From assembly GCA_049719955.1 (NCBI GenBank), contig JBNARC010000004.1, positions 16,782 to 80,781 on the forward strand: a stretch of DNA of 64,000 bases, in the 5' to 3' direction. This document shows positions 1 through 64,000 of the stretch, one piece after another (positions within the stretch are counted from its first letter, which is position 1; every line of letters begins with the position of its first letter). The position numbers and the translations under genes were made by a program. Source of the DNA: Moorellales bacterium. GTDB lineage: Bacteria; Bacillota; DSM-521; Neomoorellales; SLTJ01. The notes beneath the pieces are model-generated. The model saw nothing but the letters and a program-made list of their open reading frames with translations. It was not told the origin of the DNA and searched no databases.

Positions 1-607
1 GAAGGTGATAGATCTTTGCCGGGTTCTAGCCCGCTACGTCGGCCCGCTTCGGCTGCATGTGGCCCACTTCACGGACATTCAAAAGGCCATCGTGCAATTT
101 TGCCCGGAGGAGCTCAGGGTTACCATCATGCGCCGAATGATGCTGCGGGTGGCGGCCCGAGTCGCCGAGGCTGAAGGCGCTATTGCCCTCATCACGGGGG
201 AGAGCCTGGGGCAGGTGGCCAGTCAGACCATGGAAAGCCTGGCGGTGATCGGCGCGGTCACGGATCGACCCATACTAAGACCCCTAATCGGCTTTGACAA
301 GGCGGAGATTGTGGAGCAGGCGCGGAAGCTGGGCACCTACGAAATTTCTATCCGGCCCTACGAGGATTGCTGCACCCTATTCGTTCCCGCGCATCCGGCC
401 ACCAAACCGAAGCCGGAGAGGGTTCAGGCCGCCGAGAGCCGGTTGGACGTAGAGGGCTTGGTGGAGGCCTGTCTGGCCCGAACCGAGATAATAGAAATAA
501 AGCCCTCTTTCTTGGAAAGGGAAGAAGGATTCCGGACGGGTGGGGGAGAAGTTGCAGGCCGGCAGGGGCCGCAGGGCTCTACTGAGGAAGGGGTAGAAGG
601 ATATTGA
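1..607 (+). CDS. thiI: tRNA 4-thiouridine synthase ThiI, C-terminal part (5' end lies outside the window)
   Basis: The reading frame is open to the window edge. Motifs 'ITGESLGQVASQT', 'PLIGFDKAEIV' and 'YEDCCTLFVP' are typical of the ThiI PP-loop region. Confidence 0.85.
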   Translation, partial: KVIDLCRVLARYVGPLRLHVAHFTDIQKAIVQFCPEELRVTIMRRMMLRVAARVAEAEGAIALITGESLGQVASQTMESLAVIGAVTDRPILRPLIGFDKAEIVEQARKLGTYEISIRPYEDCCTLFVPAHPATKPKPERVQAAESRLDVEGLVEACLARTEIIEIKPSFLEREEGFRTGGGEVAGRQGPQGSTEEGVEGY

Positions 608-2574
608 GCAGGAAATCAACTCCTCCCGGGGTAGACGACCGGTTGCTGAAACGGCGACTGGTGGAAAAGTGGCTGGAAACCTGTCGGCGAGGGGAGGTTA
701 ATCCTCGTTACGTCGGGAGGGCGGTTAGGCGCATATACGAAGAGGCCGGGCGGGTGTTCTTGGATATCCTTATCCGGGACCTGGAGGCAGTGCACATCCG
801 GGATCGGCATCTGGCCGCCGGCTGCCTGCTTGAGCTTCCTCCGGCTCCGGAGGTAAGGCTGGGCCTCAGGGAAGCGGTGGGTGATAGACGGAGGCATTTG
901 TGGGCTCGAGGAATCTGCCTGATCGCGCTTAGCGGCATGGGAGAGCCCATAGAAGGAATAATGCAACGCTACCCGGAGTTGTCCGAAGAGCTGCCGGCAG
1001 TAATGGCCCGCCAATATATCGATGCCCTCTGTGACGAGGAACTGAGCAACGGCCGCGGTTGGAACGACTTCCTACGTAATCCCGAGGAGGCCCAGGTAGA
1101 GGTAATCAACCTCCTGACCGACGTGGATGACGTCAAGGTGGTGGATTTTCTCTGGTGGGCTTCCGAGCAGGGATCGCCGCCGGTCAAGGAGGCGGCGCGA
1201 AGGGCGCTGGCGCGAATGCGGCTTTCGGGAGTAGACGTGGACCGAAACCGCCAGGCTCGGGAGCACGAGGTGTCGCCGCTGTTGGCGGTGAAGGAAGGCA
1301 ATGCCGCCATGCGGCAATGGCGTTTCGCTCGGGCCATCTTCTATCTTACCGGTGCCTTGCAAAAGCTTTCCCCTACGGATGAGCGTAGTTTTCCGGTTAG
1401 GCTGCAACTGGTCACCGCCCTGTTGCGGGACGGTCAGATTAAGGAAGCCTTGAAGCAGTGCGAGGAATTGGCCGTGGTGGCCGGGCCCGATCACTTTTAC
1501 GGTCGCAAGGCGGAGCAGCTCACCCGGGCCATAAGAGAAGTTTTGGCCTGTGGTCAGGGGGGGCAGGAGGCGGTGCCCCTGGATCCGGTGGAGGAAGCGG
1601 TACACCAGTTACTTGCGGGTTGCCGGGTGCCGTCGCGCTCCCTGGATCGGGCCCTGGTGATTTGGGACAATTTCCTGCGCTACACTTCCGACCCGGTGGG
1701 CCAAATAGACGACCCGCGGATTTGGGCGGCGGCGGTATTGGTATGCGCCCTCTTGTGGCTTCGGCCGAAAGCCCAGAAGCGCGAAGAGCTGAATCGGGTT
1801 ATAGCCGGTCTGCCGGCGGTAGAGGTAAGGCAGCGAGCGGCACTAATCTGGAACGCCCTGGGGCTCGGTGAGGACAGTCGCTGGTTGCGGCGGGAAATAG
1901 CTTATCTGGAATCCCTTAACCGTAACGGTGACCCGGACGAGGTAAGCCTTACCGTAGAGGAGTATTTGGCCGAGCTGGGCTGGGGCCGCTCCCCCAGTAC
2001 GGTGAGGCGCTATCGAGAAGGTTTGTCCCTTTTCCGGGAGTACTTGCTGGTCCAAGCCGATGTGGCTACTTTGGAGGAAATCACTCCCGAGCACCTGGTA
2101 GAGTTCCTCGCCTACTGGTACGTAGGAACCGAGGGCATCAAGCGTTCGGTGGCTAAGGCCAAGGCCCTGTTAAGCACCGTCCTCAGCTTCTGTCAATGGT
2201 TGGACAGGAGGAAGGGGACCGAGTTGGTGCCACCGTATTATCCCCTACACCAGCAGTTGAGACGGGACCTACCCCGGGCGCTTACCCTGGCGAGCCTGCT
2301 TCCCGGCTCCACCTTCGCCGGACCGCAGCGCTTCGAGCAGCAGGTCAGCGATTACTTCCGGGTGGAGAGCCTCGCCCAGCGTACCATGGCTGTGCAGGGC
2401 CTGCAGACCCGGCTCCAGTTGCGCGGAGTGGTGATACCGCCGGAGGGAAAGGAATTATTCCGGCCGGACGACATCCTTTACCTTACCCTGGGCAAGCGCA
2501 AGCGACGCTGGTATATCATCGATGCCGGGGCGGTCTTTCCTCCTTTGGCCGCCTCCTTTGTAGGCCGGGATTGA
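604..2574 (+). CDS. hypothetical helical-repeat protein with a tyrosine-recombinase SAM-like (core-binding) domain but no catalytic domain
   Basis: The TTG start overlaps the thiI stop (TTGA at 604-607), giving 656 aa. The N-terminal two-thirds is alpha-helical repeat-like. Around aa 450-540, 'VEEYLAELGWGRSPSTVRRYREGLSLFREYLL...ITPEHLVEFLAYW' resembles a phage-integrase N-terminal SAM-like domain. No R..HxxR..Y catalytic region follows. Confidence 0.6.
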   Translation: MSRKSTPPGVDDRLLKRRLVEKWLETCRRGEVNPRYVGRAVRRIYEEAGRVFLDILIRDLEAVHIRDRHLAAGCLLELPPAPEVRLGLREAVGDRRRHLWARGICLIALSGMGEPIEGIMQRYPELSEELPAVMARQYIDALCDEELSNGRGWNDFLRNPEEAQVEVINLLTDVDDVKVVDFLWWASEQGSPPVKEAARRALARMRLSGVDVDRNRQAREHEVSPLLAVKEGNAAMRQWRFARAIFYLTGALQKLSPTDERSFPVRLQLVTALLRDGQIKEALKQCEELAVVAGPDHFYGRKAEQLTRAIREVLACGQGGQEAVPLDPVEEAVHQLLAGCRVPSRSLDRALVIWDNFLRYTSDPVGQIDDPRIWAAAVLVCALLWLRPKAQKREELNRVIAGLPAVEVRQRAALIWNALGLGEDSRWLRREIAYLESLNRNGDPDEVSLTVEEYLAELGWGRSPSTVRRYREGLSLFREYLLVQADVATLEEITPEHLVEFLAYWYVGTEGIKRSVAKAKALLSTVLSFCQWLDRRKGTELVPPYYPLHQQLRRDLPRALTLASLLPGSTFAGPQRFEQQVSDYFRVESLAQRTMAVQGLQTRLQLRGVVIPPEGKELFRPDDILYLTLGKRKRRWYIIDAGAVFPPLAASFVGRD

Positions 2575-2594
2575 TCTTCGGGGGAAGATAAACG

Positions 2595-3113
2595 GTGGCC
2601 TGGGAACGATTGGGGCGTTGGTTACAGCCCGACCTTCAGGTGGAGCGCCTGGTGGAGGTGCCGCTGGAAAGTCTGTGGCGACGGGGGATTCGGGCCCTAA
2701 TCGTGGATCTGGATAATACGGTCACCTTTTGGAATAGCCCGGTGGTGCCCGAAGACGCCCGAGCATGGTTCCGGTCGGCTCGCGAACAGGGTTTTGGCCT
2801 TTGCCTAAGTTCCAATAATGTATACACTCGGGCCGCGGGTATTGCCCGGTCCCTGGGGGTGCCCGTGGTCTGTAGCGCCGGCAAGCCGCGTCGTCGCGCC
2901 TTCCGCCAGATGCTGGCCGTGCTGGGCAGCCGTCCGGAAGAGACGGCGGTAATAGGCGATCAGATCTTTACCGATGTCTTGGGCGGCAAGCGCCTGGGCC
3001 TTTTCACCGTCCTGGTACGGCCCCTGGGGCCGCAGGAATTTGTGGTCACCCGACTGCTGCGACGGCTGGAGCGTTTGGTGATGCGCTCCTGGCCGGAAAG
3101 AGGGTACGAGTAG
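2595..3113 (+). CDS. yqeG: YqeG-family HAD-IIIA phosphatase
   Basis: Motifs 'LIVDLDNTV', 'LSSNN', 'AGKPRRRAF' and 'VIGDQIFTDVLGG' match the family. The gene sits directly upstream of aroE, as in the Firmicute yqeG operon. Confidence 0.85.
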   Translation: MAWERLGRWLQPDLQVERLVEVPLESLWRRGIRALIVDLDNTVTFWNSPVVPEDARAWFRSAREQGFGLCLSSNNVYTRAAGIARSLGVPVVCSAGKPRRRAFRQMLAVLGSRPEETAVIGDQIFTDVLGGKRLGLFTVLVRPLGPQEFVVTRLLRRLERLVMRSWPERGYE

Positions 3114-4016
3114 TTGTCCGTGATTACCGGTCGGACCTTCGTATTGGGAATCATCGGTTGGCCGGTGGAGCACAGCGTTTCTCCGGCCATGCATAATGCC
3201 GCCCTGACCGCCCTGGGATTGGACGGGGTTTACGTGCCTTTTTCCGTGGCGCCACCGGACCTGGAAGCGGCCCTGAAGGGGCTTTGGGCCCTGGGAGTGC
3301 GGGGGGCAAACGTGACCGTTCCTCACAAGGAGGCGGTCATTCCTTTCTTAAGTCGTCTCAGTCCTGAAGCCAAAGCGATTGGAGCGGTGAACACCCTGGT
3401 TCGGGAAGACGGCGGCTGGACGGGGTATAACACCGACGGCGTCGGGTTCGTACGCTCTTTGGAAGAAGAATTAGGCCTGGCCGTAGGCGGTAGGCGGGCG
3501 CTGCTTCTGGGCGCGGGAGGAGCCGCGAGGGCGGTGGCCTTCGCTCTGGCCGGTGCCGGGGCCGGGGTGATCACCCTGGCTAACCGCAGCCGGGAGCGGG
3601 CCGAGGTGTTGGCTCGAGACCTCGCCCGGCAGGCGCAGGCGGAGGTCCATGTGCTGCCTCTGGAGCCGGAAGCCTTGGCCGGCGCTCTCGCGGAGAGTGA
3701 TCTCTTGATAAACTGCCTTCCGGTGGGCATGTACCCTCGGGTAGAGGAAATGCCCCCCGTGCCGGTGGAGAAGCTGTCTTCGAACCTGGTGGTTTGTGAC
3801 CTAATCTATAATCCTCGAAGCACGCGGTTGCTACAGGCAGCGCAGGCTCGGGGCTGCCGGACCCTGGACGGCCTGCCCATGCTGGTGGCTCAGGGGGCGG
3901 TGGCCTTCGAACTGTGGACGGGAAAGAGCGCGCCCCGAGAAACCATGCGCCTGGCGGCGGAGCAGGCCCTGGGCCGGGCCGGCGGTGGCGGGTTCCACGG
4001 CTCACCGGGACGGTAG
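3114..4016 (+). CDS. aroE: shikimate dehydrogenase
   Basis: Contains '[19 protein letters not shown]', '[11 protein letters not shown]', 'NTDGVGF' and the '[11 protein letters not shown]' Rossmann motif. Confidence 0.9.
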
Positions 4017-4032
4017 ACAAGGGGGAGAAGTC

Positions 4033-5223
4033 ATGGGCGCCCTTCGCTTCTTAACCGCCGGCGAATCCCACGGTCCCCAACTCACCGTGATTGTGGAAGG
4101 GGTGCCGGCGGGGCTGCCGCTGGAGGCGGAGTACATAAACCGGTGGCTCTCCCGGCGCCAGCAGGGGTACGGCCGGGGCGGCCGGATGGCCATTGAGCAG
4201 GATCGGGCGGAGATTGTGGCCGGAGTGAGGGGCGGGCTCACCCTGGGGTCGCCGATCGGGCTGGTAGTGCGCAACCGGGACTGGGAGAACTGGCGCGAGG
4301 TTATGGCTCCCGGTCCCGAGGCCCGGTTGGACGAGAGGGTAATAACCCGGCCTCGCCCGGGTCACGCCGATCTGGCCGGAGCCATGAAGTACCGGCACTT
4401 GGACCTGCGGAACGTGCTGGAGCGGGCCAGCGCCCGGGAGACGGCCGCCCGGGTGGCGGCGGGAGCGGTGGCGGCGCGCCTGTTGGAAGCGGTGGGGATC
4501 GAGCTTCGGGCCCACGTGGTGCGGATCGGGCCGGTGAAGGCGAGCGCCCCGGTCGATCCAGAGACCCTTGGCCGCGTTTGGTCTTCTCCCGTGTTCTGCG
4601 CCGACCCGGAGGCGGAGAAAGCCGTGATGGCGGCCATCGACCGGGCCCGGGAGGAGGGCGACACCCTGGGCGGCGTCTTTGAAATCTTGGTCCTGGGTCT
4701 TCCTCCCGGTTTGGGCAGCTACGCCCACTGGGATCGCCGGCTGGACGGAAGGCTGGCTCAGGCCCTCATGAGCATACCGGGGATAAGAGGGGTGGAGATC
4801 GGGCTGGGGTTTGAGGCCGCCTCCCGGCGGGGCTCGGAAGTTCACGACCCCATTTTCTGGGAGGCCGGGCGCGGCTTTTACCGGGGCAGCAACCACGCCG
4901 GGGGCCTGGAGGGCGGGGTTACCAACGGCCAGCCCTTGGTGCTGCGGGCGGCCATGAAGCCCATTCCCACCCTGCGCAAGCCGTTGGTCAGCGTGGACCT
5001 GCGCGACCGGCAGCCCGTATTGGCCGCTTACGAGCGATCGGATGTTTGCGCCGTGCCTGCGGCCAGCGTGGTGGGCGAGGCCATGGTGGCCCTGGTGCTG
5101 GCGGACGCTTTGCTGGAGAAGGTGGGCGGGGACAGCCTGGAGGAAGTGAGGGCCAACTTGGAGAATTACCGCCACCATCTGGCGGCCTTCGGCGGGGTGG
5201 AGGAAGATTCTAGAGAGAAGTAA
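4033..5223 (+). CDS. aroC: chorismate synthase
   Basis: Begins '[17 protein letters not shown]...' at ATG 4033, preceded by GGGGGAG. The 16 upstream codons of the track ORF are judged non-coding. '[10 protein letters not shown]' is also present. Confidence 0.9.
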
Positions 5224-5242
5224 TATTGTACTCATCGGCTTC

Positions 5243-5764
5243 ATGGGCGTGGGCAAGACCGCGGTGGGCAGGCGCCTGGCCGCGGTTCTTAATAAGCGCT
5301 TCGTCGATACCGATCTAGAAGTGGAGCGGGCTACGGGCCGGAGCATTCCCGAACTTTTCGCCCGTTACGGGGAGCCCCGGTTTAGGGAGGAAGAGGCGCG
5401 AGTGGTGGCCGAGGTGTGCCGGGGCCGGAATCAGGTCATCGCCACCGGCGGCGGGGCGGTGCTGCGGCCGGAAAACGCCGCCGTCCTGCGGAGTTCGGGC
5501 GTGGTGATCTGGCTCGAGGCGGCGCCGGAGGTAATATACCGTCGGGTGGGCAAGGGGAGCGGTCGGCCGCTTTTGGCCTCGGGGTCCGCCCGGGAGCGGA
5601 TCCGGGAGCTGCTGGCGGCACGCGAGCCTTACTACCGGGCGTTGGCCCACTTCCGCGTGGATACCTCCGGCCGCTCGGTGGAGGAAGTGGTGGCGGAGAT
5701 TCTGGCGCGGCTGAAGACCTTGAAAGGGGAGCCGGCTTCGCTTGGGGAGGGGTGGGGTCGGTGA
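5243..5764 (+). CDS. aroK: shikimate kinase
   Basis: Contains the 'GFMGVGKTAVGRRLA' P-loop and 'ATGGGAV'. The conserved N-terminus 'NIVLIGF' lies upstream of ATG 5243 with only ATT (5225) as an in-frame candidate, so the true start is uncertain. Confidence 0.85.
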   Translation: MGVGKTAVGRRLAAVLNKRFVDTDLEVERATGRSIPELFARYGEPRFREEEARVVAEVCRGRNQVIATGGGAVLRPENAAVLRSSGVVIWLEAAPEVIYRRVGKGSGRPLLASGSARERIRELLAAREPYYRALAHFRVDTSGRSVEEVVAEILARLKTLKGEPASLGEGWGR

Positions 5765-6975
5765 GGCGGGAGCTGTGGGTGGAACTGGGGCCGCGGCGCT
5801 ATCCCATCTATATCGGTCGGGGATTGCTGGACGGGCTCGCCCGGCACCTGGATTTTTCTCCGGCCTCTTCGGCGCTTCTGGCCGTCTCCAACCCCACGGC
5901 AAGAGCCCTTTACGGGCCGCGATTAGAGGCCGGGTTGACGACCGGCGGCTGGCGCTTCGGCTGGGCCCTGGTGCCCGATTCCGAAGAGGCCAAGAGCCTG
6001 TCCGTTCTGGCCGACCTTTACCAGCAGGCCCTGGCCCTGGAGCTGGACCGGCGCTCGGCGGTGCTGGCCCTGGGAGGAGGCGTGGTGGGGGACGTAGGGG
6101 GTTTCTTGGCCGCTACCTACCTGCGGGGAATTGCCTACGTACAGATTCCCACCACCCTGCTGGCCCAGGTGGATTCTTCGGTGGGGGGTAAGGTGGCGGT
6201 AAACCTTCCCCAGGGAAAGAACTTGGTGGGCGCCTTTTACCAGCCACGCCTGGTTGTGGCCGACCTGGACACCCTGGCCACCCTGCCGGCGCGGGAGTGG
6301 CGCTGCGGGCTGGCGGAAGTGGTGAAGTACGGGGTTATAGGCGACCCGGAACTTTTCGCGCTGCTGGAAGAAAAAGCGGAACTGCTCGCCCCCTACACCG
6401 GCGCTACCGGAGAGGCACGGCCGACAGGCGAGGGCCGGGGGCGCAGCGGCGACCACGCCCGGAAAACGCTTGCCGCCGAAGATCCCGCCTCGGTCACCGG
6501 CGGCCTTTCGGAGGAGGCGGCCGGGCTACTGGAGGAGATCGTCTGGCGCTGCTGTCGAATTAAGGCGGAAGTGGTGGCCCGGGACGAGCGGGAGGAAGAG
6601 GGGCACCGGATGATCCTCAATTTCGGCCACACCGTGGGCCACGCCCTGGAGGCGCTGACCGGTTACCGGGACTGGCGCCACGGCGAGGCGGTGGCCGTAG
6701 GCATGGTGGCGGCCGGCCGGCTGGCCGTGCGTCTGGGCCTCTGGACGGCGGCGGAGGCGGAGCGGCTGGAAGCCCTCCTGCGGGCGTTCGGCCTGCCCGT
6801 GCGCCTGCCGCCGGGGCCGGAGCCCGAGACCATCGTGGCCGCCATGTACCGGGACAAGAAGGTGGTGGGCGGCAGCCTCACCCTGGTCCTGCCGCGCCGC
6901 CTGGGCGAGGTGGAGGTAGTGCGGGGGGTGCCGGAGGAGCAGGTGCTGGCGGCGCTGCGGGAGACCGGCTACTGA
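5761..6975 (+). CDS. aroB: 3-dehydroquinate synthase (with an internal low-complexity insertion)
   Basis: GTG 5761 overlaps the aroK stop (GTGA). Contains 'GGGVVGDVGGFLAATYLRGIAYVQIPTTLLAQVDSSVGGKVAVN' and 'LNFGHTVGHALE'. The first 115 codons of the track ORF (5416-5760) lie in another frame of aroK and are rejected. Confidence 0.9.
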   Translation: MRRELWVELGPRRYPIYIGRGLLDGLARHLDFSPASSALLAVSNPTARALYGPRLEAGLTTGGWRFGWALVPDSEEAKSLSVLADLYQQALALELDRRSAVLALGGGVVGDVGGFLAATYLRGIAYVQIPTTLLAQVDSSVGGKVAVNLPQGKNLVGAFYQPRLVVADLDTLATLPAREWRCGLAEVVKYGVIGDPELFALLEEKAELLAPYTGATGEARPTGEGRGRSGDHARKTLAAEDPASVTGGLSEEAAGLLEEIVWRCCRIKAEVVARDEREEEGHRMILNFGHTVGHALEALTGYRDWRHGEAVAVGMVAAGRLAVRLGLWTAAEAERLEALLRAFGLPVRLPPGPEPETIVAAMYRDKKVVGGSLTLVLPRRLGEVEVVRGVPEEQVLAALRETGY

Positions 6976-7078
6976 TGCCGCCGGCGCGGGCGTAATCAAT
7001 CGGTGAGGCGCTGCGGAAGGGCCGATCTGGGCTGGGGTACTCCCCGGGAGGCGGAGTGACTATCTTCAGGGAGCCGGG

Positions 7079-8782
7079 GTGAGGGTGGTGCGTAAGCGTC
7101 TGGGCGAACTCTTATTGGAGGCCGGTCTAATAACCAGCGAGCAGTTGGATAAGGCCCTGGCGGAGCAGAAGCGTACGGGCGAGCGGTTGGGCAAGGTGTT
7201 GATCCGCCAGGGCCTGGTTAAGGAACAGGACATCATCAATGTGCTCGAGTTCCAGTTGGGCATACCCCAAGTGCGGTTGGCTCCCGGCACCCTCGACCGG
7301 GAATTGGCCCGCATCCTGCCGGAACCGCTGGCCCGGCGGTACCAGGCGGTACCGGTGCGGTGGGAAGGCGGCCGGCTGGTAGTAGCCATGGTGGATCCCC
7401 TAAACGTGACCGCGGTCGACGACTTGAGGCTCAGGACCGGCCGAGAGATCCTACCGGCCATCGCTCCCGAAGCGGACATAGAGCGGGCCTTGGCCGAGCT
7501 CTACGGCCAGCCTCTATCCCTGGAAGAGTTGGCTACGGTAGAGGAGGGTGAGGGCGCGCGAGCGCTGCAGGCGGAAGTTTTTGACCTGGATCGACCGGCA
7601 GCCGCCGCTGGGGCCGAGGCCCCGGTGGTGCGGCTGGTGAACGGCCTGCTCCAGCAGGCCCTGCGGGAGCGGGCCAGCGACGTGCACCTGGAGCCGCAGG
7701 CGGAAGCAATCAGAGTCCGCTACCGGGTGGACGGTACCCTGCGGCCGGTCATGACCCTGCCTAAGACCCACCACGCCCCCTTGGTTTCGCGAATAAAGGT
7801 CATGGCGGGCATGGACATCGCCGAAAAGAGGCTTCCCCAAGACGGTCGGGTGCAGATCCGGGTGGCGGGCCGGCAGGTAGACCTCAGGGTGTCCACCCTT
7901 CCCACCATTTTCGGGGAAAAAGTGGTGATTCGCCTTCTCGACCGCACCTCCGCCTATCTGGCGTTGGACGAGCTGGGCTTTGGGCCCAAGGCGCTGTCCC
8001 GGTACCGGGAGTTGGTCCGCCGCAGTTACGGCATGATTCTGGTTACCGGCCCGACGGGCAGCGGTAAGACCACCACCCTATACGCTACCTTGAGGGAAAT
8101 CAACACCCCGGAGAAGAACATCATCACCATAGAAGACCCGGTAGAGTACGTGCTGGAGGGCATTAACCAGATCCGGGTCAACCCCAAAGCCGGGCTTACC
8201 TTTGCTTCCGGGCTGCGCTCCATCCTGCGCCAGGACCCGGACGTGATCATGGTGGGGGAGATTCGCGACCGCGAAACGGCGGACATCGCCATCCGCTCCG
8301 CTAATACCGGGCACCTGGTGCTCAGCACCATGCACACCAACGACGCCGCCGGGGCGGTCACCCGCCTGCTCGACATGGGAATTGAACCGTTCCTGGTGGC
8401 CTCCTCGGTGATCGGGGTGGTGGCCCAGAGGCTGGTGCGCACCTTATGCCGCCACTGCCGGCGGCCTTACGAGGTACCGGCGGAGGCGGAAGAGCGGCTG
8501 CTCCTGGGCGAACCTCCGCACACGCCTCTGACTCTATATCGGGCCGTAGGTTGCCCGGAGTGCGGGGGGACGGGTTATCGTGGCCGCACCGCCATCCTCG
8601 AGGTCATGCCCATGACCGGTGCTTTGCGGCGCCTGGTTTTGGCGCGCGCTTCCAGCGAGGAAATCGCCGCCCAGGCCGTGGCCGAAGGCATGGTAACCTT
8701 ATGGCGGGACGGGCTGGAGAAGGCCCGCCAGGGTCTGACCACCCTGGAGGAGGTAGTGCGGGTGGCGTACGCCGGCGAATGA
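7079..8782 (+). CDS. pilB: type IV pilus assembly ATPase PilB (GspE family) with an N-terminal MshEN c-di-GMP-binding domain
   Basis: Contains Walker A 'GPTGSGKTTTLYA', 'RQDPDVIMVGEIRD' and the C-terminal tetracysteine 'CRHC...CPECGG'. The N-terminus carries a tandem 24-residue RLGxxLLxxGLI....L...L..Q motif. Confidence 0.92.
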   Translation: MRVVRKRLGELLLEAGLITSEQLDKALAEQKRTGERLGKVLIRQGLVKEQDIINVLEFQLGIPQVRLAPGTLDRELARILPEPLARRYQAVPVRWEGGRLVVAMVDPLNVTAVDDLRLRTGREILPAIAPEADIERALAELYGQPLSLEELATVEEGEGARALQAEVFDLDRPAAAAGAEAPVVRLVNGLLQQALRERASDVHLEPQAEAIRVRYRVDGTLRPVMTLPKTHHAPLVSRIKVMAGMDIAEKRLPQDGRVQIRVAGRQVDLRVSTLPTIFGEKVVIRLLDRTSAYLALDELGFGPKALSRYRELVRRSYGMILVTGPTGSGKTTTLYATLREINTPEKNIITIEDPVEYVLEGINQIRVNPKAGLTFASGLRSILRQDPDVIMVGEIRDRETADIAIRSANTGHLVLSTMHTNDAAGAVTRLLDMGIEPFLVASSVIGVVAQRLVRTLCRHCRRPYEVPAEAEERLLLGEPPHTPLTLYRAVGCPECGGTGYRGRTAILEVMPMTGALRRLVLARASSEEIAAQAVAEGMVTLWRDGLEKARQGLTTLEEVVRVAYAGE

Positions 8783-8801
8783 GCAAGCGGGGGGAGGGAA
8801 G

Positions 8802-9845
8802 GTGGACCTCGACGCGGTCCTGCGCGAGGCGGTAGAGCTGGGGGCCTCGGACGTACATATTACCGTGGGCCTGCCGCCGGTGTTCCGGATCCACGGCCAG
8901 TTGCGACGGCAGGACCACCTTCCGGTGGTGACCCCGTTGGTGGCCGAGCAGGTATTGCGCTCCCTGGTGCCGGAAGAGCTTTACCAGCGCTTTCAGAAGA
9001 CCGGCGACCTGGACTTCGCCTATTCCCTGGCCGGAGTGGGGCGTTTTCGGGTCAACGCCTTTAAGCAGCGGGGGAGCGTGGGCCTGGCTATGCGACTGAT
9101 AAATACCCGCATTCCCACTCTGGAGGAACTGGGCCTGCCGGCGGTGGTGGCGGAACTGGCCCGGCGGCCCAAAGGGCTGGTGCTGGTCACCGGCCCTACC
9201 GGCAGCGGCAAGTCCACTACTCTGGCGGCCATGATCGGGCTTATCAATCGGGAGCGGGCCTGCCATATCGTGACCCTGGAAGACCCCATCGAGTACGTGC
9301 ACCGGCACGGAAAGAGCGTAATCAATCAGCGAGAGGTTGGCAGCGACACCCTGAGCTTCGGGCAGGGGTTGCGGGCGGCTCTGCGGGAGGACCCGGACGT
9401 TATCATGGTGGGAGAGATGCGGGACCTGGAAACCATCTCCACTGCCATCACCGCCGCGGAGACCGGTCACCTGGTGCTGGCCAGCCTGCATACCGCCAGT
9501 GCCGCTCAAACCGTAGACCGCATAATCGACGTGTTTCCTCCCCACCAGCAGTCCCAGATCCGGGTGCAACTGGCCGACACGCTGGAGGGAATCGTCGCCC
9601 AGCAGTTGCTGGCCCGCGCCGACCGGCCCGGCCGGGTGGTGGCGGTGGAAGTGCTGGTGGCCACCCCGGCGGTGCGCAACCTGATCCGGGAGGGCAAAAG
9701 CCACCAGCTTCTCTCCGTGATGCAGACCGGCGCCCGGTACGGCATGTGCACCATGGAGGCCTCGGTACGGGAGTTGGTGCGGCAGGGCAAGGTGACGGCC
9801 GAGGAGGCGGCCCGGGTGCTGGGCAGCCTGGCAGGCGCCTACTGA
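8802..9845 (+). CDS. pilT: twitching-motility (retraction) ATPase PilT
   Basis: Contains 'GPTGSGKSTTLAAMI', 'REDPDVIMVGEMRD' and 'TGHLVLASLHT'. Length is 347 aa. Confidence 0.9.
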   Translation: MDLDAVLREAVELGASDVHITVGLPPVFRIHGQLRRQDHLPVVTPLVAEQVLRSLVPEELYQRFQKTGDLDFAYSLAGVGRFRVNAFKQRGSVGLAMRLINTRIPTLEELGLPAVVAELARRPKGLVLVTGPTGSGKSTTLAAMIGLINRERACHIVTLEDPIEYVHRHGKSVINQREVGSDTLSFGQGLRAALREDPDVIMVGEMRDLETISTAITAAETGHLVLASLHTASAAQTVDRIIDVFPPHQQSQIRVQLADTLEGIVAQQLLARADRPGRVVAVEVLVATPAVRNLIREGKSHQLLSVMQTGARYGMCTMEASVRELVRQGKVTAEEAARVLGSLAGAY

Positions 9846-9870
9846 GGGCGAGGTAAGGGAGGGGAGAAGA

Positions 9871-11094
9871 GTGCCTACCTACCGTTACCGGGCGCGCGAT
9901 GCCCGTGGCCGGCTTCACATCGGTACGCTGGAAGCAGAGAGCGAGGTGGCCGTGACCCAGGAACTGCGTCGGCAGCAGTTCTTCCCGGTGGAGGTGAGGC
10001 TCCAGCAGCGTGTGGGCCTCCCCTCCCTAGCCTGGTCAAAGGAAGGGTGGTTTTCTCCCCGGCCTAAGAGCGGCGACCTGGCTTTCTTGTGCCGCCAGCT
10101 CGCCACCCTGGTGGGGGCGGGAGTGCCGGTGGTGCCGGCCCTGCGGGCGCTGGCCGAGCAGACGGCCAACCGGGCGCTTAAGCTGGCCCTGCGCGGGGTG
10201 GTGGGGCGGGTGGAGGGCGGCGCGGCGCTGGCCGAGGCCCTGGACGCCTTTCCCCGCATCTTCCCCCGCCTGATGGTGCGCATGGTGGCGGTGGGCGAAG
10301 TGGGCGGCGTGCTGGACGAGGTGTTAGAGCGCCTGGCCGCACATTTTGAACGAGAGCACGAACTGTACCAGAAGATTCGTTCTGCCCTCACCTACCCGGC
10401 GTTCGTTTTTCTAGCCGCCGTGGCGGTAGTGATTTTTCTCTTCCTGTCCGTGCTTCCCGTCTTTGGGCGGATGCTGGCCTCTCTTAACGTGCCGCTGCCC
10501 CTGCCTACGCTGGTGATTTTGGGCATCGGGGAAGCAGGGCGAAAGTATTGGTATTTTGCACCCCTGCTTCCCGCGGTGGCAGCTTTAATTGTCCGGCAAC
10601 ACCGCTCCACGCCAGGGGGGCGGAAGTGGTGGGATCAACGTCTTCTTTACTTACCGCTAGTGGGCGGGCTGTACCGGCAAGTAATAGTGTCCCGCTTCAG
10701 CCGGAGTCTAAGCACGCTCCTGCGGGGCGGCGTGCCGTTGCTTCAGGCCTTGGAGGTACTGAAAGGGATACTGGGCAACCTGGTCATGGAGGAGGGGCTA
10801 GACCAGGTCCAGGAAGCCATCCGTCGCGGCGAAAGCTTGGTCGCAGCTTTGGAACGAACCGGACTATTCCCGCCAATGGTCACCCAAATGATCGCTGTAG
10901 GCGAGGAATCGGGCACGCTGGACGCCCTCCTGGAGCGGGTCAGCATATTTTACGACCGGGAGGTGGAGGCAGCTACCGCTCGGCTATCCAGCCTGATAGA
11001 GCCCATACTGATCCTGGTGATGGGCGGGGTGGTAGGTACGGTGGTGGTTTCGGTGTTGCTGCCCATGCTGACCGTAGTGCGGAACGTACGTTAG
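9871..11094 (+). CDS. pilC: type IV pilus platform protein PilC (T2SS F family)
   Basis: The 407-aa protein has two T2SF repeats ('FPRLMVRMVAVGEVGGVLDEVLERL' and 'FPPMVTQMIAVGEESGTLDALLERV') and three hydrophobic segments. Confidence 0.9.
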   Translation: MPTYRYRARDARGRLHIGTLEAESEVAVTQELRRQQFFPVEVRLQQRVGLPSLAWSKEGWFSPRPKSGDLAFLCRQLATLVGAGVPVVPALRALAEQTANRALKLALRGVVGRVEGGAALAEALDAFPRIFPRLMVRMVAVGEVGGVLDEVLERLAAHFEREHELYQKIRSALTYPAFVFLAAVAVVIFLFLSVLPVFGRMLASLNVPLPLPTLVILGIGEAGRKYWYFAPLLPAVAALIVRQHRSTPGGRKWWDQRLLYLPLVGGLYRQVIVSRFSRSLSTLLRGGVPLLQALEVLKGILGNLVMEEGLDQVQEAIRRGESLVAALERTGLFPPMVTQMIAVGEESGTLDALLERVSIFYDREVEAATARLSSLIEPILILVMGGVVGTVVVSVLLPMLTVVRNVR

Positions 11095-11150
11095 TTGGGG
11101 TCGAAGATTTTTTTGATCCCCCGCGAAAAGAGGAAGGAGTTGGCTAGGTG

Positions 11151-11179
11151 TTGTAGAATAGCAAGGGTACAAATATTAA
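11151..11179 (+). promoter_or_regulatory. candidate sigma-A promoter for the pilA leader
   Basis: TTGTAG (11151-11156), a 17-nt spacer, then TATTAA (11174-11179). It lies in an AT-rich patch just upstream of the riboswitch. Confidence 0.45.
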
Positions 11180-11204
11180 TCTAAGTAAATCTTCGGGTAT
11201 TGGA

Positions 11205-11302
11205 GAGGATACCGAAAGGGCAAACCCGGCGAAAGTCGGGGGCGCAAAGCCGCGGGCCTAAGGACCGAGGGCGGGTCTAAGGTGGCCGGGCTGCCGAAGT
11301 CG
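11205..11302 (+). promoter_or_regulatory. c-di-GMP-I (GEMM-I) riboswitch aptamer
   Basis: 'AAAGGGCAAACCCGGCGAAAGUCGGGGGCGCAAAGCCGCGGGCCUAAGGACC...GGUCUAAGGUGGCCGGGCUGCCGAAG' aligns almost position for position with the Vibrio Vc2 aptamer. Shared elements are GGGCAAACC, a GAAA tetraloop, GGGACGCAAAGCC, CCGGCCUAA and GGUAGCGGGGUUACCGA. Confidence 0.85.
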
Positions 11303-11331
11303 ACCAAGAGCGGCAGCTCGGTTTAGTTTTT
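11288..11331 (+). terminator. intrinsic terminator forming the riboswitch expression platform
   Basis: The stem pairs GCTGCCG (11290-11296) with CGGCAGC (11311-11317), around a 14-nt loop, and is followed by GGTTTAGTTTTT. The 5' arm is also the 3' strand of the aptamer. Confidence 0.65.
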
Positions 11332-11550
11332 GCGGGCGGACAGAAGCGGGGGTGAGGAAGGAGGAAAGGGAAGGACGGTTGAAGCCCAGAATACGTAGCG
11401 GCGTGCTTCGGTCTTCGGCTACTTAAGTAACGGTGGTGCGAGAAAAGCTGTGGACTGGGCGGCAAATGCGGCCCGACATCGGAAAACATCAAGAGGTACT
11501 TAGAGGTTCGACCCAACGGAAAGTTTGATTTGGTAAGGAGGCGAGTGGGA

Positions 11551-11970
11551 ATGCGTTGGATGCGGAGGCAACTTAACCGCGCCCGTCGTGACCGGGGTTT
11601 CACGCTCATTGAGTTGATGGTGGTTATAATCATTATCGGCATCTTGGCTGCTATTGTCCTGCCGAACTACTTGGACTTGGGAGAGAAGGCCAAGAAGGGT
11701 CGGGCCAAAGGGGAGCTGAAGGCCCTGGGTGCGGCAGTCGGGCTTTATCGTGCGGATAAGGGTGTGTGGCCGGAGGATACCGACCTGGAAGGCAACCTCG
11801 AGGACTATGGTTTTAGCGAGCGGCCTGACGATCCATGGGGAAAGGAATACAAGTGGGATAAGAACAATAAGTACATCTACAGCCTAGGTCCTAACGGGGA
11901 ATGGAATAGCTACGGTGGGGATGACATTTATTACGATGCTAATAAGCAGAAATTCGGACCCAATATCTAG
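11551..11970 (+). CDS. pilA: major type IV pilin (GspG/PulG-like pseudopilin fold)
   Basis: ATG 11551 follows TAAGGAGG. The prepilin leader 'MRWMRRQLNRARRDRG|FTLIELMVVIIIIGILAAIVLPNY' is present, and the C-terminal 'DPWGKEYKW...GPNGEW...GGDDIYY' is T2SS-G-like. Confidence 0.9.
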   Translation: MRWMRRQLNRARRDRGFTLIELMVVIIIIGILAAIVLPNYLDLGEKAKKGRAKGELKALGAAVGLYRADKGVWPEDTDLEGNLEDYGFSERPDDPWGKEYKWDKNNKYIYSLGPNGEWNSYGGDDIYYDANKQKFGPNI

Positions 11971-12028
11971 CCTAGGCGGGGTTGGTGTCAGGCCGACGAG
12001 AGCCTAAGCGGTTCGGGGAGATTGGACG

Positions 12029-12781
12029 GTGGAACAGGGGCTGGTTGTTATACTCGGCCTGGCAGTAGGAAGTTTCCTCAATGTGTGCATCTATCGTCTT
12101 CCCAGGGGGGAATCATTGGCGTTCCCCCCTTCTCGTTGTCCGACCTGTGGACACCGGTTGGCGCCGCAGGATTTGGTGCCGGTGCTGAGCTACCTATGGC
12201 TCAGGGGGCGCTGCCGCTACTGCGGGGAGAGGATCTCCCCTCTGTATCCCCTGGTGGAGCTGGGTGCCGGCGGCCTTTTTGGGCTACTCTACAGCATGTA
12301 TGGGCTTTCACCCGAGCTGATAAGCCGGCTAGTGCTGGCCTCGGGACTCCTGGTGGCGGCAGTGATTGACCTGCGCCATTACCGGATTCCCAACCAGTTG
12401 GTGGTGTTTCTGACTGTCGCCGCGCCCCTCCTTAACCTGTGGACCCGCGAACTCCCCTGGTGGCAGGTGCTGGCCGGCGCGGCGGTGGGGGCGGGGATTC
12501 TGGGGGCGTTGGCCGTCTTGAGCCGGGGCGGCATGGGCGAGGGAGATGTGAAGTTGGCCGCGGCTACTGGCCTCTACCTGGGTCCGGCGGGCCAGGTCCT
12601 GGCCATATTTCTGGCCGCGGCCGCGGGGGCCATGGTGGGGGGAGTGCTGATCGCGAGCGGCCGCAAGAAGCGCCGGGATCCTATTCCTTTTGCGCCCTTT
12701 TTGGGCATCGGTAGCTTCATTACTTACGTGTGGGGAGCGGACTTGTGGCGGCTTTATCTTTCCTGGGCGGGCCTAATGTAG
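12029..12781 (+). CDS. pilD: prepilin peptidase / N-methyltransferase (A24 family)
   Basis: Contains 'GSFLNVCIYRLP', the zinc motif 'CPTCGHRL...CRYCGERI', and the catalytic regions 'AAVIDLRHYRIPN' and 'GMGEGDVKLAAATG'. Confidence 0.9.
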   Translation: MEQGLVVILGLAVGSFLNVCIYRLPRGESLAFPPSRCPTCGHRLAPQDLVPVLSYLWLRGRCRYCGERISPLYPLVELGAGGLFGLLYSMYGLSPELISRLVLASGLLVAAVIDLRHYRIPNQLVVFLTVAAPLLNLWTRELPWWQVLAGAAVGAGILGALAVLSRGGMGEGDVKLAAATGLYLGPAGQVLAIFLAAAAGAMVGGVLIASGRKKRRDPIPFAPFLGIGSFITYVWGADLWRLYLSWAGLM

Positions 12782-12848
12782 CCGGATGCGCCTTTTAATC
12801 AAGGGAGCCGGGCAATGGGGCCATCGATGCGGGAGCGGTGTGGTATAG

Positions 12849-14993
12849 GTGCGATACCAAGGTGAAACCGGACGCGAGGTGTTGCTTTTGCCCGGGCGGG
12901 TGGTCACTATGGAGGGGCAGCAGGCCGGCGAGAGTTCGGCGCGAGCCTCTCCCGTGGCCTTTGCTCGCGCCCTATGGTCCAGGTCGGTTTGGCGGGAGCA
13001 AAATTACGCCTTCCTGGTCCTGCTAGCTGCGGTGGGTCTACTGCCCCTTTTCCACAATGGGTACCAGCATCCCGCCACCAGGTGGGTGGGGTTCGCAGTG
13101 GCGGCCGCTACCTTCTGGGCGGCCGGAGGCGAACCGAAGTACAAATCCTTGTCTACCAGACCGGCAACCGACGTCCGGGTCTTTGCGGCCGTTCTTGCCT
13201 ACGTGCTCTGGGCGGGCGGGAGCGTTTTTTGGTCAGTGAACCGGACGAATTCGCTAGGGGAATGGTTTTACCTGGGCACCTACGGGTCGGCCTTCTACCT
13301 TGCCTACGGTTACCTTTCCCGCCAGGAAGCCGCCAAGCTGGTTCGGTTTCTCGTAATCTTTGGCTCCCTACTTTCCGTTGCCGGCATCGCGGAGTACTTG
13401 CTTCTGAACCCTGGCCGGATAGTCGCAACCTTCATAAACCCCAACCCTCTCGGTGGGTACCTGGCCATGCTTTGCCTACTGGCCCTGCCCCGGTGGCTTA
13501 CGGCGGCGGAAAACGGTCGCGGTCGGTGTTTTCTTTTCGGCGGTCTGGGCGCCTTTGCCGTCCGTCCGGCGCTCTCCCTTGCTTTGTTGCTCATGCTAAC
13601 CGGTTTGGCCCTCACCGGGTCCCGCGGAGCCTGGATGGCTTTTGCCTTCGGCTCTGCAGCGCTGTTTATCTTGCGCCCCCGGGCCCGGAGCTTGCGAGTG
13701 GGGTGCGCCTTCGGCCTGCTGCTGGCCGTGGTAGCGCTGGTCGCCGTAGGTCTAGCGCATATCGCGGCCTGGTTACAGCAAACTGAAGGGGCGCGGTGGC
13801 TTGCCGGGAGGCTTCTAGAGGCCAACCTCATCCGGGCGGAGAGTTTCGGCTCTAGCTCCGTCGGTGGTCGTCTTTCCTTTTGGGGGGTGGCACTCCGAGA
13901 GGCGGCGGCGCGACTGCTAACCGGCTTCGGCCTGGGCAATTATCATGAGGTCTACTTCCTCTATTGGCCGGGAGACGAGTTTTACTCCAAGTACGCCCAT
14001 AACCACTATCTCCAGACCGCTGCCGACCTAGGCCTTCCCGGGGCCATCCTCCTAGCCCTGGCCTTGTCCCTCTTGGCCACGGCTCTATGGGGCCGGGTTC
14101 GGCGTTTGCGGGCGCACCCCCTTCCCCTAGGCCTGTTTGCCTCCTGCCTTGCCTTCCTGTTTCATAGCGGGGTGGACTTCACCTGGGATATGCCCGCCGT
14201 AACCCTCACCTTTTGGGTGCTGGCCGGAACCGCCTTGGGGCTGAGTCGCAACCATAGGGTCCCAACAGGCATGAACCGATACCGAGTGGCCTTCCGGGCG
14301 GTGGCGCTGGCCACGGCACTTCTGGCCGTCCACGCCTGGGTGGTAGACCACTATTTGAATCTAGGAGTGGAGGCGGCCCGGGAAGGCGAAAGCTCTCGAG
14401 CGTTGGCGTCGTGGCAAAAGGTCGAGGTGCTGGCGCCGTGGTCGCCTGCTCCCTGGTACTATAGGAGTCGGCTTTGGACCGGGGAGCCGAACCGGGGGGA
14501 GAGGGCGGCGGCCGAGGCGGTTAGACGTTCTCCCTACGATAAGGATCTTCGCCTAATACTGGCCCGCTTTCAGGAGCAGCTCGGCCATATGGAAGCAGCC
14601 GAAGAGAATCTGCGCCTGGCCCTGAGTCTGGGCGGTTACTACCCTGGTCCCCATCTTACCTTGGGACAATTCTATTTGCGTCAGGCTCGGTGGTCGGAGG
14701 CGGAAGAGGTAATGGCCCGGGGCCTGGCATTGAAGGACTTCGCCCTGGCCCGGGCTCCTAACGCCAAGGAGACAGCGCGCCTGGAGGAGCAGATCCTGGG
14801 GCTGCGACTGGGTCTGAGCCGGGCCTACGCAGAACAGGGGCGCTTCGAGGCGGCGGTGCAGCAGCTTACCGAAGTGCTGCGGGCTCACCCCAACCATGAG
14901 GCGGCGCGGCAACTACTGGAGCGTTACCGCGCCCAAGCGGCGATGGCCACCGAGCAGGAAAGGCTTCCTCAGATGTCGAATGGGGGCTACTGA
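12849..14993 (+). CDS. polytopic O-antigen ligase-like (Wzy_C) membrane protein with a C-terminal TPR domain; candidate pilin O-oligosaccharyltransferase
   Basis: The 714-aa protein has at least 10 hydrophobic helices. The Wzy_C signature 'YAHNHYLQTAADLGLPGAILL' is present. C-terminal TPR-like repeats include 'LTLGQFYLRQARWSEAEEVMARGLAL' and 'YAEQGRFEAAVQQLTEVLRAHPNHEAA'. The start is uncertain (GTG 12849 or ATG 12909). Confidence 0.75.
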   Translation: MRYQGETGREVLLLPGRVVTMEGQQAGESSARASPVAFARALWSRSVWREQNYAFLVLLAAVGLLPLFHNGYQHPATRWVGFAVAAATFWAAGGEPKYKSLSTRPATDVRVFAAVLAYVLWAGGSVFWSVNRTNSLGEWFYLGTYGSAFYLAYGYLSRQEAAKLVRFLVIFGSLLSVAGIAEYLLLNPGRIVATFINPNPLGGYLAMLCLLALPRWLTAAENGRGRCFLFGGLGAFAVRPALSLALLLMLTGLALTGSRGAWMAFAFGSAALFILRPRARSLRVGCAFGLLLAVVALVAVGLAHIAAWLQQTEGARWLAGRLLEANLIRAESFGSSSVGGRLSFWGVALREAAARLLTGFGLGNYHEVYFLYWPGDEFYSKYAHNHYLQTAADLGLPGAILLALALSLLATALWGRVRRLRAHPLPLGLFASCLAFLFHSGVDFTWDMPAVTLTFWVLAGTALGLSRNHRVPTGMNRYRVAFRAVALATALLAVHAWVVDHYLNLGVEAAREGESSRALASWQKVEVLAPWSPAPWYYRSRLWTGEPNRGERAAAEAVRRSPYDKDLRLILARFQEQLGHMEAAEENLRLALSLGGYYPGPHLTLGQFYLRQARWSEAEEVMARGLALKDFALARAPNAKETARLEEQILGLRLGLSRAYAEQGRFEAAVQQLTEVLRAHPNHEAARQLLERYRAQAAMATEQERLPQMSNGGY

Positions 14994-15002
14994 GGGAGGA
15001 AT

Positions 15003-15506
15003 ATGCTGAAGATCAAGCGCCCTTGGCCTAGTGTGTCTGGATGTCCTGGTTTTACCCTTTTGGAGGTCCTAATGGTGGCGGTAATTTTGGGGATTCTGGC
15101 TGCCACCGTGGCCCCCCAGGGTGCGGCGCTAGTACAGTCCTACCGGCTAAAGGAGGCGGCGGAAATGGTGGCCGCCGATCTCCGGCTGGTACAGCAGCGG
15201 GCGGTGGCCGGTGAGGGCCGGAACTGGCGCCTAATCTTCAACCTGGGAGGCAACCGGAGCCGATACCTGGTACAGCAGGGTACCGGGGGAGTGAACCTGA
15301 TCCGGGACTTGCCTAAAGGCATAGTTTTCGACGGAGACATCAAGGTTGGGGCAGCGTACAATGAGGTGTGGTTTGACTTAGAGGGTACGCCTAACTCCGG
15401 GGTGGTGGACATCGTCATCCCCCTGAAGGACGAGCAGAGCGGCCGTTATCTTTTTGTCCAGGTTGGCGGGACTACCGGTCGAGTATCGGTTACCGAGCGC
15501 CTGTAG
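15003..15506 (+). CDS. minor pilin (GspH/FimT-like), prepilin-type N-terminal cleavage/methylation domain
   Basis: The leader 'PG|FTLLEVLMVAVILGILAATVAP' is present, in pilus-operon context. Confidence 0.8.
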   Translation: MLKIKRPWPSVSGCPGFTLLEVLMVAVILGILAATVAPQGAALVQSYRLKEAAEMVAADLRLVQQRAVAGEGRNWRLIFNLGGNRSRYLVQQGTGGVNLIRDLPKGIVFDGDIKVGAAYNEVWFDLEGTPNSGVVDIVIPLKDEQSGRYLFVQVGGTTGRVSVTERL

Positions 15507-15543
15507 GGTGGCGCTCGGTTAGGAGTCCAGGAGCGGATGGCTA

Positions 15544-15993
15544 ATGGGGCGAACCGGGCCAAGGAAGAGGGTACGCGAGGATGGTTTTACTCTTATAGAA
15601 GTACTTGCGGCCCTGGCCATTCTGGCCGTAGCCCTGATACCACTTATGGATGTATTCGGGCAGAGCCTAAGACTGGGAGAGCAGGCAGGCGAGGAAAGTG
15701 TTGTAACCTATCTGGCGCAGGAAAAGATGGAGCAGTATCTCTTCTGGTTCCGCCAGCACCGAGGCCAGGGTCTGGAACTTCGGGCCAAGCTCGAGGCGGA
15801 TCACGTTGACCTCGATCCTGACGACGGCGAGGATCCCGAGTTTCGGCCTTTAGACGATTTCCCCGGCTACGCCTATCGGGCCTGGTTGGCTCCGGAATAC
15901 GGTAACGGCGAAGCCAGGCAGTTGCGGCGGCTTAAGGTGGAAGTTAGGGGGCCAGAGGGCCGGCCGGTCGTGCTAACCACTTTGGTTTGGTGA
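15544..15993 (+). CDS. minor pilin (PilV/GspI-like)
   Basis: The leader 'REDG|FTLIEVLAALAILAVALIPL' is present. Length is 149 aa. Confidence 0.8.
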   Translation: MGRTGPRKRVREDGFTLIEVLAALAILAVALIPLMDVFGQSLRLGEQAGEESVVTYLAQEKMEQYLFWFRQHRGQGLELRAKLEADHVDLDPDDGEDPEFRPLDDFPGYAYRAWLAPEYGNGEARQLRRLKVEVRGPEGRPVVLTTLVW

Positions 15994-16006
15994 GGACTAA
16001 GGGACC

Positions 16007-16588
16007 ATGGTGAATCATCAGTCCCTGAGAAGGTCGCCTGGAGGACAGAGGCGGTTGCGCCTTGGCGACGGCGGGTTTACGCTTCTGGAGGCCCTCTTGG
16101 CTGCCATGTTGATGGTAACCGTCGTGGCCTCGGCCTACGTCCTGCTTGAGCAAGGGGCGCTCTCGTGGCAGGTGCAGGCCGACCGGCGGGAGGCCCGGGA
16201 GAACTTGCGCGTGGCCCTGGCCAGAATAGGTAAGTACGCCCGGGAAGCCACGGGAGTAAAGGTAGAGGCCAACGGAGCCGCGCTCACCCTTTCCTGGTAC
16301 GATCTGAGTAACGCTCAGTGGAAGCAAATCCGCTACCAGGTAATGCGGGGCGCCCTTTGGGAAGGGCGCCGCAACAAGTCCGGTCCGGAATGGGTATCTA
16401 CGCCCAACCCTTCGACCGACTACGTCTGGAAGGTGTTGGCCGAGCGCATAGTGGAAGCCCGGTTTACGACCGAGGGAAACGGAGACGCCAGGCTGGTGAG
16501 CGTGGGGCTGGTCGCGAGGGACCGTCGCGGAGTTGAGCAGGCGGTGAGTACCAAGTTAATGGCGCGGGTGGTCTCGGTGAATCCGTAG
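16007..16588 (+). CDS. minor pilin (PilW/GspJ-like)
   Basis: The leader 'GDGG|FTLLEALLAAMLMVTVV' is present. Length is 193 aa. Confidence 0.8.
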   Translation: MVNHQSLRRSPGGQRRLRLGDGGFTLLEALLAAMLMVTVVASAYVLLEQGALSWQVQADRREARENLRVALARIGKYAREATGVKVEANGAALTLSWYDLSNAQWKQIRYQVMRGALWEGRRNKSGPEWVSTPNPSTDYVWKVLAERIVEARFTTEGNGDARLVSVGLVARDRRGVEQAVSTKLMARVVSVNP

Positions 16589-16638
16589 CCCTTCGGGACA
16601 AGCCTGGAAAGCATCTGCCGGACAAGGGGCGGGCTTCG

Positions 16639-17862
16639 GTGTGGGGTGATGAACGCCTGAGCAGCGCAGCGAGTCGGCCCTGCTGGATTGAGGATCAGGG
16701 CGTGACCCTGATGACCGTCCTCGTGGTTCTAACCGTATTATTGGGGTTGGGCCTGGCGGCCTTGGCTCTTACCCTGATCCATAAAGATATCAGTCGCACG
16801 GAGGTGCGAAGCCTGCAGGCCTTCTACGCCGCCGAAGCGGGCATCCAGGCGGCCCTGGCCCAATTAGCGGCCAGCCTTGAATGGCCGGGGTATGACCCTT
16901 CTAGAGGGATAGGCAGCTTACCGGCGATTGCCGATCAACTGGAGGGTGCCCGGATCAAGGAGATTCTGTTGACGCCTCAGGGAGAAGTGTTGCAGGTTGA
17001 GGCCCGGGGCGAGGCTGGTGACCTCACCCGCCGGGTGGCGGCTTTGCTTCGGAAGCCTGCCTGGGCTTTCGGTTTGATTCTTTACCAGGCCACGGCACCG
17101 GTGAGCATCGGAGGTAACTCTTACCTGCGAGGCACTTTTATCTTTGCCGGCGACGTTACCATCGGGTCGTCCGTGCAGGTGGGGGATTCCCAGGCCAGAG
17201 ACGGGTGGATTATCTCCGGTGGCAATGTAGTCAACAAGGGAGTGGTTTACGGCGGGGTGAAAGCTCGGGGAGTGGTTGACAATTCTCAGGGAACGATCGT
17301 GGGGGTTCTGGAACAGCGGGCGGAAGTCTTCATTCCTCCGGTTACGGCTCCAGATCTACAGTATTACTACATCCGCGCCGACGAAAGGTTGGCCGAACCG
17401 GATGGCGAGGTTGAGTTGACGGGTGAGGCCCTGCAGGCTTTCATCAATGCCGGAAAACGTATTGTTTACGTGGACGGAGATCTGGTTTTGGACGAAAAGG
17501 GTAACCGCAACATCGTTTACGAGGGACAAATCGCCCTCGTGGCCAGCGGTAGTATAGAAATAAGAGCAGATGTGGTCAGGGGGCCCGGAACCCAAGAGAC
17601 TAGCGTCTTGGCCTTAATCGCTGGTGGAAACATTATAGTGCACAACCAGGAAGTGGAAGCTCTGCTATGGGCGGGCGGTGAGCTTTGTACCTACGGTAAT
17701 CCCTCCATACGCGGAGCGGCGGTAGCGGCCACCTTAGAGGCAAGCGGTGGGTGTAACCTCACCTATGACCTTATCCTTACCAGTCAGTTTTGGAATAGCT
17801 TTCTCTTGCCGCCGGACGAGTTCGGCCTTAAGATGGTACGCTGGTGGGCGAAGGGGTCGTAG
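16639..17862 (+). CDS. large PilX-like minor pilin / putative tip protein with a Gly/Val-rich beta-solenoid-like C-terminal region
   Basis: The N-terminus 'GVTLMTVLVVLTVLLGLGLAALALTLIH...AFYAAEAGIQAAL' resembles a PilX_N-type anchor and lacks Glu5. The C-terminal 250 aa contain repetitive G-x-V/I strands. Confidence 0.7.
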   Translation: MWGDERLSSAASRPCWIEDQGVTLMTVLVVLTVLLGLGLAALALTLIHKDISRTEVRSLQAFYAAEAGIQAALAQLAASLEWPGYDPSRGIGSLPAIADQLEGARIKEILLTPQGEVLQVEARGEAGDLTRRVAALLRKPAWAFGLILYQATAPVSIGGNSYLRGTFIFAGDVTIGSSVQVGDSQARDGWIISGGNVVNKGVVYGGVKARGVVDNSQGTIVGVLEQRAEVFIPPVTAPDLQYYYIRADERLAEPDGEVELTGEALQAFINAGKRIVYVDGDLVLDEKGNRNIVYEGQIALVASGSIEIRADVVRGPGTQETSVLALIAGGNIIVHNQEVEALLWAGGELCTYGNPSIRGAAVAATLEASGGCNLTYDLILTSQFWNSFLLPPDEFGLKMVRWWAKGS

Positions 17863-17873
17863 GGGGGGGCCAT

Positions 17874-18881
17874 TTGATTCCCTTTGTTCACTTTCGAAAG
17901 AAACGATATATTGGCTTTGACCTGGGAGCCAGGGGGGTGCGGGCGGTAGAGGTGCAGGGCCGTGCCGGAAGTTGGCAGGTGAGTTCCGCCGTGGTTCACC
18001 CCTTACCGCCGGGGGCGGTCCGAGATGGGATGGTATTGGTGCCGGATAAGGTGGTCGCTGCCCTAGATAAACTTGCGGCCGAGCAAGGGTGGAAAGGTCG
18101 CAGGGTATTTGCCTCCGTCGGTGGTAGCCGTCTCATTACCCGGCATTTACGTCTCCCCCTCATGCCCCGGGAGGAACTGGATAAGGCCGTACGTTACGAG
18201 GCCGAGCAGTACCTGCCTGTGGGGACAGCGGAACTCAGCACGGATTTCGCCGTGCTGGGGAAGGAGCAAGATGGGGAAGGGGAGAAATTGGAGGTACTGC
18301 TGGCCGCTGTTCCCCTGGATACGGCGCGCACCTACGCCGAGTTGTTCGAGGCCGCCGGGCTATCCTTGATGGCGCTGGACATCGTGCCCCTGGCCTGGCA
18401 GCGGGTGTTGGTCGCCGCGCTGGGCGATTCCCTGGCCGATCAGGCGGTAGGGGTGCTGGATCTGGGATATTCCTGTACCCACATTGTGATACTCTATGGC
18501 TCCCGGGTGGAACTGTGCCGCTCGTTACCGCAGGGGTGGGGTGTGGCAGAGGCGAGTTCAGCGGCTTACGAGGCCGCGGCGGCCATGGCTCCGCCTGTGC
18601 CTCCGGCGCCGTCTGCGGGGACGGCCCTGGAGGAGGTCTTAGGAAGCATCTTGAACGAGATGCGTCGGTCGGTGGACTTTTTTCGTGTCCAGAGGCGGTC
18701 GGCAGTTTGGGGGAGTCTCTACCTTGGCGGTGCGTTAGGCGGGTCTTCTGAGGTATGCGCTTTGCTTGAGGCGGAGATCGGGGTGCCAGTTAAGCCCTTT
18801 TGGCCCTTAGCGGAGGGTCTGGTAGCCGATCCAGAGTTGGTGGTAGCGCTTGGAACCGCCCTGCGGCAGGTGATACCCTAG
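17874..18881 (+). CDS. pilM: type IV pilus assembly protein PilM (actin-like ATPase fold)
   Basis: Contains 'KKRYIGFDLGARGVRAVEV' and 'YEAEQYLP'. TTG 17874 follows a G-rich Shine-Dalgarno sequence. The track ORF starts at GTG 17844, overlapping the previous gene; either start is possible. Confidence 0.85.
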   Translation: MIPFVHFRKKRYIGFDLGARGVRAVEVQGRAGSWQVSSAVVHPLPPGAVRDGMVLVPDKVVAALDKLAAEQGWKGRRVFASVGGSRLITRHLRLPLMPREELDKAVRYEAEQYLPVGTAELSTDFAVLGKEQDGEGEKLEVLLAAVPLDTARTYAELFEAAGLSLMALDIVPLAWQRVLVAALGDSLADQAVGVLDLGYSCTHIVILYGSRVELCRSLPQGWGVAEASSAAYEAAAAMAPPVPPAPSAGTALEEVLGSILNEMRRSVDFFRVQRRSAVWGSLYLGGALGGSSEVCALLEAEIGVPVKPFWPLAEGLVADPELVVALGTALRQVIP

Positions 18882-19423
18882 TGCCAGCGGTCAATCTTCT
18901 ACCTCTTGAGCTCCGACCTCCTTCCCAAGGTGTCTCCGGGCGCCGGTTGGCACTTGTGGCCGCGTGTCTGGCCGCAGCCGCGGTTACGGGCCTGGCAGCC
19001 GCCAGTTATTGGCGTCTGACCCGGGAGTTACAGGCGGTTACCGCGGCCAGGGTGGAGCTGGCAGAGGTGGCGGCGGAAGCCGAGGAGTTGGAACGGGAGT
19101 TGAGTCAGATCGAGCAGGAGCGGACGGCACTACAGGAGGTATGGCAGAAGCGTTTTTCGTGGTCGCGCTTCCTCTCGGATTTGTGGGCCAGCTTGCCCTC
19201 AGGGGTATGGCTGACCGATCTTTCGGTAAAGGGTTCGGAGCTAACCCTGCAGGGAGGTGCCGCCTCAGCCGGTAACGTAGCTCAATTCCTCCAACGGCTG
19301 GTGCTAGTCGCCGGGGTCCGGGCACCCCAGTTGGTTAAGTTGGAAGGTAACCCGGGGCTGAGATTTACCGTAAAGGCGACGCTGGAAAGGCCCTTGCTTC
19401 CGGAGCGAGGAGAAGGGGATTGA
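18881..19423 (+). CDS. pilN: type IV pilus assembly protein PilN
   Basis: GTG 18881 overlaps the pilM stop (TAGTG). The protein begins 'VNLLPLELRP', followed by a single TM helix and a coiled coil. Confidence 0.8.
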   Translation: MPAVNLLPLELRPPSQGVSGRRLALVAACLAAAAVTGLAAASYWRLTRELQAVTAARVELAEVAAEAEELERELSQIEQERTALQEVWQKRFSWSRFLSDLWASLPSGVWLTDLSVKGSELTLQGGAASAGNVAQFLQRLVLVAGVRAPQLVKLEGNPGLRFTVKATLERPLLPERGEGD

Positions 19424-20265
19424 CTCGAACGGCACGGGAGAAATATCTATTGGCTGCCCTTTGTGTGGTCCTCGGAACCGTGGCTTTTTACCGGCTAGGG
19501 GTGGGCATAGCGTGGCCTCGTTACCTAGAGCTCCGGGAGAGGCTGGTCACGGAAATCGAAACTCTGGCTCAAACCCGGCGTGAGGTCCAGCGTCTGCCCG
19601 CGCTTAAAGAGGAGGTTGCTGGAGCCAGGATTAAATTACGAGAGTTGCGACAACCCTTCGAAGCGGTGGGGCGGGAAGGAGCCTTGACCTACCTTCTGCA
19701 TTTGCTGCCCGCGGGTGTGCAGCTCAGAGAATTGGTGCCGGAAACAGATGAAGATAAAGGCTATTATCGGGTTTCCCCGGTGCGCCTTAGGCTGGTTGGC
19801 CCTTTCCCCGAAGTACAGGTGTTTCTGGACAAGCTCGAGGCTCTCCCGGTTTACATTCGCGACTTGCGCATGGGCCCGGTCGAAGACGGATCGGGAATCG
19901 AAGTAGAGGTGAAACTGGATTTGTTCTTCCGGTCCGTGGCGCCTGCGGCGGCATCGTCGCGGCAGGTATTTGGGGTGGCCTTGAGAGACCCTTTTGCGGC
20001 CCCAATCGAAGCTGTGTCCACAGAGCCTCGGGCGGCCGTTACGGGCGGTACCACAGGAGCGCAGACTGAAGTGAGGAAAGTACACGGGCGAGTTCCGGAA
20101 GGCGGTGCCAGTGAGGCTGCGGCTGTAGTAGCCTCCCCAAGAGAGGTTTCGGACGGTCGTCGGCAGGAGGAGGAAGCCACAACACCGGAAGCGTCGTACG
20201 TCTGGCCTAAAGGAGAGGGGCCGGACGCCCTCAACCGCCAGTACACCTTCCCGGTGCGGCGGTGA
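19420..20265 (+). CDS. pilO: PilO-like pilus assembly protein with an extended Ala/Glu-rich C-terminus
   Basis: The start overlaps the pilN stop (TTGA). It has an N-terminal TM helix, a coiled coil and a PilO-like core ('LELRERLVTEIETLAQTRREVQRLPALKEE'). Confidence 0.7.
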   Translation: MTRTAREKYLLAALCVVLGTVAFYRLGVGIAWPRYLELRERLVTEIETLAQTRREVQRLPALKEEVAGARIKLRELRQPFEAVGREGALTYLLHLLPAGVQLRELVPETDEDKGYYRVSPVRLRLVGPFPEVQVFLDKLEALPVYIRDLRMGPVEDGSGIEVEVKLDLFFRSVAPAAASSRQVFGVALRDPFAAPIEAVSTEPRAAVTGGTTGAQTEVRKVHGRVPEGGASEAAAVVASPREVSDGRRQEEEATTPEASYVWPKGEGPDALNRQYTFPVRR

Positions 20266-20298
20266 GAGACTCAGGCTAAAGGTAATGGAGGGCGGCAG

Positions 20299-21084
20299 AT
20301 GACCCGGGGTGGCGCGCTCTGGAAATGGTGGATGCTCGGGTTGGCGCTTTGGGCAGGGGTGGCCGTAGCGCCGGCCCTGGCCGGTACCAAATGGACCCCC
20401 GTCCGCGTCGCGGCGCTTTTCGGACCCTTGCGGGTGGTGGTTAACGGTCGGGATTGGCAGCCGGAAGTTAAGCCGTTCCTTCTCCAGGAGCGGGGCACGA
20501 TAATGGTCCCGCTGCGGGAACTGGCGACGGAGCTAGGGGTGCCGGTGCGCTGGGACCAGGCTACGGGCACGGTCTACGTCGGGTCTGCAGACGCGGCTGG
20601 GGGTTCGCCTTCCGGCGCGGGCTCCCCGGCGCCGGCCGCTTCCGGCTCCGCGTATGCGTGGCTGGAAGAACTGACGGTGCTCCGCAATATTGGCCCCTTT
20701 TACCAGCAGCCCCGGCGGAACTTCATGGTGGCGGCCCGACCCTTCAACCGGGGGGTGGCGGTGGAGCTGGACGGGAAAGAGGAGGCAGAAGTGGTAGTAG
20801 ACCTGGCCGGGCGCTACCAGAGCGCGGAAGGCTACCTGGGCATCGAGGACGCCACCTGCAACAGCCGGGGCGGAGCCACGGTGTCCTTTTATGCCGACGA
20901 CCGGTTGGTTTATACCTCCCCGTTGCTGAAGCCCTCTCAATACCCGTTTTTTGTGAGTAGCCGCCAGTTGGGAGGGTTAGCCGGGGTGAAACGATTGCGC
21001 GTACAGGTGCATTGGCAGGAAGTAGGGCTGGGGGACTACGACCGGGTGGTTGTGGTGTTGGCTCGTTTTCGCTTTTTCCGCTGA
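20299..21084 (+). CDS. secreted protein: copper-amine-oxidase-N-like domain plus NPCBM-like carbohydrate-binding domain
   Basis: A signal peptide 'WWMLGLALWAGVAVAPALA' is present. 'GTIMVPLRELATELGVPVRWDQATGTVYV' resembles Cu_amine_oxidN1. The C-terminal 'YLGIEDATCNSRGGATVSFYADDRLVYTSPLL' resembles NPCBM. Confidence 0.65.
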   Translation: MTRGGALWKWWMLGLALWAGVAVAPALAGTKWTPVRVAALFGPLRVVVNGRDWQPEVKPFLLQERGTIMVPLRELATELGVPVRWDQATGTVYVGSADAAGGSPSGAGSPAPAASGSAYAWLEELTVLRNIGPFYQQPRRNFMVAARPFNRGVAVELDGKEEAEVVVDLAGRYQSAEGYLGIEDATCNSRGGATVSFYADDRLVYTSPLLKPSQYPFFVSSRQLGGLAGVKRLRVQVHWQEVGLGDYDRVVVVLARFRFFR

Positions 21085-21102
21085 GAGGAGAGCGTAAGCG
21101 CT

Positions 21103-22416
21103 ATGCCTAACTGGCCTGGGTTGGTGGCGGCAGGGGCGGCGGCCGGGGTGGCGGTGGCTCTGTACCGGCAGAACCGGAGACTGCGGCGGGCCCGCTCGGC
21201 TTTGGAGCAAAAGGTCCGGGAACTGGCGGAGCGTAACCGGCTTCTGGAGGGGCTAGCGATAACCGACGGGCTTACCGGACTTTACAACCGCCGCTACTTC
21301 GAGCAGCGCCTGGCGGAGGAGATAAGCCGCTGCCAGCGGTACGAATCGGTGCTGGCGCTGGCCATGATCGACGTGGACTACTTCAAGTGCTACAACGACG
21401 CCTTGGGACACGTAGAGGGCGACCGGGTGCTGCAGGATCTGGGCGGCCTGCTCCGGGAGAGCGTGCGGGAAGGAGACGTGGTGGCCCGCTACGGCGGGGA
21501 TGAGTTTGCCGTCATCTTCGTAGAAATGGATTCTTTGGTGGCGCAGAAGGCCGGCGAGCGCATCCGGGAGAACATCGAGGCCTACGCCGCCAGGCTGGTA
21601 GGCTCCGGCTCGGGCGCGGCGGAAGAGCTGTTGACCGTTTCCGTGGGCATTGCCAGCTTTCCCAAGGACGCCGAGACCGCCGAAGAACTCATCAGCAAGG
21701 CCGACCAGGCCCTGTACCGGGCCAAGGAGGGCGGGAAGAACCGGGTGGTGGTCTACCAGTCTCCCCTGGAGGAGCTGGCCCAGGGGACGGAGATACCGGA
21801 GCAAGAAGAGGAAGAGGGCGACCTTGCCCTCCACCTCATGCGGGCCATACGCTCCATCCTCCTTTCCATCAACGCCCGCGACCGCTACACCTACGGCCAT
21901 TCCCAGCGCACCACCCGTTACGCCGAGGCCCTTTCGCGCCGCCTGGGGCTGGCTCCGGAGCGCGTGCGGCTGGTCAAGCGCGCCGCCCTGCTGCACGACG
22001 TGGGCAAGGTCAACATCGATAAAGAGATCCTTATTAAGTCTAAGCCCCTTTCTGCGGAAGAGAGGGAGATCATCAGGCGCCATGCCCTCATGAGCGCGCA
22101 GATAATCGAGCCGGTTAAGGAGCTGGCCCGGGTAATTCCCATTGTGGAGCAGCACCACGAGCGCTACGACGGCAAGGGCTACCCCCGAGGTCTGGCCGGT
22201 GAAGAGATTAGCCTTGAGGCCCGCATCCTGGCCATTGCCGACGCTTATGATGCCATGCGCTCCCCGCGGCCCTATCGCGACGCCCTAAGCTTTGCCGAGG
22301 CGGTAGCGGAACTGCGCCAGGGGGCGGGCACGCAGTTCGACCCTCACCTGGTAGAAGCGTTCATAGAAGTGATTCGGGAGCTGGAGATGGGGGCTGCCGG
22401 TCGGCCTCGCGCCTGA
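21103..22416 (+). CDS. membrane-anchored diguanylate cyclase (GGDEF) fused to an HD-GYP phosphodiesterase domain
   Basis: Contains 'DGLTGLYNRRYF' and 'RYGGDEFAVIF', with an RxxD I-site ('REGD') five residues upstream of GGDEF. The HD-GYP part has 'LLHDVGK' and 'HHERYDGKGYPRGL'. Confidence 0.9.
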   Translation: MPNWPGLVAAGAAAGVAVALYRQNRRLRRARSALEQKVRELAERNRLLEGLAITDGLTGLYNRRYFEQRLAEEISRCQRYESVLALAMIDVDYFKCYNDALGHVEGDRVLQDLGGLLRESVREGDVVARYGGDEFAVIFVEMDSLVAQKAGERIRENIEAYAARLVGSGSGAAEELLTVSVGIASFPKDAETAEELISKADQALYRAKEGGKNRVVVYQSPLEELAQGTEIPEQEEEEGDLALHLMRAIRSILLSINARDRYTYGHSQRTTRYAEALSRRLGLAPERVRLVKRAALLHDVGKVNIDKEILIKSKPLSAEEREIIRRHALMSAQIIEPVKELARVIPIVEQHHERYDGKGYPRGLAGEEISLEARILAIADAYDAMRSPRPYRDALSFAEAVAELRQGAGTQFDPHLVEAFIEVIRELEMGAAGRPRA

Positions 22417-22562
22417 CCGCCGGAAGGAAAACTTTTGGGCATCGGGAATAATAGTAGGGAAGTCCGGCAAAGGCGCCCGCTTGGGCGGCGGCCGGAAGAG
22501 GAATAGCTTACGACCACCGGCAAGGCAAACCGAGGGTGTGCCGGGCGGAAGGGGGGCTGTAG

Positions 22563-24041
22563 TTGGCGCCGGGTCTGGACAGGGAAGAGCTGGCAAGGGT
22601 TCTGGAGATCGCCTTGGCACGGGGAGCGGATTTCGCCGAAGTCTTCCTGGAGGAGCGGCAGGTTTGCGCCCTTACCTGTGAGGACGACCGGATCGAGCGG
22701 GTGACCACCGGCCGGGAAGTGGGGGCCGGGGTGCGGGTTATTAGCGGGGAGAGTACCGCCTACGGCTACACCAATCATCTCGAGCTAGACCGCCTGACGG
22801 ATCTGGCGCGCACCGTGGCCGACACCGCGCGCCTGAGGGGGAGCGGGGAGGTGGTGCTGGACTTGCGCTCCGTTTCCGCTCCTTACCTTTTGGAGATACA
22901 TAGGCCGCCCGAGCAGGTGCCGGTATCCGATCGGGTGGCGCTGGTGCGGCGGGCCAATGCCGCCGCCCGAGGGGAAGATCCGCGGATTAAGCAGGTGCTG
23001 GTCAATTATGCCGACACCCGGCAGCGGGTACGCATTGCCAACACCGAGGGGGACTACGTAGAGGACGAACGGGTGCGGGTCCGCCTGGCGGTGCAGGCGG
23101 TGGCGGCGGCCCAGGGGCGGTTGCAGACCGGCTACGAAGCCGTAGGGGGATTTATCGGCCTGGAGCTGTTCGAGCAGCAGCCGCCCGAGGAAGTGGCCCG
23201 CACCGCGGCCCGGCGGAGCCTCCTGATGCTGGAGGCCAGGCCCGCGCCCACCGGCCGGATGACCGTGGTGATGGCGGCGGAGGCGGGAGGCACCATGGTA
23301 CACGAGGCCTGCGGTCACGGGCTGGAAGCCGACCTGGTGCAAAAAGGTCTCTCCGTCTACGCCGGCCGTTTGGGGCAGGTGGTAGCCTCGCCCCTGATCA
23401 CGGTGATCGACGACGCCACCCTGCCCGGCCGGTTCGGTTCTTACCGTTTCGACGACGAGGGCACGCCCGGGCAGAAGACAGTGCTGATCGAGAAGGGCGT
23501 GCTTTGCAGTTACATGTACGATCGTCTTACCGCCCGCCGGGAGGGACGGCGTTCCACCGGCAACGGGCGAAGAGAGTCCTACCAATACCGGCCCCTACCC
23601 CGGATGCGCAACACCTACATCGCCCCCGGGGAGCACGACCCGGAGGAAATCATCCGCCGCACCGAGCGCGGCCTGCTGGTGAAGAAGATGGGCGGCGGCC
23701 AGGTGAACACCACCAACGGCGACTTCGTGTTCGAGGTGGCCGAAGGTTACCTTATCGAGGGGGGTCGGGTGACGGCGCCGGTGCGGGGAGCCACCCTTAC
23801 CGGCAACGGTCCGGAGGTACTGCGGGAGGTAGACATGGTGGGAAGTGATCTGGGGTTCAGCATTGGGGTATGCGGAAAGAACGGCCAGGGAGTCCCGGTG
23901 AGCGATGCCCAGCCCACCATTCGCATTCCTTCCCTGGTGGTAGGGGGAACGGCCTGTGAGGCCGAAGCGGAGGGCAAGACCGGGGACCGGGCCGGCCGGT
24001 ACGCCCGGGGGAGCGGGTGGCGAGGGGGCATGCGGCGGTGA
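22563..24041 (+). CDS. tldD: TldD-family metalloprotease
   Basis: Contains 'HEACGHGLEAD' (HExxxH), 'GGGQVNTTNGDFVF' and 'IPSLVVGG'. A ~30-aa Arg/Gly-rich tail overlaps the pmbA start. Confidence 0.88.
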   Translation: MAPGLDREELARVLEIALARGADFAEVFLEERQVCALTCEDDRIERVTTGREVGAGVRVISGESTAYGYTNHLELDRLTDLARTVADTARLRGSGEVVLDLRSVSAPYLLEIHRPPEQVPVSDRVALVRRANAAARGEDPRIKQVLVNYADTRQRVRIANTEGDYVEDERVRVRLAVQAVAAAQGRLQTGYEAVGGFIGLELFEQQPPEEVARTAARRSLLMLEARPAPTGRMTVVMAAEAGGTMVHEACGHGLEADLVQKGLSVYAGRLGQVVASPLITVIDDATLPGRFGSYRFDDEGTPGQKTVLIEKGVLCSYMYDRLTARREGRRSTGNGRRESYQYRPLPRMRNTYIAPGEHDPEEIIRRTERGLLVKKMGGGQVNTTNGDFVFEVAEGYLIEGGRVTAPVRGATLTGNGPEVLREVDMVGSDLGFSIGVCGKNGQGVPVSDAQPTIRIPSLVVGGTACEAEAEGKTGDRAGRYARGSGWRGGMRR

Positions 24042-25387
24042 GCGAGGATTTCGGAGCGGAAAAAGAGCTGGTTTGGGATCTGGTGGTGCGGGCCCGGCGC
24101 CAGGGGGCCTGGGCGGCGGAGGCCTATTTTTCGGAAGAAGAAGAGACCGCAATCGAGGTGCGGGACCAGAAGGTAGAGGATCTGAAAATCGCCCGGGAGC
24201 AGGGAGTGGGTCTCAGGGTGCTGGTGGGGCGGCGGCCCGGGTTCGCCTACACCACCGACTTCTCGCCCGAAAGCCTGAGCCGCCTGGTGGAGGAAGCACT
24301 GGCCAATGCCAACGGTGCGGACGAGGATCCCCACTACTCTCTGCCGGGCCCGGCGGTCTACGCCCAGGACTTGGACCTCTACGACCCGCGTCTGGAGGAA
24401 GTGCCGCCGGAGCAAAAGCTGGAGCTGGTCCTGCGCCTGGAGCAAGCGGGGCGGGACCTCGACCCGCGGGTGCGCCTGACCGAAAGCGCCAGCTACGAGG
24501 AGAGCCGCTACCGGGTGGTGCTGGCTAACTCCAACCACCTGCTGGCCGCTTACCGCGGCGCCCACTGCGGCCTGAGCGCGGTTTTCGTGGCGGTGCAGAA
24601 CGGCGATCAAGAAACCGGCTTTGCCTTCCAGTATCGAACCAAGTACGCGGAGTTGGACCCGGAAGCCGTGGGCCGGCAGGCGGCTTCCCGGGCGGTAGCC
24701 ATGCTGGGAGCCGGGCCGATTTCCTCCCGGCGAATTCCGGTGGTCATGGATCCCTACGTGGCCATCAACTTCCTGGGCTTGCTCATTCCCTCCTTCAGCG
24801 CCGAGGCGGTGCAGAAGGGCCGCTCGCTTTTGGCCGACAAGCGGGGTCAGAAGCTGGCCGGCGAGACGGTCACGGTGGTGGACGACGGACTGTTACGCGG
24901 CGGGCTGGCTTCCGCTCCCTTTGACGGCGAAGGCGTGCCCTGCCGTCGTAAGCTGTTACTGCGGGAAGGGGTGGTGGAGACTTTTCTCCACAACTGCTAC
25001 ACCGCCTCCCGCGCCGGGGAGGAGTCTACCGGTAACGCCGCCCGGGGGTCCTTCCGCAGCACGCCGGGGGTGGGCACTACCAACTGCTACCTCCAGCCGG
25101 GGGATCAGGACCCGGAGGCGCTGATCAAAAGCGTAGGCCACGGCCTCTACCTCACCGAAGTGCTGGGGATGCATACCGCCAATCCGGTGTCCGGCGACTT
25201 TTCCGTGGGGGCGGCCGGCCGGCTGATCCAGAACGGAGAACTGAGCGCGCCGGTGAGGGGCATCACCGTGGCCGGGAACGTCTTGGAGTGGCTGGCGGCC
25301 ATCGAGGCCTGCGGCCGGGATCTGACCTTTCTCGGCAGCACCGGCGCGCCCACGGTGCTGGTGGGCCGGCTCACGGTGAGCGGGTGA
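24038..25387 (+). CDS. pmbA: PmbA/TldE-family metalloprotease partner
   Basis: GTG 24038 overlaps the tldD stop (GTGA). Contains 'NPVSGDFSVGAAG' and 'APTVLVGRLTVSG'. Confidence 0.88.
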   Translation: MSEDFGAEKELVWDLVVRARRQGAWAAEAYFSEEEETAIEVRDQKVEDLKIAREQGVGLRVLVGRRPGFAYTTDFSPESLSRLVEEALANANGADEDPHYSLPGPAVYAQDLDLYDPRLEEVPPEQKLELVLRLEQAGRDLDPRVRLTESASYEESRYRVVLANSNHLLAAYRGAHCGLSAVFVAVQNGDQETGFAFQYRTKYAELDPEAVGRQAASRAVAMLGAGPISSRRIPVVMDPYVAINFLGLLIPSFSAEAVQKGRSLLADKRGQKLAGETVTVVDDGLLRGGLASAPFDGEGVPCRRKLLLREGVVETFLHNCYTASRAGEESTGNAARGSFRSTPGVGTTNCYLQPGDQDPEALIKSVGHGLYLTEVLGMHTANPVSGDFSVGAAGRLIQNGELSAPVRGITVAGNVLEWLAAIEACGRDLTFLGSTGAPTVLVGRLTVSG

Positions 25388-25414
25388 GGGGAGGGACGGA
25401 AGCTGCGTATTCTA

Positions 25415-25849
25415 GTGCTGCACGGCCCGAACCTCAACCTCCTGGGCGAGCGGGAGCCGGGGGTATACGGGACGGTCACCCTGGAGGAGATAAACCGCCG
25501 GCTGGAGAAGCGGGCTAAAGACCTGGGAGTGGAGCTGGAGATCTTCCAGTCAAACCACGAGGGAGCGCTGATTGACCGGCTGCACGAGGCGCGTCACCGG
25601 GTGCAGGCGGTGATCGTCAATCCCGGCGCCCTTACCCATTACAGCCTGGCCCTGCACGACGCCCTGAGGGCGGTTAACCTCCCGGCGGTGGAGGTGCATC
25701 TTAGCAACATCTATGCCCGGGAGGAATTCCGCCGCCATTCGGTGGTAGCACCGGCGGTTTCCGGCCAGATAAGCGGCTTTGGAGTCATGAGTTACCTGTT
25801 GGCTTTGGAGGCGGCGGTGTATCTCGCGGGCGGCCGGGTCCAATCCTGA
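25415..25849 (+). CDS. aroQ: type II 3-dehydroquinate dehydratase
   Basis: Contains 'LHGPNLNLLGEREPGVYG', 'QSNHEGALID', 'NPGALTHYS' and 'VEVHLSNI'. The conserved N-terminus 'RILVLHGPN' extends upstream of GTG 25415, where only CTG 25403 or ATT 25409 are in frame. Confidence 0.88.
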   Translation: MLHGPNLNLLGEREPGVYGTVTLEEINRRLEKRAKDLGVELEIFQSNHEGALIDRLHEARHRVQAVIVNPGALTHYSLALHDALRAVNLPAVEVHLSNIYAREEFRRHSVVAPAVSGQISGFGVMSYLLALEAAVYLAGGRVQS

Positions 25850-25884
25850 GGGGCCGTTCCCACCGGCACGGGGGAGGGAGTTCT

Positions 25885-26979
25885 TTGCCCGCCGATATCG
25901 GCAAGGAAACCTACCGTCTCCGCCAGGTCCGGCTCCTGGCGGAGCTGGAAGGCTCGGGCGCGGAAGCCTTATTGATCACCCGCCCGGAGAACTGCCTCTA
26001 CCTCACCGGGTTTTCCGGCGAAGGCACGGTGGTGGTATCGGCTTCCGGCACCTGGTTGCTGACCGACTTCCGTTACCTGGAGGTCGCGCAGGCGGAGGTA
26101 GAGGCCGCCCAACCGGTTCGGATAGAAGGCGGGTGGACGCAGACGGTTAAGAGGTTGGTCACTGACCAGGGGTGGGGCCGGCTAGCCTTTGAGGCCGAAC
26201 ATCTGACCTATGGCCGGTACTGTGAACTGGCTGAGGCCCTAGCTCCGGTTCTCCTGGTTCCCACCGCGGGCCTGGTGGAGCGGTTACGCCGGGTGAAGGA
26301 CGAGGCCGAGTTAGAAAGGCTGCGCCACGCCGCCTGGATCACCGATACAGCCTTCTCGTATGTACTGGAGCGGATACGCCCCGGTATAACCGAGAAGGAA
26401 CTAGCCTTAGAACTAGAGTATTACTTGGGCCGAAACGGCTCGGAGGGAGTTTCCTTTCCCACCATTGTGGCTGCCGGGCCCAGAAGCGCCCGTCCTCATG
26501 CCGTACCCCGGGAGGAGCCGGTCCGGGAGGGCGATCTCCTTCTCTTGGATTTTGGCGCGGTCTGGGAAGGCTATCACGCCGATTTAACCCGCACCGTGGC
26601 GGTGGGGCGGGCGGGAGCCAAGGAGCGGGAAGTTTACGCGGTGGTGAGGGAGGCTCAGGAGGAGGCCCTGGCCGCCATCCGGGCCGGGCGAACCGTCGCG
26701 GAGATCGATTCCCTGGCCCGGGAGGTGATAGCGCGGGCTGGGTACGGCGAATACTTCGGTCACCGTCTGGGCCACGGTGTGGGTCTGGCGGTACACGAGG
26801 AGCCGGCGCTGGGCGGGGAGGAGACGGTTTTGGAGCCGGGCATGGTGGTGACCGTGGAGCCGGGGATCTACCTTCCCGGCTGGGGCGGCGTGCGCATAGA
26901 GGACTTGGTGGTGGTGACCCGGGACGGGTGCGAGATCCTATCGCGGGCGCCTAAGGATTTTTTGATTGTAGGAAGGTGA
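25885..26979 (+). CDS. pepQ: Xaa-Pro aminopeptidase (M24B)
   Basis: Contains '[16 protein letters not shown]', '[15 protein letters not shown]' and '[17 protein letters not shown]'. Confidence 0.88.
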
Positions 26980-26983
26980 GAGC

Positions 26984-27541
26984 ATGATTTCTACCAACGA
27001 CTTTCGTACCGGGGTTAAAATCGAGGTGGACGGAGAGCTTTATGCAGTAGTAGAATTCCAGCACGTAAAGCCGGGTAAGGGTGCGGCCTTCGTGCGCACC
27101 AAGCTGCGAAACCTGCGCACCGGCGCGGTAATTGAGCGCACCTTCCGAGCCGGCGAAAAGGTGCCTCAGGTGCGGGTGGAGCGCCGGGAGATGCAGTACC
27201 TCTACAACGACGGCGAGAACTACGTCTTCATGGATACCTCCAGTTTCGAGCAGCTCAGCCTGCCGCGGGAGAAGCTGGAGGAGGCAGCGCAGTTCCTAAA
27301 GGACGATATGGTCGTGTACGTGTTGCTGTATGAAGGTGAGACCATAGGCGTGGAGTTGCCGAACTTCGTAGAGCTTAAGGTGGTACGTACCGAGCCGGGA
27401 GTGAGGGGCGATACGGTGAGCGGCGGTAGCAAGCCGGCCACTTTGGAGACCGGGGCGGTAGTGCAGGTGCCCCTGTTTATCGAGGAAGGGGACGTAATCC
27501 GCATCGATACGCGGACGGGAGAGTATATCGAGCGGGTATAG
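26984..27541 (+). CDS. efp: elongation factor P
   Basis: Begins '[20 protein letters not shown]...[20 protein letters not shown]'. Length is 185 aa. Confidence 0.95.
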
Positions 27542-27587
27542 GGGGTACATATACCTAGGGAATGACCTAGGGGGTACCGCGGACGAG

Positions 27588-28016
27588 ATGGCATCAACGG
27601 AACTAAAAGAGAAGATGGCCTATCTCCAGGGTATGGTTTCCGGGCTGGGTTTAGATACCGCCACCCGGGAGGGGCAAATTCTGAAAGAGATGTTGAGCCT
27701 TTTGGAAAGCCTGGTCGGAGTGGTGAGCGAGCTGCAAAAGGCGCAGGAGCAAACCGAGGAATACCTGGAGAGCGTGGATGAGGATTTGTTCCGGCTGGAA
27801 GACGAGGTCTACGGCCCGGAGCCGGAAGAAGAGGGGGAGCGGGAATACGTCGAGGTGGAGTGCCCGCAGTGTCGGGAGGTGGTCTGCTTCGAGACGGACC
27901 TCCTGGACGGCGAGGGCGAGCTAGAGGTGAGCTGCCCCCAGTGCGGAACGGTGGTCTATACCACCCGGACCGGTAGCCCGACGGACGGAGATCAAAGCCT
28001 AGAGCAACAGTCTTAG
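27588..28016 (+). CDS. acidic coiled-coil / zinc-ribbon protein of unknown function
   Basis: The 142-aa protein has an N-terminal helical region and a C-terminal 'CPQC...(24 aa)...CPQCG' ribbon. It occupies the conserved position between efp and spoIIIAA in Clostridia. Confidence 0.7.
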   Translation: MASTELKEKMAYLQGMVSGLGLDTATREGQILKEMLSLLESLVGVVSELQKAQEQTEEYLESVDEDLFRLEDEVYGPEPEEEGEREYVEVECPQCREVVCFETDLLDGEGELEVSCPQCGTVVYTTRTGSPTDGDQSLEQQS

Positions 28017-28064
28017 ACGTCTAGGCAGCGCGAAAACTTAGCTGGCCCGGGACATGTATATTAA

Positions 28065-28104
28065 GGCGATCGGAAGCTACGCAGCTGGTCGCCTTTTTGT
28101 TTTC
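28065..28104 (+). terminator. intrinsic terminator downstream of the zinc-ribbon gene
   Basis: The stem pairs GGCGATC (28065-28071) with GGTCGCC (28087-28093), with an inner AGCT/AGCT pairing, and is followed by TTTTTGTTTT. Confidence 0.6.
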
Positions 28105-28163
28105 TTGCCTACCGGGCATATCCTTCTCCGCCCGGTAATATCTATCTAGCGGTGGAGGGGAAA

Positions 28164-29201
28164 ATGTTGGCAGCGATCGGCGTTTGGGAACGGTTTCAAC
28201 GGGAGATCTTACCTTGGTTGGCCCCTTCGGTCCGGGAGCCGCTACGGCGGCTGGCGCCGGAGTTGGTTTCCGAGTTGGAAGAAGTAAGATTGCGGGCCCA
28301 AAAGCCGTTAGTGGTGGTGACGGCCGCGGCCATCCGCTTCGTTACTCCCGAGGGCCACCCCACTGACGAGGTACGGCGGGCCTACACGGTAACCGGCGAG
28401 GACTTACGGCGCACCCTGGAGGCCGTAACCCGCAGTTCCTGGTACGCCTTGACCGAGCAGTTGCGGGAAGGCTATCTCACCCTGCCGGGGGGGCACCGCC
28501 TGGGGCTGGCAGGAGAGGCGGTACCGGGCGAAGCCCGGGTGGCGGGTTTGCGGCATGTGGCCAGCCTCAACCTGCGCCTGGCCCGAGAGGTGCCCGGTTG
28601 CAGCCTGGGTATCTTGCCCTACCTGTGGGACCGGGCCGGCGGCCTTCCTTGGCATACCCTCGTACTCTCCCCTCCCCGGGCGGGTAAGACCACCTTCCTG
28701 AGGGATGTGGTGCGCCACTTTAGCTACGGCGTTCCCCAGTTTGGCATACCCCCCTCCAGCGTGGGGCTGGTGGACGAGCGGGGCGAGATTGCCGCCTGCT
28801 TCGAGGGCGTGCCCCAAAACGATGTGGGGCCCTGCACGGACGTACTGTCCGGTTGGCCCAAGGCCCAAGGGATGCTGGTGCTCTTGCGGGCCCTCTCACC
28901 CCGGGTGATCGCCACCGACGAAATGGGCGGCCCGGAGGACTTGGCCGCCCTGTACGAGGTGCTGAACGCCGGGGTAAAGGTAGTGGCCACGGTTCACGCC
29001 TCCGATCTGGAGGAGCTCAGGCGGCGTCCTGCCTGGCGGCGAATCTTAGGGCGCGGCGGGTTTGAGCGCCTGGTAGTGTTGAGCCGACGCTTGGGGCCGG
29101 GCACGGTGGAGGCGGTCTTAGACGGTTCGGGGCAACTTCTGTTTCGGGGCCCCTGGAGGGCGGTCGGGATTTGGTCTGCCGCCGCCAAAAGGAGGGCCTA
29201 G
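28164..29201 (+). CDS. spoIIIAA: stage III sporulation protein AA (ATPase)
   Basis: ATG 28164 follows GGAGG. Contains Walker A 'SPPRAGKTTFLRDV' and 'IATDEMG'. The track ORF begins at GTG 28152. Confidence 0.9.
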   Translation: MLAAIGVWERFQREILPWLAPSVREPLRRLAPELVSELEEVRLRAQKPLVVVTAAAIRFVTPEGHPTDEVRRAYTVTGEDLRRTLEAVTRSSWYALTEQLREGYLTLPGGHRLGLAGEAVPGEARVAGLRHVASLNLRLAREVPGCSLGILPYLWDRAGGLPWHTLVLSPPRAGKTTFLRDVVRHFSYGVPQFGIPPSSVGLVDERGEIAACFEGVPQNDVGPCTDVLSGWPKAQGMLVLLRALSPRVIATDEMGGPEDLAALYEVLNAGVKVVATVHASDLEELRRRPAWRRILGRGGFERLVVLSRRLGPGTVEAVLDGSGQLLFRGPWRAVGIWSAAAKRRA

Positions 29202-29202
29202 G

Positions 29203-29721
29203 GTGAAGCTGTTAGGTGCCCTGATGGTATTTTGGGCCTGCGGGGCCCTGGGGATGCTGCTGGCGGGCAACCTCGTCCGGCGGCAGCAGATCCTGCGGGA
29301 GCTGCAGGTTGCGTTGCAGCTTCTGGAGACCGAAATCACCTATGCAGCCACCCCCTTACCGGAGGCTTTCCGGCGGGTGGGGCAAAAGTGCCGGTCACCC
29401 GTTGGTCGACTCTTCCTCGCCGCTGCCAATACGCTGGACGCGGATCCGGGTATCACCGCCGGTGAGGCTTGGGAAGCGGGATTGGCCGCGCTTTGGGCGG
29501 TGGCCCCTATGGACCGGGAGGAGGTGGCGGTGTTATCGGATTTGGGACAAGGCCTGGGGCGAGGCGACCGAGAGGATCAAAGAAAGAAACTCGAACTGGC
29601 CCGGGCTCAACTTCAGCACCTGGAGCGAACTGCGGCCGAGGTACGTGCCCGCCAGACGCGGGTATGGCAGACTTTGGGTTTCCTAGGCGGAGTGACGATC
29701 ATCCTGCTTCTATACTGGTAA
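29203..29721 (+). CDS. spoIIIAB: stage III sporulation protein AB
   Basis: Begins 'MKLLGALMVFWACGALG...LQLLETEITYAATPLPEAF'. Operon position fits. Confidence 0.88.
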   Translation: MKLLGALMVFWACGALGMLLAGNLVRRQQILRELQVALQLLETEITYAATPLPEAFRRVGQKCRSPVGRLFLAAANTLDADPGITAGEAWEAGLAALWAVAPMDREEVAVLSDLGQGLGRGDREDQRKKLELARAQLQHLERTAAEVRARQTRVWQTLGFLGGVTIILLLYW

Positions 29722-29725
29722 ACGG

Positions 29726-29932
29726 GTGAGAGGTATGAACATCGAACTGATCTTCCGGATTGCCGGAGTGGGGATATTGGCGGCGGTGCTGCACACGGTG
29801 CTAAAGCAGGCGGGTAAGGAGGAGTTGGCCCACCTGGTGACCCTGGCCGGAGTAGGCTTGGTGCTGATGTGGGTGGTGCAACTACTGGCACAACTCTTTG
29901 AGCAGGTACGATCGGTATTCTATCTGTACTAG
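29726..29932 (+). CDS. spoIIIAC: stage III sporulation protein AC
   Basis: Contains 'IELIFRIAGVGILAAVLHTVLKQAGKEE'. An alternative start is ATG 29735. Confidence 0.88.
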   Translation: MRGMNIELIFRIAGVGILAAVLHTVLKQAGKEELAHLVTLAGVGLVLMWVVQLLAQLFEQVRSVFYLY

Positions 29933-29959
29933 GGACTGAGCAACCCGGGGGGAAAAGAC

Positions 29960-30346
29960 GTGGAGGCGGGACAGATCGTAGGGCTGGGGCTGATTGCGGC
30001 GGTTTTATTGGTAGTAGTCCGCCAGCAGCGGCCGGAGTTGGCCCTGTTGCTCAGCGTGGCCGCGGGGGGAGTGATATTCCTTTTGATACTGAGCCAGGTA
30101 GGTCGGGTAACCGAGGTGTTAGACCGACTGGCCACGGCGGCCCGGGTGGATCGCCTTTACCTAGGCACCCTCCTTAAGATTATCGGCGTGAGTTATCTGG
30201 CCGAATTCGGCGCCCAGGTCTGCCGGGATGCGGGAGAGCAGGCCGTGGCCGCACGGGTGGAAATGGCGGCCAAGATACTAATCGTAGTGCTGGCCTTGCC
30301 CATCGTAGTGGCGGTTTTGGACACGGTGATGAGGTTAGTGCCATGA
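29960..30346 (+). CDS. spoIIIAD: stage III sporulation protein AD
   Basis: The 128-aa protein has four hydrophobic helices and 'LLKIIGVSYLAEFGAQVCRDAGE'. Confidence 0.88.
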   Translation: MEAGQIVGLGLIAAVLLVVVRQQRPELALLLSVAAGGVIFLLILSQVGRVTEVLDRLATAARVDRLYLGTLLKIIGVSYLAEFGAQVCRDAGEQAVAARVEMAAKILIVVLALPIVVAVLDTVMRLVP

Positions 30347-31521
30347 GAGCGGTCATGGGACTGGCGGTGGGCGGTATCTTGGTTCTTTGGTGCCTTTGGG
30401 CGGGCGCGGCCGAGGCCGCGACGGAGGTGAACCCGGACCCGGTGGGGGGTATCCTTGAGCGTCTGGACTTTGGTCGTGCCGAGGCCCTGGTGCTGGAGGC
30501 AGGCCCCGAAGGGGAAAACCCTTGGCCTCAGGTGAGCCTCCGGGGCATATTGGCCGATCTACAGGCGGGCCGACCGGTGCTTGACTTTCGGACGCTTTTG
30601 TCTTCCCTGGGACGCTTTTTAGGGGGGGAGGTCCTGGCCGGTGCACGAGTGATGGGGCGGCTCGTAGTGCTGGCGGTGCTTTGCGCCGTGCTGCACAACC
30701 TTCAAGCAGCGTTCGAGCGCCGCACCGTGGGTGAGGTGGCCTATTTCGTGGTATTCCTGGCCCTGGTGGCGCTGGCCCTAGGGTCTTTCTCTTCCGCCCT
30801 ACAGTCGGGCCGGGAGGTGGTGGATAGGATGACCGCCTTTATGCAGGCCCTACTACCGGGACTGTTAGTCCTGCTCACCGCCCTGGGCGGAGCGGCCACT
30901 TCGGCGGTAGTCCACCCCCTAGTTCTGGGGTGTTTGGCCCTGGCCGGTACCCTGGTGCGGGACGTAGTGCTACCCCTCCTTTACCTCGCCGCCACGCTTA
31001 CCATAGTAGGGAGGATTTCCGATCGGTTTCCGGTTTCCCGCTTGGCGGATACCTTAAAGAGCGTGGCCGTCATCTGCCTGGGCCTGTTCATTACCCTGGC
31101 GGTTGGAATGCTGGCGGTTCAGGGAGCGGCCGCGGGCGCGGTGGACAGCCTTACCTTGCGGACCGCCAAGTTCGCTTCTACCGCCCTGGTGCCGGTCATA
31201 GGCAAGACCCTGACCGACGCGGTGGAGGCGGTAGCCAGCGCCTCACTATTGGTTCAGAGTGCGGCCAGTCTTCTGGGAGTGATGGGTTTGTTGGGAATGG
31301 CCTTGTTTCCCGCTCTAAAAATTGGGGTGCTGGCCTTGATCTTTCACCTTACCGCCGCGCTAATTCAACCCTTTGGAGACACCCGCATTAGCGACACCTT
31401 GGCGGCCATGGGAGGGACTTTGGGCCTGGTCTTCGCGGTAGTGTTGGCCGTGGCCTTGTTCTTCTTCCTGGCCTTGAGCGTGGTGGTGGGGCTGGGGAAC
31501 CTTAAGGCCCTGTGGTGGTAG
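30343..31521 (+). CDS. spoIIIAE: stage III sporulation protein AE
   Basis: The start overlaps the spoIIIAD stop. It is a polytopic membrane protein of 392 aa with 'TAKFASTALVPVIGKTLTDAVE'. Confidence 0.88.
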   Translation: MRAVMGLAVGGILVLWCLWAGAAEAATEVNPDPVGGILERLDFGRAEALVLEAGPEGENPWPQVSLRGILADLQAGRPVLDFRTLLSSLGRFLGGEVLAGARVMGRLVVLAVLCAVLHNLQAAFERRTVGEVAYFVVFLALVALALGSFSSALQSGREVVDRMTAFMQALLPGLLVLLTALGGAATSAVVHPLVLGCLALAGTLVRDVVLPLLYLAATLTIVGRISDRFPVSRLADTLKSVAVICLGLFITLAVGMLAVQGAAAGAVDSLTLRTAKFASTALVPVIGKTLTDAVEAVASASLLVQSAASLLGVMGLLGMALFPALKIGVLALIFHLTAALIQPFGDTRISDTLAAMGGTLGLVFAVVLAVALFFFLALSVVVGLGNLKALWW

Positions 31522-31556
31522 CGGTGCTGGAGCTGACGTATCCCCGATTTCCCTAA

Positions 31557-31769
31557 GGCGGTACCGGGTGCTCCCCGTTCGTACTGTCACCTCGCCGACC
31601 GAAGTAGGGCTTGGTCTTCGCCCTCCAGCGGGCGCCCGGCGGAAGCGCCATCCGTGGCGCCCCGCCGCTTCGGCCGTCCTGAGGCCTGGCGCCCGCCTTC
31701 GCGCTCGCCCTCGCCAAGGTCGGTATCCGGCGAGGTGCCAACGTACTCAGAAGAGCACCCGGTACCGCC
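31557..31769. repeat. ~213-nt palindromic (long-hairpin) element in the spoIIIAE-spoIIIAF spacer
   Basis: A perfect 17-bp inverted repeat pairs GGCGGTACCGGGTGCTC (31557-31573) with GAGCACCCGGTACCGCC (31753-31769). A second 10-bp pair is CACCTCGCCG (31588-31597) with CGGCGAGGTG (31728-31737). The GC-rich core contains three GGCGCCC(C)GCC-like units and nested hairpins. Confidence 0.8.
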
Positions 31770-31797
31770 AGCGAACGCGGAAGAGGGGATAACTCAG

Positions 31798-32343
31798 GTG
31801 CTAGAAGTGTTGACCGACCTGGTACGTACTGTCGTCCTGTTGGTACTCCTGGCAGTACTGGTAGAGATGCTTTTACCTTCCGGGGAGTTGGCCCGGTTTG
31901 TGCGGTTGGTGATGGGGCTGTTCGTGCTGGCCGCGGTCCTGGGAGCGGTGGGGCGGTTCCTGCCCCATCTGGGAGAGGCGGTTCCCAGTCTCGCGCCGGC
32001 GGGGAACGGGGCGGTGGCGGTGGACGAGCGGATTCGGTCCCTGGAGGCCTATCAGCGGGAGGCGGTCTGGAGCCTCCTGGAGCACCAGCTCAAGCGGCAG
32101 GTCGAAGCGGCGCTAACGAGTTTGGGCCTTGAGGTCAGGGAAGTAAAGATTCGAGCAGATTCGGAGTGGCGGTGGGGTCAAGGGCCCACCTGGGACGGCC
32201 TGGAGGTTTACCTGAGTCGAGCCGGCGCGAAACGCCACTCGGAACCCGGAGAACTGGCTCGGTACCAGGAGGAGGTGAGGCAGCAACTGGCGCAGGTTCT
32301 AGGCCTTTCCCCAGAGCAGATAGAAGTAAACTGGACGGAATAA
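31798..32343 (+). CDS. spoIIIAF: stage III sporulation protein AF
   Basis: GTG 31798 follows GAAGAGGGG. The N-terminus 'VLEVLTDLVRTVVLLVLLAVLVEMLLPSG' aligns with the start of Bacillus SpoIIIAF. The 48 upstream codons of the track ORF lie inside the palindromic element and are rejected. Confidence 0.82.
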   Translation: MLEVLTDLVRTVVLLVLLAVLVEMLLPSGELARFVRLVMGLFVLAAVLGAVGRFLPHLGEAVPSLAPAGNGAVAVDERIRSLEAYQREAVWSLLEHQLKRQVEAALTSLGLEVREVKIRADSEWRWGQGPTWDGLEVYLSRAGAKRHSEPGELARYQEEVRQQLAQVLGLSPEQIEVNWTE

Positions 32344-32371
32344 GCCGCCTGGGCTAGGGGGGAAGTAGTAA

Positions 32372-32938
32372 ATGCGCATCAGCCGCGAGCAGTGGCCGCA
32401 GCTTATCTGGCTGGTGGTGTTGGGGGCCTTGGGAGTAGCGTTGCTGATGGTGGGCGGGCGAGGGGGAAATGTCCGGGACTGGTCCTCGACGGCCTCTCCG
32501 TCACCACAAGAGCTTCCGGCTCAGGGACTGGCCGCAGCGGAGGAAAGCTTAGAGGCCAGGTTGGAGGCCATTCTGGGACAGATCGAGGGAGCGGGAGAGG
32601 TAAGGGTACGGGTTACCCTCGCGCGGGGGCCAGTGTACGACTACGCCGTTAATACCAATACTAATGAGCGCCGGGTAGAAGAGGGAGGAGAGCGGGAGAA
32701 CCGACGGGTTACTACGGAGGAAGTGGCCCAACAGCAATTGGTAATGCGGCAGGTGGGAGCCAGCCAAGAACCGGTGGTGGTGCAAGAGAGCCGCCCGGCG
32801 GTGCAGGGGGTTCTGGTGCTGGCTCGAGGAGGCAACGATCCCTTGGTTCGGGCCCGGCTTATCCAGGCGGTTCAAACCCTGCTGGGGGTGGCGGCCCACC
32901 AGGTGGCGGTATTACCCATGAATGGTTCCGGTGAATAG
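32372..32938 (+). CDS. spoIIIAG: stage III sporulation protein AG
   Basis: It has an N-terminal TM helix, plus 'VRVRVTLARGPVYDYAVN' and 'VQGVLVLARGGNDPLVRARLIQAVQTLLGV'. Confidence 0.88.
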   Translation: MRISREQWPQLIWLVVLGALGVALLMVGGRGGNVRDWSSTASPSPQELPAQGLAAAEESLEARLEAILGQIEGAGEVRVRVTLARGPVYDYAVNTNTNERRVEEGGERENRRVTTEEVAQQQLVMRQVGASQEPVVVQESRPAVQGVLVLARGGNDPLVRARLIQAVQTLLGVAAHQVAVLPMNGSGE

Positions 32939-32968
32939 TAGAATAGTTCGGAGAGGAGAGGTTCGGCC

Positions 32969-33592
32969 GTGATGGTGGTCACCCGAAAGGAAACCTTGGC
33001 TTCTCTGGCGTTGCTGGTTTTGGCGGGAGTGTTTCTCTATCTCGGTTTTACTCAACAGCGGCCTTCCTTGAGCGAGCTGGCGCAGGCACCCGTGCCCACC
33101 TCGGCTCCTTCGCAGGTTTCAACCGAGGCGGGGTCCGGGGCGAAGGCCTCCGGAGGCCAGAAGGGTACGTCGGTGACGCTGCCGCAGCCGGCGGCCAATC
33201 CCTTGGAGGGAGCGCAGGCCAGTAATCTCAGGCAGAAGCGGGGCTCGGAGTTCTTTGTGGAATACCGTCTGGAAAGAGACCGGGTACGCAGCCAGGAGAT
33301 TCAGTTGCTGCGGGAGGTAATTAATAACCCCAATTCCAGCCCAGAGGTCAAGAGCGAAGCCCAGCAGCGGCTGATAAGGCTTACCGAGTACATGGACCAG
33401 GAAGTACAGCTTGAGACTCTCCTGCAGGCTAAAGGCTACACCGAAGCCGCAGTACTTATCCAGCCCACTACGGTGAACGTAGTCGTTCGCGCGGCGCAGC
33501 TAAAGCCGGAAGACCTGGCCCGTATCGGGGAACTGGTGGCCCGCACTACCGGCCGGCGGCAGGAAGAAGTAGTCATAATCCCCTGGCCTTAA
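32969..33592 (+). CDS. spoIIIAH: stage III sporulation protein AH
   Basis: It has an N-terminal TM helix, plus 'FFVEYRLERDRVRSQEIQLLREVINN' and 'AAVLIQPTTVNVVV'. Confidence 0.85.
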   Translation: MMVVTRKETLASLALLVLAGVFLYLGFTQQRPSLSELAQAPVPTSAPSQVSTEAGSGAKASGGQKGTSVTLPQPAANPLEGAQASNLRQKRGSEFFVEYRLERDRVRSQEIQLLREVINNPNSSPEVKSEAQQRLIRLTEYMDQEVQLETLLQAKGYTEAAVLIQPTTVNVVVRAAQLKPEDLARIGELVARTTGRRQEEVVIIPWP

Positions 33593-33599
33593 GTTATGG

Positions 33600-33629
33600 T
33601 TGTCCGCCGATGGAGAGTTCTGGTATAAT
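33600..33629 (+). promoter_or_regulatory. candidate sigma-A promoter (extended -10) for the asp23 operon
   Basis: TTGTCC (33600-33605), an 18-nt spacer ending in TGg, then a perfect TATAAT (33624-33629). Confidence 0.5.
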
Positions 33630-33670
33630 AGCGCCATAGACGAAGCAAAACAACCTGGGGGAGGAAAAAC

Positions 33671-34078
33671 ATGGCTCAGAACAGCGCGGTGGGGGTAGGT
33701 CACAACGTGGAGACCGATTTGGGCTCTATTCGCATCGCCGACGAAGTAGTGGCGGTGGTGGCGGGGTTGGCCGCCACCGAGGTCGCCGGAGTGGCGGGAA
33801 TGAGCGGCGGCATTGCCGGAGGAATTGCCGAGATGCTCGGCCGCAGGAACCTGGCCAAGGGTGTGAAGGTGGAGGTTGGGGAGAAAGAAGCGGCCATCGA
33901 CCTTTTCACCGTGGTGAACTACGGGGTGCGGATACCGGACGTGGCTCTGGAGATCCAGCAGAAGGTGAAGGAAGCGGTAGAACGCATGACCGGTCTGAAG
34001 GTGGTTGAGGTTAACGTACACGTCCAGGGCGTAGCCTTTGCCGGGGATGAGGAAGAAGAAACCCGCCGGGTGCGCTAG
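33671..34078 (+). CDS. Asp23/Gls24-family alkaline shock protein
   Basis: Contains 'IRIADEVVAVVAGLAATEVAGVAGM' and 'VNVHVQGV'. Confidence 0.88.
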   Translation: MAQNSAVGVGHNVETDLGSIRIADEVVAVVAGLAATEVAGVAGMSGGIAGGIAEMLGRRNLAKGVKVEVGEKEAAIDLFTVVNYGVRIPDVALEIQQKVKEAVERMTGLKVVEVNVHVQGVAFAGDEEEETRRVR

Positions 34079-34107
34079 CCGGGCCTAGCCAAGAGGGAGC
34101 GGAATTC

Positions 34108-34641
34108 ATGGGCATGTTGGCGCGGGCAATTGCGCTCTTGTATACCTTGGTCCTCGCGGGGCTGGGGATGGTGGTGGCCGCTATCGCCGCAGGTTGGCAG
34201 GAGCCGGTTTGGTATTGGAACGGGGTGATGGCCTCCCCCCAGGAGCGTTGGATAATAGGGGCTCTGGCCGTTGTGGTGGCCCTGGTAGGGCTATGGGCCG
34301 CAGTAGGATCGGTCGGTTCCCGAGGACCAGATCAGATCCTGGTTCACAGTACTTCGGTAGGGGAGGTATTTATGAGCCTGGCGGCGGTAGAACATACGGT
34401 CGGCCGGGTGGCGCGCCAGGTTCGCGGAGTGCAGGAGGTTCATCCCCGAGTACGAGCCGGCCCGACGGGGGTGGCGGTAACGGTGGAGGTGGCGGTGCAG
34501 CCGGAGGTATCGGTTCCGCAGGTAACCGGCGAACTTCAGGAGAAGGTGCGACGCCAGATTGAAGAAATGATCGGCCTGCAGGTGCTGGAAGTTAGAGTCT
34601 TGGTAGAGAGCGTGCTGCGGGGCCGCTCCCGCGTGCGCTAG
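34108..34641 (+). CDS. amaP: alkaline-shock response membrane anchor protein AmaP
   Basis: It has two N-terminal TM helices and an Asp23-like C-terminal part, and lies directly downstream of asp23. Confidence 0.75.
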   Translation: MGMLARAIALLYTLVLAGLGMVVAAIAAGWQEPVWYWNGVMASPQERWIIGALAVVVALVGLWAAVGSVGSRGPDQILVHSTSVGEVFMSLAAVEHTVGRVARQVRGVQEVHPRVRAGPTGVAVTVEVAVQPEVSVPQVTGELQEKVRRQIEEMIGLQVLEVRVLVESVLRGRSRVR

Positions 34642-34650
34642 GCCAGGGCG

Positions 34651-34866
34651 GTGATCGGTGTGGACGGAGAGTATTGGCGCCGCCACCCGGGCCGGGCGTG
34701 CGGCCTGGCCGCAGGGATGCTTTTCGGGCTTCTAGCCGTGGTGCTGGGTTTCTGGCAAGCGGTCTTCATCTTTTTCTGCGCCGGGGTGGGTTATCTACTG
34801 GCCTGGTGCTTGGAACCCTACGGGGGATTGTACGCCTTTTTGTCGCAGATCCTACGTAGACGTTAG
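34651..34866 (+). CDS. DUF2273-type small integral membrane protein
   Basis: The 71-aa protein has two TM helices and is the third gene of the asp23-amaP module. Confidence 0.65.
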   Translation: MIGVDGEYWRRHPGRACGLAAGMLFGLLAVVLGFWQAVFIFFCAGVGYLLAWCLEPYGGLYAFLSQILRRR

Positions 34867-34882
34867 GAGGAGAAAGCCTCAC

Positions 34883-35311
34883 TTGAGCAGGCGATTTGCC
34901 CGCCAAAAGGCCTTTCAGGTTCTTTTTCAGGTTGACGTTGGACGCACCCCCCTGGAGCTGGCGTGGCAGCAGGTCCTGGAAGAAGGGGGCCGACTGGCCG
35001 AGCCGCACTTGGGTTACGCCCGGGCGCTGGTGGACGGTGTGTTGGCCCACTTAGAGGAAATCGACCGGCTCATAAGCCACCATTCTTTTGACTGGCGGCT
35101 GGAGCGCATGGGCAGCGTGGACCGCAACATATTGCGGCTGGGAGCGTATGAGTTGCTTTATTGCCCGGACACGCCGGCCAGTGTGGTTATAAACGAGGCC
35201 ATTGAATTGGCCAAGCTTTACCATGACGAAGAAGCGGGTCGTTTCGTCAACGGTGTCCTGGATGCCATTAACAAAGCGCACCGGCCGGCAAAGGCAGACG
35301 AACAGGCCTGA
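34883..35311 (+). CDS. nusB: transcription antitermination factor NusB
   Basis: Contains 'RQKAFQVLFQVD', 'ERMGSVDRNILRLGAYELLY' and 'VVINEAIELAK'. Confidence 0.92.
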   Translation: MSRRFARQKAFQVLFQVDVGRTPLELAWQQVLEEGGRLAEPHLGYARALVDGVLAHLEEIDRLISHHSFDWRLERMGSVDRNILRLGAYELLYCPDTPASVVINEAIELAKLYHDEEAGRFVNGVLDAINKAHRPAKADEQA

Positions 35312-35386
35312 AGGACCGGCAGGAATGAACGGGAGAGGTTTCGAAATGATCTAAGGAGCTTTCAGTATAGAGGGGGGCCAGCATTA

Positions 35387-36247
35387 GTGGCAGCACAAAT
35401 TATTGACGGTAAGAAGATCGCGGCGGAGATTCGTGAGGAGATCCGGGCGGAGGTGGAGCAGCTCAAAGGTCAAGGACTGGAACCGGGACTGGCGGTGATA
35501 CTGGTGGGGGACAATCCGGCCTCGCAGATTTACGTCAATAACAAACACAAGGCCTGCGGAGAGCTGGGCATTTATTCGGAAGTGCACCACCTTCCCGGTG
35601 ATACCACGCAGGAAGAGCTACTGGCGTTGATCGATCGGCTTAACTCCGAACCCCGCATCCACGGTATTCTGGTACAGTTGCCGTTACCCCCACAGATTAA
35701 CGAAAAGGCGGTCATCGACGCCATCAATCCCGCGAAGGATGTAGATGGTTTTGGCCCGGCCAACGTGGGCAATCTGGTAATTGGCGAAGATTGTTTCTAT
35801 CCCTGTACCCCTCACGGTATCCTGGTTATGTTAGATAAGATCGGAGTAGACCCCAAAGGCAAGCGGGCGGTGGTGGTGGGTCGGAGCAATATTGTGGGTA
35901 AGCCCGTGGCTATGATGCTGTTGCACCGGCACGCCACCGTGACCATTTGTCACAGCCGCACTCCGGATCTGGCGGCAGAATGCCGGGGCGCGGATATTCT
36001 CGTGGTGGCCGTGGGTCAGCCGCGTCTGATTACCGGCGACATGATAAAGGAAGGGGCGGTAGTGATCGATGTAGGGGTCAACCGGCTGGAGAACGGCAAG
36101 GTGGTTGGGGACGTGGACTTTGCCAGCGCTTCCGAAAAGGCCGGCTGGATCACTCCGGTTCCCGGCGGAGTGGGCCCCATGACCATTACCATGCTTATGA
36201 AGAACACGGTGGAGGCGGCCAAGCGTCAGTGGAACCGCGGGTCTTAA
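35387..36247 (+). CDS. folD: bifunctional methylenetetrahydrofolate dehydrogenase/cyclohydrolase
   Basis: Contains '[12 protein letters not shown]', '[13 protein letters not shown]', 'GILVQLPLP' and '[14 protein letters not shown]'. Confidence 0.95.
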
Positions 36248-37473
36248 CGGTTTCCGAGCTTACCGCCTACCTGCGGGAACTCCTGGCCGGCGACCCGGTG
36301 TTGGCCGATGTCTGGGTGAAGGGGGAGATAACCAATTTTCGTCACCACTCCTCCGGTCACATGTACTTCTCCCTTCAGGACGGAGGAGCGGTAGTGAGGT
36401 GCGTAATGTTTCGCGCCCAAAACGGGCGCCTTTCTTTTAGACCGGCCAACGGCTTGGAGGTTATCGCCCGGGGCTATGTGTCCGTATATCCTCGGGACGG
36501 CCAGTATCAACTTTACGTCCGAGAAATGTGGCCAGGAGCAATGGGTAGTCTGTTTCTGGCCCTTCAGCAGCTCAAGGAGAAGTTGGCCCGCGAGGGCTTT
36601 TTCGCCGACGATCGCAAACGTCCCTTACCCCTATTGCCCCGACGGGTAGGGGTGGTCACCTCTCGTGACGGTGCCGCCCTACGTGATATAATCAGTGTGA
36701 TCCGGCGCCGGTGTCCGGTCATCCAGATTGTGCTGGCCCCGGTATTGGTACAAGGAGCAGGCGCTCCTCAGGCCATAGCCCGGGCCATCGGGTTGCTGAA
36801 TCAATACGGCGATGTGGACGTACTGATAGTGGGCCGGGGGGGCGGTTCAGGAGAGGATCTGGCCGCCTTCAATACCGAGGAAGTGGCCAGGGCCATTTAT
36901 TCTTCTCGGGTCCCGGTGGTGGCAGCGGTGGGTCACGAAATCGACTATACCATCGCCGATCTGGTGGCGGATAAGCGCGCCCCCACTCCTTCGGCGGCGG
37001 CGGAAATGGTGGCTCCTTCTCGGGTCGAGCTTCTTCAGCACCTGGCGGCGGTAGAAGCCCGAATGGAAGCCTCCTGCCGGCGCCGGCTGCAGGCGGCCGC
37101 TCAGCGCCTCGAACTGCTTGCCAGCCGTCCCTGCTTAAGCCGACCGGAAGTTCACCTAGATCGGTTTCGACAGCACCTGGACGAGTGCGCGGGAGATCTG
37201 GAGCGAGGATATACTTTGTTTCTAGAGGGGCTGACCCGGCGGCTGGAGCTGCTGGCGGCCAAATTGGACGACCTCAGTCCTCTGGCTGTGCTGAGGCGGG
37301 GTTATAGCGTATGTCGGCAGGAAGGGAGAATAATCCGGCGGGCCGACGAGGTGGAGTTGGACCGCCCGGTAGAGGTCTTGCTCTCACGAGGCCGACTTTG
37401 GTGCCGAGTAGAGGGAAGGGAAGAAGAGGGGGAGGAGTTTGGCGGAAACCATAACCTTCGAGGAGGCCCTTAG
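36229..37473 (+). CDS. xseA: exodeoxyribonuclease VII large subunit
   Basis: GTG 36229 gives '[19 protein letters not shown]...[24 protein letters not shown]'. The 94 upstream codons of the track ORF lie in an alternate frame of folD. Confidence 0.9.
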
Positions 37474-37690
37474 GCGCCTGGAGGCTATTGTTAAGCGTTT
37501 GGAAAGCGGAGACCTATCTCTGGAGGAGGCCCTGGCCGGCTTTGAAGAGGGAGTGAGTCTGGTCCGCTTTTGTCGGCAACGGCTCACGGCGGCCGAGCAG
37601 CGTCTGCAGTTGTTATTGGAGCAGGCCGACGGCACGGCGGTATGTCAGACCTGGGAGGAAGATCCCGGTGCCGGCCGCTCCGAACCCTAG
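37439..37690 (+). CDS. xseB: exodeoxyribonuclease VII small subunit
   Basis: Contains '[27 protein letters not shown]'. Length is 83 aa. Confidence 0.9.
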
Positions 37691-37708
37691 AGGAAGGAAG
37701 ACCTTGAC

Positions 37709-38599
37709 TTGGATCTGGCAGCCTACCTGGAAGAGAAACGCCGGTTGGTAGATGCCGCCCTGGATCGATATCTACCCCCGGAAACCGCTTATCCTCCGCG
37801 CATACATCAGGCCATGCGCTACAGCTTATTCGCCGGTGGCAAGCGCTTACGGCCGATCTTGGTGCTCATGGCCTCGGAAGTGTGCGGGGGCAGCGAGGAC
37901 CGGGTCTTGCCGGCGGCCTGCGCCGTGGAGCTGGTGCACACCTATTCCCTGATCCACGACGACCTGCCCGCCATGGACGACGACGACTTGCGCCGGGGAC
38001 GGCCTACGTGTCATCGCGCCTTCGACGAAGCCACTGCCATCCTGGCCGGAGACGCGCTCTTGAGCTACGCCTTTTGGTTGTTGGCGCACGAGCTCCCACG
38101 CGGCGGAGTATCGGAGGCGGTTACCGTGGCGGTGATTGAAGAGCTGGCTGAGGCCGCCGGCGTAAGGGGCTTAATCGCCGGGCAGGTGGCGGACCTGGCA
38201 GCCGAGGGTCGGCGGGTAGATGAGGAGGAGTTGACCTATATTCACCGTCACAAGACGGCCTCGCTATTTGTAGCCTGTCTCCGTATAGGCGGTCGGCTGG
38301 GCGGGGCGGGAGAGAGGGAACTGGAGGCGCTTGAGGAGTTCGGGCTGGAACTGGGGTTGGCATTTCAGATAGTGGATGATATACTAGATGTGACCGGGGA
38401 AGTCTCCAAGCTGGGTAAGGAGCCGGGATCGGATCAAAGGCGGGAAAAGGCCACATTTCCGGCTCTTCTCGGCCTGGAAGGAGCCCGGCGTAGGGGGCGG
38501 GAAGCTACCGAAAGGGCGCTGGTCGCCGCCGAGCGGCTGGGGCCCGGAGCCTGGCGGTTGCGGGAACTGGCCCTATACCTCCTAGGCCGGGACCGTTGA
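37709..38599 (+). CDS. ispA: (2E,6E)-farnesyl diphosphate synthase
   Basis: Contains 'GGKRLRP' and both Asp-rich motifs, 'IHDDLPAMDDDDLRRG' and 'FQIVDDILD'. Confidence 0.92.
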   Translation: MDLAAYLEEKRRLVDAALDRYLPPETAYPPRIHQAMRYSLFAGGKRLRPILVLMASEVCGGSEDRVLPAACAVELVHTYSLIHDDLPAMDDDDLRRGRPTCHRAFDEATAILAGDALLSYAFWLLAHELPRGGVSEAVTVAVIEELAEAAGVRGLIAGQVADLAAEGRRVDEEELTYIHRHKTASLFVACLRIGGRLGGAGERELEALEEFGLELGLAFQIVDDILDVTGEVSKLGKEPGSDQRREKATFPALLGLEGARRRGREATERALVAAERLGPGAWRLRELALYLLGRDR

Positions 38600-38719
38600 G
38601 TACCGACTACCGTGGACCTAGTACCGCAAGCAGTACCAGAGGCGATCGGCATTCCTGAGGACGGGCCGGGCTTCGCCTAGAGGCGGGTCTGATCGGTCCG
38701 GGAGCGCTTCGCCTTTTTG

Positions 38720-39370
38720 CTTCTTTATCGGCGCGAGCCTCCGATCGGTAGGTGGTGCAGTATTCTAGTCAGGAAGGCTTCTTCTGAAGGCGGGCCTAAA
38801 AATCCGCCAAGGGCACAGCGATGAAGCTTCTGGTGCTGGCCGCTGACGCCCAGTCGGGGGCTGGTGCTGGGAGACTAGGGGGCCGGGCAGCCCGCAATGG
38901 CATGCGGGTGGCGTCCCGACCTCCGCGGAGACCTGAGTGCGTGGTCTGGCGGCTACGGCTCAGGAGAGAAACCTGCATGTCGGTACGTCGGGTGCTGGCT
39001 GCAGTGTAGCCTGCCCTGAGTGGTACGGGCGGATGTTGGCGATGACCCGTCGAGCCTGTGGGCCGCAGGCTCGGTTCGGTAGCGGCTGAAACTCGTGCTG
39101 CAAAAGGGGCTAGGAAGAGGCCGGACTGTCGAGGAAAGCTCCTAGACTGCCTACCGCTAGGGTAGGGCCCAGCCGGGATTAAAGTGTGCTCTAAGTGGTA
39201 ATCTAGCCCTGCCTTGGGCGACCGGGCAGTGCGGTCCTTAAAGGGAAACCGCCGGGTCGGCGACGGCCGGTGGACCGTAGGGAAAGCCTGCTAGACCTTA
39301 AGGCGCAACGTTTACCGGCTGGGCTACCACCTGCCGTAGGTTAATTCATTCGTCAGAGGAATCGGGGTGG
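38720..39370 (+). ncRNA. ole: probable OLE (ornate, large, extremophilic) RNA; boundaries approximate
   Basis: The 778-nt gap has no credible ORF and lies exactly in the ispA - X - small membrane protein - dxs context known for OLE RNA. Numerous GC-rich local helices are visible. The consensus could not be aligned by eye. Confidence 0.65.
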
Positions 39371-39377
39371 AAACCGG

Positions 39378-39938
39378 ATGGCTAAGTCCGGGGTTTCCGG
39401 TCGAAGGGCATTGCTTGCAGGTAGCGGTGCCTTTTTTTTGGCCGCCTTGGTAGGGGCCGGTTCTCAAACGGTGGTCGGCAACCTCGCCTCGTTGCCGCTG
39501 GCTTTCGGCCTGCTGCTGATGGTGGTTCTTGCAGGCATAATTTTTGATATAATTGGCGTAGCGGCCACGGCGGCGCGGGAAACCGGACTTCACGCTAAAG
39601 CCGCGCGTCGGGTGGCCGGTGCCAAACAGGCGTTGAACCTGGTGCGCAACGCCCACCACGTGGCCAGCTTTTGCAACGACATGGTGGGCGACATCTGCGC
39701 CACCCTCAGCGGCGCCATGGGAGCGGTGATAGTCTTTCGGCTGGCCGAGCCGGAAAACCGGTTGTGGGCAGGCATACTGATGACCGCCGCTATTTCCGGC
39801 GCTACCATCGGGGGTAAGGCCTGGTGCAAGGGGTTGGCCATCGGTCGGGCGGATGAGATCACCTTCCAGGTGGGCCGCCTCCTCTACGGACTGCAGCAGG
39901 GACTGATGACTTTGGGCAGACGGAAAGGGAAGCGATAA
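39378..39938 (+). CDS. oapA: OLE-associated protein A-like small four-helix membrane protein
   Basis: The 186-aa protein has four hydrophobic segments. Its stop overlaps the dxs ATG (TAATG). It lies immediately downstream of the large non-coding region. Confidence 0.65.
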
Positions 39939-41830
39939 TGTGGTTAGAGAGAATAGAAGGCCCCCAAGATCTGAAGCACCTCACTGCCGGGCAGTTGGAA
40001 CAGTTGGCGCAGGAAATTCGGGAGGAACTGGTACGAACCGTGGCCTGCAATGGCGGGCACCTGGCAGCCAACCTGGGAGTGGTGGAACTGACCATTGCCC
40101 TTCACCGGGTATTTGATTCTCCACGAGACAAGATAATCTGGGACGTTGGGCACCAGTGCTACGTTCACAAACTGCTAACCGGAAGACGGCGCGAGTTTGC
40201 CAGTTTGCGTCGGTACGGGGGGCTCAGTGGCTTTCCTAAACGAGAAGAAAGCCCCCATGACTCTTTCAATACCGGCCACAGCAGTACCTCCATTTCCGCC
40301 GCGCTGGGTCTGGCGCTGGCAAGGGACCTCAGGGGAGACCACTTCGAGGTGGTGGCGGTTATCGGCGACGGAGCCATGACCGCCGGCATGGCCTTCGAGG
40401 CCATGAACCACGCCGGCCACCTTCGGACCCACCTTATTGTGGTTCTCAACGATAACGAACGCTCCATAGAGAATAGCGTAGGGGCCATGGCCGCCTACCT
40501 GGCGCGGTTGCGGGCCAGCACCACTTATGCCCGTAGCAAGGAGCGATTCAAGGAGATGCTGCGGTCGTGGTCGCCTGCCGGATCCAAGGTTCTTAAGGTG
40601 GCGGAGAGGCTGAAGGGCAGCCTAAAGTACTTAGTGGTGCCGGGCATGGTATTTGAAGAGCTGGGCTTTACCTATTTGGGGCCGGTGGACGGGCACGACC
40701 TGGAGGCGCTGCAGGAGGTGCTATCCTGGGCGAGAAGGATAGAAGGGCCGGTGCTGGTCCACGTTCTGACCCAGAAGGGGAAGGGTTACCCGCCGGCAGA
40801 GAATAGCCCGGAGGTTTTTCACGGCATCGGGCCTTTTGATCCGGCGAGCGGCCGACCCAAGGATCAGTCTCCGGTCCCCTCTTACTCGGCGGTTTTCGGT
40901 CAGACGCTGGTGCGCCTGGCCGAGGAAGACTCCCGGATAGTGGCCATTACCGCCGCCATGACGGGCGGAACCGGACTGGAGGAGTTTGCCCGTCGGTTCC
41001 CCCAGCGTTTCTTCGACGTGGGAATTGCCGAGCAGCACGCGGTAACTCTGGCGGCGGGTCTGGCGTGTGCGGGACTGAGGCCGGTAGTAGCGGTCTACTC
41101 TACCTTTCTTCAGCGCGCCTACGATCAGGTGGTACACGACGTTTGCCTCCAGCGCCTTCCGGTGGTGCTGGCGGTGGATCGTGCCGGCCTGGTAGGGGAG
41201 GATGGCGAGACCCATCAGGGGGTTTTCGACCTGGCCTACCTGCGACATATTCCCCAAATAGCGGTAATGGCTCCCAAAGATGAGGCCGAACTGCAACACC
41301 TCTTGCTTACGGCGCTAGAGTTGGGGGGGCCGGCGGCGCTGCGTTATCCTCGGGGACGCGGCCGAGGGGTGGGCCTGGCCACCAGGCCCTGGCCCTTACC
41401 GGTGGGACGGGGAGAGTTGTTGCGGGAGGGTCGACACCTGGTAATCGCCGCCATAGGCCCCTTGGTTTACGAGGCGCTGAAGGCGGCAGAACTGTTGAGT
41501 GCCAGGGGAATAGAGGTGGCAGTGATTAACGCCCGGTTCGTCAAGCCCCTGGACCGGGAGTTGATTGTGGAGCAGGTACGCCGTACCGGCTACCTGCTCA
41601 CGGTGGAGGAGCACGTATTGGCCGGCGGTTTCGGTAGTGCGGTACTGGAGTTGCTCGCCGCCGAGGGCATAAGGCCGAATGGGGTTCGCTGCCTGGGTAT
41701 TTCGGATTGTTTTGTGAGTCACGGCCGCCCGGACGAGCTACGCGCCGAGCTGGGCCTAGACGCTCGGGGAATCGCGGCCGCAGCCGAGGCTATGCTTCGG
41801 CCGGGATACGCGTGCGCCGGGTGGGGATAA
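39938..41830 (+). CDS. dxs: 1-deoxy-D-xylulose-5-phosphate synthase
   Basis: Contains '[18 protein letters not shown]', '[15 protein letters not shown]', '[13 protein letters not shown]' and '[11 protein letters not shown]'. Confidence 0.95.
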
Positions 41831-41850
41831 AGCTGCGGAAGGCAGGGCTC

Positions 41851-42717
41851 ATGAAGGCGGATCGGCCTACCGGGGAGGGATCGCGCCCAAGGTTGGGGGT
41901 GGATGCGCCGACGGATAAGCAGCGCTTGGACGTACTACTGGTGCAGAGGGGCCTTTGTGCCAGCCGCGAGCAGGCGCGAGCTCGCATTCTGGCCGGTCAG
42001 GTAACGGTGGACGGCCGGCTGGTAGACAAGCCCGGAACCAGGGTAGAAGAGAGCGCTCGAATCCGGCTGGAAGGTGAGCCTCAACGCTACGTCAGCCGAG
42101 GCGGTTTGAAGCTCGAGCGGGCCCTGGCGGTATTTGGCGTGGACCTGAGCGGCAGGGTGGTGCTGGACGTAGGCGCGTCCACGGGTGGCTTTACCGATTG
42201 CGCTCTGCAGCACGGGGCCGCGAAGGTTTACGCCGTGGACGTGGGTTACGGCCAGTTGGCCTGGAAACTGCGCCAGGATCCGCGGGTGGTGGTGCTGGAG
42301 CGGACCAACATACGCTACCTGGACCGTTCGCGGCTGGGCGAGGCGGTAGACTTGGCCACGATTGACGTCAGCTTCATCTCCCTACTGAAGGTGCTACCGG
42401 CGGTGAGCCGGTTGCTGCGGCCGCAGGGCCAGGTGTTGGCCTTGGTGAAGCCCCAGTTTGAGGCCGGTCGCGACAAGGTGGGCAAACGGGGAGTGGTGCG
42501 GGAGGCCGCGGTTCACCGCCAGGTCCTGGAGCGAGTTGTCCTCGGGGCGCAGGAGCACGGATTCTTTGCCCGGGGAGTTACCTATTCCCCGCTGAAGGGG
42601 CCGGAAGGAAATATAGAGTTTTGGCTCTGGATGGGACTCGAACAGGGACCGGGATCGGGCATGGTACCGGACCAACTGGAGCGGGTGGTGGCCGAGGCTC
42701 ACCGGGTGTTGAGATAA
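41851..42717 (+). CDS. tlyA: TlyA-family rRNA (cytidine-2'-O)-methyltransferase (S4 + FtsJ domains)
   Basis: ATG 41851. Contains 'RLDVLLVQRGLCASREQARARILAGQVTVDG' and 'VLDVGASTGGFTDC'. Confidence 0.88.
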   Translation: MKADRPTGEGSRPRLGVDAPTDKQRLDVLLVQRGLCASREQARARILAGQVTVDGRLVDKPGTRVEESARIRLEGEPQRYVSRGGLKLERALAVFGVDLSGRVVLDVGASTGGFTDCALQHGAAKVYAVDVGYGQLAWKLRQDPRVVVLERTNIRYLDRSRLGEAVDLATIDVSFISLLKVLPAVSRLLRPQGQVLALVKPQFEAGRDKVGKRGVVREAAVHRQVLERVVLGAQEHGFFARGVTYSPLKGPEGNIEFWLWMGLEQGPGSGMVPDQLERVVAEAHRVLR

Positions 42718-42733
42718 GTGAAGGGGCCGAAAG

Positions 42734-43618
42734 ATGCAGACCTTGGGCTTGGTTCTCAATCCTACCAAGGATACGGTACCGCAAATCGCCCGGGAAATGG
42801 CGGAATGGCTGCGGCGCCGCGGGGTGAAGGTGGCGCTTTCTCCCGCTCACGCCCGTCTGGCCGGGATGGAGCAGTGGGGGGTGGAGGAAGAGGAATTGGT
42901 TCGGCAGGTTGACTGTCTGGTAGCCCTGGGCGGAGACGGGACTCTGCTGGCTGCGGCCCAATTGGCCGTAACCGGAGATAAGCCGTTATTGGGGGTTAAC
43001 TTGGGCCACCTGGGTTTTCTTACCGAGGTAGAACTGCCGGATCTGTTCCCGGGACTGGAAAGGTTGCTGGCCGGGGACTACCGCCTGGAGGAGCGAATGT
43101 TGTTGAAGGGCGAGGTATGGCGAGAAGGCGAGCGAGGCGGAAGCTTTTGCGCCCTCAACGATCTGGTAGTTAGCAGGGGAGCTTTCTCCCGTCTCTTGGA
43201 GCTGCGCACCTATGTGGAGGAAGACTTCGTGGCCACCTATCCTGCTGACGGGCTCATCGTTAGCACTCCCACTGGTTCTACCGCCTATTCTCTGGCCGCA
43301 GGGGGACCCATAATTGTGCCCTCATTGGAGGTAATACTGCTCACCCCCATCTGCCCCCACACTTTTTACGCCCGACCTTTGGTTATCGAGGCCGACAGGC
43401 AGGTGCGGATTCGAGTGGAAACCGAGAGGGCCGAGGCCATGCTGACGGTGGACGGCCAGCGGGGTTATCCCTTAAGGTGGGGGGACGAAGTGCGGGTTAC
43501 CAAGGCGCCGAGGCGGTTGCGGCTGGTCAAACTGGGAACGCGCTCCTTTTTCCAGATCATGCGTCAAAAGCTGCACTTGGGTGAGAATAAGGGAAGTGGT
43601 GGCCTTTGGGCAAACTAG
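42734..43618 (+). CDS. nadK: NAD+ kinase
   Basis: Contains 'LGGDGTLL', 'GVNLGHLGFLT' and 'DGLIVSTPTGSTAYSLAAGGPI'. Confidence 0.92.
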   Translation: MQTLGLVLNPTKDTVPQIAREMAEWLRRRGVKVALSPAHARLAGMEQWGVEEEELVRQVDCLVALGGDGTLLAAAQLAVTGDKPLLGVNLGHLGFLTEVELPDLFPGLERLLAGDYRLEERMLLKGEVWREGERGGSFCALNDLVVSRGAFSRLLELRTYVEEDFVATYPADGLIVSTPTGSTAYSLAAGGPIIVPSLEVILLTPICPHTFYARPLVIEADRQVRIRVETERAEAMLTVDGQRGYPLRWGDEVRVTKAPRRLRLVKLGTRSFFQIMRQKLHLGENKGSGGLWAN

Positions 43619-44067
43619 CTCGGCAGCGGGCGGTCTTAGAGATTATTGCCGAACAGGTGGTATCTACCCAGGGGCAACTGGCCTCCGAGCTGCGTAAGCG
43701 GGGCTACCTGGTGACCCAGGCCACGGTGTCTCGCGACATAAGGGAGTTGGGGTTGATTAAGGTTCCGGCCGCCGGGGGAGTATACCGTTACGCTCTACCG
43801 GGTGAGACCCCGCCGTCGGCCGAGGCTTACGCCCGCCTTAGGCGGCTCTTTAGGGATTCGGTAGTCAACGTGGATTATAGCGAAAACCTCATCTTGATCC
43901 GCACCCTGCCCGGCACCGCCCAAGCGGTGGCCTCTTGTATTGACGGCGTCCGCTGGCCGGAGATCTTGGGAACGGTGGCCGGAGACGATACCATTCTGGT
44001 AATCGTGAAGCCCAAGAAGGCGGTGCCTCAAGCGGTACATAGGTTTAGGGAACTAATGGCCGAATGA
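43606..44067 (+). CDS. argR: arginine repressor
   Basis: Contains 'QGQLASELRKRGYLVTQATVSRDIRELGLIKV' and 'GTVAGDDTILVI'. Confidence 0.9.
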   Translation: MGKLARQRAVLEIIAEQVVSTQGQLASELRKRGYLVTQATVSRDIRELGLIKVPAAGGVYRYALPGETPPSAEAYARLRRLFRDSVVNVDYSENLILIRTLPGTAQAVASCIDGVRWPEILGTVAGDDTILVIVKPKKAVPQAVHRFRELMAE

Positions 44068-44148
44068 TCTCTCTAAAGGCGACGCAAGTATCTTAGGTTG
44101 GCACACGATACGCCCAAAGAATGGGGACACACCGGAAGGGTGAGAGCG

Positions 44149-45825
44149 GTGCTGGCCAACCTTTACGTAGAGAACCTGGCGTTGTTGGAACGACTGGAAC
44201 TGGATCTGGGCCCGGGCTTTAACGTGCTCACAGGTGAGACCGGAACCGGCAAGTCCCTGGTGGTAGACGCGGTAAACTTGCTGCTCGGGGCGCGGGCGGC
44301 CACCGACCTGATCCGCACGGGCACCGAACGGGCAGTAGTCCAGGGGGTTTTTTATTGCCCTCAGGTGGAAGCTCTGTGGTTGCGATTAGAGGAAATGGGG
44401 CTGGCTCAGGACCGCAAGGAGGCGCTGGTACTCACCCGAGAGCTCAACCGGAGCGGCCGGCACCTTTGCCGGGTAGGCGGCCGGGCGGTGGGGCTAGGTG
44501 CGTATCAGGAGTTGGCGCGTTTCCTGGTGGACGTTCACGGTCAGCACGAGCACCAGTCCCTGCTGCAGGGGGAGGTGCAATTATGGCTGCTGGACGTATT
44601 CGGGGGTGCCGATCTTCTGGCCCGGCGGCGCGCGGTAGAGGCGGCGTGGAGGAAATGGCGCCAAGCGGAGAGTATCTGGGCGGATCTCCTGCGGCAACAG
44701 CAGGAAGGGGAACGGGAGAAGGAGCTTTGGGAGTTCCAGGTGCGAGAGATCGCCGCGGCCGCTCTCAGGCCTCAGGAAGAAGAGGAGTTGGAGGCACAGG
44801 AGAGACTCCTCGCCGGGGCGGAAACCCTGGCGACGGCAGCGGAGGAGGTCTACCGGTTGCTGTTCGAGGCCCGGGCCGGAGCCAGTGCTTACGACCAGTT
44901 GAGCCGGGCGGCGGCGCAGCTCCGAGCGGTTCAGAACTTAGATCCGGTTTTGGGGGAGTTGGCCCGGGGCTTAGAAGAGGTAGCGGTGGGCCTTCAGGAG
45001 CAGGCGCGGTTTCTGCGCAACTATCGGGAGAACCTGCATTTCAGCGCCGAGCGTCTGGCGGAGGTGCAGGCGCGTCTTGCGCTAATCCGTCAGTTGCGCC
45101 GCAAGTATGGCGGCACGGTGGAGGAAATATTGGCGCGGGCGCAGGAACTGGAGCGGCGGCTGGAGGCGGCTTCGGATCGGGCCCAGGAAGTGGCAAGAGC
45201 CGAGAAGGAACGGGCGGCGGCGGAGGCGGATTACCGCAAGAATAGTGCGGCCTTGTCGCAGGCGAGGCGGGAAGCGGCCCGGCGGTTGGAGGCGGAGTTG
45301 GCGGCGGTGCTGGCCGACCTGGCCCTGCCTAATACGGTATTTTCGGTGGAGTTTAGGCCCACTGGACCCGGGCCTGCGGGGGAAGAGACGGTGGAGTTTA
45401 CCTTCAGCTCCAATCCGGGTGAACCGCCGCGGCCGGTGGCCAAAATCGCTTCCGGCGGAGAACTGTCACGCCTGATGCTGGCCCTGAAAAGCCTCATGGC
45501 CGAACACGATGCCATTCCCACCCTAATTTTCGACGAGATAGACGCCGGTCTAGGGGGTATGGCGGCCCGCGCCGTGGGTGAGAAGTTGCGGGAATTGAGC
45601 CGGTGGCACCAGGTAATTTGCGTAACTCACGCTCCACAGATCGCCGCCTATGCCGATCGCCATTTCGTTATCAGCAAGGAGGAAACCGAGGGACGCACGG
45701 TAACTCGGGTGCAGGAGTTGGACTGGGATGGAAGGGTAGCGGAATTAGCTCGCATGCTGGCCGGACGGGTAGATGAAGCGGCTCTATCCCACGCCCGACG
45801 GTTGCTAGAGCAAACCCGGGCATAA
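44149..45825 (+). CDS. recN: DNA repair protein RecN
   Basis: GTG 44149 lies 8 nt after GGAAGGG and gives 'VLANLYVENLALLE...VLTGETGTGKS'. The C-terminal 'SGGELSRLMLALK' and 'IFDEIDAG' are present. The track ORF starts at TTG 44098. Confidence 0.92.
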   Translation: MLANLYVENLALLERLELDLGPGFNVLTGETGTGKSLVVDAVNLLLGARAATDLIRTGTERAVVQGVFYCPQVEALWLRLEEMGLAQDRKEALVLTRELNRSGRHLCRVGGRAVGLGAYQELARFLVDVHGQHEHQSLLQGEVQLWLLDVFGGADLLARRRAVEAAWRKWRQAESIWADLLRQQQEGEREKELWEFQVREIAAAALRPQEEEELEAQERLLAGAETLATAAEEVYRLLFEARAGASAYDQLSRAAAQLRAVQNLDPVLGELARGLEEVAVGLQEQARFLRNYRENLHFSAERLAEVQARLALIRQLRRKYGGTVEEILARAQELERRLEAASDRAQEVARAEKERAAAEADYRKNSAALSQARREAARRLEAELAAVLADLALPNTVFSVEFRPTGPGPAGEETVEFTFSSNPGEPPRPVAKIASGGELSRLMLALKSLMAEHDAIPTLIFDEIDAGLGGMAARAVGEKLRELSRWHQVICVTHAPQIAAYADRHFVISKEETEGRTVTRVQELDWDGRVAELARMLAGRVDEAALSHARRLLEQTRA

Positions 45826-45906
45826 AACCCCAAACCTCAGGTTAACTTAAGCCTAGATCATCCTGGCCAGGACGTCGCTACAAACCAGGAGCGTGGTCTA
45901 GTACCT

Positions 45907-47193
45907 ATGCTTTCCGGTAGGCGCCGGACGTTCTGGCTTTTCTCTTTCTTGGTAGCCGTAAGCCTGTTTTTCTGGTATGCCCTCTACCTGGTGCCGGAGG
46001 AGCAGTGGCTAAGCACCGGCGAGGAAGTGCGCTTACACCTGGCTTTTCCGGCCAACATTCTGGCCCGCATGGGGAAATGGCAACCGGCCAGTCCGCAGAA
46101 CTGGCCGGTGGCAACCAGTCCCGGTCGGCTGGACCTTACGCTAGAGTTTCTGGGCCTTATTCCCGTTAAGACGGTAGTGGTGCGGATTGTTGAGCCGCCG
46201 CGAGTGGTTCCCGGAGGCCACTGCATAGGGGTTCTTCTAAGAACTTCGGGGGCGGTGGTGGTGGGTTTTGCCCCCGTCACAACCCGAGACGGTGAAACCC
46301 TCAACCCCGCTCGAGAGGCCGGCTTTCTCTTGGGGGACACCATTGTCAAGATCAACAACCAGGTGGTTGCCAGTGACGATCAGGTGGCTTGGCTGGTAGA
46401 TCGGGCCGGCCGGTCAGGCAGGCGGCTGCGGGTAACCGTTCGCCGGGCCGGAGAACAGAAGATCTTAGAGGTGCGGCCGCGCTTCTGTCGGGAGACCGGT
46501 AGGTACCGCATCGGGCTATACGTGCGGGATAGCGCCGCCGGGGTGGGCACCCTTACTTTCTATCTGCCACGGGAAAAGATATTCGCGGCCCTGGGACACA
46601 TGGTGGTAGACAGCAACAGCGAGCCTTTACCCTTGGCCGAGGGCCGCATCGTAGGGGCCAGCATCCAGGGGATCCAGCAGGGTAGGCGGGGTGAACCGGG
46701 AGAGAAGATCGGCCTTTTCTTGGACCAAGGAGATCTGGAGGGACGAATTGTTCGCAACACCCGTTTCGGCATCTTCGGGATCCTGGACAAGTTGCCTAAG
46801 ACGTTGCCAAACGCCCAAGCAGTGCCGGTAGCGCTGGCGCACCAAGTGCATCCCGGGCCGGCGGAAATGCTTACGGTGGTAAACGGAGAAGACATCGAAC
46901 GGTTCGATCTGGTCATCGAACGGGTAATGCCGGATCGTTGGGAGGAGGGGCGGGGCTTATTGCTGCGGGTGAATGACCCTCGTCTCCTGTCTCTAACCGG
47001 AGGAATTGTGCAAGGGATGAGCGGTAGCCCCATACTTCAGGACGGCGCCCTGGTGGGAGCGGTCACTCACGTCTTTATCCATGATCCAACGCGGGGCTAC
47101 GGGGTGCTGGCCGAGTGGATGCTGGAGGAGATGGGGTTGTTGGCCCGCAACCAGGTCGAAAAACCAAAAAGATTGGCGAACGGGTGTTGGTAG
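45907..47193 (+). CDS. spoIVB: SpoIVB signalling serine peptidase (PDZ + S55)
   Basis: It has an N-terminal TM helix, a PDZ region ('GFLLGDTIVKINNQ'), and 'AAGVGTLTFY' and 'GIVQGMSGSPILQDGALVGAVTHVF'. Confidence 0.9.
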   Translation: MLSGRRRTFWLFSFLVAVSLFFWYALYLVPEEQWLSTGEEVRLHLAFPANILARMGKWQPASPQNWPVATSPGRLDLTLEFLGLIPVKTVVVRIVEPPRVVPGGHCIGVLLRTSGAVVVGFAPVTTRDGETLNPAREAGFLLGDTIVKINNQVVASDDQVAWLVDRAGRSGRRLRVTVRRAGEQKILEVRPRFCRETGRYRIGLYVRDSAAGVGTLTFYLPREKIFAALGHMVVDSNSEPLPLAEGRIVGASIQGIQQGRRGEPGEKIGLFLDQGDLEGRIVRNTRFGIFGILDKLPKTLPNAQAVPVALAHQVHPGPAEMLTVVNGEDIERFDLVIERVMPDRWEEGRGLLLRVNDPRLLSLTGGIVQGMSGSPILQDGALVGAVTHVFIHDPTRGYGVLAEWMLEEMGLLARNQVEKPKRLANGCW

Positions 47194-47220
47194 CAGGGAT
47201 TCCTAATCCGGACGTCGAAC
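47193..47220 (+). promoter_or_regulatory. candidate sigma-H-type promoter of spo0A with an overlapping 0A-box-like sequence
   Basis: GCAGGGATT (47193-47201), a 12-nt spacer, then GTCGAAC (47214-47220). Against the consensus RNAGGAWWW-N11-12-RNNGAAT this has two mismatches. cGTCGAA resembles TGNCGAA. Confidence 0.3.
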
Positions 47221-47269
47221 AGCCTTCTTACAGGAAGAAGTTGCCAAGGATCGGGGAGGGGAAACCAAA

Positions 47270-48034
47270 GTGAGCGAACCCATTGGGATCCTGATCGCCG
47301 ATGACCACCGGGAGTTTTGCCAAGTCTTAGTGGATTACGTTAATTCCCAAAGCGATTTTCGGCTGGTTGGGGTGGCCTACAACGGCGAAGAGACACTGAG
47401 ACTAATAGCCGAAAAGCGGCCGCAGGTCGTGTTACTAGATATCATCATGCCGCACCTGGACGGTCTGGGAGTGTTGGAGCGGCTTTCGAGCGTTCCACCC
47501 GGCCAGCGGCCCCGGGTTATCGTGGTAACTACGGTGGGGAACGAGGCCACCACCAAGCGCTGCCTGCAATTGGGGGCGGACTACTACGTGCTGAAACCGT
47601 TCGACCTGGAGGTTCTGGGCACGCGCATTCGCCAGTTGGCCAACGGTCAGGTTCCGCCGCCTCCCGCCTCTACGCGAGCCCGCAATCTCGATTTAGAGGT
47701 AACCAAAATCATCCACCAGGTGGGGGTGCCGGCGCACATCAAAGGGTACCAGTACTTGCGCGAAGCCATCCTTATGGTAGTGGAGGAAATGAGTCTGCTG
47801 GGCGCGGTTACCAAGGAACTATATCCCTCGATCGCCCGCAAATACAATACCACCCCCAGTAGGGTGGAGCGGGCCATTCGCCACGCCATTGAACTGGCCT
47901 GGGAGCGGGGAAACCTGGAGACTATCAACCGCATTTTTGGGTATACCGTGCGTATGGACAAGGGGAAACCGACCAACTCGGAGTTCATTGCCATGATTGC
48001 CGACAAGCTGCGACTGGAATGCCGGGCTTCCTGA
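47270..48034 (+). CDS. spo0A: sporulation master regulator Spo0A
   Basis: It has a receiver domain ('[10 protein letters not shown]', '[13 protein letters not shown]') and the Spo0A-specific C-terminal '[17 protein letters not shown]' and '[12 protein letters not shown]'. Confidence 0.95.
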
Positions 48035-48106
48035 CCTCTCGAAGCTGATCGGAGATGGGCCGGGCACCGGTATTATTTCCCGGAGGCGGTTACATAATAA
48101 CTCCGG

Positions 48107-49294
48107 GTGATGAGCACGGAAACCTCCGGAACCGCCCGGGGCAATCCGGGAAGGTGCCAAGGGGATAAGGGCTTACGCCTTAAGGGTCGGGCAAGGGTAG
48201 ATCGCCTGACCAAGCGTTTGGTGCAACGGCTCAGGCCGAACGAGATTGCGGTCATCGATCACCCGGACCTCGACGGCGTGGCCGCGGAAGCCCTGCTGCG
48301 CTGCCGCCCCCGAGCGGTAGTCAACGCCAGTCTTTCAGTTACCGGCCGTTATCCCAATCCCGGTCCTTTACGTCTGCTCCAGAACGGGGTGCCGATCCTG
48401 GACGCCGTGGGTCCAGGCGTCATGGAGCAGGTAAGGGAAGAGGATGAAGTGGAGATCGTAGGCGCAGAGCTTTACTGCCGGGGACACCGGGTAGGTGAGG
48501 GGCGGCTTTTGACGATCGAAACGGTGGAGGCGGCGCTAATCCGGGCACGAGCGGACTTTCCCCGTCAACTGGCCCGTTTTGTGGAGAATACCCTCTGTTA
48601 CGCCCTGGAGGAGGTAGAGGCCGTTCTGGGGGGACTGGAGATTCCCCCGCTGGAAGTGGAGCTTAGGGATCGCCAGGTATTGGTGGTAGTGCGGGGCGAG
48701 CATTACCGGGAAGACCTGCGGGCCCTCAGACCTTTCATTCGGGAAGGCCGACCGATACTGGTGGCGGTGGATGGGGGAGCCGAAGCGCTCTTGGAATGCG
48801 GCTATAGGCCGCACCTTATTGTGGGGGACATGGACAGTATCGGTGATGCCGCCTTGAATTGCGGGGCGGAGTTGGTAGTTCACGCCTATCCGGACGGGCG
48901 GGCACCAGGTCTGGAGCGGGTTCGTTCCTTGGGATTAACGGCCAAGGTGGTGCGGGCTCCCGGAACCAGCGAAGACCTGGCCTTGTTGCTGGCCTATCAA
49001 CTGGGGGCCTCTCTGATCGTTACTGTGGGCAGTCACTTCAGCGTACTGGATTTCTTAAGTAAGGGCCGTCAGGGCATGGCGAGTACCTTGCTTACGCGCC
49101 TAAAGGTGGGCTCCCGGATGGTAGATGCTAAAGGCGTTAGCGTGCTCTACCGACAGTCGTTTCGTTTACGCCTGTTGCTAGAACTGGTGGCCGCTGCCCT
49201 GGTACCGGCGCTCACCTTGCTACTGGCCGCGCCGGTAACCAGTCAACTGCTGCGACTGGCGGCCTTGCGGTTGCGACTGGCGTTAGGGGTCTAG
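48107..49294 (+). CDS. steA: SteA-like protein (thiamine-pyrophosphokinase-like catalytic fold, C-terminal membrane anchor)
   Basis: Contains 'GRARVDRLTKRLVQRLRPNEIAVIDHPDLDGVAAEAL' and 'VAVDGGAEALLECGYRPHLIVGDMDS'. The C-terminal hydrophobic helix is 'LLLELVAAALVPALTLLLAAPV'. Confidence 0.8.
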   Translation: MMSTETSGTARGNPGRCQGDKGLRLKGRARVDRLTKRLVQRLRPNEIAVIDHPDLDGVAAEALLRCRPRAVVNASLSVTGRYPNPGPLRLLQNGVPILDAVGPGVMEQVREEDEVEIVGAELYCRGHRVGEGRLLTIETVEAALIRARADFPRQLARFVENTLCYALEEVEAVLGGLEIPPLEVELRDRQVLVVVRGEHYREDLRALRPFIREGRPILVAVDGGAEALLECGYRPHLIVGDMDSIGDAALNCGAELVVHAYPDGRAPGLERVRSLGLTAKVVRAPGTSEDLALLLAYQLGASLIVTVGSHFSVLDFLSKGRQGMASTLLTRLKVGSRMVDAKGVSVLYRQSFRLRLLLELVAAALVPALTLLLAAPVTSQLLRLAALRLRLALGV

Positions 49295-49309
49295 AACACT
49301 AACCCCGGG

Positions 49310-49990
49310 GTGGCGGTGGGAGTGCTGGCGGTGATAATTCCGGCTTACAATGAGGAAACCACGGTCGCCTTAACGGTAGAGGCTTGCTCTCGGTTGCGGC
49401 CGGTATCGGAAATAATCGTGGTAGATGATGGGTCCCGTGACGGCACGGCCGAGGCGGCCAGGCGGGCCGGGGCTAAGGTGTTGCGCCTCGGCCGTAACTG
49501 TGGAAAGGGCGAAGCCTTAAACTTGGGTTTGCGGCATACCCGGGCCCCTTACTTGGCTTTCGTGGACGCGGATATCGGGGCCACGGCCGGGGAGCTGAAG
49601 CGGCTGTGGGAGCCGGTGGAGGCAGGGATCCTGGATATGGCGGTCGGCGTACTATCCCCTTCGGCACGGCGAAGCCCGGGTTTGGTAAGAACTTTGGCCA
49701 GGGTGGGAGTGTACCGCCTGGCCGGTTGTCGCCTGCGGGCTCCCCTTTCCGGTCAGCGGGTCCTGGACGCTCGGGTGGCGCAAAGCTTATATCCCCTGGC
49801 CGGCGGCTTCGGGGTGGAGGTAGACCTGACCGTACGGGCGCTGTGGGCGGGTTTCCGGGTGGGAGAACTGCCGGTTGCCATGAGCCACCGCTATACCGGT
49901 AACGATTGGGCCGGTATCAGCCACCGGAGCCGCCAGCTATGGGAGGTAGGGTGTACGCTTTGGCATATCTCCCGGACGCGCCGGTGTTAG
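49310..49990 (+). CDS. family-2 glycosyltransferase (polyprenol-phosphate sugar transferase-like)
   Basis: Contains 'VIIPAYNEE', 'VVDDGSRDGT', 'GKGEAL' and 'AFVDADI'. Confidence 0.85.
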   Translation: MAVGVLAVIIPAYNEETTVALTVEACSRLRPVSEIIVVDDGSRDGTAEAARRAGAKVLRLGRNCGKGEALNLGLRHTRAPYLAFVDADIGATAGELKRLWEPVEAGILDMAVGVLSPSARRSPGLVRTLARVGVYRLAGCRLRAPLSGQRVLDARVAQSLYPLAGGFGVEVDLTVRALWAGFRVGELPVAMSHRYTGNDWAGISHRSRQLWEVGCTLWHISRTRRC

Positions 49991-50787
49991 GTCTCGGAGC
50001 GGCCTTTCTAACGGCGGTGGCCGTTACCTATCTGGCCGTGGCCGGGTGGCCGTTTTGGCCGAGGCGCTCTAACTATCGCGGCCACCTTGTACCCCAGGCG
50101 GGCGCGGCCGTGTGGTGGGGTGCGGGGGTGGGCCTCTTGACCCTTTGGTGGAGGGGATTCGATCGGGTCGAAGCCGGACTGATGCTGGCAGCGGTAACGG
50201 TCCTGTTCTTGGCTGGCCTCCTGGACGATTGCTGGCCGGGTATTCAGGGCAAAGGCCTCCGGGGGCACCTGCGCTACTGGTGGCAGATGGGACCGGACCC
50301 CGCCCTGATCAAGGCGGCCTCGGGGGTGGCGGTGGGGCTGGCTCAAGCAGCCTTCAGAGGCCTGCCCTGTTGGCAGGGGATCCTGGACACGGCCACAGTG
50401 GCCCTGGCGGCTAATACCATAAACCTTTTGGATCTGCGCCCCGGCCGCGCCCTGAAGGGTTTGCTTTTTCTGGCCGGTTTGCTGCTGGTTCTGACCGGGG
50501 GGCAAGCTCTTGCCTTGCTGGCTCCGTTGGTGGGCGCGGCGGTGGCGTTTCTGCGCTCCGATCTGAGGGAACGGGCTATGTTAGGAGACGCGGGTGCCAA
50601 CGCCTTAGGAGCGGGGCTGGGGATGGCGGCGGTACTGAGCCTGGGGCCGGCGCCAGAGGCGGGACTGACCGGGGCTCTGTTTGTACTTCACCTTTACGCC
50701 GAAAGGGAATCCTTAAGCCGGTTGATAGAGCGGGTGCCTTGGCTGGCCCGATTAGACGGTCTGGGGCGATACCCGGCAGAGAGGTAG
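49906..50787 (+). CDS. MraY/WecA-like (GT4 family) polyprenyl-phosphate sugar-phosphate transferase homologue
   Basis: It is a polytopic membrane protein with 'AANTINLLDLRPGRALKG' and 'MLGDAGANALGAGLG'. The start is uncertain: ATG 49906, ATG 49939, or GTG 49984 overlapping the GT2 stop. Confidence 0.7.
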   Translation: MGRYQPPEPPAMGGRVYALAYLPDAPVLGLGAAFLTAVAVTYLAVAGWPFWPRRSNYRGHLVPQAGAAVWWGAGVGLLTLWWRGFDRVEAGLMLAAVTVLFLAGLLDDCWPGIQGKGLRGHLRYWWQMGPDPALIKAASGVAVGLAQAAFRGLPCWQGILDTATVALAANTINLLDLRPGRALKGLLFLAGLLLVLTGGQALALLAPLVGAAVAFLRSDLRERAMLGDAGANALGAGLGMAAVLSLGPAPEAGLTGALFVLHLYAERESLSRLIERVPWLARLDGLGRYPAER

Positions 50788-50794
50788 CGGGAAC

Positions 50795-51892
50795 TTGCTC
50801 AGCAGCCGAGTAGGAACGATAATAGAGGTTCGGGAGAAACGACCAGGATGCTCGGAACTCACGGTAGAGATCGAGGGTGAGAGGTCTTTAGCCGTAAACT
50901 ACGAACCCCTGACCGGACCGGCAACGGTAGGAGACCGGGTACTGTTAAACGTAACCGCGGTTCAACTGGGGTTGGGGACCGGCGGTTATCATTTCGTCAT
51001 GGCCAATCTTTCCCGGCAAACTACCGTTGCGGACGGGCCGGGCCATATCATTAAACTCCGGTACACGCCCCTGCAGTTCAAGGTACTGGCAATAGAGGAG
51101 GAAAACTCTCCTTACCGTCCGGCCTTAGAGGCCTGCGATTCCTTGGAGGGCATGCCGGTCATCGCCGCCCCCTTACATAGCTTACTGGCTCCGGCGGTGG
51201 GCGGGGTCAAGCTCGCCAATCCCGGGTTAAAGGTCGCCTACGTTATGACCGAAGGCGGGGCCCTTCCTTTAGCCTTTAGCCGCCTGGTTCGCCAGTTGCG
51301 GGAGAAAGGTTTGTTGGTGGCCACGGTCACCGTAGGGCAGGCGTTTGGAGGAGATTTGGAGGCGGTTAACCTTTATAGCGGACTTTTGGCCGTCCGGGCA
51401 GTAGTTAAGGCCGACGTGGCGGTGGTGGCCATGGGACCCGGCCACGTGGGAACCAACAGCCGCTGGGGTTTCAGCGGTCTGGAGCAGGGGCAGACCATAA
51501 ACGCGGTCTGGGCGCTTGGCGGCAAAGCCGTGGTCGTACCGCGCCTGAGCGTTGCCGATCCCCGGGCGCGGCACCGGGGACTCAGTCACCATACGGTTAC
51601 CGTTTTGGGACGGGTGGCCTTGGCGCCGGCAGTTATCGCCTTACCCGAACTGTCTTCGGAACTCCGGCAGCGCGTGTATCAACAGATCCGGGAAGCCGGT
51701 CTCCAAGAGCGGCACTTATTGGCGGAAATAGACGGCCGCCCCGCCCTGGACCTGCTGGAAGGAGAGGGTATCCAAATGGAGAGCATGGGCCGGGGTCGGG
51801 AGCAGGATGAGGTCTTCTTCGCCGCGGGAGGTGCCGCCGGTATACTTGCCGCTCGCCTGGCAGCGGGCCAGTTTTCCGGTTCGTCCCTATAG
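50795..51892 (+). CDS. DUF3866-family protein
   Basis: The 365-aa protein contains 'VGDRVLLNVTAVQLGLGTGGYHFVMANL'. No characterised function is known to me. Confidence 0.7.
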   Translation: MLSSRVGTIIEVREKRPGCSELTVEIEGERSLAVNYEPLTGPATVGDRVLLNVTAVQLGLGTGGYHFVMANLSRQTTVADGPGHIIKLRYTPLQFKVLAIEEENSPYRPALEACDSLEGMPVIAAPLHSLLAPAVGGVKLANPGLKVAYVMTEGGALPLAFSRLVRQLREKGLLVATVTVGQAFGGDLEAVNLYSGLLAVRAVVKADVAVVAMGPGHVGTNSRWGFSGLEQGQTINAVWALGGKAVVVPRLSVADPRARHRGLSHHTVTVLGRVALAPAVIALPELSSELRQRVYQQIREAGLQERHLLAEIDGRPALDLLEGEGIQMESMGRGREQDEVFFAAGGAAGILAARLAAGQFSGSSL

Positions 51893-52035
51893 GCTCTCTC
51901 GGGGGGCCCGGCATGGCGGCGCAAGAAAAAGAGACGGCCGACCGTGCTGCCGTCCCACCGTGGCCTTCCCGGCTTGGCGGCTGCGGTAGTGGAGCGCTAT
52001 ACTGGGTTTGCACCGGGTTGGAAGGAGGAAGCCGC

Positions 52036-52566
52036 ATGGTGGGAGAGGAGAAAACTTTGGATTCCAGACGAATATTCTCGGGACGGGTAATCGGGCTTCG
52101 GGTGGACCGAGTAGCCTTGCCTTCGGGCGGCGAAAGTTTGCGGGAAATTGTTGAGCACCGGGGGGCAGTAGTGATAGCGGCCGTAAACGAGCGGCAGGAA
52201 GTAATGCTGGTCCGGCAGTACCGCAAGGCGGTGGAAGAAGTCCTTTGGGAGCTCCCTGCCGGTACCTTGGAACCGGACGAGGAACCGTTGGCCTGTGCCC
52301 GGCGCGAACTGAAGGAGGAGACGGGCCTGGAGGCCAGGGAGTGGCAACTTTTGGTGCAGTTTTATTCCAGTCCCGGTTTCTGCACCGAAAGACTATATCT
52401 GTTCATGGCCACCGGTCTCACCGAAGGTCGGCAGGCGACCGATACCGACGAGAACCTTACCTGTCACTGGGTTCCCCTGGAGCAGGCGTGGGCCATGGCC
52501 CGGCGGGGCGAAATAGCCGACGCCAAGACGCTGGTAGGACTGCTGGCCTTGAAATGCTGGGCGTGA
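52036..52566 (+). CDS. NUDIX hydrolase (ADP-ribose pyrophosphatase-like)
   Basis: ATG 52036 follows GGAAGGAGG. The Nudix box 'GTLEPDEEPLACARRELKEETGL' is present. Confidence 0.88.
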   Translation: MVGEEKTLDSRRIFSGRVIGLRVDRVALPSGGESLREIVEHRGAVVIAAVNERQEVMLVRQYRKAVEEVLWELPAGTLEPDEEPLACARRELKEETGLEAREWQLLVQFYSSPGFCTERLYLFMATGLTEGRQATDTDENLTCHWVPLEQAWAMARRGEIADAKTLVGLLALKCWA

Positions 52567-52634
52567 CTACGGACGGTGTAAGAGTGGAGGGATAGGAGCT
52601 GAGGGTTCGTCTGGCAGCCGATGCCAGCGGAGCG

Positions 52635-53297
52635 GTGGAAGCGGCAGCCAAGGGTGAGGCGGTGGTAATAGTCGACGTGGTAGATATGTCTACCACCCTG
52701 GAAAGCGCCCTGGAAGCGGGGGCGGTAGCGGTTTTTGGCGCCAGCCCTTTATTCCACTGCTCGCCGGTACCCGTGTCGCCCGGGCGCGTGGGCTACGCGG
52801 CCGGACAAGAAGCCCAGAGGCGAGGAACGGAGGTAGTAGTAGTCGCCGAACCCCGAGTAGGCCCGGAGTGCGAGCGCCGTCGCCAGGCCGGTGCGGTGCT
52901 GGCGGGAATTCGGGCCGGAGGGGCAGAGGTAGCTGCGGTGTTGCCCAATCTGGGAAAGGAAACCCCACGTCTTTTTCCTCTGACGGGGCGAGTGGTGGTG
53001 GCGGTAACGGGTAGCGGCGGAGTGGCCTTCGATGCTGCGTTTAACGCCGGTACACCGGTTACCACGGCTACCGTGGCCAGGACTTACCGGAGCCGAGGAC
53101 TGGAGCCGGCCGTGAAAGGCGCCCGCCGGGCCTTGGCTTTGGCCCGCCTTCATAATCGAGACCTATGCGTAGTCGCAGCCAGCGGTCGTTGCCTGGAAGA
53201 CCTGCTGGCGGCCCGTTTCCTGGTTCATTTCCTGGCCAGTGTCGGACGGAGAGAATGTTTTCTACCTTCAAGGAATAACGATCTAATATCGGTGTGA
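52635..53297 (+). CDS. hypothetical protein (weak N-terminal resemblance to the ComB / 2-phosphosulfolactate phosphatase family)
   Basis: It is a 220-aa ORF on the operon strand. 'VVIVDVVDMSTTLESALEAGA' resembles the ComB-family 'VVVIDVLRATTT' motif. No other support was found. Confidence 0.45.
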   Translation: MEAAAKGEAVVIVDVVDMSTTLESALEAGAVAVFGASPLFHCSPVPVSPGRVGYAAGQEAQRRGTEVVVVAEPRVGPECERRRQAGAVLAGIRAGGAEVAAVLPNLGKETPRLFPLTGRVVVAVTGSGGVAFDAAFNAGTPVTTATVARTYRSRGLEPAVKGARRALALARLHNRDLCVVAASGRCLEDLLAARFLVHFLASVGRRECFLPSRNNDLISV

Positions 53298-54010
53298 GGC
53301 CACAAGGAAAGAGCCGGGAGGAGAATAGGTTGTGGGGGAGGCCCATTAGTAGCCACTCGTTCCCGGGTGACCCGCGTTTCTTTCTGCTGGTAGCAGTGTT
53401 CTTCCTGGGCGGTCTGACGGCGGGAGCGGCGGTAGTTCACAGCCTTAACGCCGAACAGAGCGCCGAACTGAGCCAATTCCTGGACCTCTCGCTAGCGGGG
53501 CTGGTCTCCGGCAGTCTCGAAGGAATGGCTTTGGTCCGTAAGGCCTGGGGTCAGAACCTGAGTTACGTCCTTCTTCTAGGATTTCTTGGATTGACGGCAG
53601 TGGGAGTACCGGCGGTCTTGGCTCTGCTGGCCTGGAGGGGCTTCACGCTGGGCTTTACCGTGGGCTTCCTGATTACCGACAAGGCGGGTACCGGCCTGCT
53701 GCTGTCGGCTTTGGCGGTACTGCCGGCCAACGTCTTTTACGTACCCGGTTTCCTTTTGGTGGGTACGGGAGCGGCAACCCTTTCGTGGCATCTGATGCGC
53801 GGGGGGCGGTTCTCTTTCCCCTTGAGTTGGTGGGAGCAGTTTCGCAACTACCTGGCGGTAGTGGTAGTGGCCATGCTCTTGGTGGGCGTTGGCGGTTTGA
53901 TAGAGGCTTATGCCGCTCCGGCGGTCATACGCTGGCTACTCTCCCCGCTTCTGCCGGGAGGAAGGATTTCGGATCTCGGCGTGGAACTCATGTTAGGACT
54001 GGGGCAGTGA
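53294..54010 (+). CDS. spoIIM: stage II sporulation protein M
   Basis: It is a five-helix membrane protein with 'WRGFTLGFTVGFLI' and 'LPANVFYVPGFLLV'. The likely true start is TTG 53330. Confidence 0.78.
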   Translation: MRPQGKSREENRLWGRPISSHSFPGDPRFFLLVAVFFLGGLTAGAAVVHSLNAEQSAELSQFLDLSLAGLVSGSLEGMALVRKAWGQNLSYVLLLGFLGLTAVGVPAVLALLAWRGFTLGFTVGFLITDKAGTGLLLSALAVLPANVFYVPGFLLVGTGAATLSWHLMRGGRFSFPLSWWEQFRNYLAVVVVAMLLVGVGGLIEAYAAPAVIRWLLSPLLPGGRISDLGVELMLGLGQ

Positions 54011-54011
54011 A

Positions 54012-54920
54012 ATGGCAGAAGAGGGAAGGACCATGGAAGTTTGGGTAGATCGGTTCTTGCACTACCTGGCGATTGAGCGCGGTTTGGCCGAGAACTCGCT
54101 GGCCTCTTATCATCGAGACCTTCAACAGTATTTGAGCTTTCTGGCCGAACGGGCGGCCGGGGTAGAAGAGAGTACCACGGGTCTGGTTTTGGCCTATCTG
54201 GGAGAGTTGGAGCAGAAGGGCAGGAAACCATCTACCATTTCCCGTCACCTGGCCAGTCTGAAGGCGTTTTATCAGTTCCTATTGCGAGAACAAGTGGTGA
54301 GTCGCGATCCTACCGCGGAACTGGAGGCTCCGCGGATTGGGCGGCGTCTTCCCAGGGTCCTAAGCGTGGAGGAAGTGGAGTTCCTGCTGGGGCAGCCTCA
54401 AACCGGCCGGGCCGCCGGCCTACGGGACAAGGCGATGCTGGAACTATTATACGCCACGGGCTTTCGGGTGTCGGAGCTGGTATCCCTGAACGTGGGGCAG
54501 CTTAACCTGGATCTCGGCTTTGTGCAATGCGTTGGCAAAGGGCAGAAGGAACGGGTAGTGCCCATGGGTTCGGTAGCGATTTTCTGGCTGCGTCGTTACC
54601 TAGAACGGGGTCGGCCCCAACTGGTTAAGGAAGGGGGAGATATGGAGGCCCTGTTCGTAAACCACCAGGGTCAGCGCCTCACCCGCCAGGGTTTCTGGAA
54701 GATCCTCAAGAAATACGCCCGCAAGGCCAACCTGGATACCAACATTACGCCCCACACCCTCCGACATTCGTTTGCCACCCACCTTCTGGAGAACGGGGCC
54801 GATCTCCGGGTGGTGCAGGAGCTCCTGGGTCACGCCGACATTGCCACTACCCAGATCTATACCCACCTAACCAGGCGTCACCTGCGGGAGGTCTACCGGC
54901 TGACCCATCCCCGGGCCTAG
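54012..54920 (+). CDS. xerD: site-specific tyrosine recombinase XerD
   Basis: Contains 'RDKAMLELLYATGFRVSELVSL' and 'HTLRHSFATHLLENGADLRVVQELLGHADIATTQIYTHL'. Confidence 0.92.
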   Translation: MAEEGRTMEVWVDRFLHYLAIERGLAENSLASYHRDLQQYLSFLAERAAGVEESTTGLVLAYLGELEQKGRKPSTISRHLASLKAFYQFLLREQVVSRDPTAELEAPRIGRRLPRVLSVEEVEFLLGQPQTGRAAGLRDKAMLELLYATGFRVSELVSLNVGQLNLDLGFVQCVGKGQKERVVPMGSVAIFWLRRYLERGRPQLVKEGGDMEALFVNHQGQRLTRQGFWKILKKYARKANLDTNITPHTLRHSFATHLLENGADLRVVQELLGHADIATTQIYTHLTRRHLREVYRLTHPRA

Positions 54921-54938
54921 CCTACGGGAGGTAATGGT

Positions 54939-56123
54939 TTGGCTCGCGCGGCGGTAATAGTTTTGGACAGCGTAGGCGTTGGGGCTTTACCGGATGCGGA
55001 CCGATACGGAGACGCGGAGGCCAACACTTTGGGGCATGTCGCCGAGGCGGTAGGGGGGCTAAATCTTCCGCATTTGGGCCGATTGGGATTGGGCAACATC
55101 GTTCCCATAAGGGGAGTGAGGCCCGAACCTTGTCCCCGGGCGCATTACGGAAAAATGGCCGAGCGTTCAGCGGGTAAGGATACTACTACCGGACATTGGG
55201 AATTGATGGGATTGGTGACCGAGCAACCCTTTCCGGTATATCCCCAGGGCTTCCCCCCCGAGATAATCGAACCCTTCGAAAAGGCCATCGGTCGGCGGGT
55301 GTTGGGGAACCGTCCGGCTTCGGGCACCGAGATCATTGCCGAGCTGGGGGAAGAACACCTGCGAACCGGCCGACCGATAGTCTATACCTCCGCAGATTCG
55401 GTTTTTCAAATTGCCGCCCACGAAGAAGTAATATCGGTAGAGGAGCTCTACCGGTACTGCCTTTTGGCCCGGCGTCTGCTCACCGGCAAACATGCGGTGG
55501 GCCGCGTAATCGCCCGCCCCTTTCTCGGTCGGCCGGGGTCCTTCTATCGCACTTCCCGACGTCGGGATTTCGCCCTTCCTCCCCCTCGCCCCACCCTTCT
55601 GGACCGCTTACGGGAGCAGGGGCAGGAGGTGATAGGCATAGGAAAGATCGAGGACATCTTTGCCGGCAGGGGCTTAACCCGGGCCTATCATACCGAGGAT
55701 AACGCCGACGGGATGGAGACCACCGTGAAGATCCTTCGGCAACCTTTTTCCGGTTTGGTTTTCACCAACTTAGTGGACTACGACATGCGTTACGGCCACC
55801 GAAACGATCCCCAAGGTTATGCTCGGGCTTTGGAGGAGTTCGATTCCCGGCTGCCCGAACTCCTTTCCGTGTTAGGGGCCGACGACCTTCTGATAATCAC
55901 GGCTGACCACGGCTGTGACCCCACCACCCCCGGCACCGATCATACCCGGGAATACGTACCTATACTGGCTTGCTTGGAGGCCTCGCAACCGGGCCGCGAC
56001 CTAGGTACCCGGGAAACCTTCGCCGACGTGGCCGCGACTTTGGCGGAGATGTTCGGCCTAGCGGCCCCGGAAGTGGGGACAAGCTTCTGGGGAGAGATGC
56101 ACAACGGACTGGACGGTAATTAG
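54939..56123 (+). CDS. deoB: phosphopentomutase
   Basis: Contains '[15 protein letters not shown]', '[10 protein letters not shown]' and 'TADHGCDP'. Confidence 0.92.
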
Positions 56124-56157
56124 CGAAACGGTTACCCATCTTGAGCCCCGGCTGGGG

Positions 56158-56922
56158 TTGTCACCTCAAATAGGCCTGGTTTTAGGCTCGGGCCTGGGTG
56201 AGGTTGTAGAATCCCTAGAAGTCAAGGTTACGGTGCCTTTTTCGGAAGTACCCCATTTTCCGCCTGTCACCGTACCCGGACACCAAGGGCGACTGCTGGC
56301 GGGATATTGGGGGCGCTGGCCGGTGTTGGTCTTTCAGGGGCGATTTCACTACTACGAAGGCTATTCGCTGGCCCAGGTCACTTTTCCGGTACGGATACTG
56401 GCGGCCCTGGGGGCCAAGGCGATCATCCTCACCAATGCCGCCGGTGGCTTGCGCGAGGATTGGCGGGTGGGCGACCTCATGCTCATCCGCGATCACCTGA
56501 ACTTTATGGGGGACAATCCTCTGCGGGGTCTTACCGATCCGCGACTGGGGCCTCGGTTTCCGGGACTAGGCGAGGCTTACGACCCGGAACTGCGACGCCG
56601 GGCCAAGGCGGCGGCCGAGCGGCGGGGTCTTCCCCTGCGCGAAGGAGTTTATGCGGCCGTGCCCGGCCCCAGTTACGAAACCCCGGCCGAAGCCCGTTTT
56701 CTTCGGGCGGCGGGGGCGGACGCGGTGGGCATGTCGACGGTTCCCGAGGTAATTGTGGCCCGCCAAGTGGGACTACGGGTATTGGCTGTTTCATGTTTGA
56801 CCAATATCCTCTTCGCTTTTGAGGCTGCGGATCACGAAACCGTAGTGCGCCGGGCCCGGCAGGGTTCCCTCGCCTTGGCGGGGTTGCTGGAGGAGTTTTT
56901 AAGGGAGTTGGAAGAATTATGA
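56158..56922 (+). CDS. punA: purine nucleoside phosphorylase (PNP-I/PunA type)
   Basis: Contains 'GLVLGSGLG', 'GHQGRL', 'GRFHYYEG' and 'VGMSTVPEVIVA'. The N-terminus appears shorter than usual, and the start is uncertain (TTG 56158 or CTG 56152). Confidence 0.88.
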   Translation: MSPQIGLVLGSGLGEVVESLEVKVTVPFSEVPHFPPVTVPGHQGRLLAGYWGRWPVLVFQGRFHYYEGYSLAQVTFPVRILAALGAKAIILTNAAGGLREDWRVGDLMLIRDHLNFMGDNPLRGLTDPRLGPRFPGLGEAYDPELRRRAKAAAERRGLPLREGVYAAVPGPSYETPAEARFLRAAGADAVGMSTVPEVIVARQVGLRVLAVSCLTNILFAFEAADHETVVRRARQGSLALAGLLEEFLRELEEL

Positions 56923-58226
56923 ATCTAGGGGCGGCGGAACTAATCGGGCGAAAGCAGCGGGGGGAAAAGCACACCCCCGAGGAGATCGCGTTCCTGGTGG
57001 AAGGTTACCTGCGAGGGACGGTTCCCGATTACCAAATGGCCGCCTGGTTAATGGCCGTATACTTCCGGGGTCTGGACTCGGAAGAGACTTGGGCCCTAAC
57101 CCGTTTACTGGTGGATTCGGGAGAGGTTCTTAATCTAGAGTCGGTTCCAGGAATCAAGGTGGACAAGCACAGTACGGGCGGAGTGGGAGACAAGACCACT
57201 CTGGTAGTAGTTCCCCTGGCGGCAGCCTGCGGGCTGACGGTGGTGAAATTGGCCGGCCGCAGCCTGGGCCATACCGGTGGCACTCTCGACAAGTTGGAGG
57301 CCATCCCGGGAATGCGGGTAGAGCTCTCTAGGGAAGAGATTATCTCTCAGGCCACCCGAATAGGAATGGTGCTTGCCGGCCACACCGCCGAACTGGTTCC
57401 TGCCGACCGCAAGCTCTACGCCCTCCGTGACGTTACCGCCACCGCCGAATGCCCTCCCCTCATTGCCGCCAGCATTATGAGCAAGAAAATTGCCGGGGGC
57501 GCTCAGGTTATCGTGCTGGATGTTAAGGTGGGAGAAGGAGGTTTTTTGCCTGGCCTGGAAGAGGGCAGGAACTTGGCTCGGGCAATGGTAGAATTGGGAA
57601 GGAGGGCCGGGCGTCCTGCGGCCGCGGTGCTGAGCCGCATGGACCAGCCTTTGGGCCGGGCGGTGGGCAACGCCCTAGAAGTAGAGGAAGCGGTGGAGGT
57701 ACTTCAGGGACGGGGACCGGCGGACGTAAGGGAGCTTTCGCTGGTGTTGACTTCCCAACTCCTAGTGCTCGCCGGCAAGGTCGAGAACCTGGAGAAAGGC
57801 CGGGAGCTGGCGGAGGAAGGTTTGGACCAAGGTCGGGCCTGGGAGAAGTTCAGACAACTGGTGTCGGCGCAAGGAGGCCGGGTAGAAGTTTTGGAAGCAG
57901 GAGGGTTGGCTCAAGCCCGTTATCGGGTGCCAATTGTGGCCGCCCGCGAGGGTTATGTACAGAAGGTGGCCGCACGCTCCGTGGGAGAGGCGGCCCGGGT
58001 CCTGGGTGCCGGCCGGCAGGCCCTGGGCCAGGCGGTAGACCCGGCGGTGGGCATAGTAGTTCTGGCCAAGACCGGCGATTACGTTACTGCCGGCCAACCC
58101 CTGGCGGTTATTCATGCCCAGGACCGGGACCGGGCCGAGACCCTGGCCGGGCACCTGGCTTCAGCCTGGGAAATTACCGAGTATCCTCCCCCTTACCGTC
58201 CCCTAGTATTCGAATATTGGAGTTAG
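56919..58226 (+). CDS. pdp: pyrimidine-nucleoside phosphorylase
   Basis: Contains 'VDKHSTGGVGDKT' and 'GRSLGHTGGTLDKLE'. Length is 435 aa. Confidence 0.92.
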   Translation: MNLGAAELIGRKQRGEKHTPEEIAFLVEGYLRGTVPDYQMAAWLMAVYFRGLDSEETWALTRLLVDSGEVLNLESVPGIKVDKHSTGGVGDKTTLVVVPLAAACGLTVVKLAGRSLGHTGGTLDKLEAIPGMRVELSREEIISQATRIGMVLAGHTAELVPADRKLYALRDVTATAECPPLIAASIMSKKIAGGAQVIVLDVKVGEGGFLPGLEEGRNLARAMVELGRRAGRPAAAVLSRMDQPLGRAVGNALEVEEAVEVLQGRGPADVRELSLVLTSQLLVLAGKVENLEKGRELAEEGLDQGRAWEKFRQLVSAQGGRVEVLEAGGLAQARYRVPIVAAREGYVQKVAARSVGEAARVLGAGRQALGQAVDPAVGIVVLAKTGDYVTAGQPLAVIHAQDRDRAETLAGHLASAWEITEYPPPYRPLVFEYWS

Positions 58227-58300
58227 TACGTTCGGCGCTTCCGCATATTTGCCACCTTCCGGTGTCAAGCTGATAGTGTAGGAGTTCACGCCGGGAGGGA

Positions 58301-59485
58301 ATGGTTTTGCGCCGGGCTAAGTCATACCTAACCGGGCTGTTGTTAGCCGCTCTGCTCCTCGTGCCGGGCTTCGCCGCCGCAGCCGAGGAAACGGCGACGC
58401 CCCTGCGAGTAGAGGGGAAGGGGGCGTTGTTGATGGAGGCCGAGGGCGGAGACGTACTGTTTGCTCAAGAGGCGGATACAAAATGGTATCCGGCCAGCGC
58501 CACCAAAATAATGACCCTAATCTTGGCTCTGGAGGCGGTGAAGCAAGGCCGGGCGAGTCTTGACGACAAGGTAGTAACCAGTGAACATGCCGCCGGTTAC
58601 GGGGGATCGCAAGTTTGGCTGGAACCGGGAGAAATCTTCACTCTGAGGGAAATGCTTCTGGCCATAGCCGTGGGTTCGGCCAACGATGCCAGCGTGGCGG
58701 TAGCCGAACACCTGGCCGGATCTGAGGCCGCCTTCGTAGAACAGATGAATGCCAAGGCCCGAGAGATAGGGGCCACCAATACCCATTTTGTAAACTGTCA
58801 CGGACTGCACCACCCCGACCACTACACCACGGCGAGAGATTTGGCGCTAATGGCCCGCTACGCCGTCCACCAAGTTCCGGAAATTCTGGATTTCACCTCG
58901 GTGAAGGAGTACACTTTTCGCGAGAAACCCAGGCTGGTACTGTACAACACCAATAAGCTTCTTTGGTGGTATCCCGGGACTCTGGGGCTTAAGACCGGCA
59001 CCACGCCCGAGGCCGGGCGTACCTTGGTCACGGTGGCGGAGCGGGACGGTCTAAGGCTGATCGGCGCGGTTCTGGGCGTAGACCGGCCTCGCGGCCATTT
59101 TACCGAGTCCATGAAGCTTCTAAATTTCGGCTTCGCCCAGTACCGGTGGCAGGAATTCTTCCCCGCCGGGACCACCGTGGGAGAGGTCAGGGTAGCCAAA
59201 GGGGCGGGCGCTAAGGTAGCGGCGGTACCGGAGCAAAGGGTAGGAGTGGCCCTCCGCAAGGACGGCCGGGAAAAGGCGGAGGTTCGGGTAGAGCTGGAAG
59301 CGGAAGTAGCGGCTCCGGTGCGGGAGGGACAGGTCGTGGGTACGGTAGTGATCCTGAAGAACGGTCAGGAGGTACGGCGGGTGCCATTAGTGGCCTCAGC
59401 CGAAGTTCCCCGGGCTACTCTTTGGCAGGAGATGGGAAGAACTTTAACCAGGCTACTGATTATTGGAAATACTGGTACCATCTAG
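58301..59485 (+). CDS. dacF: sporulation-type D-alanyl-D-alanine carboxypeptidase (S11)
   Basis: It has a signal peptide, the 'PASATKIMT' SxxK motif, 'SANDA' and 'KTGTT'. It lies directly upstream of the spoIIA operon, as dacF does in Bacillus. Confidence 0.88.
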   Translation: MVLRRAKSYLTGLLLAALLLVPGFAAAAEETATPLRVEGKGALLMEAEGGDVLFAQEADTKWYPASATKIMTLILALEAVKQGRASLDDKVVTSEHAAGYGGSQVWLEPGEIFTLREMLLAIAVGSANDASVAVAEHLAGSEAAFVEQMNAKAREIGATNTHFVNCHGLHHPDHYTTARDLALMARYAVHQVPEILDFTSVKEYTFREKPRLVLYNTNKLLWWYPGTLGLKTGTTPEAGRTLVTVAERDGLRLIGAVLGVDRPRGHFTESMKLLNFGFAQYRWQEFFPAGTTVGEVRVAKGAGAKVAAVPEQRVGVALRKDGREKAEVRVELEAEVAAPVREGQVVGTVVILKNGQEVRRVPLVASAEVPRATLWQEMGRTLTRLLIIGNTGTI

Positions 59486-59511
59486 CAGGAATTTGGCTTC
59501 CTCCGGCGAAT
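59485..59511 (+). promoter_or_regulatory. sigma-H-type promoter of the spoIIAA-spoIIAB-sigF operon
   Basis: GCAGGAATT (59485-59493), an 11-nt spacer, then GGCGAAT (59505-59511). This matches the consensus RNAGGAWWW-N11-12-RNNGAAT with no mismatch. Confidence 0.55.
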
Positions 59512-59548
59512 CCCCGAAGCTAAGAAGGGCAACTACGGGGGGAGCAAA

Positions 59549-59902
59549 GTGCGGCTGGATTGCATGGTCTGGGGTAGAAACTTGGTAGCCCGGCCGGTGG
59601 GCGAACTGGACTTGGCGGTAGCCGATCGGTTCCGGGCCGAGTTGGAACACTACCTGTCGATTGGGGAGGTTAGGAACCTGGTTCTGAACCTCTCCCGAGT
59701 TTCTTTTATTGATAGTTCCGGCTTGGGGGTGATTCTGGGCCGCTATCGCTACCTGCGCTCTTTGGGCGGGCAGGTGGCCATCGTGCGCCCCTCCCCGCCC
59801 GTGAATCGGCTGCTGGAGCTGGCGGGCCTGCACCGACTAATGCGTTTTTACAACAGCGAAGAGGAGGCGCTGGGGAGTCTGGAGAGGGGGAGCGGAGAAT
59901 GA
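59549..59902 (+). CDS. spoIIAA: anti-sigma-F factor antagonist SpoIIAA (STAS)
   Basis: Contains 'GELDLAVADRFRAELE' and the phosphorylatable 'FIDSSGLGVILG'. Confidence 0.9.
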   Translation: MRLDCMVWGRNLVARPVGELDLAVADRFRAELEHYLSIGEVRNLVLNLSRVSFIDSSGLGVILGRYRYLRSLGGQVAIVRPSPPVNRLLELAGLHRLMRFYNSEEEALGSLERGSGE

Positions 59903-60351
59903 GCAAGATATTGAATAGCATGCGGCTCGAATTCTTGAGTCTGAAAGAGAACCTGGGCCTGGCCCGAGTGGCGGTGGCCTCCTTCGCCTCGCAGTTAGAG
60001 TTTACCCTCAACGATCTGGAAGAAATAAAGGTGGCGGTGTCGGAGGCAGTAACCAATGCTATCGTGCACGGGTACCAGAACCAGGCCCTGGGTTTGGTGC
60101 GTATTGTTTGCAATCTTTACCCTGACGCCTTGGAAATTCTGATCTGCGACGAGGGAAAGGGTATGGAAGAGGTGGCGGCGGCGCTGGATCCTGCCCGGGC
60201 GCGAGAAGGCGACCACGTGGGACTGGGGTTCGTTTTCATGCGCTCTTTCATGAGCGAGGTGCAGGTGGATTCTGCCCCCGGTCGGGGAACCACGGTAAGA
60301 CTGGTCCGGCGCCTGGCCCAGCCGCTGGGAGCGGGCGTCGGCCAAAACTAG
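59899..60351 (+). CDS. spoIIAB: anti-sigma-F factor / serine kinase SpoIIAB
   Basis: The start overlaps the spoIIAA stop. Contains 'EAVTNAIVHGY', 'DEGKGM' and 'GLGFVFMRSFM'. Confidence 0.92.
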   Translation: MSKILNSMRLEFLSLKENLGLARVAVASFASQLEFTLNDLEEIKVAVSEAVTNAIVHGYQNQALGLVRIVCNLYPDALEILICDEGKGMEEVAAALDPARAREGDHVGLGFVFMRSFMSEVQVDSAPGRGTTVRLVRRLAQPLGAGVGQN

Positions 60352-60360
60352 TGACGGACC

Positions 60361-61134
60361 ATGCCCGGTTCGCTTTCGGATATGAACCTTCCCCGGTTCC
60401 CCATGCTCACCGAGGAGCAGACCCGAGAGCTTCTCAGGCGCGTCCGGGAGGGTGATGAAGAGGCCCGCCAGACCCTGATAAGTTGTCACCTTAAACTGGT
60501 CTTTAATCTGGTCCGGCGTTTCGAGCACCGAGGCTATGACCTGGAAGATCTGTTTCAGGTGGGAACCATCGGCCTCATTAAGGCCATCGACCATTTCGAT
60601 CTCGGTTACGAGGTGCGTTTCTCTACCTATGCCGTGCCCATGATCGTGGGCGAAATCAAACGGTTCTTGCGAGACGATCACCCCGTAAAAGTAAGTCGAG
60701 CCCTACGAGAAGTGGCCTGGCGGGTGCACGAGATGCAGCAGAGACTTAGTCGGGAGCTAGGCCGGGAGCCTTCGGTGGCCGAACTGGCCGAGGCCCTATC
60801 CATGCCTCGGGAAGAAATTGTAGCCGCCATGGAAGCCCTGCAATTACCGGAGTCCATTCACGAAAAGATTTATGAGGATGACGGCGATCCTTTATTGCGC
60901 CTGGATCAGTTGGCCGAGAATCGAGAGGCGACTTGGTTCGACAAAATTGCCATAAAAGACTTAATTAGGCGTCTACCGCCCAAGCAGCGGCAGGTAATTG
61001 TACTTCGGTTTTTCGCCGATTATACCCAGACCCAGGTGGCACAGATAATGGGACTTTCCCAGGTACAGATCTCTCGCCTGGAAAGGCAGGCCCTGGCCAA
61101 TCTGCGCAAGCTCCTGGAAGGGCAAGAAGGCTAG
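60361..61134 (+). CDS. sigF: sporulation sigma factor F
   Basis: Contains 'LVFNLVRRFEHRGYDLEDLFQVGTIGLIKAIDHFD' and 'TQTQVAQIMGLSQVQISRLERQAL'. Confidence 0.93.
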   Translation: MPGSLSDMNLPRFPMLTEEQTRELLRRVREGDEEARQTLISCHLKLVFNLVRRFEHRGYDLEDLFQVGTIGLIKAIDHFDLGYEVRFSTYAVPMIVGEIKRFLRDDHPVKVSRALREVAWRVHEMQQRLSRELGREPSVAELAEALSMPREEIVAAMEALQLPESIHEKIYEDDGDPLLRLDQLAENREATWFDKIAIKDLIRRLPPKQRQVIVLRFFADYTQTQVAQIMGLSQVQISRLERQALANLRKLLEGQEG

Positions 61135-61143
61135 CTGCTCCCG

Positions 61144-61173
61144 GCATATCCGACGCAGCAGCCGCAGATAATA
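61144..61173 (+). promoter_or_regulatory. candidate forespore (sigma-G/F-type) promoter upstream of dodecin-spoVAC
   Basis: GCATA (61144-61148), an 18-nt spacer, then GATAATA (61167-61173). Compare the consensus GnATA-N17-18-CATAnTA. Confidence 0.35.
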
Positions 61174-61210
61174 CAGACGCCAACACCGTTTGAATTAGGA
61201 GGGAAAGGTT

Positions 61211-61417
61211 GTGCACGTAAAAGTGATCGAGCTGGTGGGGGAATCACCTAATAGTTGGCAGGAGGCGGTAGAGAATGCGGTGGCCGAGGCCGCCCGGACC
61301 ATACCTAACATCAGTGGGGTAGAGGTCTACAACCTTACCGCCAACGTATCCAACGGTCGGGTAACCGAATACAAGGCTAACGTAAAACTGGCCTACACCG
61401 AGGGCGCTCCTCGGTAG
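61211..61417 (+). CDS. dodecin-family flavin-binding protein
   Basis: The 68-aa protein reads 'KVIELVGESPNSWQEAVENAVAEAARTIPNISGVEVYNLTANVSNGRVTEYKANVKLAY'. Confidence 0.85.
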   Translation: MHVKVIELVGESPNSWQEAVENAVAEAARTIPNISGVEVYNLTANVSNGRVTEYKANVKLAYTEGAPR

Positions 61418-61428
61418 GCAGGGAACGG

Positions 61429-61914
61429 GTGAGGCCCGTGCCCCAACCTCTGGATCGGCAACTTCGCGATCAGCAGCAGCATTACGACCAGATATCTTAC
61501 CAAAAATTAGTAGGACAAGTAAAACCCAAACCCCCGGTGGTGAGGAACGCGTTAGCCGCCTTTCTGGTCGGAGGCAGCCTATGCGCTCTAGCTCAGCTTT
61601 TTACCCTGATGCTGTTGCGGGCGGGTCTGAATGCGGCAGAAGCGGCACCCGTTACTGCCATGGTTATGGTTTTCCTGGGTGCCTTCTTGACCGGCCTGGG
61701 AGTTTACGATAACCTGGCGAAGTGGGGGGGAGCGGGAGCCATGATCCCCATCACCGGGTTTGCCAACTCCATAGTGGCTCCGGCCATGGAGTTCAGGCAC
61801 GAAGGATTTGTGTTTGGCGTGGGAGCGCGACTGTTCACCGTGGCCGGACCGGTCTTGGTGTACGGTCTGGTGGCGTCGGTATTGGTGGGGTTGCTGGCCT
61901 GGTTAAGTCGGTAA
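61429..61914 (+). CDS. spoVAC: stage V sporulation protein AC
   Basis: Contains 'NALAAFLVGGSLCALAQL' and 'ITGFANSIVAPAMEFRHEGFVFGVGARLFTVAGPVLVYG'. Confidence 0.88.
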   Translation: MRPVPQPLDRQLRDQQQHYDQISYQKLVGQVKPKPPVVRNALAAFLVGGSLCALAQLFTLMLLRAGLNAAEAAPVTAMVMVFLGAFLTGLGVYDNLAKWGGAGAMIPITGFANSIVAPAMEFRHEGFVFGVGARLFTVAGPVLVYGLVASVLVGLLAWLSR

Positions 61915-61971
61915 CCGCGTTGCCCGTGAGGAAGGCAAGTAGGGACCCGGCCGAATCGGGGGAGGGGTTCG

Positions 61972-63540
61972 GTGCCGGTAAGGCTTACCTTTTACGACGG
62001 TGTGGGGTGCATCGGCGGCAACAAGATTCTTCTGGAAGACGGACCGACCGGGCTGCTTCTGGATTTTGGAACCAGCTTTTCGGCCGAGGCCCGGTTCTTC
62101 GACGAGTTTCTGGGCCCGCGAAGCACTTTTGGTTTTTCGGACCTATTAGCCCTGGATATACTGCCTCCCTTAGAGGGGCTGTACCGGCCGGATTTGGAAT
62201 ATGTGGGGGTATGGGAGAGCTACCACCAGCACCCCTTGCACCGGCGGTTGGAAGTGCGGGCGGTGGTGCTATCCCATGCCCACCTGGATCACTGCGGTTA
62301 TCTTTCCTATCTGCGGACCGACATGCCCGTTTTTTCTACCCTAACTACGGCCCTAATCCTCAAGGCGGTTCAGGATACGGGATCGACTGCCCGGTTACAA
62401 GAACCGGTCTATACCACGCCCCGGGAGTTGCGCGAGGGGCTGTTGCGTCCGGCGAATTCCCGTCGGGTCGGGTATGTTCGGCGGCCCTTCCGGGTGCTGG
62501 CCCCGGGGGCGAGTTTCGACCGGGCGATTAGTTTCTGGAACCGCAGCTACGGTCTGAGGCCGCTTTCCGGGCCGCAATTGGAAACCTGGGAAGGTGTGCA
62601 GTCGGTGGAGGGGTTGGAGGTCCGACTCTGGCCCGTAGATCATTCTGTTCCCGGAGCCAGTGCGGTAGGGGTAAGAACTTCCTCCGGCTGGGTGGTTTAT
62701 ACTGGCGATCTCCGGTTACACGGTAGGCAGGCGGATCTAACGCGGCGATTTCTGCAGGAGGCGGCCCGGTTGCACCCGGTAGTCCTGATCTGCGAGGGCA
62801 CCCATCCTCAGGTAGCGCGACCGATAAGCGAGGAAGAGGTAAAGGACAATTCCTTCAAGGTAGTGAGAGCCTCTACGGGGCTGGTGGTGGCCGATTTCGG
62901 ACCCCGCAACGTAGAGCGTTTGCTATCCTTTCTGGAGATAGCCGACCTGACCGGTAGGTGTTTGGTGCTCACCCCAAAAGATTTCTACCTTCTGGAAGCT
63001 TTGAGCGCCGCCGGGGAGGCGGAAGTTCCCAACCCCGAAACCGACCCCAGGCTTTACCTCTACGCCAAGCCCAAGGCGGTACTAGCCGGATGGGAGAAGG
63101 ACCTCCTGGAGCGCTTTTCCGGACTGGCTCCGGAACGGGTGGTGGAAGCCCGGACCATCAGGAACAACCCGGCGCGGTTCATTTTGTGCTTTTCTTATTA
63201 CGACTTTCATGCCCTCTTAGACATCGGTCCGATCGGAGGCACTTATGTCTACTCTTCCAGCGAGGCCTTCGACGAGGAAATGCTTTTGGACCAGGAACGG
63301 GTGCGCAACTGGATAGACCGGTTCGGCTTTGAACTCTTCGGGACCTTAGGCCGGGAGCGGGAGAAATCGGGCTTTCATGCCAGCGGCCACATCCATGGTC
63401 CCGGGTTGGAGGAACTGGTACATACTGTCAAACCCCAGATATTGGTCCCGGTGCACACTCAAGAAGTGAGTTTCTTTGACCGTTTCCGCGAAACCTGCCG
63501 GGTAGTGGTTCCCCGCCGGGGTGAGAGCTTGGAGGTTTGA
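61972..63540 (+). CDS. beta-CASP / metallo-beta-lactamase-fold hydrolase (RNase J-like)
   Basis: Contains 'VVLSHAHLDHCGYL' (HxHxDH), 'VYTGDLRL', 'LICEGTH' and 'FHASGHIHGPGL...VPVHT'. Confidence 0.8.
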   Translation: MPVRLTFYDGVGCIGGNKILLEDGPTGLLLDFGTSFSAEARFFDEFLGPRSTFGFSDLLALDILPPLEGLYRPDLEYVGVWESYHQHPLHRRLEVRAVVLSHAHLDHCGYLSYLRTDMPVFSTLTTALILKAVQDTGSTARLQEPVYTTPRELREGLLRPANSRRVGYVRRPFRVLAPGASFDRAISFWNRSYGLRPLSGPQLETWEGVQSVEGLEVRLWPVDHSVPGASAVGVRTSSGWVVYTGDLRLHGRQADLTRRFLQEAARLHPVVLICEGTHPQVARPISEEEVKDNSFKVVRASTGLVVADFGPRNVERLLSFLEIADLTGRCLVLTPKDFYLLEALSAAGEAEVPNPETDPRLYLYAKPKAVLAGWEKDLLERFSGLAPERVVEARTIRNNPARFILCFSYYDFHALLDIGPIGGTYVYSSSEAFDEEMLLDQERVRNWIDRFGFELFGTLGREREKSGFHASGHIHGPGLEELVHTVKPQILVPVHTQEVSFFDRFRETCRVVVPRRGESLEV

Positions 63541-63543
63541 AAG

Positions 63544-63571
63544 GCACCCTCGCCCCAGCGTGGCGGGGTGC
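63544..63571. terminator. GC-rich hairpin between convergent genes (possible bidirectional terminator)
   Basis: GCACCC(T)CGCC (63544-63554) pairs with GGCGGGGTGC (63562-63571) around a 7-nt loop. The flanking U-tracts are weak. Confidence 0.35.
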
Positions 63572-63585
63572 GGTAGCGACGAAGA

Positions 63586-64000
63586 TTATGACCTCGGGGC
63601 ACGGAAGAATTCCCCAGCGATCGCTTCTACCCGGTGCTCGGGCGCCAGCAAAGTAACGTGATCGCCGCTGAGCAGACGCGTTTTGCCGTGCGGTAACAAT
63701 TCCCGGTTTCCTCGGCGTACGGCCACCAGTAGACAATCTTCCGGCAGGCCGGAATCCTTAATACGCCGTCCATCTATCCTGGAGCCGGCTTCCACCACTA
63801 GTTCCACCAGCTCTACTAAGCTCGTAGACTCCCTATTAACCCCTGTCTTTCTTTTCGCTTCGTCTTGTTCGAAGAGCATCTCGTAAACCGGCGGATTCTT
63901 TAGGATTTCAGCCACCACGTACGCCACCACGCAGGCCGCGAAGAGGGGTAACATATTTTGGTAGCTCCCAGTCATCTCTATTACCAGCACGATGCCCGTG
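63586..64000 (-). CDS. ClC-family chloride channel/antiporter, C-terminal part with an RCK_C (TrkA-C) domain (5' end lies outside the window)
   Basis: The frame is open to the window edge. Contains 'VLVIEMTGSYQNMLPLFAACVVAYVVAE', followed by 'VVEAGSRIDGRRIKDSGLPEDCLLVAVRRGNRELLPHGKTRLLSGDHVTLL'. Confidence 0.85.
   Translation of the reverse strand, partial: TGIVLVIEMTGSYQNMLPLFAACVVAYVVAEILKNPPVYEMLFEQDEAKRKTGVNRESTSLVELVELVVEAGSRIDGRRIKDSGLPEDCLLVAVRRGNRELLPHGKTRLLSGDHVTLLAPEHRVEAIAGEFFRAPRS

Follow-up and report, generated by a model that had tools for sequence, protein, structure and literature searches.

The window, that is the whole 64,000-nucleotide stretch of DNA analysed here, contains a cluster of type IV pilus genes in which pilB is encoded together with pilT, pilC, a prepilin gene, a prepilin peptidase gene and pilMNO. 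The gene order is common to the relatives L082-L087 and L169. The protein-coding features are as follows.

7079..8782, forward strand: pilB, type IV pilus extension ATPase, 567 aa (Pfam T2SSE 484 bits, MshEN 85 bits)
8802..9845, forward strand: pilT retraction ATPase (TIGR01420, 482 bits against a cut-off of 319)
9871..11094, forward strand: pilC platform protein (Pfam T2SSF, two repeats)
11551..11970, forward strand: pilA major pilin, with the signal ...RDRG/FTLIELMVV, cleavage at the slash (Pfam N_methyl, T2SSG)
12029..12781, forward strand: pilD prepilin peptidase (Pfam A24_N_bact, Peptidase_A24)
15003..20265, forward strand: minor pilins, a PilX-like protein, pilM, pilN and pilO
21103..22416, forward strand: GGDEF + HD-GYP gene, the last of the pilus cluster (Pfam GGDEF 166 bits, HD_5 147 bits)

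Translation of pilB is taken to start at the GTG codon at 7079, with a GGGAG sequence 5 nt upstream, hence the numbering R7 and R36 used below. In the near-identical protein P0001 (565 aa, from a Moorellales MAG) the NCBI start is two codons further in, and the same residues would be numbered R5 and R34. The pilA ATG is preceded by GGAGG 9 nt upstream. The ATPase core of PilB has a Walker A motif (GPTGSGKT), a Walker B-type motif (DPDVIMVGE), HLVLSTMHTNDA and cysteines C457/C460/C492/C495, and both the His box and the tetracysteine motif are present. N-terminal to this core lies a bipartite MshEN domain, giving the following arrangement.

7097..7168, forward strand: MshEN motif copy 1, residues 7-30, RLGELLLEAGLITSEQLDKALAEQ (11/11 defined positions; aligned to MshE R9-Q32)
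7169..7183, forward strand: spacer KRTGE, residues 31-35, 5 residues (length invariant across 121 aligned sequences)
7184..7255, forward strand: MshEN motif copy 2, residues 36-59, RLGKVLIRQGLVKEQDIINVLEFQ (10/11; aligned to MshE R38-Q61)
7256..7519, forward strand: C-terminal alpha/beta subdomain of MshEN, residues 60-147 (Pfam PF05157; AF2 secondary structure)
7616..8761, forward strand: T2SSE ATPase core, residues 180-561 (Pfam PF00437, 484 bits; invariant columns of the homolog alignment)

The motif published for Vibrio cholerae MshE, for which a relaxed set h = LIVAFYWM is also given (PMC5013675), is defined here as two copies of RLGxx[LVI][LVI]xxG[LVI][LVI]xxxxLxxxLxxQ joined by a 5-residue spacer, a 53-residue unit. 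The initial annotation described such a complete tandem motif at the N-terminus of PilB, and the description is borne out: the 53 residues it quoted, RLGELLLEAGLITSEQLDKALAEQ-KRTGE-RLGKVLIRQGLVKEQDIINVLEFQ, are the exact translation of 7097-7255 on the forward strand, the first copy agrees at all 11 defined positions, the second deviates once, by I52 at motif position 17 (L54 in MshE), and the two are separated by the five residues KRTGE. PilB scores 21/22 with the strict motif and 22/22 with the relaxed one, the same as V. cholerae MshE. In a six-frame translation of the window, 1.7e-6 occurrences of the strict motif would be expected by chance; the single one found, that in PilB, is thus not due to chance, and the six-frame motif scan revealed no second MshEN protein within the window. 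The NCBIfam model NF053729 ('c-di-GMP_motif') matches residues 7-59 over its full length (model 1-53/53) with 75 bits against a cut-off of 38, and Pfam PF05157 matches the C-terminal subdomain with 85.1 bits against a threshold of 23.1.

Comparisons with known structures agree with these matches. Residues 3-63 of PilB align without gaps to residues 5-65 of MshE (PDB 5HTL), with the RK just ahead of motif 1 included in the match, and the 159-residue N-terminal query retrieves 5HTL with E = 1.6e-20. The AF2 model (pLDDT 91.6) predicts helices at residues 8-14, 20-33, 37-43 and 49-60, followed by the alpha/beta subdomain. A comparison of such a model with the ligand-bound MshEN structure had been proposed as a check, and in Foldseek the best PDB match, with E = 2.6e-12 and TM 0.76/0.81, is indeed chain B of that structure (5htl_B, 'MshE with cdg'); GSPII domains of PilF with bound c-di-GMP rank next. 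Taken together, sequence and model support a complete MshEN-type c-di-GMP site at the N-terminus of PilB. Residues 7-59 would form a four-helix bundle holding one c-di-GMP, as in V. cholerae MshE, with R7 and R36 stacking on the guanines, L8/I52/L56 and L23/L27/L37 forming two hydrophobic triangles, the backbone amides of G9 and G38 reading O6/N7, and Q30 and Q59 binding ribose and phosphate. Specific binding of c-di-GMP, with KD values from nM to about 0.5 uM, is a defining property of MshEN domains and would be expected of PilB.

Among the closest known parallels is V. cholerae MshE itself (PDB 5HTL; Wang et al. 2016, PMC5013675), a type IV pilus extension ATPase that likewise begins with two 24-residue motifs, a 5-residue spacer and the same two-subdomain fold, with contact residues identical save for L54 to I52 and 36% identity overall. 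MshE, however, belongs to the MSHA system, whereas the window host is a thermophile-type member of the Bacillota with a PilB/PilT (T4aP-like) cluster. The strongest PDB sequence matches (E = 1.1e-53 summed) are to the GSPII-A/B/C domains of Thermus thermophilus PilF (PDB 6F8L, 8PDK; PMC11731258), also MshEN-like domains on the pilus ATPase of a thermophile, of which GSPII-B and GSPII-C are c-di-GMP binders. In PilF, three such domains follow one another, the motif is shortened and K/L/P replace its first Arg, whereas PilB of the window has one domain with the canonical Arg residues. The PilB proteins of Myxococcus xanthus and Geobacter (PDB 3JC8, 5TSG, 5ZFR), both from diderm T4aP systems, share the same full-length domain order, and that of M. 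xanthus binds c-di-GMP through MshEN (PMC11656802), while alignments give the Geobacter protein a 7-residue spacer as opposed to the 5 residues found here.

A second predicted c-di-GMP receptor in the cluster is an RNA, situated between pilC and pilA.

11209..11298, forward strand: c-di-GMP-I riboswitch aptamer (Rfam RF01051, 81.1 bits against a gathering score of 35, model 1-87/87)
11284..11331, forward strand: terminator-like hairpin of 13 bp, -25.3 kcal/mol, followed by UUUAGUUUUU (sequence reading and folding)

The full-length match to RF01051, at 81.1 bits, confirms the riboswitch that had been placed ahead of pilA. In the predicted folds, the 5' arm of the terminator (11284-11296) includes the closing strand of the aptamer (11286-11292), an overlap also found in four relatives (L083, L082, L084 and L086), and the two structures are predicted to make up a coupled expression platform. 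Because the 3' strand of the aptamer overlaps the terminator hairpin, the riboswitch is probably an ON switch, with the fold predictions behind this polarity having modest z-scores (-2.2 to -2.6). Under such a scheme, the ligand-stabilised aptamer would sequester strand 11286-11292, which otherwise forms the 5' arm of the terminator, and transcription would read through into pilA and probably also into the genes downstream. The hairpin was missed by the automated terminator scan because its 14-nt loop exceeds the limit of 8 that the scan allows, and a promoter scan of the region preceding the aptamer gave no sigma-70-like candidate. The ON model does not explain the leader of ~220 nt that separates the terminator from pilA.

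The last gene of the cluster represents a third c-di-GMP element, absent from the initial annotation. Its 437-aa product appears to be intact, as judged from a TM helix, an RxxD I-site, the GGDEF sequence and HD...HHERYDGKGYP, and the enzyme may set or buffer the c-di-GMP signal. The gene closes the cluster both in the window and in the closest relative, L169, where it is syntenic, and is found near pilMNO in L170.

In light of these features, 7079-8782 is best read as encoding a PilB with a canonical MshEN domain that participates in a two-layer response to c-di-GMP, acting on pilin supply and motor activity, a reading to which we assign a probability of about 80%. By analogy with V. cholerae MshE and M. 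xanthus PilB, we infer that c-di-GMP binding controls pilus extension: at high c-di-GMP, the ligand-bound N-domain would permit or stabilise productive PilB function, resulting in more pilus polymerisation, and one signal would act at two layers, on pilin supply through RNA and on motor activity through protein. The two layers had been described as independent checkpoints, a description that does not hold since the riboswitch and MshEN both read c-di-GMP and so are not independent inputs; they probably differ in c-di-GMP threshold.

Arrangements of this type are not new in kind, a point on which the initial annotation is silent: MshEN-bearing PilB proteins have been described from Clostridium perfringens and C. 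difficile. For instance, C. perfringens PilB2 (Hendrick et al. 2017, compared here via the review PMC11656802), a Bacillota PilB from a different order than the window host whose MshEN motif is almost the same as that of MshE, binds c-di-GMP with high affinity, and pilin polymerisation is responsive to the nucleotide; the literature examined gave no report of a riboswitch in its cluster. The pairing of an MshEN-PilB with a pilin riboswitch has already been published for C. difficile (PMC9765702, PMC8653836, PMC11656802), whose primary type IV pilus locus has the c-di-GMP-II riboswitch Cdi2_4 upstream of pilA1 and an MshEN-bearing PilB1 (Bordeleau 2015; PMC9765702; PMC8653836), and is a published precedent for two-layer c-di-GMP control. 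The likeness lies in an ON-type c-di-GMP riboswitch on a pilin gene, the ON polarity being a prediction in the window, paired with an MshEN-PilB. The window differs in that its riboswitch belongs to class I and is placed within the cluster, downstream of pilB-pilT-pilC, such that pilB is not behind the riboswitch, and in that a GGDEF/HD-GYP gene closes the cluster.

It is conceivable, though rather unlikely, that MshEN binds c-di-GMP without gating extension, and serves another output or acts mainly as a docking module for components of the machine. Candidate outputs include protein stability, localisation and polysaccharide signalling, as proposed for the PilB proteins of M. xanthus and C. 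thermophilum. The rate of ATP hydrolysis by C. perfringens PilB2 is unaltered by c-di-GMP, MshEN mutations in M. xanthus mostly alter PilB levels, and how the N1 domain contributes to catalysis is called poorly understood (all PMC11656802); in addition, M. xanthus PilB is described as an EPS signalling protein (PMC5544727). In V. cholerae, however, pilus production and biofilm require c-di-GMP binding by MshE (PMC5013675), and the pilus genes of the window are associated with two more c-di-GMP elements, which fits pilus output as the regulated trait.

Far less probable is that the motif is a structural remnant that does not bind c-di-GMP, similar to XpsE/GspE, for instance because the Ile disturbs the hydrophobic triangle. 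Degenerate N-domains are common in PilB/GspE, with a score of at least 20/22 reached by 13/152 PilB-type ORFs among the matches listed from genome and metagenome contigs, a background sample consisting mostly of distant PilBs from many phyla at 42-59% identity (the close relatives came from a separate search); moreover, Xanthomonas XpsE no longer binds the ligand (PMC5013675). Yet the loss of binding in XpsE involves eight non-conservative changes, 0 of which occur in the window PilB, where the polar and stacking contact residues are all kept and where the Ile is allowed by the published relaxed motif. Conservation argues in the same direction. An alignment of 121 sequences, comprising the window protein and 120 Bacillota homologs, has no indels in the motif region, and G9, L12, L23, R36 (120/121), L37 (120/121), G38 and L56 are invariant or nearly so. 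Position 17 of motif 2 is I or M in 117/121, showing that Ile is typical of related Bacillota and the substitution clade-wide, and the entire 53-residue block is under strong purifying conservation. Motif carriers among the homologs were counted from alignment columns, since N or K in place of Gly-10, or T at position 7, is frequent among them and led a simple regex to under-count. Even on the main reading, c-di-GMP affinity or coupling could differ between PilB and MshE, as I52 is a member of the triangle corresponding to Leu10-Leu54-Leu58 of MshE, which is stacked on one guanine, and as the combined L54A and L58A substitutions render MshE constitutively active (PMC5013675).

That the ATPase is a type II secretion GspE rather than a pilus motor, as in the public annotation, is scarcely credible: although P0001 carries the NCBI name GspE and the window protein clears the cut-off of the GspE model TIGR02533 (632.7 against 630.25 bits) while remaining below the trusted cut-off of the PilB equivalog TIGR02538 (646.6 against 675.65 bits), the raw score is higher for the PilB model, pilB is followed by pilT, pilC, the pilin gene, pilD, minor pilins and pilMNO, and the host is a member of the Bacillota, a group mostly without an outer membrane and T2SS. 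The cut-offs of these TIGR models were, we assume, probably derived from proteobacterial sequences. The public label 'GspE' needs correcting to a PilB that is predicted to be c-di-GMP-responsive.

With PilB read as a c-di-GMP-responsive pilus motor, the two-layer reading predicts that c-di-GMP drives pilus formation at the RNA and protein level in an uncultured Moorellales lineage. The cluster would lend itself, as a compact system, to work on how a single second messenger can be sensed at two thresholds, but does not open up a new class of mechanism. A more speculative extension, which we consider possible but doubtful, is that the pilus cluster is a self-contained c-di-GMP circuit conserved in the Moorellales and neighbouring thermophilic Bacillota. 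In such a circuit, expression of pilB-pilT(-pilC) would bypass the riboswitch, and PilB would stand ready as a gate at the protein level. A high-affinity ON riboswitch inside the cluster would release the pilin and downstream assembly genes, and possibly also the GGDEF/HD-GYP enzyme encoded last, whose activity would in turn act back on the c-di-GMP signal. The site of the riboswitch, at the pilT/pilC or the pilC/pilA boundary, would set which parts are pre-made.

A c-di-GMP-I-type aptamer is present within the pilus cluster in 7/9 close relatives, and an intra-cluster riboswitch downstream of an MshEN-PilB is found in Moorellales MAGs, Neomoorella thermoacetica, Thermosediminibacter, Desulfofundulus and Desulfovirgula, a recurrence that may outweigh the domain call in usefulness. 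With respect to the RNA models, one with an RNAalifold structure (R1) was dropped because of a mismatch with the Rfam fold, and one with an Rfam-derived structure (R2) was used. Weak R2 matches in L054, L099, L097 and L142 fall below the Rfam gathering score and were left uncounted; Rfam confirmed only the match in L007.

The genes around PilB, the extension ATPase whose N-terminal domain is considered here, form a type IV pilus cluster that includes a retraction ATPase, arranged as follows (L-numbers denote loci of other genomes compared with the window).

2595-6975 (+), HAD-family phosphatase and aro (shikimate pathway) genes, from gene calls on L001, with Pfam for 3985-5223 and 5416-6975
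7079-8782 (+), pilB
8802-9845 (+), pilT
9871-11094 (+), pilC
11209-11298 (+), c-di-GMP-I riboswitch
11551-11970 (+), pilA
12029-12781 (+), pilD
12849-14993 (+), Wzy_C/TPR protein
15003-17862 (+), minor pilins and PilX-like protein
17844-20265 (+), pilM, pilN and pilO
20299-21084 (+), Cu_amine_oxidN1/NPCBM protein
21103-22416 (+), GGDEF and HD-GYP protein

With its retraction ATPase, this is a gene set for a pilus and not for type II secretion. P0001, the near-identical PilB of a public Moorellales MAG (GCA_049721505.1), goes by the name 'type II secretion system ATPase GspE' in public annotation, which arises because TIGR02533 (GspE) passes by 2 bits above its cut-off, whereas TIGR02538 (PilB) scores higher yet misses its own; the 'GspE' label on Bacillota PilB proteins is a naming artefact. 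Directly upstream of pilB lie the HAD phosphatase, aroE, aroC, aroK and aroB, as in most relatives examined (L082-L085, L087), and since the aroB-pilB gap is only ~100 nt, pilB might be co-transcribed with these housekeeping genes.

The 567-amino acid pilB ORF is counted from a GTG codon with GGGAG five bases upstream. The P0001 start is annotated two codons later (565 amino acids), and so our residue numbers may shift by two. Translation of 7097-7255 (+) yields RLGELLLEAGLITSEQLDKALAEQKRTGERLGKVLIRQGLVKEQDIINVLEFQ, identical to the residues quoted in the initial annotation. The published MshEN motif, RLGxx[LVI][LVI]xxG[LVI][LVI]xxxxLxxxLxxQ, is present in two copies with a 5-residue spacer between them (PMC5013675). 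As originally described, copy 1 in PilB is complete (11 of 11 defined positions), the spacer KRTGE counts five residues, and copy 2 departs solely at position 17, where Ile52 leaves 10 of 11 positions matched. V. cholerae MshE also scores 21/22 on the strict motif, Phe at motif-2 position 11 costing it one. Across all six frames of the window, the strict motif occurs once, in PilB, with 1.7e-6 occurrences expected by chance.

The assignment of the PilB N-terminus as an MshEN domain is secure. Pfam places the MshEN family at residues 60-147 (85 bits) and the T2SSE ATPase core, which carries Walker A, a Walker B-type box, a His box and four conserved Cys, at 180-561 (484 bits), while NF053729 'c-di-GMP_motif', NCBIfam's dedicated 53-position model of the ligand site, covers residues 7-59 end to end (75 bits, cut-off 38). 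Against PDB sequences, residues 1-159 match T. thermophilus PilF, Geobacter PilB, Myxococcus PilB and MshE (5HTL, E = 1.6e-20). Residues 3-63 align without gaps on MshE 5-65, pairing R7/L8/G9, L23, L27 and Q30 with R9/L10/G11, L25, L29 and Q32, and R36/L37/G38, I52, L56 and Q59 with R38/L39/G40, L54, L58 and Q61; an Arg-Lys pair ahead of motif 1 is common to both proteins. AlphaFold2, given 29 aligned sequences, models residues 1-150 with confidence (pLDDT 91.6, pTM 0.82), placing helices at 8-14, 20-33, 37-43 and 49-60 ahead of an alpha/beta subdomain. The initial annotation had proposed comparing such a model with the MshEN-c-di-GMP structure, and the top Foldseek PDB match is 5htl_B, 'Structure of MshE with cdg' (E = 2.6e-12, TM 0.76/0.81, 36% identity), with c-di-GMP-bound PilF GSPII domains as runners-up. 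We put at roughly 90% the probability that the PilB N-domain, as predicted, binds c-di-GMP in the MshE mode.

In an alignment of the window PilB with 120 Bacillota homologs (54-87% identity), there are no indels in the 53-residue motif block. At position 17 of motif 2, 87 sequences have Ile, 30 have Met and just one has Leu, so that Ile52 is a clade trait rather than a sign of decay in this genome. The relaxed motif of the MshEN authors, with h = LIVAFYWM, admits Ile. Among the matches listed, 152 PilB-type ORFs from many phyla include just 13 with a motif score of at least 20/22 and just 16 that satisfy every one of the 22 positions of the relaxed motif, with about half scoring 16 or lower. 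The window PilB ranks, by sequence, among the best-preserved motif carriers in this sample, and such near-perfect preservation is more in keeping with a working site than with a remnant. Ile52 is the counterpart of MshE Leu54, which belongs to a Leu10-Leu54-Leu58 triangle stacked on one guanine, and L54A and L58A together render MshE constitutively active (PMC5013675); thus, affinity or coupling in PilB could differ from that of MshE.

By analogy with V. cholerae MshE and M. xanthus PilB, it is plausible, and somewhat favoured, that c-di-GMP binding to the N-domain would promote pilus assembly. For C. perfringens PilB2, ATP hydrolysis is unchanged by c-di-GMP binding (PMC11656802), so the effect may be on stability, conformation or partner engagement rather than on catalytic rate.

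Between pilC and pilA, the c-di-GMP riboswitch proposed earlier is borne out by a full-length RF01051 match at 11209-11298 (81.1 bits, gathering score 35). On the Rfam structure line, the second aptamer helix is closed on its 3' side by CCGGGCU (11286-11292). These bases also contribute to the 5' arm of a hairpin of 13 bp (11284-11296/11311-11323, -25.3 kcal/mol by folding) that is followed by UUUAGUUUUU, and this sharing makes aptamer and terminator mutually exclusive. The same overlap is seen in L083, L082, L084 and L086, three of which have a U-rich tail. An ON switch is the most straightforward interpretation: c-di-GMP would keep the aptamer closed and block the terminator, letting transcription run on into pilA. 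Fold z-scores are modest, a promoter scan detected none upstream of the aptamer, and a ~220-nt GC-rich leader (11332-11550, +) separates the terminator from the pilA start; for these reasons, we only infer the polarity.

Affinity for c-di-GMP is generally higher in riboswitches than in MshEN domains. The latter range from about 14 nM to 0.5 uM (PMC5013675), and given this gap the pilA riboswitch and PilB may respond at different c-di-GMP levels. A regulatory consequence would be reasonable to expect. Riboswitch and PilB read one signal in two layers and are not the independent checkpoints that the initial annotation envisaged.

Gene maps of nine close loci (L001, L002, L082-L088) place a c-di-GMP-I-type aptamer within the pilus cluster in seven. 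It lies between pilC and pilA, as in the window, in the Moorellales-like L001, L082 and L083, and between pilT and pilC in Neomoorella thermoacetica (L084, 9748-9831), Thermosediminibacter oceani (L086, 9779-9866) and Desulfofundulus (L088, 3750-3838), such that different pilus gene sets stand behind it; in Desulfovirgula (L002, 10860-10948) a nearly identical aptamer follows pilB at a comparable distance. The pilus clusters of Calderihabitans (L085) and Heliomicrobium (L087) have no aptamer of this type. Across 160 distant loci among the matches listed, by contrast, a model built from these aptamers gave one Rfam-confirmed case (L007), and thus an MshEN-PilB with an intra-cluster c-di-GMP riboswitch downstream seems to be a plan shared at the lineage level among these thermophilic Bacillota.

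The L082 (11090-11176), L084 and L086 aptamers best match not RF01051 but c-di-GMP-I-GGC (RF03167; ~70 bits, gathering score 59), a variant class whose ligand specificity, we presume, may differ; one of these loci has a PilB 87% identical to that of the window. In our aptamer alignment, column 10, just before GGCAAA, is A in Desulfovirgula and Desulfofundulus and G in the window. We take this column to be G20 of Vc2, where A presumably turns GEMM-I RNAs towards 3'3'-cGAMP; if so, those two clusters may read another dinucleotide, while the G of the window fits c-di-GMP.

The cluster closes with a gene (21103-22416, +) that is, judging from its domains, a third c-di-GMP element. Its 437-amino acid product has apparently intact GGDEF and HD-GYP domains, with an RxxD I-site (REGD) five residues ahead of GGDEF, and HD and HHERYDGKGYP in the HD-GYP domain; beyond an N-terminal hydrophobic helix it has no sensory domain. 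Orthologs occur in L169 (85% identical, same place after pilO and the NPCBM gene) and L170 (58% identical, 4.5 kb downstream of pilMNO). The Cu_amine_oxidN1/NPCBM gene itself adjoins pilO, likewise in L169 and L170.

MshEN was defined in 2016 and called widespread (PMC5013675), and it has been published on PilB of Bacillota (Firmicutes), namely C. perfringens PilB2 (binding shown), C. difficile PilB1 and Paenibacillus thiaminolyticus (PMC11656802, PMC9765702, PMC8653836). C. difficile combines an ON-type c-di-GMP riboswitch with an MshEN-PilB, as the window would if its switch is ON, and the dual arrangement thus has precedent; the C. difficile riboswitch is class II and ahead of the primary pilus operon, whereas that of the window is class I and inside the cluster. 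Modestly new are this internal position, which leaves pilB outside riboswitch control, its recurrence across several orders, and the GGDEF/HD-GYP gene at the close of the cluster.

Between pilD and the minor pilins, a 714-amino acid Wzy_C (O-antigen ligase-like) protein with C-terminal TPR repeats (12849-14993, +), found also in L083 and L085, is a candidate pilin glycosylation enzyme. Elsewhere in the window, at 38736-39346 (+), an OLE (ornate large extremophilic) RNA is matched over its full length at 495 bits, as would suit a Bacillota genome of an anaerobe or extremophile.

Follow-up and report, generated by a model that had tools for sequence, protein, structure and literature searches.

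A class I c-di-GMP riboswitch predicted to act as a transcriptional ON switch of the pilin operon in a Moorellales bacterium

The RNA element described here is situated in the gap that separates pilC from a type IV pilin gene of a Moorellales bacterium, within a cluster of the order pilB-pilT-pilC/pilA-pilD-minor pilins-pilMNO. We analysed it as part of a 64,000-nt stretch of DNA (hereafter the window), in which the genes concerned are arranged as follows.

7079-8782, + strand: pilB, assembly ATPase with an N-terminal MshEN domain (Pfam T2SSE 2.6e-145, MshEN 3.3e-24)
8802-9845, + strand: pilT (Pfam T2SSE 2e-52)
9871-11094, + strand: pilC, directly 5' of the riboswitch (Pfam T2SSF 1.8e-62)
11551-11970, + strand: type IV pilin gene, 139 aa, ATG at 11551 (Pfam N_methyl 1.8e-10, T2SSG 3.4e-06)
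12029-12781, + strand: pilD (Pfam)
12849-14993, + strand: Wzy_C/TPR protein (Pfam)
15003-15506 and 15544-15993, + strand: minor pilins (Pfam)
16007-16588, + strand: open reading frame without a Pfam match, presumed minor pilin by position
16639-17862, + strand: PilX-like protein (Pfam)
17844-18881, + strand: pilM (Pfam)
18800-19423, + strand: pilN (Pfam)
19420-20265, + strand: pilO (Pfam)
20299-21084, + strand: Cu_amine_oxidN1/NPCBM-domain protein (Pfam)
21103-22416, + strand: GGDEF + HD-GYP protein (Pfam)

The gene at 11551 encodes a prepilin with the leader MRWMRRQLNRARRDRG/FTLIELMVV (the slash marks the cleavage site, in the context RRDRG/FTLIELMVV), and its closest solved relative is the major pseudopilin GspG (5wda, E = 4e-13); the NCBI entry, MGB9919529.1, names it a prepilin-type protein. 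A preliminary description of this DNA had proposed the major pilin gene as the regulatory target, and the G/FTLIELM motif, together with the pilD and minor pilin genes that follow, agrees with this proposal; the product of 11551-11970 is presumed to be the major pilin from its position. The downstream genes (12029 to 22416) all lie on the + strand with short gaps. Between 11900 and 23000, terminator-like sites occurred at chance level (10 found, 11.4 expected) and the relaxed scan described below gave none. The putative gated operon measures about 11 kb, with no internal terminator detected, and has at its end the GGDEF + HD-GYP gene (21103-22416), whose product keeps the GGDEF motif, the RxxD I-site and the HD and GYP motifs intact. 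On the other side of the riboswitch, PilB carries both 24-residue c-di-GMP-binding motifs intact (RLGELLLEAGLITSEQLDKALAEQ-KRTGE-RLGKVLIRQGLVKEQDIINVLEFQ), the second repeat departing by one Leu-to-Ile change from the motif RLGxx(L/V/I)(L/V/I)xxG(L/V/I)(L/V/I)xxxxLxxxLxxQ (PMC5013675). MshEN-PilB is likely a second c-di-GMP input, and its intact motifs would fit a positive role of c-di-GMP for the pilus.

The region between pilC and the pilin gene holds the following elements.

11134-11220, + strand: AT-rich island, from GC content, with the proposed promoter
11151-11156 and 11174-11179, + strand: proposed promoter hexamers TTGTAG and TATTAA, separated by a 17-nt spacer
11209-11298, + strand: c-di-GMP-I (GEMM-I) aptamer, RF01051, full length
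11220-11245, + strand: first hairpin of the aptamer, GAAA loop at 11231-11234
11246-11248, + strand: AAA linker of the aptamer
11248-11292, + strand: second hairpin of the aptamer, with a tetraloop-receptor-like CCUAAG/UAAGG
11293-11298, + strand: 3' tail of the aptamer, GCCGAA
11284-11331, + strand: intrinsic-terminator-like expression platform, from the fold, inverted repeat I2 and the relaxed scan (5' arm 11284-11296, loop 11297-11310, 3' arm 11311-11323, U-tract UUUAGUUUUU at 11322-11331)
11332-11550, + strand: long purine-rich, weakly structured leader, 219 nt

Scanning the whole window with Rfam cmscan gave a c-di-GMP-I (RF01051) match at 11209-11298 on the + strand, scoring 81.1 bits (gathering score 35). 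The match spans model positions 1-87 of 87 (E = 2e-14 for the 64-kb window, 4e-16 in a local scan), and our own covariance model, R1, scored the same aptamer at 96.3 bits. The preliminary description had recognized a GEMM-I aptamer here, to be checked by cmsearch; the full-length match bears it out, and the sequence elements it named were all found where it had placed them. At gathering thresholds the whole window contained two Rfam matches, c-di-GMP-I and OLE RNA, and at E ≤ 10 the region 10900-12100 returned nothing but the class I c-di-GMP clan. For class II c-di-GMP riboswitches, there was no match in the whole-window gathering scan or in the local E ≤ 10 scan.

The anatomy of the aptamer agrees with this assignment. 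GEMM RNAs are described as having a first hairpin with 2-bp and 6-bp stems, a 3-nt internal loop and a GNRA tetraloop, followed by an AAA linker (PMC1950547), and the window aptamer has a 2-bp stem (11220-11221/11244-11245), a 6-bp stem (11225-11230/11235-11240), 3 nt of internal loop between them, a GAAA tetraloop and the AAA linker. The receptor expected with a GAAA first loop is also there, as CCUAAG (11257-11262) opposite UAAGG (11278-11282). We take this UAAGG to differ by one substitution from UAUGG in the classic 11-nt receptor. When the aptamer is aligned to the model, the ligand-contact bases in Vc2 numbering are G20 at 11219 (the unpaired G ahead of GGCAAA), A47 at 11246 (the first A of the AAA linker, and presumably the intercalating base, as in the Vc2 crystal structures) and C92 at 11294 (the conserved C of the 3' tail). 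In Vc2, recognition of the two c-di-GMP guanines falls to G20 and C92, and relatives that sense cGAMP or are bispecific have an A at position 20 (PMC6140456); this A, the GEMM-Ib criterion for cGAMP, was not found in the window, where the position is occupied by G11219. Since G20, A47 and C92 are all present, the binding pocket is of the c-di-GMP type. The outer closing helix of the window aptamer is weak, with about 4 bp and an AA bulge (possible pairs are G11214-C11295, C11213-G11296 and, past the bulge, C11212-G11299 and A11211-U11300). The related loci L165, L164 and L162 have a clearer 7-bp outer helix with the outer pair swapped from G-C to C-G. An alternative outer helix suggested by the aptamer-only fold, CUUCG (11191-11195) with CGAAG (11295-11299) and an inserted hairpin at 11196-11213, was dropped, the sister genome L161 being mismatched there and its inserted hairpin weaker. 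The aptamer lies on the same strand as the pilin gene and 253 nt 5' of its ATG, in the position of a 5' regulatory element. Judged by these sequence features, its identity as a genuine class I c-di-GMP riboswitch aptamer is close to certain.

For comparison we used the 12 nearest PilC relatives (48-97% identity), obtained by protein search and contig look-ups. Nine of them have a GEMM-I-clan aptamer between pilC and the pilin gene: L161, L162/L163, L164, L165, L166, L170 and L173, and also L171 and L172, which are counted with this placement and in which the aptamer starts at the end of the contig. Two others, L168 (Desulfovirgula thermocuniculi) and L169, have it between pilT and pilC, and among the 12 only L167 has no aptamer at the locus. 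When 12 related aptamers were aligned, 96.8% of cells were paired and nine pairs changed on both sides, which none of 500 shuffles reached; the first hairpin was 98.6-100% paired, with three pairs changed on both sides, and the lower helix of the second hairpin was 100% paired. Several relatives carry the label RF03167 (GGC variant). We considered a different binding site for these and rejected it, as A47 is still there, and we attribute the label to the inclusion of the outer helix in that model. PilC scans of genome and metagenome contigs yielded a further 160 loci, all from relatives of at most 43% identity; with model R1, only six of them (L012, L025, L040, L095, L112 and L128) showed an aptamer 3' of pilC, and these distant loci say little about the lineage studied here.

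Directly overlapping the aptamer is a competing hairpin, whose 5' arm combines the 3' strand of the aptamer's helix 2 with the start of the 3' tail. The preliminary description had pointed out that GCTGCCG (11290-11296) can pair with CGGCAGC (11311-11317). This pairing is present and longer than claimed: the complementarity covers 11 bp (CCGGGCTGCCG/CGGCAGCTCGG, 11286-11296/11311-11321, inverted repeat I2), and the stem reaches 13 bp when two G-U pairs are counted (11284-11296/11311-11323). The G+C-rich hairpin folds with -25.3 kcal/mol (z = -3.1; one shuffle in 200 was equally stable) and runs directly into the U-tract UUUAGUUUUU, which is interrupted by AG. The consensus terminator scan accepts loops of 3-8 nt and for that reason passed over this site, whose loop has 14 nt. 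A relaxed scan of the window, which asked for a hairpin of -18 kcal/mol or better with 8 or more T among the 10 nt directly 3' of it, found five sites in 64 kb of 62%-GC sequence (four on the + strand, one on the - strand), and the platform hairpin had the most stable stem among them.

The minimum-energy fold of the full leader has the terminator formed and the second aptamer helix broken (7 of 10 pairs lost). For the segment 11186-11335, the terminator state was computed at -66.2 kcal/mol and the ligand-free aptamer state at -56.4 kcal/mol at 37 °C, with -36.7 and -30.2 kcal/mol at 60 °C, so that the terminator was preferred by 9.8 and 6.5 kcal/mol, respectively. When the growing transcript was folded, the aptamer fold was lowest in energy up to about 11316, and the terminator took over from 11318. 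Because the 5' arm of the terminator is the aptamer's own 3' strand, the two folds are mutually exclusive, and since the hairpin is incompatible with the second aptamer helix, ligand binding should block termination. Among relatives, the overlapping hairpin is kept in all six sequences of this type (the window, L161, L165, L164, L162 and L169), where it is 89.7% paired compared with 26-54% when the partner is slid, and the loops are unrelated. With its 5' arm constrained by the aptamer, the hairpin has little room to covary. Both the computed folds and this conservation of the hairpin support the layout put forward in the preliminary description, namely a terminator overlapping the aptamer in the manner of an ON switch.

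We therefore propose, with a probability of roughly 75% and on the basis of sequence, that the element is a class I c-di-GMP riboswitch acting as a transcriptional ON switch of the pilin operon. Transcription would start from a promoter in the AT-rich island about 25 nt upstream, possibly supplemented by read-through from pilC, and the 90-nt aptamer would fold before the rest of the leader. Without ligand, the next 25 nt (CGGCAGCUCGGUU) would invade the second aptamer helix and form the 13-bp hairpin followed by UUUAGUUUUU, and RNA polymerase would terminate about 220 nt 5' of the pilin start codon. Binding of c-di-GMP at the three-helix junction would hold the 3' strand in the aptamer and keep the terminator from nucleating, so that transcription would run into the pilin gene and probably on into pilD, the minor pilin genes and pilMNO. 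By our own arithmetic, the energy gap of about 10 kcal/mol at 37 °C in favor of the terminator is larger than what ligand binding can supply at micromolar concentration, and the switching decision is therefore probably kinetic rather than an equilibrium. Kinetic control is usual for transcriptional riboswitches.

The AT-rich island contains the lowest-GC 50-nt stretch of the window (30% compared with 62%; a fraction of 6e-5 of windows is as low). A sigma-A-like promoter had been suggested at this place, and its two hexamers and 17-nt spacer are indeed present; they match the consensus at 7 of 12 positions, the promoter scan did not call TTGTAG-17-TATTAA, and an indel in the sister genome L161 alters the spacing to TTGTAG, which leaves the specific -35 assignment unsupported. 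TATAAT or TATACT boxes occur in relatives at the equivalent relative place. Neither the consensus nor the relaxed scan found a terminator-like site between 11094 and 11284, 3' of pilC. As pilC is without a canonical terminator, read-through from pilBTC may also feed the riboswitch.

Downstream of the terminator, the leader at 11332-11550 is G-rich and C-poor (64% purine, 18% C) and folds worse than its shuffles (z = +1.82). From 11348 on it carries a Shine-Dalgarno-like box, GGGGGTGAGGAAGGAGG, and at 11535-11541 the ribosome-binding site of the pilin gene, AAGGAGG. A GG[GA]GGTG box is found once in each of nine related pilin leaders examined, including that of the riboswitch-less L167; one idea is that it is an mRNA-stabilizing ribosome-binding element. 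The spacer aligned poorly beyond the sister L161. Two candidates for a function of the spacer were rejected: a leader peptide, for which small open reading frames are present, none of them conserved and the best with its stop codon lost in L161 and hence not coding, and a second structured RNA, with which the lack of any Rfam match to the spacer at E ≤ 10, the worse-than-shuffle folding and the poor alignment beyond L161 are at odds. Long-range inverted repeats (11180-11193/11491-11504 and 11102-11110/11187-11195) were set aside as well, since by our own rough estimate a 471-nt segment would show about as many by chance. No sigma-54 promoter matched the + strand of the leader, and window-wide counts of such matches were at chance level; the promoter scan gave no sigma-70-like site on the + strand of the spacer, and the consensus and relaxed scans gave no second terminator in the leader.

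We then considered whether the aptamer could be real and the hairpin something other than an intrinsic terminator, serving RNA processing or stability or some other, non-canonical mode of termination. A U-tract follows the hairpin in four of the six sequences of this type, and its absence from L164 and L162, which keep the hairpin, is the strongest argument from the sequences themselves against a simple terminator; in these two, at least, the hairpin may act differently. The 14-nt loop, with no call by the strict scan, points in the same direction, and the conserved Shine-Dalgarno-like box just downstream could be an mRNA-stability element. There is also a precedent, in that an account of Vc2 of Vibrio cholerae in a bioRxiv preprint (10.1101/617340) includes a report of action via RNA stability. 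On the other hand, the U-rich tract stands directly after the stem in the window, in its sister L161 and in L165 and L169, and T-rich runs are very rare in this genome, yet one sits exactly at the foot of the hairpin. The G-rich, C-poor composition of the downstream leader also speaks against it, being the opposite of a typical Rho loading site. We consider this reading unlikely.

If the element worked as an OFF switch or gave a dual output, in the manner of Cd1 (C. difficile) or Bc1 (Bacillus thuringiensis), c-di-GMP would lower pilin expression. The class I switches of C. difficile are all OFF switches, and direction is not transferable between species and needs case-by-case testing without extrapolation (PMC6366702). 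In the more distant relatives L166, L173, L170 and L168 a separate terminator stands 3' of the aptamer. The 5' arm of this discrete terminator in L166, L173 and L170, GGCAG, can pair with the aptamer 3' tail, an arrangement that OFF logic would fit. In the window, however, the only strong alternative structure shares the 3' strand of the aptamer, so that both folds cannot coexist; the leader has no second terminator, and lowered pilin expression would run contrary to the c-di-GMP-binding PilB encoded next door. This makes an OFF or dual output improbable here. We would give equally little credence to the view that the element is a decaying relic without a regulatory role, or that the pilin gene is transcribed mainly from an unrecognized promoter within the 220-nt spacer. 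The unusually long distance from terminator to start codon, poorly conserved past the sister genome, and the weak consensus match of the promoter 5' of the aptamer would suit such a view, but the aptamer is near consensus, with compensatory changes among relatives whose PilC proteins are 48-97% identical, and scans of the spacer's + strand gave no sigma-70-like or sigma-54-like site. Least probable of all is a different specificity, with 3',3'-cGAMP (as in GEMM-Ib) or some other cyclic dinucleotide recognized in place of c-di-GMP or alongside it. GEMM-I and GEMM-Ib have almost the same fold, and the two relatives L168 and L169 have an A at position 20, but the G20 of the window is the base that discriminates against cGAMP in Vc2 (PMC6140456) and the cluster encodes a standard GGDEF enzyme.

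The proposed ON switch can be placed among known systems. In 78 of 322 GEMM RNAs the terminator overlaps the 3' side of the second hairpin and ligand is predicted to raise expression, and the GEMM-associated genes include the pilus genes pilM, pilO, pilQ and pulF (Weinberg et al. 2007, PMC1950547). The window element shares with this design the aptamer family, the use of the 3' side of the second hairpin as 5' arm of the terminator, and the predicted ON direction; unlike that set, it belongs to an uncultured Moorellales host, has a pilin gene as the first regulated gene, at a pilC-pilA site, and is followed by a post-terminator leader of about 220 nt. In C. difficile, c-di-GMP switches on pilA1 via the class II riboswitch Cdi-2-4 (PMC6366702). 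The clostridial pilin precedent invoked in the preliminary description was thus right in substance, except that the aptamer at C. difficile pilA1 is of class II and not of class I (PMC6366702). For the switch proposed here, the likeness to Cdi-2-4 extends to transcriptional ON control through terminator relief 5' of the major pilin gene, read-through to further pilus genes, and a host of the same phylum, whereas the aptamers, class II there and class I in the window, are unrelated; the resemblance is functional convergence and not homology. A closer match in aptamer class is Bc2, which a passage of PMC6366702 presents as a class I ON riboswitch 5' of the collagen-adhesin gene cap in Bacillus thuringiensis. 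As far as that passage goes, Bc2 has a class I aptamer with c-di-GMP binding promoting read-through, as is predicted for the window element, and differs in its target (an adhesin, not a pilin) and its lineage; the likening is one of aptamer class and direction. The GEMM-Ib cGAMP riboswitches of Geobacter have the same fold and are often terminator-based (PMC6140456, PMC8835794), with an A at position 20 where the window has G; the A20 relatives in our set (L168 and L169) are sited between pilT and pilC. The predicted ON direction agrees with the promotion of type IV pili by c-di-GMP in C. difficile (PMC6366702) and with the intact c-di-GMP-binding MshEN motif in the adjacent PilB.

With its aptamer class, overlapping-terminator design and pilus link all in the literature since 2007-2008, the element is a well-formed but ordinary example, and the pilin riboswitch opens no new question. 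It does supply a regulatory prediction for an uncultured, thermophile-related lineage, the Moorellales, in which type IV pilus production should follow c-di-GMP, and it would place a class I aptamer in the role held by class II in C. difficile, so that two aptamer classes would have converged on one target gene. In terms of annotation, the riboswitch accounts for the 456-nt gap between pilC and the pilin gene and would make the latter the first gene of a transcription unit under its own control. One can also imagine, tentatively and with more doubt than belief, a three-layer c-di-GMP module in which the riboswitch gates the pilin, MshEN activates PilB and read-through sets the level of the GGDEF/HD-GYP protein; if so, the pilus operon would in turn influence the level of the molecule that induces it. 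The A20 (cGAMP-type) aptamers 5' of pilC in relatives hint that control of the pilus may have been rewired, within the lineage, from one cyclic dinucleotide to another. Elsewhere in the window, the other Rfam match, OLE RNA, lies at 38736-39346.

In the window, the co-oriented pilus genes end with one whose product has an RxxD I-site together with a GGDEF motif and an HD-GYP domain that are both intact. Since this c-di-GMP synthase/phosphodiesterase gene may be co-transcribed behind the c-di-GMP riboswitch, feedback is possible; if it is transcribed together with the riboswitch-led genes, its product could provide it. PilB is also predicted from its sequence to give this pilus a c-di-GMP input at the protein level, because both of the 24-residue c-di-GMP-binding motifs in its MshEN domain are intact.

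c-di-GMP-related protein features of the window
21103-22416, forward strand: GGDEF/HD-GYP gene
7079-7270: MshEN domain at the PilB N-terminus, with motifs RLGELLLEAGLITSEQLDKALAEQ and RLGKVLIRQGLVKEQDIINVLEFQ separated by the linker KRTGE

We considered how the RNA element is arranged in the loci of the nearest PilC relatives (L161-L173). The aptamer-overlapping hairpin is kept in L164 (6329-6390) and L162 (6382-6446) without a U-tract after it, and it would there serve either non-canonical termination or another role. The more distant relatives L166 (6300-6380), L173 (3455-3520) and L170 (6420-6480) have a separate terminator 3' of the aptamer, the 5' arm of which (GGCAG) is complementary to the aptamer 3' tail (CUGCC), and with this pairing the logic may be inverted to OFF. 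In two further relatives, the aptamer is positioned between pilT and pilC and not ahead of the pilin gene (L168, 4844-4932, Desulfovirgula thermocuniculi KE386887.1; L169, 4824-4907). Both of these GEMM-I aptamers carry A rather than G at Vc2 position 20, the base that marks GEMM-Ib riboswitches that sense cGAMP or are bispecific.

In several distant PilC loci, too, aptamers of the GEMM-I clan follow pilC, at a distance of 0.7-1.1 kb. Because at least three of these loci belong to Actinomycetota metagenome genomes, the link between aptamer and pilus arose or persisted outside Bacillota.

GEMM-I-clan aptamers in distant loci
L012: 5934-6012
L025: 6249-6330
L040: 6179-6262
L095: 2253-2336
L112: 6200-6284
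L128: 6043-6121

A Shine-Dalgarno-like box, GG[GA]GGTG, lies well ahead of the actual ribosome-binding site in all of the related pilin leaders, including that of L167, the sole relative that lacks the riboswitch. No conserved ORF was found behind the box in these leaders, and it is possibly an mRNA stabiliser.

GG[GA]GGTG boxes in pilin leaders
Window: 11348-11366, as GGGGGTGAGGAAGGAGG
L161 (sister genome): 6473
L162: 6530 and 6546
L164: 6454
L165: 6378
L166: 6406
L167: 6269
L170: 6473
L173: 3562

Directly 3' of the pilC stop codon, A and/or T runs (e.g. GATTTTTTTGATC; in L171, AAAAAAATTTTTTT) are present in the window (11095-11125) and in five relatives (L161, L164, L165, L171 and L172), with no G+C-rich hairpin ahead of the runs in any of the six. 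Two long-range inverted repeats involve the place where the leader is predicted to begin, one pairing it with sequence that immediately precedes the ribosome-binding site (11180-11193 with 11491-11504) and the other with the region after pilC (11102-11110 with 11187-11195); by our own estimate, both are near chance expectation.

Elsewhere, the window contains an OLE (ornate large extremophilic) RNA that is full length (38736-39346, forward strand; 495.5 bits), located between a polyprenyl synthetase gene upstream (37709-38599) and a small ORF downstream (39378-39938), whose one match, to CNNM (19.9 bits), is below the cut-off of 28.4 bits. A hairpin with a T8 run at approximately 39432 falls inside the called start of this ORF, and the real start may therefore lie further downstream.

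Follow-up and report, generated by a model that had tools for sequence, protein, structure and literature searches.

The 64,000-nt stretch of Moorellales DNA analyzed here (the window) carries a type IV pilus operon, nested within aro genes, in which one gene encodes a membrane protein with a Wzy_C core and a C-terminal TPR domain. The protein is modeled as a Wzy_C/WaaL-fold enzyme (GT-C(B) membrane fold, CAZy GT121-like) with an intact Arg-Arg-His triad. The WaaL-type fold and triad, together with a conserved position in pil operons, make a dedicated pilus-protein glycan transferase the best reading. The gene may thus encode a pilus-associated oligosaccharyltransferase of the WaaL/PglL superfamily with a pilus protein as candidate acceptor, and we consider the chances of this to be about even. 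The data presented below show the fold, the triad of catalytic residues, the order of the domains, and the operon position with its conservation; the donor chemistry would be that of the homologous WaaL and PglL, and gene adjacency is what points to the acceptor. The features of the locus are listed in Table 1.

Table 1. Features of the pilus operon and of the Wzy_C-TPR gene (window positions; residues in ATG numbering)
Feature	Position	Strand	Basis or remarks
pilB, extension ATPase, with MshEN c-di-GMP-binding N-terminal domain	7079..8782	+	Pfam T2SSE, MshEN; NCBIfam type_IV_pilB, 647 bits
pilT, retraction ATPase	8802..9845	+	NCBIfam pilT_fam, 482 bits
pilC, platform protein	9871..11094	+	Pfam T2SSF x2
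c-di-GMP-I riboswitch aptamer, in the pilC-pilA gap	11209..11298	+	Rfam RF01051, 81 bits vs gathering score 35, full-length
Major pilin, GspG-like	11530..11970	+	Pfam N_methyl, T2SSG
pilD, prepilin peptidase	12029..12781	+	Pfam A24_N_bact, Peptidase_A24
Wzy_C-TPR membrane enzyme	12849..14993	+	714 aa (GTG) or 694 aa (ATG 12909); 13 predicted TM helices
Wzy_C domain, residues 224-382	13578..14054	+	Pfam
R239	13623-13625	+	aligned to CmWaaL R191
R321	13869-13871	+	aligned to CmWaaL R265
H-N-x9-G-x2-G motif YAHNHYLQTAADLGLPGAILL, residues 362-382	13992-14054	+	
H364	13998-14000	+	aligned to CmWaaL H313
Family-specific outer-face motif HSGVDFTWDMP (H419, D423), between TM11 and TM12	14163..14195	+	
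Extra 13th TM helix (predicted)	14271..14348	+	model helix 455-491, Arg-rich loop SRNHRVPTGMNRYR just before
TPR domain, ~5-6 repeats, residues ~481-690	14349..14978	+	
Minor pilins, four genes in all	15003..17862	+	Pfam/NCBIfam-type profile matches
GspH-like minor pilin	15003-15506	+	prepilin-type
GspI-like minor pilin	15544-15993	+	prepilin-type
GspJ/ComGE-like minor pilin	16007-16588	+	prepilin-type
PilX_N/DUF7305 minor-pilin gene	16639-17862	+	
pilM	17844-18881	+	Pfam PilM_2
pilN	18800-19423	+	Pfam PilN
pilO-like gene	19420-20265	+	position and homologous loci
Secreted Cu_amine_oxidN1 + NPCBM (carbohydrate-binding module) protein, last operon gene	20299..21084	+	Pfam

A preliminary description of this DNA had placed a 714-aa polytopic protein between pilD and the minor pilins; the open reading frame is present and both flanking genes are identified by Pfam and NCBIfam profiles. 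The 714-aa length is obtained by reading from the GTG codon. Homologues show no conservation ahead of the in-frame ATG, so the start codon is uncertain; NCBI lists a MAG protein of 99% identity with a length of 714 aa. A Moorellales MAG is the source of the closest protein. The uncertainty in the start has no bearing on the finding. The gap ahead of the gene measures 67 nt to the GTG or 127 nt to the ATG, and the one behind it 9 nt. Neither gap contains a terminator-like site, such sites are no commoner across the operon region than in shuffled sequence, and there is no above-chance terminator or promoter signal between the gene and its neighbors. The c-di-GMP-I riboswitch probably controls a transcription unit extending from pilA to the NPCBM gene, with the Wzy_C-TPR gene included. 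Judging from the alignment with homologues (alignment A2), the major pilin probably starts at the ATG at 11551 (MRWMRR...). A low-complexity scan shows that the pilO-like product has a C-terminal tail rich in Ala/Ser/Thr/Pro and that the NPCBM protein carries a Ser/Ala/Pro/Gly linker. The NPCBM gene is kept in related operons. The host had been described as Gram-positive; spoIIIA and spoIVB, both present in the window, agree with this, as does the Moorellales label. Among the approximately 50 ORFs scanned with Pfam, which represent most of the window, there are no glycan-assembly proteins (phosphoglycosyl transferase, flippase, glycosyltransferase) and no slg-type (S-layer glycosylation) genes.

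The Wzy_C signature reported previously is present, and the protein scores 71.8 bits against Pfam PF04932 (cut-off 31.7; E=7e-20), far enough above the cut-off that the match is not due to chance. The same profile matches 41/41 family members. A profile search of the PDB identifies WaaL from Cupriavidus metallidurans (CmWaaL, 7tpg_B) with E=6e-15; this match is found only with profiles A1 and A4, and a single-sequence phmmer search with the membrane domain gives none. The AlphaFold (AF2) model, with a pLDDT of 90.2 and a pTM of 0.89, has the same protein as its top PDB fold match (TM-score 0.62 on the target, Foldseek E=3e-6). In WaaL, R191 and R265 bind Und-PP and H313 activates the acceptor, all on the outer face (PMC10920833). 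Of the three corresponding residues here, R321 and H364 are retained by all of 41 homologues with 21-71% identity to the target, and R239 shows a conservation of at least 90%; structure 9rmk_A, a PglL of the Neisseria type, aligns at the same three positions. Conservation also reaches at least 90% at the further outer-face residues R170, N179 and H419. The HSGVDFTWDMP motif is invariant in alignments A1 and A4, and in A3 its residues H419, F424 and P429 reach at least 90%. WaaL is nearer to the family in sequence (58 bits) than is Neisserial PglL (23 bits). Ligases typically have a His at the acceptor-activating position, where Asp or Glu is found in the clan's inverting Wzy-type polymerases (PMC10920833); the aligned His thus appears to favor a ligase over a polymerase. 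Conservation is highest in the catalytic loop, with a mean pairwise identity of 41%, and lowest in the TPR domain, at 24.5%. This type of pattern fits a constant chemistry with a diverging acceptor.

The C-terminal region had been described as approximately 250 aa of TPR repeats on an undecided side of the membrane. TPR repeats are present, with TPR_19 (42.5 bits, cut-off 25), TPR_2 (35, cut-off 27), TPR_8 (26.2, cut-off 25.7) and TPR_14 passing their cut-offs, and profile A1 matches TPR proteins and OGT in the PDB down to 1e-26. The length is closer to 210 aa from the Pfam matches and from the AlphaFold model, where a continuous array of paired helices spans ~495-685 with pLDDT >95. Helix count and sidedness were derived from the AF2 helices and the positive-inside pattern. 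Helix order and charge distribution predict 13 membrane helices, compared with 12 in WaaL (PMC10920833). The extra helix would return the chain to the outside, so that the TPR domain is predicted to be extracytoplasmic, beside the catalytic loop.

An exhaustive HMM search for the family yields 566 representatives at E<1e-30; word-indexed homologue searches under-sampled it with 15 and then 34 matches, and a contig scan with the A1 patterns produced only 3 loci, these patterns being too specific. Carriers include Moorella glycerini, Metallumcola ferriviriculae, Proteiniclasticum ruminis and many MAGs, and Calderihabitans maritimus also has a member, identified at the protein level. In loci L001, L002, L003, L004, L007 and L011 the gene has the same position in the pil operon as in the window, with pilD alone separating it from the pilin gene. 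Three further loci have an operon that is otherwise rearranged, with pilMNO and the NPCBM gene elsewhere or missing, yet the family gene is still found just downstream of the pilin gene(s), directly in L009 and L093 and after a short extra ORF in L092. This placement is maintained in relatives down to ~24% identity. Of 23 informative metagenome loci, 16 are linked to pilus genes; in the other 7 (e.g., L029) no pilus gene lies within 8 kb of the family member. The gene is thus kept within pil operons across distant Bacillota, in spore-forming Firmicutes, the point on which the preliminary description had proposed a check, and it is not absent from orthologous pil clusters. Elsewhere in the superfamily, P0117 and P0120 join the Wzy_C-TPR unit to GT2 glycosyltransferases, and P0170 joins it to a polyprenyl-phosphate sugar-phosphate transferase; these fusions tie the module to lipid-linked glycan pathways.

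Among characterized Wzy_C enzymes, WaaL (PDB 7TPG; CAZy GT121) gives the best match in sequence and fold, with a common 12-helix core, a long outer loop after TM9 and a triad that aligns residue for residue. It differs in its length of ~400 aa, in having neither the 13th helix nor the TPR domain, and in the location of its gene in LPS core loci rather than a pilus operon. Its acceptor, the lipid A-core of diderm LPS, is not expected in endospore-forming Moorellales, judging from the taxon. Wzy_C O-OTases encoded next to pilins, i.e., TfpO, TfpM, PglS and PglL, offer a precedent for the gene arrangement (PMC12645811, PMC9829042, PMC3643930). The genes for PglL/PglS of Neisseria and Acinetobacter often adjoin pilin genes, as the target gene does, and the proteins have the Wzy_C core and triad in common with the target, a similar size (~550-620 aa) and, at the C-terminus, an added periplasmic domain. 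In pilins their glycosylation sites are internal Ser/Thr (PMC3643930, PMC9829042, PMC12645811). Sequence similarity of the target to the 9rmk_A PglL is weak (E=2e-4), and its canonical TPR array and monoderm host are unlike PglL/PglS. TfpO (PilO) and TfpM of Pseudomonas, Acinetobacter and Moraxella are pilin-dedicated and encoded directly downstream of their own pilin gene, but are only ~425-460 aa and have no C-terminal domain. The residue that they modify is a Ser/Thr at the very C-terminus of the pilin.

Gram-positive enzymes for comparison are WsfB of Paenibacillus alvei and WsaB of Geobacillus stearothermophilus, both from Firmicutes, as is the target. These are protein O-OTases acting on Tyr, Ser or Thr (PMC2943079). 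WsfB has the same architecture as the target, Wzy_C with a C-terminal TPR region; in Geobacillus, wsaA next door encodes a separate TPR protein, WsaA (PMC2943079). An S-layer review attributes a C-terminal TPR motif to both WsfB and PglL (PMC2943079), so the earlier statement that a TPR fusion is foreign to the characterized Gram-negative enzymes is overstated. Five of the 41 family members weakly match Wzy_C_2 (PF11846; best E=1.3e-5), the C-terminal domain of PglL/PglS; the target does not match it. The genes for WsfB and WsaB belong to S-layer glycosylation loci, which also carry genes for glycan synthesis, and the acceptor is the S-layer protein; the target gene lies in a pilus operon and has no neighboring glycan genes.

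Operon position had been taken to suggest that the pilins are glycosylated. The position is conserved, which upholds part of that argument, but the pilin sequences do not add to it. The mature major pilin has five Ser/Thr only, no Ala/Ser/Pro-rich acceptor-like stretch is found in its sequence, and its C-terminus (...KFGPNI) is neither Ser nor Thr. The last residues of ten cognate pilins, whose genes precede those of family members, are I, L, W, L, L, L, N, N, K and E. With 0/10 ending in Ser/Thr, the TfpO/TfpM rule of a C-terminal sequon is ruled out. The PglL_A marker (PF15864), which sets PglL apart from WaaL, has no match to the target at E<=1 and is not one of the 25 families that the 41 members match best. 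Gene adjacency is compatible with a pilin, another pilus-machine protein or a wall acceptor and cannot distinguish between them. The Ala/Ser/Pro-rich linkers of PilO and the NPCBM protein were also considered as universal acceptors and were rejected as a general explanation because they occur only in high-GC Moorellales loci.

If a pilin is the acceptor, the following sequence of events may be proposed. The layout suggests transcription with pilA and pilD behind the riboswitch, so that the enzyme would be produced along with the pilins. Homology suggests that H364, located on the long outer loop, would activate an acceptor hydroxyl, and that the glycan would be moved en bloc with release of Und-PP. 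The TPR domain, which the predicted 13th helix would set outside near the catalytic loop, may dock the acceptor protein, most probably the membrane-anchored major pilin, or else a minor pilin. Modification would then take place at an internal Ser, Thr or Tyr, ahead of extraction of the pilin into the fibre.

An active WaaL-type ligase with a non-pilin acceptor is a possible but unlikely alternative. The acceptor might be a polymer of the wall, a glycolipid of the membrane, or a protein of the pilus machine such as the PilO tail or the NPCBM protein, and the product would serve the pilus indirectly, e.g., as a glycan held by the NPCBM protein. The intact triad, the closer sequence relation to WaaL than to PglL, the pilin without any recognized sequon and the solitary members away from pil genes are in accord with this, and wall ligation has been proposed for Gram-positive GT121 members by the CAZy authors (PMC10920833). 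The carbohydrate-binding NPCBM protein is retained at the operon end, being fused to PilO in Moorella glycerini, and Moorellales loci have the Ala/Ser/Pro/Gly-rich linkers; however, low-complexity linkers are missing in L003, L004 and L007. In addition, the gene stays beside the pilin gene in the three rearranged loci, and the experimentally characterized Gram-positive Wzy_C enzymes in the literature surveyed are protein O-OTases (PMC2943079). A more specific proposal, which we regard as doubtful, is that the enzyme and the NPCBM protein provide a glycan-based wall anchor for the secretin-less pilus machine and that the fibre is not decorated. At the assembly site the enzyme would ligate an Und-PP-linked glycan to the wall or to part of the machine, and the NPCBM protein would bind this glycan, so holding the PilMNO platform in place on the thick envelope of the Gram-positive cell. 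Such an arrangement would represent a previously unrecognized enzyme/lectin pair in monoderm type IV pilus operons.

It is improbable that the protein is non-catalytic or mainly structural, i.e., a polytopic anchor presenting a TPR scaffold that organizes pilus assembly across the thick wall, analogous to the TPR proteins PilF/PilW or TadD. The gene is placed amid assembly genes, there is a weak NCBIfam TPR match to type_IV_pilW (E=2.6e-4, far below the cut-off), and the JGI label of one relative is 'O-antigen ligase/Flp pilus assembly protein TadD'. These PilW and TadD matches represent generic TPR similarity. The strong conservation of the triad and of R170, N179 and H419 is what an active enzyme would show, and no region is better conserved than the catalytic loop.

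The preliminary description had also allowed for a surface-polymer ligase or polymerase. The ligase is retained above. A Wzy-type polymerase for an exopolysaccharide co-regulated with pili via c-di-GMP is likewise improbable, even though some polymerases also fall under Pfam Wzy_C, the riboswitch and a GGDEF/HD-GYP gene are present at the locus, and the Calderihabitans relative is named 'O-antigen polymerase' in UniRef. The His at the acceptor-activating position and the best match to WaaL in both fold and sequence argue against it, as does the composition of the loci: Wzx and Wzz genes, like the glycan-assembly genes above, are absent from the operon and the other Pfam-scanned window ORFs, and none of these polymerase-pathway genes (Wzx, Wzz, phosphoglycosyl transferase, glycosyltransferase) is found in related loci, with the exception of L010. 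A bicarbonate transporter of the IctB type, suggested by the JGI name of the 71%-identical P0002 ('putative inorganic carbon (HCO3-) transporter'), can be dismissed as an annotation carry-over, the label having been transferred automatically from a cyanobacterial Wzy_C-family protein while fold, triad, TPR domain and operon context all indicate glycan transfer.

The 'GP25' pilin of Ruminococcus albus is a glycoprotein. Transfer of a lipid-carried sugar chain to a pilus protein, the most likely role of the present enzyme, has not yet been described for Gram-positive pili. Literature searches turned up no account of a Wzy_C-TPR gene in the pil operons of Firmicutes. A review of monoderm type IV pili from 2019 mentions neither glycosylation nor O-antigen ligases nor TPR proteins, and the O-OTase classes in a 2025 review (TfpO/PilO, TfpM, PglS, PglL) have Gram-negative examples only. 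The locus adds a conserved, probably c-di-GMP-co-regulated WaaL-fold enzyme to the pilus operons of Moorellia, Desulfitobacteriia-like and Clostridia lineages, and it bears on the role of GT121-type ligases in bacteria without LPS. Should the gene encode a pilus-dedicated oligosaccharyltransferase, the family would be the first such candidate in Gram-positive bacteria. A thermophile enzyme with internal-site recognition and a separable TPR acceptor-binding module would also be of possible use in bioconjugate engineering. Several cultured carriers exist, so the idea is directly testable; these are Moorella glycerini/Neomoorella stamsii, Calderihabitans maritimus, Metallumcola ferriviriculae and Proteiniclasticum ruminis.

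The Wzy_C-TPR gene is an uninterrupted ORF. It encodes 714 aa if read from a GTG start codon and 694 aa if read from the in-frame ATG at position 12909, which is used here as the origin of the residue numbers. The gene and its two domains are as the preliminary description gave them. Pfam places Wzy_C at 71.8 bits (cut-off 31.7) and several TPR families above their cut-offs across approximately the last 200 residues, and the motif YAHNHYLQTAADLGLPGAILL is at residues 362–382. A Moorellales MAG supplies the best database match to the protein (99% identity). The gene belongs to a type IV pilus operon that is complete and embedded within shikimate-pathway genes. Downstream of the operon are the GGDEF/HD-GYP gene, tldD/pmbA, aroQ, efp and the spoIIIA operon, and from the spoIIIA operon and the other flanking genes the host is an endospore-forming Firmicute.

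Positions of the pilus operon and other features in the window
Feature	Position	Strand	Remark
656-aa ORF	604-2574	+	Phage_int_SAM_1 at residues 452-537
pilB	7079-8782		
pilT	8802-9845		
pilC	9871-11094		
c-di-GMP-I riboswitch aptamer	11209-11298	+	Rfam RF01051, 81 bits
Major pilin gene	11530-11970		GspG-like
pilD	12029-12781		
Wzy_C-TPR gene	12849-14993	+	
Three small prepilin-type genes	15003-15506, 15544-15993, 16007-16588		
PilX_N/DUF7305 gene	16639-17862		
pilM, pilN, pilO-like gene	17844-20265		PilO-like protein at 19420-20265 (+)
Cu_amine_oxidN1+NPCBM protein gene	20299-21084	+	
GGDEF+HD-GYP protein gene	21103-22416		after the operon
xseA	35947-37473		OLE neighbourhood
ispA-like polyprenyl synthetase gene	37709-38599		OLE neighbourhood
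OLE RNA	38736-39346	+	Rfam RF01071, 495 bits
186-aa ORF	39378-39938		directly after OLE RNA; no Pfam match
dxs	39938-41830		OLE neighbourhood

A word-indexed homologue search finds few relatives; an exhaustive profile search yields 566 cluster representatives at E<1e-30, about 45 of which are full-length (580–700 aa) with the same architecture. All the carriers with a name belong to the Bacillota: Moorella glycerini/Neomoorella stamsii (WP_054935348), Calderihabitans maritimus (WP_088555139), Metallumcola ferriviriculae, Proteiniclasticum ruminis (WP_313126607), a Tindallia MAG and a Desulfitobacteriaceae MAG. Gene calling around 11 homologues shows three patterns. The order pilB-pilT-pilC-pilA-pilD-Wzy_C-TPR gene-minor pilins-pilMNO-NPCBM is found in six loci (L001, L002, L003, L004, L007, L011). 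Three others (L009, L092, L093) have a different pilus operon layout, with the Wzy_C-TPR gene still just downstream of a pilin gene. The remaining two are exceptions. The L008 gene of a metagenome relative (protein P0025, positions 1172–3226) has left the pilus genes and is between a MerR regulator and aroC, upstream of aroC, inside an aro block that elsewhere precedes pilB, and the contig stops before the pilus genes; on the short contig of L010 the gene adjoins a GT4 glycosyltransferase gene. A metagenome scan gave 23 strong loci with at least 3 kb of flank, which were analyzed by tblastn with the window Pil proteins and by a prepilin-motif search. Sixteen are pilus-linked, 13 of these with core Pil protein matches, and seven are not, e.g., L029, an orphan amid unrelated genes. 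The gene is therefore not missing from orthologous pil clusters, an absence that the preliminary description had named as contrary to its proposal of a pilin O-glycosylation enzyme. Adjacency to the pilin gene, kept through operon rearrangement, provides the strongest argument for a putative pilin-related role.

Upstream, 67 or 127 nt separate the Wzy_C-TPR gene from pilD, according to which start codon is used; downstream, the first minor pilin gene follows after 9 nt. Neither gap has a terminator-like site, and across the operon region such sites show no excess over shuffled sequence. The riboswitch aptamer is full-length and lies within the 435-nt pilC-pilA gap. Because of the short gaps, the lack of terminator-like sites in them and the riboswitch before pilA, the gene is likely to be co-transcribed with the pilin genes. 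PilB has an MshEN c-di-GMP-binding domain, and together with the riboswitch and the GGDEF/HD-GYP gene this represents several points at which c-di-GMP could act on the pilus system.

Comparison of the family profile with known structures shows a good match (E=6e-15) to the WaaL O-antigen ligase of Cupriavidus metallidurans (7tpg_B), the only membrane protein of known structure that is well matched; the match to a Neisseria-type PglL oligosaccharyltransferase (9rmk_A) is weak (E=2e-4). In the profile alignment, WaaL R191, R265 and H313 correspond to R239 (TGSRG), R321 (GGRLSFW) and H364 (HNHYLQ). R191 and R265 bind the phosphates of undecaprenyl diphosphate in WaaL, and H313 is the proposed acceptor activator (PMC10920833). 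Among 41 full-length homologues, with 21–71% identity to the window protein, R321 and H364 never vary, and conservation of R239 is at least 90%. An AlphaFold2 model built from the 41-sequence alignment has a mean pLDDT of 90.2 and a pTM of 0.89. Its closest PDB fold is WaaL (TM-score 0.62 on the window protein), and the remaining top matches are all TPR proteins aligned at the C-terminal part. Three distant Wzy_C-TPR relatives have N-terminal fusions, P0117 (988 aa) and P0120 (962 aa) to a GT2 glycosyltransferase and P0170 (1002 aa) to a PF00953 polyprenyl-phosphate sugar-phosphate transferase. These single polypeptides combine a glycan-synthesis step (initiation or GT2) with final transfer, which supports a lipid-linked glycan chemistry for the module and does not address the acceptor.

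The model helices and the charge pattern (positive-inside rule) suggest 13 membrane helices. Arg-rich loops (74–85, 203–207, 256–260, 400–403, 445–454) alternate with loops that carry conserved motifs (N50-G51-H54, R170...N179-P180, R239, loop 290–365, H419...P429). If the catalytic motifs are outside, as in WaaL, the N-terminus would be inside. An extra helix from 455 to ~480, unmatched in WaaL, would return the chain to the outside and so place the TPR array (helices 495–685) on the outer face, beside the catalytic loop. The preliminary description allowed either side for the TPR region; the model and the positive-inside rule favour the extracytoplasmic one.

Profile, fold and catalytic triad all place the protein in the Wzy_C/GT121-like superfamily. 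It differs from WaaL in the strict sense in locus and in the envelope type expected of the host, and from TfpO/TfpM in size, domain content and sequon. Pfam finds no PglL_A marker in the protein, nor is PglL_A among the top 25 families matched by the 41 family members; by this marker the protein is not a PglL. Like PglL/PglS it is larger and has an additional C-terminal domain on the outside. A Firmicute host and a TPR fusion are common to it and to WsfB, whose type of locus is different. WsfB of Paenibacillus alvei is a Gram-positive Wzy_C+TPR protein O-oligosaccharyltransferase that glycosylates S-layer protein tyrosines (PMC2943079). In view of WsfB, the earlier view that the characterised enzymes have no TPR module was too strong. 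No description of a Wzy_C-TPR gene in Firmicute pilus operons was found in the open-access literature, and a 2019 review on monoderm type IV pili is silent on glycosylation and on any gene of this kind.

The reading that we favour, and hold at about even confidence, is a pilus-dedicated oligosaccharyltransferase of WaaL fold in which the outward TPR domain serves to dock a protein of the pilus, most probably a pilin modified at an internal site. Four classes of Gram-negative pilin-linked Wzy_C O-oligosaccharyltransferases are a precedent for a pilin acceptor (PMC12645811, PMC9829042, PMC3643930), and the Gram-positive WsfB is another. Several other findings, the missing PglL_A marker among them, speak against a pilin acceptor or do not favour it. 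The mature part of the window major pilin has just five Ser/Thr, one within the buried FTLIE motif and one the structural, invariant serine of YS-GP. None of 10 cognate pilins has a C-terminal Ser/Thr, contrary to the TfpO/TfpM rule. Among the window ORFs that were scanned with Pfam there are likewise no glycan-assembly genes. A pilin substrate would have to be modified internally, as in PglL and PglS, with the TPR domain then doing what has been proposed for PglS's larger C-terminal periplasmic domain (PMC9829042). Wzy_C_2, the Pfam family of that PglS domain, is weakly matched in five of the 41 family members. Mean pairwise identity is lowest in the TPR domain, at 24.5% vs 41% in the catalytic loop, which is consistent with an acceptor that diverges, yet is common for TPRs generally.

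Second, and rather improbable, is the same chemistry with an acceptor other than a pilin. A candidate is the secreted NPCBM (carbohydrate-binding) protein encoded by the last operon gene, which has a signal peptide and is kept in Moorella-type operons (L001–L005, L007, L022), and whose Moorella glycerini version (L011, 15439–16779) is a fusion with PilO. This conservation and the fusion also raise the possibility that the pilus machine itself binds the glycan. The PilO-like protein ends in a long Ala/Ser/Thr/Pro/Glu-rich tail, and the linker 'SADAAGGSPSGAGSPAPAASGSA' is present in the NPCBM protein; both stretches resemble PglL-type acceptor regions. They are Ala/Ser/Pro/Gly-rich only in the high-GC Moorellales loci (the window, L001, L002, L011) and are missing in L003, L004 and L007, which rules them out as general acceptors.

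At the position of the ligase His, the inverting Wzy-type polymerases of the clan have Asp or Glu (PMC10920833). The invariant H364 thus favours a ligase or oligosaccharyltransferase and speaks against a polymerase. A polymerase role is a minor alternative; a structural role and the label 'bicarbonate transporter' are likewise minor.

Elsewhere in the window there is a complete OLE (ornate large extremophilic) RNA in its usual setting. The 186-aa ORF that follows it occupies the usual place of a gene for an OLE-associated protein, such as oapA. The 656-aa ORF, with Phage_int_SAM_1 as its sole Pfam match, is flanked by thiI and by HAD-phosphatase and aroE genes.
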